DNA of 64,000 nucleotides from Octopus vulgaris (taxonomy: Eukaryota). A model generated the notes under the pieces. The model had not been told where the DNA came from, searched no databases, and worked only from the letters and a program-made list of their open reading frames with translations. Below are positions 1-64,000 of the stretch, piece by piece. Position numbers and translations under genes: made by a program. The stretch is taken from contig OX597830.1 in the NCBI GenBank assembly GCA_951406725.2, positions 71,238,001 to 71,302,000 of the forward strand, read 5' to 3'. Within the stretch, counting starts at the first letter, position 1. The number at the start of each line of letters is the position of its first letter.

Positions 1-110
1 GGATCTCATGAATCACTTTTCAGTAAAAAAAAAAGCAAAAAAAAACAACAAATGGCGGTGCCCCAGCATGGCCACAGCTCGTGAGCTGAAACTAGATAAA
101 AAAAAACAAT
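1..110 (+). mobile_element. 3' end of CR1/L2-group LINE
   Basis: GGCGGTGCCCCAGCATGGCCACAGCTCGTGAGCTGAAACT (54-93) plus A-rich tail; matches the 3' UTR after the LINE ORF end at 47290-47622 (minus). Confidence 0.6.
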
Positions 111-540
111 AAAAAAAACAGTAGATGAAAAACTTTAAAATAGTAATTAAGTGGAACAATACAAAACTAAACATTATATTCCATCTTACAGTTGGTCTTG
201 TTTAATTTTAAAAAAGAAAAATGTATTTTATGGTTCATTATTATCTATATTCTGAGTTATATATTATATTACATATAGGGGGCACCAAAATATTTTAAGT
301 GCCTAGGCCCTCTATGAGTCTTAACCCGGTCCTACATAACGAAAATGTAAATAACCAAAATAATAGTTATTGTCGTAGTGCAATCAATACACACACGCAT
401 ACACGCGCGCGCTCACACACACATGCATGTATATAAATTGTACATATCGATGTTTATAAAAGATTTATATCTGTATATTATATATTACACATATCTATTA
501 TCTACATCTAATATACCTATATGATACATTATATGCATAT

Positions 541-950
541 AGGCGGAGGAGTGGCTGTGTGGTAAGTAGCTTGCTTACCAACCACATGGTTCCGGGTTCA
601 GTCCCACTGCGTGGCACCTTGGGCAAGTGTCTTCTACTATAGCCTCTGGCCGACCAAAGCCTTGTGAGTGGATTTGGTTGACGGAAACTGAAAGAAGCCC
701 GTCGTATATATGTATATATATGTGTGTGTGTATATGTTTGTGTGTCTGTGTTTGTCCCACCAACATCGCTTGACAACCGATGCTGGTGTGTATATGTTCC
801 CCGTTACTTAGCGGTTCGCCAAAAGAGACCGATAAGTACTGGGCTTACAAAAGAATAAGTCCCGGGGTCGAGTTGCTCGATTAAAGGGTTGTGCTCCAGC
901 ATGGCCGCAGTCAAATGACTGAAACAAGTAAAAAAGAGTAAAAAAAAAGA
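541..950 (+). mobile_element. tRNA-derived SINE family A (CORE-like body, internal TA/TG microsatellite, LINE-like tail)
   Basis: Box A-like TGGCTGTGTGG and box B-like GGTTCAGTCCC; CCTTGGGCAAGT CORE-like motif; tail GCTCCAGCATGGCCGCAGTCAAATGACTGAAAC; close copies at 43995 and 53921. Confidence 0.85.
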
Positions 951-1016
951 GTATATGTATACCGTATATTTAATATAAGTGTACATACTGACATATACTA
1001 TTTATAAATATACACA

Positions 1017-1091
<75 letters not shown>

Positions 1092-1334
1092 TGAAACGCA
1101 GGTATGTATATTTTTCTTGGCAGTGACCTCTAAGTTTTGCTGGTCCTGGTTTCATTTTGTAGATTCTACGACTGGCCCAATTTCAAAATTACTTTAAATA
1201 AAATGATTTTAAAAAAACGGTGTATGCTGCATACGTAGACGACCTATAATCTGTCCAATTTCATAATTTATATGCATGTAAACACACCCGCACGCATACG
1301 CATATACATATATACATACATACATATATATATA

Positions 1335-1415
1335 ATAAAATATTAGGGAATAAATCCAAACTTATAGGGAAAAATCAGATTTAGGATTAAATCCAATTTT
1401 ATAGTATAAATATAT
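1335..1415 (-). repeat. Short dispersed repeat in (TA)n, possible PLE-type terminal fragment
   Basis: ATTAGGGAATAAATCCAAACTTA..GGAAAAATCAGAT recurs at 28190-28231 and inverted at 32770-32835. Confidence 0.55.
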
Positions 1416-1431
1416 TATATTATATTATATT

Positions 1432-1477
<46 letters not shown>

Positions 1478-1665
1478 CTTTCATACATACCTACATATAT
1501 ATCAGTATATTTGTGTGTGTGTGTGTGAGTGTGCGCGTGTGAATGTGTAGTAGGTTACGCCTTGTAAATTTTAAAAATAAAACTGTCTGGGTGTCGGTGT
1601 ATGAATGTATTCGTATATGTAATTTCGGTTGTATATATATGTATATATATGTATATGTGTGTGTG

Positions 1666-1762
<97 letters not shown>

Positions 1763-2222
1763 TTACACACACACACATATACATATATACACAGATATGT
1801 GTATGCTTGTGTGTATGTGTGTGTATGCATGCTTTCATCTCCGTGTTTACGTGTTATGTTTATTTTCGCAAAATTAAACCAGAAAAAACAACAACAACAA
1901 AAAAACAAAAGAAGAAAGAGGAAAGAGAAAGGAACCCTTATTGGAGGAAAGATAAGGACATAACTACTACGTACGTAGAACAATTACTAAATGAAGATCA
2001 CATGTTAACTTAGACAAAACACAGACCCCCCCTTCTCCGCCCCCTCTCTTGAATTTCACGTAACCGTTATGAAAATAGCAGCAATCTTTGCCAAGAACTG
2101 GTAAATTACAAGACATACAGGCAATTCTTGAGACTTTCTTTTTGGAATACCTCAAGCCTCGGAGACTGATTTACAAGTCTGTCTTCAGGCGTTTATTTTT
2201 GTTTTCGTTTGTATACATACAT

Positions 2223-2254
<32 letters not shown>

Positions 2255-2496
2255 GTATGTATGTATGTATATAGACATATATATATGTATGTATGTATAT
2301 ATACATATACATATATGTATAAGTATGTATATATATATATATATATATATTTTTGTGTGTATATACATATATATATATGTTTTTAGGTATATATATATAT
2401 ATGTATGTATGCATATATATATATAAACATATGTATATGTATATATATATGTATATGTATATACACACACACACATATATATATATATATGCATTC

Positions 2497-2629
<133 letters not shown>

Positions 2630-2697
2630 CAATAAACAAGCACAAACACACACAAACACACACCGAAAATTGCTCTCCTTATACGCGCGCACCAACA

Positions 2698-2733
<36 letters not shown>

Positions 2734-2884
2734 TATATATATATATGTATATATATATCAGTTTTTTTTTAATGTCTTGCTTCGAAAACTGCATTAGGTA
2801 CGATAAGTTAAATTTTGGTAGTAATGACTTATGTCCCTCTTAGCGTGAGGCATCTATGTGTAATAATGCGGTCTATACAATATA

Positions 2885-3047
<163 letters not shown>

Positions 3048-3731
3048 TTATATATTTATGCCTGTATTCGTATATATCCTCATATAAATACATGTACACG
3101 CATGCATACATATATACATACATATAGTATGTGTGTACCTCTATGGGTTTTCAGTCTATGCTTGACACCGCTTTAAAAAAACCGGTGTCTGTTCAATGTC
3201 CCGCTACCTAGCGGTGCGAGAAGTATTTATCGTTAGAACATAGCACCAGATTTAGCAGCTTCTGAAATGCAGGTTTAATTTTTTCAAGGTGATGTCCCTG
3301 CATGCCTCCAACTATATCTGTGTGTGTGTGAGTGTGAGTGTGCCTGTGTGTGTGTATCTGTGTACATTCGTAACCACACACATTCATATATCCATTTATA
3401 TACACACACACACATATAAATATATGTATATACATACACATATTTGTGTTTATGAGTTTTCTTTAACTTATCTGAAAAAAAAAAAACTATAAATTTTAGT
3501 TCAATGTTGGAGAGCTATTGCATATATATATAAAGGTAGGAACGTAATGTCGAAGTTTTTTACAAAGTTGACTGTGTAGTACCTTTGTTAAATGTCATGT
3601 TGTACAGGTTCGTAAATAGGGTAGACGGAAACTATACTGAAGATCAAAAGGTGGACTGTGCTTGCTATTCAATTAAAAAATTATCGCTTTCTAACACATT
3701 TTGTTATTCTTCATGAGACTTGAGAATTATG

Positions 3732-4171
3732 GGATCTTTTCGGTTTGAACGGCTGTTTTTTCTATCGGTGTCATATGAAATTGTCACCCATAATTATGAC
3801 CCTAGTATAGATCTATTGCATTTCAATCTGTTTTAGGGTTAGGGTTAGTTAGGGTTAGTTTCCTAGGGGTGGGGGGAAGGGTATCTTTTTTTCTTCAGAA
3901 AAGTAAATAAACCTAATCTGTTTCTTAAACGAGGGACATATTTATACGGCACAGAATGTTTTTTTTTTACCTCAATAGACGTCATTGAGTGGTTGAAATT
4001 GCAGAAATTGAAGAAAAATAACAACAAATATCTTACAAACTATAGAATGTTCTCAATAGAGCCAAGAGAAAAAGATGTTTTATAAACACATTCTACCAGT
4101 ATACGAAGTTTAAAAGTGTTTAGTTACGTGGAAATTATTTTAAAAAACTGCCGTTCAAACCGAAAATATCC
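3732..4171. mobile_element. MITE with ~30-bp TIRs, 8-bp TSD and internal TTAGGG repeats (Merlin-like)
   Basis: TIRs GGATCTTTTCGGTTTGAACGGC / GCCGTTCAAACCGAAAATATCC; TSD GAATTATG at 3724-3731 and 4172-4179; GG-initial TIR plus 8-bp TSD fits Merlin. Confidence 0.8.
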
Positions 4172-4693
4172 GAATTATGTTTTAATACTACACGTGCCTG
4201 TGAAATGCCCAACCACTTATACGCTATTTCATCTACTGGAACATCTTAATCCTCATCATCGACGACGGAGATCCAACACCATATATGTACGTGTTTGTGA
4301 TTGTTATTCAACCGTTGAATAAACAACTCCAGTTAAATATTGTAATTCCCCAAATTTCTATCGCGTTCAAGTCATTACTATTCAGATACACTTTTACTCA
4401 AATTTATTCGGATAATAATTAGTATGTTAAGAGTATCGAGTGGAATTGGAGGGTAGTTAACTGCTATTTCTAGTAGTGCCAGCGAATAGGTCACCAGCGA
4501 GAGAACCGATCAATTAAAGAGTATTTCATTAATGTTCCGTTCCAGTTTATATTAATTTGGTATAATTACTTAGATGCATGCATTCATTCGTGACTACATT
4601 GTTAGGATGATATAGAGGCGATGCATCTCTGAATACATATAAACATGTAACATTGTATGTGCATGTACGTGTGCGTACATGCAAATATACATT

Positions 4694-4770
<77 letters not shown>

Positions 4771-4856
4771 ACTTAGAATAACTTAGAAAGGTTTTTGGCC
4801 AGTATTGGCCCAGGCCATGTCTAACTTAATAGCACCACCTGGCGAAGTCTTTCAGT

Positions 4857-7800
4857 TCAGGATTTGGGCACCAAGGCCCATTCGAGCAGAGAGTTATTGT
4901 TTGCGGAGACATATCCGGGTGTGGATGGTTTGTCCGGTACTGTTTGAAGGAATTTGTCCAAAGACTTCTTGAATTTTGTGTGGTCAGTTTCTTTTTTGAC
5001 GTGTCCTGGTGTAATGTTGAAGAGAGCGGGTCCAATTGAGGTGAAATAGTTGTGCCGTATTGTCGTTATGTGATGCGATTTAGATTTTTGTTGTGGACGG
5101 ATGGCACGTGGTCCAAGCCTTGGATGCATTTTGAAGGTGATGCCAACATCATTCGGACAGTGCTGATGGAATATTTTCCACATCATACAGATAATGTAGC
5201 GTTCACGGCGTCGTTGGAGTGAATACAATTTCAGCTTCTCTAGTCTACCCCAGTAGTCAAGGTCTGACATGCCATCTATCTTTTTTGTGATTGACCTTTG
5301 GGGAGCTTCAATTCTCATAATATTTTGTTTTGTGTAGGGAGACCACAGTGGACAGCAGTATTCAAGGTGGGGTCGGGCAAAAGTGGAGAAGAGAAGGATA
5401 ATAGCGTGGGAATCTCTCGACTGGAAGGTTCTGAGAATCCAGGAACACATTCTGCGGGCCATGTCAACTTTGCTGCTTATATGTGTAGCCCAGCTTATGT
5501 TGTTGTCCACTGTTACTCCCAGGTCTCTGATGTTGTTGGATGCCATGAGAATTTCTCCAGAAGGAAGAGAGTATGGGAGTTTCAGAGCGTCCTCCCTTCC
5601 AAAGTGGATCAGTTCGAATTTGTCTTCATTTAGCAACATGTTATTCTTTTCCGCCCATTGGACAACAGCCAGTAGGTCTGACTGAAGGTTTATTCGGTCA
5701 TCCACGCCATTGATGACCTTCTGGAGCTTGGAATCATCAGCGAAGGTTCTGATGTTGCTGTGTTTGATGGTGTCAGTAATATCATTTATGTAGATGATGA
5801 AGAGAAGTGGGCCCAACACAGTGCCTTGTGGGACACCACTGCTGACTTTGGCTGGGCTGGATTTGACTCCTTCGACTACAACATGTTGGGTTCTGTTAGA
5901 GAGGAAGCACTTGATCCATTGCAGCAGCTTTCCAGTGACACCAATATTGGACAGCTTTCTCAGAAGGATCTTATGATCAACCCTGTCAAAGGCCTTGCTG
6001 AAATCAAGGTAGATGACATCAGTGTTGGAACCCTCTCCCAAGGCTCTCAAAATGTCATCAAAATGATGCAGTAGCTGCGTCAGGCAATCTCTCCCATTAC
6101 GGAATCCATGCTGGTTGGGGTTCAGCATATTATGACTCTCAAGGAAGTGAGTCATACGCGATCTCAGCACCCTCTCAAATACCTTGATGATATGAGAGGT
6201 GAGTGAGATTGGACGGTAATTCACGGCAAGCGATTTGTTTCCTTTTTTGAAAACTGGGACAACAGACTGGGATAGAAGGTCTTCTGGTATATATCCAGCA
6301 TCCAATGAGTTCCGCCACAGATTGGCTAGAGGGGGTGCAAGTTGGTTTTGACACATCTTCAAGACACAAGCAGGGAACCTATCGGGACCTACTGCTGAAT
6401 TATGCTTCATTTCCTTTATTGCTGCTAAGACATCAGGAGCGCCAAATGTTATGTCCGATAAAGTGTATTGGGGAGTAACATCACTGATACAGCCCAGATC
6501 AGTCATATCAGGATTGCTGAAAACAGAGCAATATTGTTTCTGCAATATTTCTCCCATGGTTTTGGCATTGTCTTGAAGAATACCATTTTCATCAATCAGA
6601 GGGCCAACAGTAGAACCAGTGACTCTGTGTTTTTTTGCAAATGAAAAGAACACTTTGGGATTGAGTTTGATCTTCTCAATGGCCCAGGCCTCTTCAGCTC
6701 TTCGCTGACTATTGATGATAGACATCATGTTGTTTTGGAGTTTATGTTTTTTAATCTCTAGCGACGAGATGGCAGTCAGGTTGGTGTGTTGCTGTTGACA
6801 GTATTTCAGCATGTTGATCTTTTTGTTGATTCTTTTAATTTTCCTTATGAGAGATTTTCTATTTCTAGGGATTCGACACTTAGATTTGTTTGCAGATCTT
6901 AATGGGGTGTGTCTTGCACATATGTTCGTGATGGTGTCTACAAATGACTGCCAGGACTTTTTGATGTTAGTGGGTGTGTATGTGTGCGTGAAGGACCAAT
7001 CGACTTGTGCAAGATCATTATTGATCGCTTCCCAGTTTGCATTGTGGAAATCCATAGTGTCAAATGGATGAACAGGAGGGATGACATTTGTTTTGCATTT
7101 TGGCCAGTGAAATCTCAGATCACAGAGAACCATGTCATGGTCGGAGAGTAGGGTTTTCTCCACTGCAATATTGTGGATAGTATCAGTGTGATTGCTGAAA
7201 ATTAAGTCTAAGACGTTTTTGTGACATCTCGTTGGTTCGAGTACCAGTTGGGACAAGAAGAAGTCATCCATGAAGTCAAGAAGCGATTCCACTGCCTCCC
7301 TGTCAGGGGTTGAGAGAGAAGAACCTGGCGGCAGACTGTTTGTAGACCAGTCAACCCCGGGAAGGTTGAAATCTCCCATCATTAAAATGTTGTCAGGTTG
7401 ACACTGCTGAATGAAACACTTTATGCTGTTGAGGCATTCCTTGAAGCATGGTAGGGGCGTTTGGGGTGGTCTGTAGAGCCCAACTACTGTTAAGTTGTTG
7501 GTTTGACTGAATACAGCGACTGCTTCGCAGTATCCATTCGAAAATATGTTCATGGCTTCTGTTGAGAATGAATCATGGACATAAATGGCAGTCCCACCCT
7601 TTCTTCTGCCAACACGATCAGCACGAATGGTTTTGAAATTTTTAACTTTCACCTCGGCTTCCAAGTGGAGGTCACTAAGATGGGTTTCAGTGAGGACGAA
7701 GAAAGGGATGTGGTTTGGATGGGCCTCGACCCAGTCCTCCAGGAATCTTATCTTCCATTTTTGTGTATTGGTGGAAGGGCTGATGCCTTGGGCATTAAGC

Positions 7801-7874
7801 AGAAATGTTGAGGCGAGAGTGGATGGTTTTAATTGTTTTGGTGATTTGTTTATTTGATTGCTTTTTAATGGCAT
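4857..7874 (-). CDS. LINE ORF2: AP-like endonuclease plus reverse transcriptase
   Basis: APE motifs LTETHL, GGTAIY, YRPP, GDFN, LDLIF, SDH; RT motifs NYRPISLTS, QHGFR, YLDFSKAFD, GVPQGTVLGPLLF, FADD; C-terminal SLQRRR. Confidence 0.96.
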   Translation of the reverse strand: MPLKSNQINKSPKQLKPSTLASTFLLNAQGISPSTNTQKWKIRFLEDWVEAHPNHIPFFVLTETHLSDLHLEAEVKVKNFKTIRADRVGRRKGGTAIYVHDSFSTEAMNIFSNGYCEAVAVFSQTNNLTVVGLYRPPQTPLPCFKECLNSIKCFIQQCQPDNILMMGDFNLPGVDWSTNSLPPGSSLSTPDREAVESLLDFMDDFFLSQLVLEPTRCHKNVLDLIFSNHTDTIHNIAVEKTLLSDHDMVLCDLRFHWPKCKTNVIPPVHPFDTMDFHNANWEAINNDLAQVDWSFTHTYTPTNIKKSWQSFVDTITNICARHTPLRSANKSKCRIPRNRKSLIRKIKRINKKINMLKYCQQQHTNLTAISSLEIKKHKLQNNMMSIINSQRRAEEAWAIEKIKLNPKVFFSFAKKHRVTGSTVGPLIDENGILQDNAKTMGEILQKQYCSVFSNPDMTDLGCISDVTPQYTLSDITFGAPDVLAAIKEMKHNSAVGPDRFPACVLKMCQNQLAPPLANLWRNSLDAGYIPEDLLSQSVVPVFKKGNKSLAVNYRPISLTSHIIKVFERVLRSRMTHFLESHNMLNPNQHGFRNGRDCLTQLLHHFDDILRALGEGSNTDVIYLDFSKAFDRVDHKILLRKLSNIGVTGKLLQWIKCFLSNRTQHVVVEGVKSSPAKVSSGVPQGTVLGPLLFIIYINDITDTIKHSNIRTFADDSKLQKVINGVDDRINLQSDLLAVVQWAEKNNMLLNEDKFELIHFGREDALKLPYSLPSGEILMASNNIRDLGVTVDNNISWATHISSKVDMARRMCSWILRTFQSRDSHAIILLFSTFARPHLEYCCPLWSPYTKQNIMRIEAPQRSITKKIDGMSDLDYWGRLEKLKLYSLQRRRERYIICMMWKIFHQHCPNDVGITFKMHPRLGPRAIRPQQKSKSHHITTIRHNYFTSIGPALFNITPGHVKKETDHTKFKKSLDKFLQTVPDKPSTPGYVSANNNSLLEWALVPKS

Positions 7875-8350
7875 GTGTAGTGGGGTAATAGTGGTGGATG
7901 GCGGTGGGTGATAGCTCGGATGTTTTTTTCCAGTTCTTTTGCTAGATTCATTATAGCTAAAAAAGAGGAAGAAGAGGTGGTTTCCTGTCTAGGGAACCGC
8001 AGGTGACTGTGGCCGCGGCTATTTTTATGTGAGTGGTTATCTTTAAATGTCCGACGAGTCCCCGGGAGATGGGTAAAGGGGCAATCCCTGTGCAAACACA
8101 ATCTGTCTCGCTGGGAATAGCGGCAGATTTGGGGATTCCTTGTTTGAGATATTGGTGGTTGTGGTGATGTTGTATTATGGTGGTTGCTGTTGTAGTTTGT
8201 GGGGATAGAGCGTTTTGTTCCAGGTAAATGGGTGAATTTGCAGTCTCTATCAGTGCACAGTCTATGGCGAAGAGAATATCGGCAAATGATGGGGTTTCGA
8301 GTGGGTGTGTAGGTGCGTGTGTGTGTGTGAGCTGTGAAGGGTGTAGATGA
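7865..8350 (-). pseudogene. LINE ORF1 C-terminal part with two tandem CCCH zinc fingers (start lost)
   Basis: Extending the 7865..8101 frame upstream gives TRNPIICRYSLRHRLCTDRDCKFTHLPGTKR and TRNPQICRYSQRDRLCLHRDCPFTHLPGTRR (C-x8-C-x4-C-x3-H); its stop overlaps the ORF2 start by 10 nt. Confidence 0.8.
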
Positions 8351-8364
8351 TAGAATATATACAT

Positions 8365-8629
8365 ATATTGATAAAAATGGTAAGACAACAAAAGAATGAA
8401 AGCGAACTCGATATTATGTAAATAGAGGAATTTATCTGTAAATGTAATATGTGACAATTATTCGGTAGCCATGATAAAACTCCGAGTTTCGGATGCCGGG
8501 GTAGAAACCCACGCCGCTATCTCTTCACTTATCCGGCCATCAGAAAAATTGAAGAGATGGCGGCGTGGATTTCCAACCCGGGATCCGAAACTCGGAGTTT
8601 TATCATGGTTACCGAATAACTGTCATATT

Positions 8630-8633
<4 letters not shown>
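8365..8633. repeat. Fold-back element (~76-bp imperfect arms), PLE pLTR-like
   Basis: Arms 8452-8527 and 8550-8625 with 22-nt spacer; each arm carries TGAAGA-hairpin-CGAAACTC. Confidence 0.75.
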
Positions 8634-8687
<54 letters not shown>

Positions 8688-8764
8688 TTATATAACGCTC
8701 AGGAATAGAAAAAGTCTCTTACATTTCTACAGAAAGGGACACAGATATAATAATGATAATAATG

Positions 8765-8833
<69 letters not shown>

Positions 8834-8877
8834 TAATAATAATTTGAGGGAATATTATTCCTATATATATATATACA

Positions 8878-8942
<65 letters not shown>

Positions 8943-9228
8943 ATATATATATATTATATAGATATATGAGTATGTATATATATATATATATACACACATA
9001 CACTTATACCCACACTCGCACGCACACACGCACACATACACACACGCACACACACACACATACACACACACACAAACACACACGCATACACATATATGTA
9101 TATGGCGCGAAATTATGAGGACTTTTTGCCGGTGACTGATGAGGTATAAGCGTCTCCATGGCTTTTGCATGTTTTTCCGGTTTTACGTATTCCTTAGTTA
9201 TCTTTTCTTAAAATGTTTATAGAATCCC

Positions 9229-9290
<62 letters not shown>

Positions 9291-9335
9291 TGGGTGTGTG
9301 TGTGTGTGGGTGTGTGTGTGTGTGAGGGAGTATAT

Positions 9336-9724
9336 ACTCTTTTACTCTTTTACTTGTTTCAGTCATTTGACTGCGTCCATGCTGGAGCACCGCCTTTAGT
9401 CGAGCAAATCCATGCCAGGACTTATTCTTTGTAAGCCTAGTACTTATTCTATCGATTGTCTTTTGCCGAACTGCTAAGTTACTGGGACATAAACACACCC
9501 GCATCGGTTGTCAAGCAATGTTGGGGGGTGGGGGGAAGCACAGAGGTACAAACACATACACACACATACATATATATATACACATATATACGACGGGCTT
9601 CTTTCAGTTTCCGTCTACCAAATCCACTCACAAAGCTTTATAGGAGGCTCAAGGTGCCATGCATTAGGACTGAACCCGGAACCATGTGGTTGGTAAGCAA
9701 GCTACTTACCACACAGACACTCCT
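9336..9724 (-). mobile_element. SINE family A copy
   Basis: Reverse complement of the 541-950 element with an internal deletion. Confidence 0.85.
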
Positions 9725-9747
9725 ATATATATATATATATATATATG

Positions 9748-9975
9748 TTTCTTTATTACCCACAAGGGGCTAAACATAGAGGGGACAAACAAGGACAGAC
9801 AAACGGATTAAGGCGATTACATCGACCCCAGTGCGAAACTGGTACTTAATTTATCGACCCCGAAAGGATGAAAGGCAAAGTCGACCTCGGCGGAATTTGA
9901 ACACAGAAGGTAACGGCAGACGAAATACGGATACTCATTTCGCCCGGCGTGCTAACGTTTCTGCCAGCTTGCCGC

Positions 9976-9976
<1 letters not shown>
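9748..9976 (-). mobile_element. tRNA-derived SINE family B (Nin/Deu-domain-like)
   Basis: Minus strand GGCGGCAAGCTGGCAGAAACGTTAGC...GTTCAAATTCC then GCCTTTCATCCTTTCGGGGTCGATAAATTAAGTACCAG; copies at 15258, 28970, 59600. Confidence 0.85.
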
Positions 9977-10025
<49 letters not shown>

Positions 10026-10328
10026 CGCGTATGTATACTTGTGTGTTGAATGTAGACGTTACACTGTATTATTCACGCATGCAGGTGAAGATAGTAATCC
10101 ATAGCTACTTCATAATGTCTGTGTCCACCTAGGCGACGGTTATAAGAAAAGCGTGAACGTGACAATACCTTCCATCAACTCAATAGTACTATGTCAAAAA
10201 AAGGTTAATTACACGGCGACTGGGAACGATGATTACATAACAAAGAAGTGTCAGTATAAGTTGTATAGGAAAATATCGATTTTGAAATGTTATATGATAA
10301 CCATGCACACAATTATACACAAACACCT

Positions 10329-10375
<47 letters not shown>

Positions 10376-10961
10376 GACGTATAAGTTCTATGTGTGTGTG
10401 TGATTACGATACCTTATACACCAGTGACAGCTGCCAAACAGACACGGACCTAGTGTTGGGTTTTACGCTACAAGTACATACACATACAGTCACACAGACA
10501 ATCGCACATATATACACACCTTAAAAAAAACATATCTAAATATAATATTTTCTCTTGCAAAGATTACTCAAAAGCAGATCATTTTTTCAGAAAAAAAAAC
10601 ACACACACACACACATACACATACTTATGTATATACACACATCTATGTGTGTATATACATAAGTATTGAGTATATATTCACTATTTATCTACGCTTATAT
10701 ACACGCACAAATATATTCAGGTACTCGCACATGTATGCATGTATGTATGTATGTATGTATGTATGTATGTATGTATGTATGTATGTATATATAATTCAGA
10801 GAAAAACCACTATAAAACAATTCAATAAAGAAATATGTTATTCACACCATATTTAAAGCATATTCTATAAAAAAAACTTATTTTAGATCAATAAAGTACA
10901 ATAAATGAATTTTTACCAGTAAGTTTTGGAATTATATTCCCTACTGTTATTATTATTATTG

Positions 10962-10998
<37 letters not shown>

Positions 10999-11624
10999 GC
11001 ACACAAACACACACACACACACACATATATGTATATATATATGAAGAGAGAGAGAGAGACAGATGGATAGACAGATGCAGATATACATACGTGGATTGCA
11101 TGGCTACGTGTGCGTGTTTGTGCTTGTATATGAGGGTGTGTTGTAGGCTTGTTTAGGTGCCTGTGGCTGTTTTCTGTGTCTGTGTAATCACTCATCCTCA
11201 TCATTTGCTGTTACTGAAAACAGAGAAGAAAAAAAAGGAAAAAAAAAGAAAAACAACAGAAAGTAAAAACACTTCATTATTTATGAAGACGAGGCAATTG
11301 GTTTTTCAGAGTCGAGATAGCAAATAGAAACTCTATCATGATACGTAGTTGAACAAAATAGACGGACACTGACTTGCAGCAAGAGCGCTGAAGTCAGCTG
11401 TGGAGCCTCTATGTAGATCAGTGTGAGGTATCATCCAGCGATTGGAGGACGGACATTTCAATGTATGTATACCAATTCGGCTATTCTTTTCTTATCTATA
11501 TCTATATACATATCAATTGATATCATGCATACATACATACATGCATACATACATACATACATACATACATACATACATACTTACATACATACATACATAC
11601 GTACATACATATATCTATATGTAT

Positions 11625-11669
<45 letters not shown>

Positions 11670-11696
11670 GTGTATATATATATATACATATATACA

Positions 11697-11730
<34 letters not shown>

Positions 11731-11755
11731 AGTATATATATGTATATATATATAA

Positions 11756-11805
<50 letters not shown>

Positions 11806-12283
11806 GTGTATATATATATATATATGTATATAAGTACAATAAGTACATATGCATGTGCTGATGTATGTATATCAATAAAATTATATACATGTGTGTGTAT
11901 GTGTGTGAATGTATATATATATATATATATGTATGTATATATGTATATATATATATATATATTAGTGCATATACATACACACATACATATATATATATAT
12001 ATATGAGTGTATATACATATATATATATTCATATACATATATATATAAATACATACACATTCACACAGATATATATATATAGTAACATTATTTGTGCATT
12101 GTATAGGCAGTAGTTTGAGGTGCTCAGATAAAAGCTCGACACACAAGATATAAAAATGTTAAGGAAAATTTGAATAGGTTCCACAATTCATATAAACATA
12201 TATTACCCCATGGATCGACGTATATAAGTTTTTAAATATACAAAAGTAACAATCATGTATGTATATATATATATATATATATC

Positions 12284-12568
12284 TTAGAAGAAATGAGGTA
12301 CTCAGAAAATCGGATGGTTTATATTTACAGATATTTATTTGTATATTACATTTTTATATATATATATCATATCACTTAGATCATTAGCGCTTTCTCCCAT
12401 TCTAGTGGGGTTTTCAAATCTAAAACATTTTGATTTGAAAACCCCACTAGAATGGGAGAAAGCGCTAATGATCTAAGTGATATGATATATATATATAAAA
12501 ATGTAATATAGAAATAAATATCTGTAAATATAAACCATCCGATTTTCTGAGTACCTCATTTCTTCTAA
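12284..12568. repeat. Near-perfect 137-bp inverted repeat, 11-nt spacer
   Basis: 12284-12420 versus 12432-12568 with one mismatch seen; flanked by (TA)n. Confidence 0.9.
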
Positions 12569-12640
12569 TATATAATACCTGTACAACATCTCAAAACCTT
12601 CCAATATATATATATATATATATATAAATATATATATACG

Positions 12641-12830
12641 CATACCACGCGACAGGTGAAAATGAAAATCCGCGAAATATTCAGTACTGTACTGTATATT
12701 TAAAAAATTACTTTTATAATTTGTATATATTTATTCTATTATAAATGCAAAATAACACAAGGGATGAATCGACGTAAGCTTGAATACTAAATCGCGATAG
12801 GTGAACCGCGATTTGACAAGGGATTACTTT
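12641..12830 (+). mobile_element. Partial Tigger/pogo-like MITE
   Basis: Similar to 13532-13760; ends GAACCGCGAT..AGGGATTACT. Confidence 0.55.
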
Positions 12831-12834
12831 ATAT

Positions 12835-12889
<55 letters not shown>

Positions 12890-12963
12890 AATATATATAT
12901 ATATGCATATATATATATACATACAGACAGGCACGTACACAAAGACGCACACACATTTACACG

Positions 12964-13011
<48 letters not shown>

Positions 13012-13103
13012 CTTTCTCTTAAATGGCAGGAGTTAAGGATTCACTCCAAGTACCGAGTGTGCCAATGCACAAATCTCTCTGTAACAACTCTGTAAATATT
13101 ATT

Positions 13104-13177
<74 letters not shown>

Positions 13178-13217
13178 ATGAAATCATTTATAGAATATCT
13201 GTGAATATCTGTCTATG

Positions 13218-13275
<58 letters not shown>

Positions 13276-13491
13276 CCTATCTATCTATCTATCTATCTAT
13301 CTATGTATCTATCTATCTATCTATCTATTTGTCTCTCTATCTAGCTATTTATCTATCTACCTATCTATCTATCTACCTATCTATCTATCTATCTGTCGAT
13401 ATATATGTGTATATATATATACATGTGTATATATGTGTACATATTGTATGTATGTGTGTATTTATATATATATATATATGTGAATATGTGA

Positions 13492-13526
<35 letters not shown>

Positions 13527-13531
13527 AACAT

Positions 13532-13760
13532 GCATTATCCCTCGGTGTTTTTGGAACGTAACACCAGCGATAGGTGAAAATCTGCGAAGTAGAACGTACA
13601 CTGTACTGCATATTGCGTTTTATTATTTTTATAATTTGTAAATATTTATTTTATTGTAAATGCAAAACAACCCCACGAGGGAATCAACGTAAGCTTAAAT
13701 AATAAACCGCGATAGATGAACCGCGTTAAGTGAACCACTATATGGTGAGGTACTATTGCA
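13532..13760 (+). mobile_element. Decayed Tigger/pogo-like MITE
   Basis: Starts ATCCCTCG; shares GCGATAGGTGAA, AAATGCAAAA and ACGTAAGCTT blocks with 12641-12830. Confidence 0.55.
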
Positions 13761-14186
13761 TTCTCTTTCGTGCATGTGCTCTTTGTCGGTGTGTTTATCT
13801 ATGTGTGTCTATAAATACTTGATTTTTCTGAGTCTACGACACTGAATTATTTGAGTTATTTCCCTTACCTCATTTAGAAGAAAACAAAAAAAAAAAAACA
13901 TGAAGGAGAGATTAGGAATATTTTTCTTTCCATATTATTCGATATATGTAGTGTAAGCTGATATCGGAGTGAACTAAACTTACGACGACCTAGTGTTTGT
14001 GTGTGTAGGCTGTTCAGTGATGCAAATAGACAGGACACCAGTAACGAGACAGTGATCCCTTCGAAAATTTAAGGGCCTTTCAGAACGACAGTTTAACTGC
14101 AACTTCTGTCACGTTTTTATTATTATGACCCTAGACATTCCAAACTAGTTTAGAAAAACAAATTTTAGAGCCTTGTCATTATAGAC

Positions 14187-14187
<1 letters not shown>

Positions 14188-14281
<94 letters not shown>
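14188..14281. repeat. (TATC)n microsatellite
   Basis: Pure tetranucleotide run; similar runs near 13215, 41145 and 61193. Confidence 0.95.
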
Positions 14282-14282
<1 letters not shown>

Positions 14283-14890
14283 GTCTGTCTGCCTGCCTAT
14301 CTGTCTGAATATCTTCCTGCCTGCCTGTCTGTCTGCCTACCTATCTGCCTGTCTCTCTCTCCGTTCCTCTCTGTTTGCCTGCCTGTCTGTCTTTCTCTCT
14401 GTCTGTCTATATATCTATCTATCTGACTATCTATTTGTGTGTGTGTATGTGTGTGTGTGTATACATATACATATATGATTACATATGTGTGTGTGTACAT
14501 ATATAAATATGTGTGTATATGTATGTATATGTGTGGAGGATATGAAACTTTCATATTAGGATCCAACATTCGTTTCTGCATCACATACCAGCTTTAAGTT
14601 GCTATTTATATATTCATATAACCATTATATGGTTCTTTATAATTACGATATATTAAATTATTTTACAGCAATGCCAAATAATATTACGTGTACGATTGTG
14701 TGTGCATCTGATAATATTTCCTCTAACTATTGTATCATTTCAATAGAAATAATGATAATGATTCATATTTGTGAGAATGTGAGGAAGATAACATTCGAAC
14801 GATCCTTCACTATACTTTGAATAAATAAATCACTCGATTCATTAAACTGGACCATTAACGCACCCAAAATGCATATCTGAAACAACCGGA

Positions 14891-15560
14891 ACTTACTTTA
14901 CTTGACTTACTTGAGGCAACATTCACCTTGGGTGGGTTGAGTCGGCTTCTTCTACCACCCTCGAAGCATCTCGAAGAAGTTTCGAAGCAGTGGAAGAAGT
15001 TTCGTGGGAATATGAATTTCACAAGCGCTCCCCAACAATCCCGCTTGTAGAGACATCCTGTTTGCCGCAGATTGTCCGCGGACGCAGGGACAGAATGACC
15101 AAGGAGCCGCCTGTTGCCGAAACAGACACTCCGAGGATTTTCACCAGAGCTCCGTCTGTCGGGTTGTGGACCTAATAAAACTCGGTGTCAGACCAATCCG
15201 CCTTGGGTGGCCCTACCAGGAACCGAAGTTCCCGACGGCATAGCTCTAACACTACCTATTTCTTTACTACCCTCAAGGGGCTAAACACAGAGAGGACAAA
15301 CAAGGACAGACAAACGGTTTAAGTCGATTATATCGACCCCAGTGCGTAACTGGTACTTATTTAATCGACCCCGAAAGGATGAAAGGCAAAGTCGACCTCG
15401 GCGGAATTTGAACTCAGAACGTAGCTGCAGACGAAATACTGCTAAGCATTTCGCCCGGCCTGCTAACGTTTCTGACAGCTCGCCGCCTTACCTGACTCTA
15501 CCTGTTGCCAGCGTCCCCACTACGGTGAGGAGGGGATGGACTTTGGGGACGCAAGCAACC
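14891..15560 (-). mobile_element. Short non-autonomous RTE-derived element interrupted by a SINE
   Basis: Minus strand AGAGCTATGCCGTCGGGAACTTCGGTTCCTGGTAGGGCCACCCAAGGC resembles RTE 5' UTRs; (AAGT)n-like 3' tail; no ORF. Confidence 0.6.
15258..15487 (-). mobile_element. SINE family B copy nested in the RTE-derived element
   Basis: Matches 9748-9976; TACCT on both sides is a possible TSD. Confidence 0.85.
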
Positions 15561-16129
15561 GGAAGTCTATATATAATCTAAAACTAAACGTAGAAAGTCT
15601 ATTACTTATGTCTATTTGTGATAAATCACTGTAAAAGCACAACACCTTAACTCAGTAATGTAACCATGGATTTTTACTGTTGATGGACTTCAAATTTGGT
15701 TTTTTGATATCAAACCCGAGACCTTTTGTTAGCCTTGTGTATTTGTTTCTAGGCAAAAAAAGAAAATGACTCTCCCCAGACACAGCAGAATATGCTTCAA
15801 CACACGAACTCATAAAAAGAATCTTGCAAACCAAATCCCAAAACGAAACATTTCTAAAGATAGCTAAAGAAGTATTTTGCGTGTGTATGTGTGTATGTGT
15901 GTCTGTGTGTGTGTATAAGAGTACGTGTGTGTGTGTGTATAAGTGTACGTGTGTGTGTGTGTGTGCGTGCGTGTGTATGTATAAATTCATTTCTCAGTCG
16001 TTTTCGGTGTTCATGCACCAAAAGATACACATACTCACTCAAAAGCACACACGCACACACACATACACATACATACACATTTACATACACACTCGCACAC
16101 ACACACACACTTACACACACATACAAGTA

Positions 16130-16270
16130 TAAGGTTGTCCCAAAAGTTCGTAGAAAGTCTTGGAAAATAATGGTCTTTAATTTGAGGAATAATTTTTGTT
16201 GTTTTTGTTAGTATTTGGCGAGTAAAAATTCAATTTTCGCAAGTGTTTACGAACTTTTGGGACAACCTAA
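16130..16270. mobile_element. Mariner-like MITE
   Basis: TIRs AGGTTGTCCCAAAAGTTCGTA / TACGAACTTTTGGGACAACCT with TA on both sides. Confidence 0.85.
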
Positions 16271-16724
16271 TATATGTAAGCTTGAATCAAGATTATTTTC
16301 GTTGCTTTTTCAAGCCACAAAACTACACCTCAGTGTTCTATGGACGATCTGGGGAAAACGCAATTTCTCTCTCAGCTTCATTTTCATATCCTATGATTAA
16401 GGCTATTTGCCTTCTTTGCTGCCTTTACGGGCTCTTCTTCGTTCACGAACTCGATTGCTGCCGTTGTTTTCCCCAGATCATGGTGTTTCTAAAGCCTTTC
16501 ATGTTCCAGGTTGTGAGCGAATGCTGCGTGCAACTTGATATAAAATAAACAGGAATATTACGTCTGGAACGCCTTTGATTGTAGATGAACACGACGAGTG
16601 GGGATTAAATGTTAAAAATCAACACCAACAAGTCATTTAACTCCCCCAAAAAACGGTATAAAACACACCGTTGTAGATTTCAGTGGTAGTGTCATTAGGA
16701 ATGGTGTTGGTGGTAGCAGCAGCA

Positions 16725-16878
16725 GTAGTAGTAGTAATAGTAGTGGTGGTGGTGGTGGTGGTGGTGGTGGTGGTGGTAGTAGTGTTGTTGTTGGTGGTGG
16801 TGGTGGTGGCGGTAATAGTAGGTGGTGGTGGTGGTGGTGGTGGTAGTGGTGGTGGTGGTAGTGGTGGTGGTAGTGGTG

Positions 16879-16914
<36 letters not shown>

Positions 16915-16926
16915 GTTGTTGTTGTT
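16725..16926. repeat. Compound (GGT)n/(AGT)n microsatellite
   Basis: Source of the poly-V/G/S/H/P ORFs. Confidence 0.9.
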
Positions 16927-17221
16927 CACATCAGTTCTGATCGAGAGCAGATTTCTGGTCAAAGGAATTATCATCATGACTACCCACCACCTCTCTTGAA
17001 ACACGAGCCAGTTTTTTCCTAATTTCATCGTTATAAAACGGGACATGTAATTTGAAGATGGCGCAGTTACTATTTTCAGCAAATCGCAAGACCATATAGA
17101 GCAGGCCTCACCAACACGAATTACACTGCGGGTCACTTTAATCACAGAAAGCTTTTGTTTTTTTTTTGAGGGCCGCTTGTGTACTGACAGAATTGAAAGC
17201 ACTTTGCTTTCTCATACCATT

Positions 17222-17554
17222 GGATGGATGGAAGCTCGTGAAATTAACGTGTAAGTGGCTGAGCATTCCACAGACACGTGTACCCTTAACGTAGTTCTCG
17301 GGGATATTCAGCATGACACAGAGAGTGACAAGGCCGGCCCTTTGAAATACAGGTACAACAGAAACAGGAAGTAAGAGTGAAAGAAAGTTGTGGTGAAAGA
17401 GTACAGCAGGGATCACCACCATCGCTGCCGGAGCCTCATGGAGCTTTAGGTATTTTCGCTCAATAAACACTCACAACGCCCGGTCTGGGAATCGAAACCG
17501 CGATCCTACGACCGCGAGTCCGCTACCCTAACCACTGGGCCATTGCGCCTCCAC
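17222..17554 (-). mobile_element. tRNA-derived SINE family C (tRNA-Arg-like head)
   Basis: Head GGCGCAATGGCCCAGTGGTTAGGG...GGTTTCGATTCCC; 12-bp TSD TCTCATACCATT at 17210-17221 and 17555-17566; CCAT-repeat tail. Confidence 0.9.
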
Positions 17555-18610
17555 TCTCATACCATTATTACAATAATGAATGAATAATCGTTGATTTAAC
17601 ATGAAATATTATCATTGCAAAAACACTAGTATCTTTCTTTTTTCCATTTCCTTACAATCTTTTTGCTAAAATTTTTGCTAAATTTTAAAAAATGTTTGCT
17701 AAAATTTTTGCTAAAATTTTTGCTAAAATCTTTGTTTAAATAAATCCATTTCAAGAAAGTATCAAGTGTGCCGCAAGATAAAGGTCTACAGGCCACATGC
17801 GGTCCGCGGGCCTCAGGCTGGCCAGCCTTGACATAGAGGCTCATTCATTGTCTGCAATCCGTCTTTGATTTAATAAGACATTCTATTCACACACATATTA
17901 CGGGTTCCCTGCAACCGACCAAGGTTTTGTTTACTTGACATGCTAAACTCGTATCATTATATGATTATATGACTTGTCAAAGGAGATGAACTCAGTTGGA
18001 CTCAATAGAGATAATTAATTATTCAGCATATTGTTGATTAAGAAAACCATTTAGTAATTGATTTTAATTATCTTAGATTTATGAGGCAATTATCTATTGA
18101 TTAATAATAATACAACTGATTGATATGCTGATTATAACCAAACTGAACATCAACCGTTCCAATCAGCCCTGTCTCAGAGGACCTGCGACGGTATGGTGTA
18201 CTGGCTGTGAATTAACACACACATATAAGCATATATACATACAGTCGTACCTGCACACACATGCACACACACAAACACACACACACACACATACATACAC
18301 ACACACACACAAACGCACAGGCGCATTATCATATATATCAACTGAAATATACATGCATATATATACATGCATATATGTGTGTGTATGTATATATATATAA
18401 ACACAAATTCATTCATACATACATATATATGTATTGGAGTGTGTGTGCGTGTATGTGTGTGTGTGCGTATGTGTGTGTGTGTATAGGCTGTTGAGTCGTA
18501 CTAATTCTTGGAATAAAGATGGTATGGTTATCAATGGAACAATTTTGGTGTCAAAATTGCTGAATTAATATAAATATGTGTTTCCTTACATATGAATATA
18601 TATATACCTG

Positions 18611-19330
18611 CTGGGTGCGGTGAGTGTACTATCGCCATTTTATATTTTTAAATTTTTAATTTCTCGCATGCGCATTGTTTGTTTTGAATTTTGTCGACTA
18701 CACAGTATAGTAGGGTCAGTTGAGCACCGTCTGTGAGAAAAACGGCACCAATTCACGAGTAATGGCGACGTTTTGCCTCCATTCATCTTCCTACACGGAC
18801 ACAAACTAAACACGGAGGCCTACATAGAATACCTGGAGGAGGTTGTGCTGCCCTGAGTCAAGAGGGTGGCTGGTGGAAGACCCTATGTCTGACAACAGGA
18901 CTCTGTACCATGCCACACAAGCAGGAGAACCCAGTCATGGCTATCAGATAATTTCTGCGACCACATCACCCCTAACATCTGGCCACCTAACTCCCCAGAC
19001 TGCAACTCCTTTGATTATTATGTGTGGGGCGCAGTTGAGCGAGAGACCACCAAGATTCCTTGTGACACCAAAGATGAACTGAAGGCAAGGATTATGGCAA
19101 CATTCACCAACTTAGACAAGGAGACTGTCCAGAAGAGTTACAGGAGAGTTCCAAGTTGTCTGGAGATCGTGGTTGAAGCTAATGGCGATTTTATTGAATA
19201 AATTTACTCTTTAATATTTCAAGATATTTTTTATATAATTTTGGTAAATATATCTGTTAAAATGAGATGTCAGTGTTATTTTCATTTCTGCCTGCCTAAT
19301 TTAGACGACAGTTACTTCACCGCAGTCAGT
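18611..19330 (+). mobile_element. Internally deleted Tc1/mariner DD37D (maT-like) transposon
   Basis: QQDSVPCH...WPPNSPDCNSFDYYVWG with 37 residues between the last two catalytic Asp; in-frame stops; imperfect TIRs TGCGGTGA / TCACCGCA. Confidence 0.85.
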
Positions 19331-19349
19331 ATATATATATAGATTTGAT

Positions 19350-19413
<64 letters not shown>

Positions 19414-19429
19414 TTGAACACTATAAAAA

Positions 19430-20555
19430 TATCGTTTTTACAGGTCGTTCAGCAAAAAAGTAAACATTCATCTGTCGTCTTCGACGGGAGATTCTATCAT
19501 TGGTAAAGAACATTTTTGGAGTGGTCAACTTAATTCATTCAATTAGAGTATATTGACTTTTTAGTCGAAACTCGGGAGTTTTCTTGAAGTTCAGTATTCT
19601 GGTTGTGGTTCTAAAGGTTGATATATATTTTTTCAAGCATGCAGAGACCGAAACACATGTAATTGTATATGTGTTAGTGATTTTCACAAAATTACTTTTT
19701 CCTGGATGAGAAAACATATGTTTCTAAATTTTTATTGAAATCTTGCTTGAGTTCAAAACGTTCATTTTAATACTTTCTTGTTTTAAATCACTTCGCAGTT
19801 ATACCTATGTAATTAATGCCTTTGCAGTTTATGTTAGATTTTATTGAGCTGCATATATAACTGATTTTTCTAGCTCTAATTAACTGTGCATTCATTTCGT
19901 AAGTAGCTGAAGTATTTCAGTAATCTATTTGATATATCGAACTTTATCATAACTTTTATTAATGAATGTTAATGTTTTGGCAAAATTTGCTAATGTAGAA
20001 TAGAATATCTTGAGAGAGCTCGGATTAAGGTTGATGTTCATCCTTATGTCATTGTATTTAAAGGAAGGCTCGGGAGTTACGTATAAAATGAAAGTAACAC
20101 TTCCAATTATACTTATACCTGGCGAGCTTAAATTGATTGAAAACGGTGGATTATACAACATGGTCTTTCCATTACATCTCGTTCTATTCCGCTTGCATGT
20201 TTGTTCGAAATCTTCATAAGCTAGCCTATTTTTATATAACTCTCTACTTTCTTTAACGCTACTTCATCGTACAAGATTTTTCAAAGTTGTTTCCTGGAAC
20301 ACAGGGTGTATGATTAGAATTATTGACGATACACGAGATAGTGCCGTTAGCTTTAAAGTATGACTGAAATTTTTCATCAACGTTACATTAAAAAAATTAA
20401 CTATTTCGAAGTTACTACTGATCTAATTAATACTTATTGTAATCTTTAGTTTACAGAACAGATATTAATTTCCTCAGATATTTCTTGAATTTATATCTGC
20501 TGTCTGATTATATTTTTAATGATTAGCAACCCATCGTCTCTATAAATTACTCTGT
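19430..20555 (-). pseudogene. Decayed Penelope-like element ORF (RT C-terminus, linker, GIY-YIG endonuclease)
   Basis: In order on the minus strand: IYRDDGLL (core 20527-20544), IVNFFNVTL, NSNHTP, YNPPFS (20138-20155), LKIFYSTLAN, YIGITAK*FKTR (YIG 19803-19811), LCMLEKIYI; many stops and frameshifts. Confidence 0.8.
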
Positions 20556-20584
20556 TGATGGTGCTGAACCGATATTTTACAAAA

Positions 20585-21125
<541 letters not shown>

Positions 21126-21149
21126 GCATGATAGTTAACGAGCGAACAA

Positions 21150-22150
21150 TATAGTCCATTTAGATTTGAATTTTATATCTTTCTTGTTATGGACCTCTGG
21201 AGTGCTTCCACTTTCATAATGAGTTGCTTTGTATGAGGAGTACACAGTGGGCAACAGTACTCAAGGTATGGTCGGGCAAAAGTAGAGTAGTGAAGGATGA
21301 TGGTGTGGGCATCTCTAGACCAGAAATTTCTCAGAATCCAGGAACTCATCTTGCGGGCCAAGTCAACCTTTCTGTTTACGTGTGAACTCCAGCATAGATT
21401 GTTATCAACAATTACTCCAAGATGTCTGGTGTTGTTGGATGACAGTAGGGAATCGCCCGAGAGCATATGGTAATTTCAGAGTATCCTCTTTTGCAAAGTG
21501 GATCAAATCAGGCTTATCTTAATTTAGAAGTATATTGTTTTTTCCGCCCATTGTTCAACAGCAAACAGATCCAACTGAAGGCATGTTCGGTCTCCCATAC
21601 TGTTTATGGCTTTCTGGAGTTTGCAATCATCTGCAAAGATTTTCAATGAAGTCTGTTTGATGACGTCTACTATGTCATCGATGTAGATAATGGAGAGGAG
21701 TGGGCCCAACTCAGTACCTTTTGGGACTCCACTACCGACTTTGGTTGAACTGGATCGTATTCCCTCACACACAACATCTTGGGTTTTATTCGTCCAGAAA
21801 CACTTTATCCACTACATCAGCTTTCCACGGACTCCAATGTTGGACAGTTTCCCCTCTGTCAAATGCCTTGTGAAGTCAAGGTATATGACGTCAGTGTTGG
21901 AGCCCTCTCCCAAAGATTTTAAGGTGTCACCAAAATGGTGTAGAAGCTGCGACAGGCAGTCCCTGCCATCGCGGAAACCACGATGGTTGGGTTTCAGTAG
22001 ATTGTTGTCTTCGAGGAAGTGAGTTATTCGCGATTTCACCACCCTTTCAAATACTTTAATGCTATGAGAGGTGAGTGAAATCGGACGGTAGTTCATTGCA
22101 AGAAATTTACTTCCCTTTTTGAAGACTGGGACAACAGACTGGGAAAGAAA
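21150..22150 (-). pseudogene. Decayed RT fragment related to the LINE at 4857-7874
   Basis: ORF pieces NYRPISLTSH, DVIYLDF, GVPKGTELGPLL, IFADD, FARPYLEYCCPL are colinear with ORF2. Confidence 0.9.
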
Positions 22151-22221
22151 ATGATATGTTTCTCCAGAGCTCAGCAAAAAGGGTGCAATTTAATGCCGAC
22201 ACATCTTCACACACACACACA

Positions 22222-22433
22222 CGTCTTTCAGAATGTGACCTCGTGTGTACCGTTGGCGATTTTTTTCCTCAGTCTTCCCTTCTCTGGATCTTTCCTTTTC
22301 CTATGTTTCCGACGAAGAGCTCCGCTCGAAACGTTAAACCCTCCTTCTTTCCTTCTTTCGTGAGCGTCCAATAATACTATACCTGTTCCACATCCTCGCG
22401 TTGTTGTGTTTTTTTGTGTTTTCTTGTTTCGAT

Positions 22434-22438
<5 letters not shown>
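22222..22438 (+). mobile_element. ~215-bp hammerhead-bearing non-autonomous element, family H1
   Basis: Colinear with 37921-38130 and 48803-49018; motif at 22305-22339 GTTT-CCGACGA-A-GAGC-TCC-GCTC-GAAA-CGTT-AAAC. Confidence 0.75.
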
Positions 22439-22500
<62 letters not shown>

Positions 22501-22540
22501 ATATATATATATATAAATATATAAATATATATATGAATAA

Positions 22541-22585
<45 letters not shown>

Positions 22586-22616
22586 ATATACATACATACA
22601 TACATACATACATACA

Positions 22617-22650
<34 letters not shown>

Positions 22651-22722
22651 CATACATATATATATATATATAGAGAGAAAACTTACTTGGAAGAAGACGT
22701 GTGGCGTTCGATCATACATACA

Positions 22723-22796
<74 letters not shown>

Positions 22797-22800
22797 ACTA

Positions 22801-23290
22801 ATGTAGGATAAAATTTTTCGAAAAAAATTTTTTATCAATGGCCAGCATATCAAAAAATACCTTTAAAGGTTAAATTTATAAGTAACTTATAAAATAAGAG
22901 CAAAAGAAAAATTCGAATGCCAAATTTGCCGAAAAAAGACAAATTGTCGAATAACCATTATAATTTATGCGTCTCGAAACAAGCCGACAGAAATTTCTAA
23001 AAATTTTCGTTATTACCGTTTTGGTCCCAATTTCAGAGTTAATTCATAAGAATTTTCTCCTCCTCAGCGATAAATACGTAAGACATAAATGAAATACCTA
23101 CTCATACTCATGGAAAAAGCAAGCACTACGTCCCAGATATATCCAAAATAGAAAATCTTCAGCACATCTCGAGACACGTGTGATTCGAACTAGAAACTTT
23201 CACAGAGTGAGAGAGTCCGGAAGTGAACACTATTAAATTTACAAAATTTTATCCTACATTCGTCGTAGTCATTCTTGTTGCTTATTTTGA
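22801..23290 (-). mobile_element. PLE-like terminal remnant with short inverted ends
   Basis: ATGTAGGATAAAATTT (22801-22816) is inverted at about 23244-23259; contains a hammerhead fold; lies between microsatellites. Confidence 0.55.
23013..23073 (-). ncRNA. Type I hammerhead ribozyme fold, probably inactive (U16.1 to A)
   Basis: TTATCG-CTGAGGA-GGAGAAAATTC-TTAT-GAATTAACTCT-GAAA-TTGG-GA-CCAA-AA-CGGTAA; stems I, II and III can all be drawn. Confidence 0.7.
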
Positions 23291-23291
23291 T

Positions 23292-23336
<45 letters not shown>

Positions 23337-23340
<4 letters not shown>

Positions 23341-23580
23341 AGGCGCGTGGCTTATTAGTTAGGGTGTCAGCGTCATGATCGTAAGATTGTGGTTTTGATT
23401 CCTGGACCAGGCGACGCGTTGTGTTCTTGAGCAAAGCACTTCATTTCGCCTTGCTCCAGTCCACTCAGCTGGCAAAAGTGAGTAACGCTGCGATAGACTG
23501 GCGTCCCGTCCAGCTGTGGAACACATACACCATAGAAACCGGGAAACCGGGCTCATGTGCCTGGCTAGGCTTTAAAAGGA
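23337..23580 (+). mobile_element. tRNA-derived SINE family D (CORE/Meta-like body)
   Basis: Decayed box A/B head; TGTGTTCTTGAGCAAAGCACTT; GCGATAGACTGGCGTCCCGTCCAG; tail shared with 40682-40935. Confidence 0.7.
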
Positions 23581-24782
23581 CTCATTTTTTAAATTTATAT
23601 ATATATATATATATACGCACAGACACATACATATGCATGCATATCTCTATGTATATATAAGTATGTATGTATATTATTGTGCGTGTGCATATGCATGTGT
23701 GTATGCGCACGGGTGCGTGTAGTCGTGTTTATGTTTGACATCCCGTGTCAAACTTAGCGGTTCTGCAAAAGAGATTGAGCAATTAGCCAGTACCCAGCTG
23801 GTAAAAGAATGAATAAAAAATGTACAGGAGTCGATTCGCACGGCTAAAACCATTCAACGCATTGTTGTATTAGGGCTGCAGTCCAATAACTCAGACAAGT
23901 AAAATATAAAAGATGGTTTACATGAAGAATTTAGATTTTAAAAAAAAAAGAGAAATAACGGCCAAATTTGATAAGGTAACATATATTAAATACAGGCCGC
24001 TGGTTGTTTTTTAGCCGTTAGCACAACCTCGGGCGTGTTTCTGCCTTATTCGACTTCCTCGTCGAAGCTTCCTCAAAATGCAAGCGTGAAGCTATTACAA
24101 GAATAGAGAAGTACATAGGATAATTTGTGAATGCTCAGAATGCCTTAATAAGATATGCTATAAGGGAAATAGAAATAATATATTTCGAAATGGTATTTAC
24201 TCCCTTCTCTCTTTCTTTCTCTCTTACTCTCTTCCGTTCTCTTTCTCTCTCTATCTATCTCCACCTCTCCCATTCTTTCTCTGTCACAATTCATCAATAT
24301 TGTGCTAAATATCAGCCTATAGATGGCGACGTTATCAGCAAAGCTGCTATTGTATTTGACAAGATTGGCGGCAGTGACACACCTGCTCATAGCAGTCGAC
24401 TAAGCTGGACTGCCACGCCTTAAAGACCGCCTCTGTTCATGATAATAAATAAACGTACGGTGAATATACTGAGATTTGTACAGGATATTTGTTCAAAATA
24501 TATTTTAGCCATATAGTGTATGTTTTGAATTGAAAAATCTGGTTACAGAGACACATAAAATATACTTATGGGAGAATGCCGACTATGAAAATATATTGAC
24601 GATCTGAGGATAAAGACGAGCTTTGCAAAATAATAATTGTACAATTGTACATAAATGATGGTTGACTATAGGTAGGGGATAGAGAAAGAGCACAGGAATG
24701 AGAGAAAAAGAAATAGGTTAGGTTATCAATGCATAGCTAAAAGGATATTACTAATAAATAAGTAAATATATACATATATATG

Positions 24783-24822
<40 letters not shown>

Positions 24823-24849
24823 GAACATATTTATATGTGTGTATGTGTT

Positions 24850-24892
<43 letters not shown>

Positions 24893-25028
24893 GCATATTC
24901 ACGTATATATATATATATATTTATATAAACATATATATGTACACACACACACACATATACATATGTATGTATGTATATAAATAAATAATATATATGCATA
25001 TTCATATGTATATATAAATATATGCATA

Positions 25029-25064
<36 letters not shown>

Positions 25065-25217
25065 CATACACATATATAGATATATATATATACATGGTAC
25101 ATATATTTTATATATGTAAATACATTAATATTTAGCATATATATAAAATCAATATATGTTTGTAAATTACACATATATGTGTACAGGCATATATACTTAT
25201 ATATATATAGAAGTAGA

Positions 25218-25261
<44 letters not shown>

Positions 25262-25429
25262 GATGTGAGTGTGTATGTGTGTGCTTGTGTGTATGTGTAT
25301 ACGTGGCGCAGTAGTATATGGCTTTTGTCCTAAATCTTTTTCACTATGATGAATGGAATCATCAGAAAAGTTAATATTTTAAAATTTCTAATGTCTTCAT
25401 GTACACACACACACACACACACACACAGC

Positions 25430-25475
<46 letters not shown>

Positions 25476-25629
25476 GTGTGTACATATATATATCGCTATA
25501 TATATATATATATTCTTTTATTTGTCTTGATTATTTGATTGCGACCATGCTAGGGTACCGCCTCCAGTTGAACAAATCGACCGTAAGACTTATTATTTGT
25601 AAGCCTAGCACTTATTCTATAGGTCCCGA

Positions 25630-40552: not shown

Positions 40553-40681
40553 GCAGAGATAGCATGAGAGGGAACGAGTGAGACAGACAGAGAAACAGAG
40601 GGAAGGAACAGATAGGTAGTTCTGGTGTGAGGGGAGTAAATGTAGAAAAAAATATATATATATATATAAACGATATACGTC

Positions 40682-40932
40682 GCCCTTTTCAAGTCTAGTC
40701 AGGCTCATGGGCCCGGTTTCCCGGTTACTCAAGAAACAGGAAGAGAGAGAGAGAGAGAGAGAGAAGTTGTGGCGAAAGAGTACAACAGGGATCGCCACCA
40801 CCCCCTGCCGGAGTGTCGTGGAGCTTTTTAGGTGTTTTCGCTCAATAAACACGCATAACGCCCGGTCTGGGAATCGAAACCGCGATTCTTCGACCGGGAG
40901 TCCGCTGCACTAACCACTGGGCCATTGCGCCT

Positions 40933-40935
<3 letters not shown>
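40682..40935 (-). mobile_element. SINE family C head/body with a family D-type tail
   Basis: Minus tail AACCGGGAAACCGGGCCCATGAGCCTGACTAGACTTGAAAAGG matches 23537-23579. Confidence 0.8.
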
Positions 40936-40980
<45 letters not shown>

Positions 40981-40997
40981 CTATATATATATGTGTG

Positions 40998-41037
<40 letters not shown>

Positions 41038-41061
41038 CGTATGTATTTGTATATATATATT

Positions 41062-41112
<51 letters not shown>

Positions 41113-41120
41113 ACACAGAG

Positions 41121-41219
<99 letters not shown>

Positions 41220-41655
41220 TTGCAGACATGGCTGTGCAGTCAGAAATATACTTCTCAACCACATGATTTCAGGTTCAGTCACATTGCGTGGCACATTGAG
41301 CAGGTGTCGTCTACTATAAATCTGAGTCGACCAATGTCACATGAGTGAATTTAGGAGAGAGAAACTGTGTGGAAATACGTCTTATATATATATGTATATG
41401 TGTTTGTGTTTGGCACCCCCAACCTTGCACTGCTTGACAAATCCTCGTGATCAGCAGTTCAGCGTAAATACACCGATAGAATGTGCACCTAACATAAGGA
41501 AGTACTTGTTGGGCTGATTTATTCAACTAACCTCATTGGCCGCAATCCAATGACGGAAATAAGTGAAAAATATAAGATTAAAAAACTCATATATATATTG
41601 TGTATGTGTTTGAGTGTAAAGGATTCTATATATGTCGCAATTACAGTTATTGATA

Positions 41656-42150
41656 TAATGTTCGTCCTTCGGGTTCGAAGATGACCATTGACATCATTTG
41701 GTGGAATTGCTGCTATGAGACCGGATGTGGCTGATGAGGCCTATCCGGGCAAGAAAGCCCCTCCCACAGGTGGGACAGAAGTGGGTAGGGGCTGTGTTAT
41801 TGGTGCAGGTGGCTCTGGCTTTCTGCATCTGGCGTTTCTGTTCTGCTGACTGAATCCGTCTCTCCTCGGCTGTCTTTGCTCCTGTGGTGATTGCGCTGCG
41901 CCAGGATGAGCGGTCGGCAGCAAGTGTCTCCCAAGTCTCTGTGCCGATGGAGAAGTCCTTGAGAGAGACTTTGAGACTGTCCTTGAAGCGCTTCTTCTGC
42001 CCTCCGACTTTGCGTTTGCCCTGGCTGAGTTCACCGTAGAAGAGCTGTTTTGGGATGCGAGTGTCGGACACGCGGGAGACGTGGCCTGCCCATCTCAGCT
42101 GGGCCTTGCGCATGATCGTGATGGTGCTAGGGAGATCTGCCTGCTTCAGA
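41656..42150 (-). mobile_element. 5'-truncated RTE (BovB-like) LINE with an unbroken C-terminal frame
   Basis: AQLRWAGHVSR..RIPKQLFYGEL..GGQKKRFKDSLK..CPTCGRGF..IGLISHIRSH*; short 3' UTR GGTCATCTTCG..CGAAGGACGAAC. Confidence 0.92.
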
Positions 42151-43994
42151 ACTTATATAGATATATATAATTGTGTTCAAACATTCAGCATATTTCCTAT
42201 GCATGGTGCAACACAGATGCAGTCAACTACCAGGCCGCAGATTACAGTCTAGTCCAGAGTCGTGACCGTGGAAAATTTGGTATCGAGCTGCCTGAAAATA
42301 TAAAGTTTATTAAGCCAGTTAAATGTGTTAAATGTATGTTGTAATTGGTATCGAAGAGACTTTCGGACTCTTGTACACATAGGGCACAACGTGCCTCTCT
42401 GTCTATGTCCGTCTGTCTCTCTCTGTCTCTACCACCGTCTCACCCTACCTCTTTCTTCTCTCCCTGTATATTTCTCTGTCTCTTTTTATATAATTCTCTC
42501 TGTCTCTCTGTCTCTCTGTCTCTCTGTCTCCCTCTGTCTCTGTCTGTCTGTCTCTCTCTCTGTCTCTCTCTCTCTCTTTCTGTCTGTATCCGTCGCTCTC
42601 TCACGCACACATTCACACGGTATTCTGCCTTCATTTGCTCGCCAAGATTTTTTAACGTCTCCTTTTTCTTTGATGGATTGTCTCTGTTTCTATGTCCGTT
42701 CCTCTCATTCTTCCTTTATTCCTCTCTTTCTTTCATTCTCTCTTTCCCCTTCATTTTATTGGTCTTCCATACCTTCGTTAAATATTTTTTTCCATTCTGC
42801 TTTCTTCACTCCCTGCTTGTCCCTTTGTGAAGCTCTCCCTTTCTATCCCCACCACCTCACATTATCATTTCTTCCCTCTTCCTCTTTGTTTTCTGATGAT
42901 ACCGATGCCTGTTTCTATGACAACACCGTTCAGTGTTACAGGCATTTAAATTCCTATTAATGTCTGTTGCTAAGGTAATAACACCTTCCTGGGTAAAGGG
43001 ATATGTGAGTTGCTACAGCAACATGCATAGCTGCATCAAATCTAGTGCATGTCACGTTACTGTGAAAATTTGGGCCTTAGATCTTAGCAATCACTGGCGA
43101 CCGGTTTGTATACTTATTAAAACTCTTCATTAACGTCAGTAACTTGCATTCTCACGACTAATTCTAAGACTTATGAAGCGACCCAATGGAAAATTCTCTT
43201 AGGTACACACTCGGCTTGCTGTCAAATCTCGCTCTCAATATTACATATGCAAAATACACGTCACATAAAATGTAGGCCTATAGTGATGGATAGTGAAAAA
43301 CAACCGAAAAAACCTTGCTTTATGAATCAGTTAAAACAAAATTGATCTAAGGTTAGTTGAAAGCAATACTATAGAATTACGACTAAATATGGACAATACA
43401 ATAATTTTGATGAAAAGTTACTGATAATATTCAGAGAGAAAACCGTCAAGCATACAAACGGATAGTTTTTATACTAATTTAAATACTTAATTTAGTGTAA
43501 GTGATGTCGGGTTAGAATCCTGGTTTAGAAAGAGGGCAGATGATAGTCTCATCTACATCAAAGGCTTATATACATACAAGTAGAAACGCTATGGGATTCT
43601 GGGTAAGCATAAATCTGAAACTGATGGAAAACCTTTAGAGATTCTACACAATTTTCCCTTAGACAATAAAGGAATGACGCTTAAACCGTAATGTTACTAA
43701 TGAGTAATATATTGTAACAAACCAGTAGAATGAGTGCTCAGCACTAGAGAAGTGGGTAAACAAGTATTTTTCAAGAGAATTTTTGTAAATTCTCATATTC
43801 TTGGTAGCAAAGGTCAGCATTTTATAAACCAGAATTCAAAATACAAACGATTCACTGGTGAATAAAGAATTCTAGTCGAACAAATAATGATCGCTAGCAT
43901 CAGGAAATCTCAGGTATCACAGAAGTAATAAATATTCTCTTTAAACGTATACACTCACACACACACACATAAATTTATATATATATATATATAT

Positions 43995-44409
43995 AGGCGC
44001 AGGAGTGGCTGTGTGGTAAGTAGCTTGCTAACCAACCACATGGTTCCGGGTTCAGTCCCACTGCGTGGCATCTTGGGCAACTGTCTTCTGCTATAGACCC
44101 GGGCCGACCAATGCCTTGTGAGTGGATTTGGTAGACGGAAACTGAAAGAAGCCTGTCGTATATATGTACATATATATATATATATGTATGTGTGCGTGTT
44201 TGTGTGTCTGTGTTTGTCCCCCTAGCATTGCTTGACAACCGATGCTGGTGTGTTTACGTCCCCGTCACTTAGCGGTTCGGCAAAAGAGACCTATAGAATA
44301 AGTACTGGGCTTACAAAGAATAAGTCCTGGGGTCGATTTGCTCGTCTAAAGGCGGTGCTCCAGCATGGCCGCAGTCAAATGACTGAAACAAGTAAAAGAG
44401 TAAAAAAAG
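43995..44409 (+). mobile_element. SINE family A full-length copy
   Basis: Complete head, internal TA/TG run, GTAAAAGA tail. Confidence 0.9.
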
Positions 44410-45093
44410 TATATATATATATATTTGTGTGTTTGTATCTCTTTATGTATGTATGTATCTATCAATCTATCTCACTCTCTCTCTATATTTGTGTGTGTGT
44501 GTGTATGAGTATGTGTGCCTGAGTGTAAATATATATGCATATATATATATATATATGTGTGTATGTATGTATATATATATTTACACACAGGCACACGAAG
44601 GATTTCCTCTTGTGTCCATGTTTAAAATTCCATTCTAGTGATATGGGTGTAAGTGCGGCTAAATGTTTAAAGTAGGTGGCAGTGCCTAGATTCTACGAAC
44701 TAGGAAGTCTGTGATAAGAAATCGAACTCCTTCACACATACACAAGCACACAAACGCGCACGCGCATACGCACATGTATGTACATAATTTTAAAACTTTC
44801 ATCGACATTGTTTGTTTTTATGTGCCTATATACATACGTACATTCATACATATACACACATGTATATATACGCATATATTCAAGCACAAATATATACATA
44901 CATACGTGCATACATATATACGTATATATCTATATATATACATATATATATATTTTTATATATATATATTTATGTATATATATATATTTATGTATATATA
45001 TATATATACACACACATATGTATGTGTATTCATATTTGCGTATATATATATGTATGTGTGTATATATATATATACACACATATATGTATATAT

Positions 45094-45255
<162 letters not shown>

Positions 45256-45561
45256 GTATGTATATATATATGCTGCGTGTGTGTGTGTACGCATGTATGT
45301 GACTGAGTGTGTGTGTGTACTTGCTGAGCATGTGATTTCCTCTGAGACCGTGAGTTGCAGCTGAGACAATTACTCGAACAAATCTCATTTTAGACATTTT
45401 CGAGACGCAAAACACCAAAAGTGTTAGATTATCTTTTCTAACACTTCATAATATACGGTGGTTGTAGTCAGGAATAAAACCAATTTTGAATGGAACTGTT
45501 TTTCCTGTTTTTCATAAATATCTCTTCCAGTATGTAGTTGTCCATTATTTATTATGTCGAT

Positions 45562-45946
45562 TGTGGAGGTGCAATGGCCCAGTGGTTAGGGCAGCGGACT
45601 CGTGGTCATAGGATCGCGGTTTCGATTCCCAGACCGGCGTTGTGAGTGTTTATTGAGCGAAAACACCTAAAGCTCCACGAGGCTCCAGCAGGGGATGGTG
45701 GTGATCCCTGCTGTACTCTTTCACCACAACTTTCCCTCACTCTTACTTCCTGTTTCTGTTGTACCTGTATTTCAAAGGGCCGGCCTTGTCACTCTCTGTG
45801 TCACGCTGAATATCCCCGAGAACTACGTTAAGGGTACACGTGTCTGTGGAGTGCTCAGCCACTTACACGTTAATTTCACGAGCAGGCTGTTCCGTTGATT
45901 CGGATCAACCGGAACCCTCGTCGTCGTAACCGACGGAATGCTTCCC
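45562..45946 (+). mobile_element. SINE family C full-length copy
   Basis: 11-bp TSD ATTATGTCGAT at 45551-45561 and 45947-45957. Confidence 0.9.
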
Positions 45947-46009
45947 ATTATGTCGATGATATTTTATTGGTTTAAGTCATTATTCTTCAAAACACATTGG
46001 AAGGGCACC

Positions 46010-46165
46010 ACTACAGCAAGGGCATAGTTTTTTGGAATTCAAGGGTGCACGGTTATTTGATACATTGGCTATACATCTGAGAGATCTACATGAAGTAGGG
46101 GTAGATGTTTCTAAGAAACAATTTGATTTCCTGCTATCGAAGGAACCAACATCACGGCAAAAACT
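46010..46165 (+). pseudogene. Decayed CR1-group LINE C-terminal fragment
   Basis: FKGARLFDTL..HLRDLHEVGVDV..EPTSRQ parallels 47377-47631. Confidence 0.65.
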
Positions 46166-46589
46166 CAAAAGGCGGTAGTAATATCGAACACCTTCCTTCA
46201 CTAAAAGCCAATCACATAAGAATAGCCTTTGGAAAGGTGGTAACACTGACGATGCCCTTGGATAGGGGCAGCCTTTGGGTGCTGAAACGCATAGAATGAT
46301 GTTAGTATATATTTTAGCAATTCTACTAATTGAACTGTTTGATGACAGGTTGGCACATATAGGAACAGTCATGCAAACACACACACACACACACACGTGT
46401 GTGTGTGTGTGCTTTCTCATCGTTTGATAACTATTCTTTTTATGTCCTGGTAAGAAGCAGTTCAGCAAAAGACATACTGAAAAGGATTGGCTTGAAATAG
46501 ACTAAGTGGTGAATTAAAAAACTAAAACGTTCATGCCATGCTCCAGCATGGCCACAGAGCAATAAATGTAACCTGTAAAAATGTAAAAT

Positions 46590-46915
46590 GTCCCTTCGGT
46601 CATGACTCACCATAGAATTGCGCACTAGAAAGTTACCCTCCGAGGTGAAAATCTGAGCAAGTCTGTTTATGGAAGAGCAGCAGTCGCCTATGCATACCAG
46701 CCTCTCCTCTCCATGTTACTGATGTTATCCAAAGGAATGGCAAAGGGGCCGATACAGCTTGGCACCAGTGACGTCGGAACTCATTTCTACAATTGACAGA
46801 ACCGGAGCAACGTGAAATAAAGTGTCTTGCTTCTGAAGAACACAACGCATCAGACCGGTCAGGGAATCTACTTCAAGTTTGTCAGCCCCACGCTCTAACC
46901 ACAAAGTCATGCGCA
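46590..46915 (-). mobile_element. SINE with a family D-type body and a different tail
   Basis: Minus strand GCGTTGTGTTCTTCAGAAGCAAGACACTTTATTTCACGTTGCTCC matches 23416-23457; downstream sequence differs. Confidence 0.6.
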
Positions 46916-47289
46916 AAATCTTTCCCTGTTTGTTTCATACTATTCTTTTCTTTCGTTCTTTCTTTCTCTATCACATACGTACGCTTTCTTAGGGGAAAGA
47001 GATTGTGTACGCCTCTTCACGAGAACGACAAACAAATGAAATCTCAATAATAGTCTTAAGGACATAATTCAATTGGTTTCCTTTGCCAAACTGTCGTATT
47101 ACGGGGATGCAAAGAAACCAGTCCCGATTTCCAAGTGATAGTAGGGCACAAACACAGTGAGGCACACATATACATACATATTCAAATGCATGCATATAAA
47201 CGCATGATAGGATTCAACATAGTTTCCGTCTATCAAATTAACTCGCAAGGCATTGGTATTCCCAGGAAATTGTAGAAGGCTGGACAACT

Positions 47290-47622
47290 TGATTTGATTT
47301 TGATTTTTCCAGTTTCAGCTCATGAGCTGTGGCCATGCTGGGGCACCGCAATTTGGTGTTGCTACATGGTTTTACTTCACGAATGCTTTTTAGCAACTGT
47401 CATTTGGTGCATGAGAGAGTTCGATGCAGCTGCCCTCATCTGCACCTCCTGCCGTGAAGTTGGTTCATCTGGGATACCTGAGAAGAAGAGATGCATTTTC
47501 ATTTTAAAGACATCTGCATCCACCCCATGCAGGTCTCTTAGGTTCTTCGGGAGGATATTGAAGAGCTGTGGGCCTCGGAAGCCCAGGCTATCACAGTATC
47601 TTGTCCTACATCTTGCTGCATA
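47290..47622 (-). mobile_element. CR1/L2-group LINE 3' end
   Basis: GPQLFNILP..FK..IPDEP..SNSL matches the ORF2 end (GPALFNITP..VPDKP..NNSL); followed by 3' UTR and AAATC repeats. Confidence 0.85.
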
Positions 47623-47944
47623 GTGGAACAAAACTCGAAACCATGTGGTCGCCTAGCGAATTTCTTAGAAACAACATGCATACATATATACATACACACG
47701 CGCACATACATACATAGAGACACACACACATACACACATGTACACATACAAACATGCATGCACACATACATACGCACACACATGATAAAAAACATACGTG
47801 CGTACACACATATATGCATACATACACACTCATACATAGGTACATACACATACATGCACATATATACATACATACACATGCTCACATACATACATACACT
47901 AAAGCACATATAAATACACAAACAAAGACACACACATACATGCA

Positions 47945-48227
47945 CATACATACATACATACATACATACATACATACATGCATGCATACATACATACATA
48001 CATACATACATACATACATACATACATACATACATACATACATACATACATACATACATACATACATACATACATACATACATACATACATACATACATA
48101 CATACATACATACATACATACATACATACATACATACATACATACATACATACATACATACATACATACATACATACATACATACATACATACATACATA
48201 CATACATACATACATACATACATACAT
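47945..48227. repeat. (CATA)n microsatellite
   Basis: About 280 bp; source of the MYVC/HTYI ORFs. Confidence 0.97.
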
Positions 48228-48229
48228 AC

Positions 48230-48510
48230 TATTTCCATTCGACGGAAATTTGTCCTCATCTTGTTTATTGTTAACACAACGTTTCGGCTGATATACCCCC
48301 CATCCTTCATCAGATGTCTTGGGGAAATTTCGAGCCTGGGTTATCATTCCTAAGGTATTTTTCGATGCTTATTATTATTATTGATGTCACTGCTTGGAAT
48401 CAAACCCGGAGTCTTGCGGTTAGTAACCCGCGCTCTTAACCACTACGCCATATGCCCACGGGCATATCCGTCGAATGTAAATAATGTAAATAGTGTACAT
48501 AATTCCTCAT
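48230..48510 (-). mobile_element. tRNA-headed SINE with a hammerhead and an inverted tail copy at its 5' end (family H3)
   Basis: Box A TGGCGTAGTGG and box B GGTTTGATTCC (48385-48456); (AAT)n linker; hammerhead 48273-48318; 48464-48510 is the tail in opposite orientation. Confidence 0.75.
48273..48318 (-). ncRNA. Minimal type I hammerhead ribozyme motif
   Basis: GACAT-CTGATGA-A-GGATGG-GGGGTATA-TCAGCC-GAAA-CGTT-GTGTT. Confidence 0.75.
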
Positions 48511-48771
48511 AGCTTAAATATACAACTGTAATACACACATACATACATATATACATTCACACATACATGCATACATACATAAACACTCATACATATACAC
48601 ATATTCATGTGCACGTACATATATACATACATACACATGCACGCATACATATATACATACAAACACGCGCATACATACATACACATAAACACACATACGT
48701 ACATAAACGCAAACATAAACATAAACATAAACACAAACATACATACATACATTCATACATACATACATACA

Positions 48772-48802
<31 letters not shown>

Positions 48803-49018
48803 GCTTTCAAAATGTGACCTCGTGTGTAGCGTTGGCGATTTTTTTCCTCTGTCTTCCCTTCTCTGGATCTTTCCTTCTCCTATGTTTCCGACGAAGAGCT
48901 CCGCTCGAAACGTTAAGCCCTCCTTCTTTCCTTCTTTCCTGAGCGTCCAATAATACTCTATTTGTTCCAAGTCCTCGCGTTGTTGTGTTTTTTTGTGCCT
49001 TCTTGTTTGGATTAACTT
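48803..49018 (+). mobile_element. Hammerhead-bearing element family H1
   Basis: 48884-48918 GTTT-CCGACGA-A-GAGC-TCC-GCTC-GAAA-CGTT-AAGC. Confidence 0.75.
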
Positions 49019-49767
49019 TACATACATACATATATAGACGCACACACATACACACGTACATACATGCACACTCATACACACATATATTCATACATACACA
49101 CACTCATACATACATACACATACATATACACACAGACACACATACACAAAAACACATACACACGTACATACACATATACATACATATATATGTATATGCA
49201 TATGTATATATTCTCTCGGTTTCTAAATGTTTCCGAGAACCTTATTCTCGGCGCGAATGTGTATAACCGAAAGACTACACATTGCGTAAATAAAAACTAT
49301 GTGTTCCCTTTTTTTCTTGTTTTTTTTTTTTTTTGGTTTTGTTTTTGAAGTCATTGAAAAGGGAATATTCTGAGTGAAATAAAGTGAGCAGTGACGTTTT
49401 TAGGGTTTGGTATGAAATGGTCAACGGAGAAAAAATTTTTAATGGGTATCGGAGCCAGTAGGAACTGTTTAGCGACCACCTAACAACGGACCAAACTGCT
49501 CATAAACATTCGGAGCTGGACATTGATTATTTGCGAATTTCATAGCAGCATGCCGGCTCTCGCTGATATATGTGCATGTATGTACAGATAGACACATGCA
49601 CACATACACACGCATGCACAACTGCGCGTGCGCAAAAAGCACACGTGCGTGCGAACACACATCTACACTGACAAACAACACGAACTTATACATGCAGACC
49701 TCTATGTGTTTGTGACTGAGTGGAATTATAAATATCTATCTGTATTCTTATATATACTTATACTACG

Positions 49768-49812
<45 letters not shown>

Positions 49813-49940
49813 GTGCCTGTGGATATGTGCGTCATTTTCTTTAAAACATCTATCCCAAAGCATATTATGTATATATATATATGTATATGCACGTATATAT
49901 ATATATATATATATATATAGAAAGATATATTTGTGTAAAA

Positions 49941-49982
<42 letters not shown>

Positions 49983-50021
49983 CATATATATATGTATACA
50001 TATATGTATATATATATACAT

Positions 50022-50071
<50 letters not shown>

Positions 50072-50072
<1 letters not shown>

Positions 50073-50345
50073 AAATAAATATAAGAGAGTGGTCACTATA
50101 TGGCTCACTCTAGCACTAGTCAATCCAAAAGGTTTCAACCACAATATTTTTGTGGTTGAAACCTTTGGATTGACTAGTGCTAGAGTGAGCCATATAGTGA
50201 CCACTCTCTTATATTTATTTTGTAAAAATATTATAATATATTATAAAATATTATAATAATCCAGGTTTTTCGGAGCACTTGGCCACTTGGTGTTGAATAG
50301 ATATACTATTAAATTAGTATCTAATTCTCTCACCCTTATTAATTA
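50072..50345. repeat. Fold-back element (~72-bp arms) plus unique tail in (TA)n
   Basis: 50072-50144 versus 50150-50221 with one 1-nt indel; tail TGGCCACTTG resembles the inverse of 33570. Confidence 0.85.
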
Positions 50346-50347
50346 AT

Positions 50348-50378
<31 letters not shown>

Positions 50379-52232
50379 ATTCATATATTGAAAAAGATTA
50401 TGCAGGGAGGTTAAGTATATTGGTTTACGACACTTTGGTAGATCCTTATTGTTTCTGGCATTTATTTGTGGCAAATCCATAATTACAGACGCTCGCGCGT
50501 GTGTGCCTTGCCTGGACAACGTCTACTTGTACCAGCGTTGTGAGCTTGGAGTCTTTATTTGTATATTTTCTTGTAGAAAGTTGAAGTCATTTTCTGATGA
50601 AACGTAAAGAATTTGTATGTATGTATGTATACATACATGTATGTATACATACATGTATGTATTTGTGTACGTATCTGTCTATCTTTATATTTGTGCTTGT
50701 CATTATATCATTTGACAATTGGTTTCGGTTTTTGTTTATGTCCATGTGACTTGACAATTCGGACAAAAAACCGATAGCAAAAGAAACCGGGATCGATCGA
50801 AAGGATCGAATAAAACCTTCAAACTTTAGAGAAAGACATATACTCATATACACAAAAGACACATGCACCCGCGTGCACCAACACACACACACAGACACAC
50901 ACACACACACATACACACGAGTACACTCACAAACACACACATGCAATATTATAGGTTATTCTAAGGGTTGTCTAGTTCCTCTATTGATTTTAGCTAGTAT
51001 CTATTTCCGAATACTTATTCATTCCACGGTGGTACTCCAGCATGACCGCAGCCGCATGACCGAGTAAAAAGATTAAAGAATACCTATATTATTTTATCAT
51101 ACACCTTTGTGAAAAGCACAATAAGCTCAGAGTGATATTCCAACCACATTTACTTGGTATTAAAACACGGAGCCTACGAATAGTAACGGCTATTAATTTC
51201 GTTTAATTACTTAATTTTTCTTAATTATTTTCACCATATCTTAAACAAGTCTTGGTATTTTTAATTTTATTTTTATTGTATTCTTTTACTCTTCTACTTG
51301 TTTCAGTCATTTGACTGTGGCCATGCTGGAGCACCGCCTTTAGTCGAGCAAATAGACGCCTGCGCTTTTATTTTACTATTTCTAGTATCTAGACTATGAC
51401 CATGCTGGAAGAGTTTTTCAAATTTTTCATTCACAACTTCGACCTTCGTTGCTTCAATGCTTAGTTTGATTATGAGTGGCGTAACGAGATTGCCGAAAAA
51501 TACACGTACTTATTAACATAATGTAAAAAGACATTCATATTCTCATCTATTTCTTTAAAACATTACTAGGGTCTCTCACCCTTTTTATGTCACCCTCTTT
51601 TCTTTCTCCCTCTATTCACGTGAAAACGTCACCGACGGCTAAGTACCGGACTGACAAACATAATTATTACAAGATTCCAAACATCAGTTTGATAATTACA
51701 GTTATTTGACTGAATTCTTCATTACTTTCAAATGAACAAAATCAAAGTCTTTGTTATTCCGCAGAAATATTGTAACAAATGTATTGAACAATGAAAATCA
51801 AAGTTGGTTTGGCTGGAATTTGAACGATTACAGCATAACAGTCGATCCGATGTTCTGGCGTTTCCGCAAATTGACTGCCTAACTATTCATTTTACTTGTT
51901 ATTCAAAATTCTTTCACTAGTAATTTTGCATTGTTTTCGTAGTCGTCAATGTGTTATGTCTTCCGGATTACGTGTTACCATGAAGAAGTTGCAACCGAAA
52001 TTAACTTTCAGTCTAAAATTACTGGCATGAAATTAATGAAAGGATAACGGAAATTAAACGATATGTGTCTACTTACGAATATGCAATTCCTTTTATCACA
52101 GCTTTGCATAAATCACTGTTGTTATGAAATGAAATATGTCTTTATAATTTTAATTCAAATACTTCAAACCGGAACAACATTCAGTAATATAACATGCAAA
52201 GAGCAACCACAGATGTCGCATGTTCATTTGAT

Positions 52233-53075
52233 ACTATATTAAATATATATACATATAAAGCTGAAGTTGTCTGTGTGTGTGTGTGTGTGTGTAGCAGGTT
52301 TGGTAGCCTTAAACTAACACTATCTCCTCCGAGACCCTGCGGCGAAAGTTGACCAAAATTGGGAGTTTGATAGAAGAAGGCTTGCTCTTCATTCCGTAGA
52401 AGAAAAACTTCAAATCGGACCATGTTAAGACCAAAATTTATTTACATCAAAAAGGTGCTTTTTTTCTATGAAAATCCCTATTGTTTACGATTTTTTGACT
52501 GCTGTGTCGCCATTTTTCGGTGTATTTCAACCAGAAAAATGTTCACTTAAAGAGAAGAACAAGCTACATAATGCCAAATGTTTACTTTCCAAAAATTTCA
52601 ATTCTAAAGGATTGAAACAAACCCAAGCAACGCCGGGCGATACTGCTAGTATATATATAAAGCTGAAGTTGTCTGTGTGTTTGTGGCAGGTTTGGTAGCC
52701 TTCAACTAACATTATCCCCTCCGAGACCCTGCGGCGCAAGTTGACCAAATTTGAGAGTGTGACAGAAGAAGGCTTGCTCTTCATTCCGTAGAAGAAAAAC
52801 TTCAAATCGGACCATGTTAAGACCAAAAATTATTTACATCAAAAAGGTGCATTTTTCTATGAAAATCTCCATTTTTTACGACTTTTTAACTACTGTGTCG
52901 CCATTTTTCGGTGTCTTTCAACCAGAGAAATGTTCACTTAAAGAGAATAACAAGCTACATAATGCAAAATTTTTACTTTTCAAAAAGATTGAAACTTTGT
53001 TAACGCGACATCAAAGTCTGCTGTTTTAAGCGCAACTAAAAAACAAACCCGAGCAACGCAGGGCTATATTGCTAG
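52233..53075 (+). mobile_element. Head-to-tail dimer of the Helitron-like element
   Basis: Unit 1 ends with hairpin and CTAG at 52649; unit 2 starts immediately and ends CTAG at 53075. Confidence 0.85.

Positions 53076-64000: not shown

Follow-up and report, generated by a model that had tools for sequence, protein, structure and literature searches.

Dispersed hammerhead-containing units in octopus DNA as probable solo pLTRs of a Penelope-like element with a common 5' start

The 64-kb stretch of octopus DNA considered here (the window) contains three similar units with a candidate hammerhead ribozyme, and the question is what these units are and how they were dispersed. The units, all on the plus strand, are situated at 22223-22438, 37923-38130 and 48804-49017 and have a length of ~215 bases each. 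The initial annotation described them as three dispersed ~215-bp units with shared termini, and alignment bears this out: copy 2 is 93.5% identical to copy 1 (E 4e-91), and copy 3 is 86.1% identical (E 1e-64). Two copies indeed open with TTTCA.AATGTGACC, and all three close with GATTAACT. Copy 1 starts 3 bases upstream of the start common to the family (see below), ends with GATTAAC-T in a (TA)n tract, and adjoins a (TA)n/(TACA)n microsatellite at 22439-22788 (plus), the likely insertion target. Copy 2 belongs to the U4 / G.U sublineage; its first base lies ~12 bases past the common start, and (TA)n follows it. Copy 3, from the main G-C / C4 sublineage, begins at the common start and lies between (TACA)n tracts. 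No Penelope coding remnant was observed in the window by tblastn or blastn, and thus all three copies are solos. Self-comparison of the window revealed no head-to-tail repeat of the unit; the copies are single. Neither Rfam at the gathering score nor ARAGORN, used for tRNAs, had any match in the window.

Other repeats were observed in the same window. A LINE at 4857-7988 (minus) has a 1,043-codon open frame with endonuclease and reverse transcriptase domains (Pfam E 6e-14 and 2e-30), and its degraded relative at 21176-22189, 75% identical, ends ~70 bases before copy 1. A mariner-type transposase remnant is present at 25741-26208 (plus; Transposase_1, E 4e-12), and a LINE-like 3' end fragment without a Pfam match at 41694-42152 (minus). 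Long near-perfect palindromes of 170-300 bases were found by self-comparison at 8411-8666, 12278-12574 and 50062-50231.

The candidate hammerheads are 35-mers starting at 22305, 37993 and 48884. Each consists of a 4-bp stem I, the core, an extra A, a stem II of 4 bp whose loop has 3 bases, GAAA, and ACGU. This layout supports the assignment to the minimal type I hammerheads of the dimer-dependent kind, and the ACGT palindrome that was said to stand in place of stem III is present in all three copies. The stem I strings were also read correctly, GTTT/AAAC at 22305, ATTT/AAAT at 37993 and GTTT/AAGC at 48884. The proposed stem II, GAGC-TCC-GCTC, is found at 22305 and 48884, but copy 2 has TAGC-TCC-GCTC. 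The hammerhead of copy 1 (22305-22339, plus) has the substitution U4C, the extra A after A9, the 4-bp stem II and the ACGU palindrome; cleavage is predicted after 22335. In copy 2 (37993-38027, plus) the core is the canonical CUGACGA and pair 2.4/1.4 is A-U. However, the conserved G-C pair 10.1-11.1 is broken (T at 38005) in this very copy, which had been called compensatory. The hammerhead of copy 3 (48884-48918, plus) has the U4C core and a U.G wobble at pair 2.3/1.3. Thus the cores at 22305 and 48884 read CCGACGA and not CUGANGA, a point absent from the initial annotation.

The family of these units, H1, is large. A degenerate 35-letter ribozyme pattern has 7,267 exact matches in the genome (2.8 Gb, 227 contigs), and its reversed control has none, so that the number is far above chance. 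Since this pattern matches 31 of 90 copies chosen via a separate 3' motif, we estimate about 21,000 copies genome-wide. The estimate is likely low, because the 90-copy sample favours well-kept copies.

For mapping the ends of the unit, the 90 leading copies among the 6,864 matches of the 3' motif were used, which come entirely from the initial 50 Mb of a single contig; the motif excludes the sublineage of two coding loci described below (L110 and L113). The copies were aligned to a natural copy carrying 220 bases of upstream sequence, and 5' positions were numbered from the third base of TC[A/T]TTCAAAATG. The 3' ends of 88 of the 90 copies fall at -2..+9 of GGATTAAC, mostly in (TA)n. The 5' ends of 69 copies fall within 22 bases, at -3..+18, with 3 upstream and 18 downstream, and TA/TG microhomology with the flanks blurs these ends by several bases. 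The start is common to three sublineages (18/23, 17/23 and 24/28). No copy among the 90 starts at the cleavage site (+105..+115), and none continues into the element body. The mobile unit proposed initially is thus well defined: its 3' end is fixed, its 5' end is clustered, and neither shows the random spread of eroded pLTRs. A microsatellite flanks the 3' side in 50 of 69 solos and the 5' side in 42 of 69. The bases following the 3' end are TTTA in 26/90 copies and TATA in 35/90. TCATTC resembles the initiator consensus, but about half of the clean starts read TCTTTC and no downstream promoter element is evident; these motifs were given no weight.

A shared upstream extension was observed in 5 of the best 30 matches to the unit. 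A search with this extension retrieved loci of the form unit-body-unit, with bodies of varying length. The longer bodies reach a coding region with the motifs DKG, LPKIHK, LDIKSLY, G.AMG and Y.DD, a CSRSRCNxC linker, and LIY-CxxC-YVG. The whole unit is present at both sides of the coding region in L110 (4.4 kb apart) and L113 (6.0 kb apart), and a direct repeat flanks a single coding region in L061 and L062. Since elsewhere in the genome the unit flanks coding sequence for reverse transcriptase, linker and GIY-YIG nuclease, it is to be considered a pLTR. By the motif definitions, and as far as sequence comparison can assign it, the parent of this pLTR is a Penelope-like element that is endonuclease-positive and of Neptune or Nematis type. 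Thus "defined unit" and "pLTR" are both true and are not alternatives; the pLTR identity had been missed.

Several observations refine this assignment. The reverse transcriptase motifs including DKG are present in L040, L041/L062, L048 and L094. The linker between the reverse transcriptase and the nuclease reads CSRSRCNTC at residue 817 of L094 and CSRSRCNIC in L062. The GIY-YIG domain of L094 has the CCHH residues (LIYCIKCNLCGMLYVG, EH, RHF). In the H1-linked L062 the motifs of reverse transcriptase, linker and nuclease are spread across frameshifts, and its GIY-YIG domain retains CxxC and the first H, followed by a frameshift. There are 58 homologues, with identity up to 61%; many have RVT_1 and some have GIY-YIG. 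The coding frames themselves match Pfam families below the curated cut-offs (RVT_1 with E 1e-3 to 2e-2, and 9e-5 in one case; GIY-YIG with E 0.015-0.017). Six H1-linked fragments matched no Pfam family, and a PDB sequence search with the 949-aa protein of a sister family gave nothing to E 1. On a weak tree from a short alignment, the solos do not separate from nine pLTRs linked to coding sequence or body, which are scattered among them. The linked pLTRs differ by 2-8% from the nearest solo, the mean between solos being 8.4%. Pairs of units on opposite strands, 0.1-1.5 kb apart, were observed in L002, L005, L008, L014, L022 and L038. Inverted pLTR arrangements are known for Penelope-like elements and resemble these pairs.

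The sister family, B, is young (L094-L098, L100 and L101, e.g. C3:63452500-63459500). It has 918 exact matches to a 42-mer, ~1% divergence and insertions in (TA)n. Its open frames have ~1,009 codons and share 80.6% of their DNA bases with the coding region linked to H1, and the 949-aa protein contains, in this order, DKG, LPKIHK, LDVKSLY, GVAMG, YIDD, CSRSRCNTC, LIY-CxxC-YVG, H and H. In the hammerhead of family B, position 4 is C, the cleavage site reads GUC, and stem I contains a U.U mismatch. The starts of family B are scattered: among the first 30 of 918 matches, 21 reach more than 100 bases upstream, 3 start at the spot matching the H1 start and 6 are short. None of the seven coding-linked repeats of family B starts at the H1-equivalent spot. 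The difference in clustering between H1 (69/90) and family B (3/30) has P 8e-11. Four copies of family B start 5-13 bases past the cleavage site; this edge is imposed by the search motif and was not accepted as evidence.

The hammerhead layout was scored in the sampled H1 copies. An extra base after A9 is present in 87/87 sampled copies, G10.1-C11.1 in 79/85, and the C and G of the palindromic 15.2-16.2 pair are kept in 85 and 79 sampled copies. At position 4, 55 of 87 sampled copies have C and 31 have U. If C4 is allowed, the core and all pairs are intact in 40/87 copies; with U4, in 15/87. U4C is a natural variant described as less active in vitro, which yet supports a viroid in vivo (PMC3088659). 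Two-dimensional folding of the 35-mer monomer does not favour the hammerhead fold, and the whole unit folds no better than its shuffles (z +1.4), with no stable rod. Single minimal hammerheads are reported to show no cleavage, and dimers to show low cleavage (PMC4209133). Departures from the column majority in the 90-copy sample occur at similar rates inside (140/3,013) and outside (529/9,738) the ribozyme, catalytic positions included, and thus the inserted copies decay close to neutrally. On the other hand, the ribozymes of H1 and family B are identical in 33 of 35 bases, whereas the coding regions are 80.6% identical (P 0.02); of the two ribozyme differences, one is the U.U mismatch in stem I of family B. 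This is modest evidence, from sequence comparison, suggesting that the parents that replicated depended to some extent on the ribozyme. In four contig-level runs of uncertain type mapped on the family B element, read depth is high over the ribozyme shared by H1 and B, a signal inseparable from copy number and therefore given no weight.

The covariation of stem I, which had been proposed as evidence of structure, does not hold. In a ranking by G-test with background correction, applied to the 90 copies, which had been chosen by the 3' motif and not by the ribozyme, the eight stem pairs rank from 201 to 19,339 among 19,829 pairs of columns. Rank 19,339 belongs to the claimed pair 2.4/1.4, and the top-ranked pairs are unpaired sublineage markers. 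Genome-wide, pair 2.4/1.4 is G-C in 5,990 matches, G.U in 1,086, A.C in 97 and A-U in 94. The A-U combination is enriched (odds ratio 5.3), which counts in favour of the initial annotation. However, a 4-base deletion distant from the ribozyme is present in 18/31 A-U copies, 5/29 G.U copies and 0/26 G-C copies; the set analysed for the deletion and the tree comprised 30 of the 94 A-U loci, 29 G.U and 24 G-C loci, the three copies of the window and one A.C locus. On the tree made without the ribozyme columns many A-U copies cluster together, and the A-U copy of the window falls outside this cluster, among G.U neighbours. Thus the A-U excess is mostly shared ancestry, coming from one sublineage, and the change at this pair within the family (G-C, G.U, A-U) amounts to about two lineage changes. 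Starting from G.U, either transition yields a Watson-Crick pair. With family B as outgroup the G-C/C4 state tentatively falls close to the root, across a long branch. The second stem I pair, 2.3/1.3, was also considered. In the 90-copy sample it is C-G in 2 of 85 copies, which initially suggested compensation. This was rejected, as genome-wide G at 1.3 occurs in 1/58 copies with C at 2.3, versus a background of 6 among the first 100 ribozyme-pattern matches listed. More generally, common descent can mimic covariation when only a few copies of a repeat are compared, and such cases should be treated with caution.

The window contains a second hammerhead family at 48230-48460 and 55454-55620 (minus), with cores at 48313 and 55537. 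It has the same core, the extra A and the ACGU palindrome, with stems ACAC/GUGU and GGCUG/CAGCC. It is preceded, at 48385-48460, by (AAT)n and by a head that resembles a tRNA, and a first look at the genome gave 2,944 candidates. As judged from its sequence, the combination of the same layout with different stems supports the fold, not the covariation within H1. A loose scan also reported isolated hammerhead-like cores at 41731 and 46246 (plus) and 28743 (minus).

Taken together, the three units of the window probably are solo pLTRs of a Neptune-type Penelope-like element, written by the reverse transcriptase into (TA)n, with run-off at the likely 5' end of the RNA. The GIY-YIG nuclease would nick a TA repeat, the nicked end would pair with the TATATA following the unit in the RNA, and the reverse transcriptase, primed on the TA target, would copy 215 bases to the RNA 5' end and run off. 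The common start would then represent a transcription start inside the pLTR, as suggested by the DNA ends. Such internal starts are reported for Penelope and Chlamys-3, and TA bias or microsatellite targeting has been tied to the cysteine linker (PMC8557442). In full-length insertions the enzyme would jump to the other pLTR and continue, the solos being products in which this jump is absent. For the hammerhead, activity is predicted only in a dimer formed by the two pLTRs of the full-length RNA; in solos it would be inactive and a passenger, their spread not being ribozyme-driven. Since no start was found at the cleavage site, the end data do not show ribozyme cutting. Observations that count against the run-off model include the scatter of family B starts (21/30 more than 100 bases upstream), the few body-followed H1 repeats that begin at -3..+18 (4/15 loci, from 18 rows with 3 duplicates removed), and the 35/90 ends with TATA.

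These starts also bear on the possibility that the solos arose by recombination between pLTRs, as solo LTRs do, or by 5' truncation with ATGTG microhomology as a hot spot. Recombination or deletion has been proposed for the solo pLTRs of Adineta (PMC3846280), many 5' junctions of H1 read TATATGTGACC or GTGTGTGACC, and 6/15 body-linked repeats start at -10..+17. However, recombination would reproduce the start spread of the full-length copies and not the clustering of 69/90, and random truncation would scatter the starts as in family B. Of the 25 two-part copies scored, 13 have a downstream unit that begins at -3..+18. Seven of these 25 junctions fall at -1..+1, where the unit joins non-repetitive body without TA/TG microhomology. 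Another 10/25 start at -53..-10, a class favoured by the query, and 5/30 have no unit in range. We consider an origin by recombination or truncation improbable.

Closest to the initial annotation is a small RNA circle that the ribozyme site both opens and closes and that is copied to DNA, so that the units would be monomers of a hammerhead retrozyme. With 215 bases the unit has a length seen among animal retrozyme monomers, pLTR-related retrozymes are described as occurring also in dispersed monomers, and the near-identity of the H1 and B ribozymes (33/35) agrees with this scheme. However, copying of a circle implies permutation at the cleavage site, where 0/90 copies begin, and the ribozyme is intact in the middle of the unit. 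It is also minimal and not canonical, the window has no head-to-tail repeat of the unit, and the unit forms no stable rod. Such an origin is highly improbable.

The template of the run-off reaction can be of two kinds. The element body opens with TTTATATA, matching the TA target, and thus the 5' repeat of the full-length RNA could be what is copied; the transcript of a solo that extends into the adjoining TA flank could equally be the template. The data do not separate the full-length and solo templates, as TTTA (26/90) and TATA (35/90) both follow the 3' ends and linked pLTRs mix with solos on the tree. The second kind would make H1 a SINE-like self-propagating unit: the solo promoter yields a transcript into the (TA)n flank, which is recopied in trans by a Penelope-like protein. 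The chemistry is identical to that of the preferred explanation and only the template differs. Consistent with such propagation, none of the 90 copies enters the body and ~21,000 copies are estimated, solos contain sublineages, and the start cluster is far stronger than in the autonomous family B (P 8e-11). Solo dominance is likewise far greater in H1 than in family B, and the 35/90 ends with TATA resemble genomic flank. Non-autonomous elements derived from pLTRs are known (PMC8557442; bioRxiv 10.64898/2026.07.22.740005). However, the coding-linked pLTRs are mixed with the solos and do not form an outgroup to a solo-only clade, as far as the weak tree of a short alignment goes, and we regard propagation of solos from solos as rather unlikely. 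One variant, a tRNA-derived SINE, was rejected: there is no tRNA or Rfam match, and a run of seven T stops RNA polymerase III, so that the seven-T run at ~+35 would stop it and the unit is not a tRNA-type SINE.

Returning to run-off on the full-length RNA, a bolder version can be offered tentatively, as a possibility. Copying of Penelope-like elements would begin at the 5' repeat, and the cap-ended strong-stop cDNA would have to jump to the other repeat, as in retroviruses. The ~16,000 fixed-start solos would then represent failed jumps and the two-part copies misplaced jumps, and the hammerhead would trim the RNA 3' end in the second repeat, leaving a 110-base overlap. If true, this would provide a testable model for the origin of pLTRs and partial tandems.

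The motifs resemble the minimal hammerheads described in pLTRs (PMC4209133) in the 4-bp stem I, the extra base between 9 and 10.1, G10.1-C11.1, the palindromic 15.2-16.2, the lack of loop 3 and the pLTR location, and likewise in occurring as thousands of mostly single dispersed copies, with few in full elements. They differ in stem II, which is 4 bp in H1 versus 7-8 bp there, and in C at position 4 in the main H1 sublineage and family B. Single motifs are called there "probably related to truncated PLEs", and a fixed 5' start is not reported in the accessible part of that paper. The octopus repeat annotation (PMC13282606) lists Penelope-like elements, some recently active, and its main text, in the accessible part, does not mention ribozymes. 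Neither the hammerheads of Penelope-like elements in cephalopods nor solo pLTRs with a fixed start were the subject of any paper found, in a literature that excluded Repbase, Dfam, supplements and most subscription papers; the supplements of PMC4209133 and PMC13282606 may list the H1 family.

Like the Neptune and Nematis elements (PMC8557442, PMC3846280), the parent has a single ORF, reverse transcriptase with DKG, a CX2-5CxxC linker and, at the C-terminus, a GIY-YIG domain with CCHH, as well as direct pLTRs, partial tandems and microsatellite targets. The length of the H1 pLTR is near 200 bases, as in Adineta (PMC3846280). Unlike these elements, it has a long CA-rich 3' untranslated region, and the solo form dominates in H1. 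The non-LTR retrozymes of animals (PMC7229834, bioRxiv 10.64898/2026.07.22.740005) are similar in being short and non-coding with a type I hammerhead, and in pLTR kinship, dependence on a Penelope-like protein and dispersed monomers. However, retrozymes are described as tandem units cut to monomers and circles (PMC7229834), whereas H1 units occur singly, carry the ribozyme in their middle and do not end where it would cleave. Classification as a non-LTR retrozyme was rejected on this basis: the copies are single in the window, and at two-unit loci the units are separated by the element body.

The ribozyme itself is ordinary, as a 2014 study already described minimal hammerheads of Penelope-like elements, dispersed in thousands of copies (PMC4209133). 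The point of interest is the fixed start. The occurrence of copies with one start beside a young ORF-bearing sister family with scattered starts makes both the RNA start and the order of copying testable.
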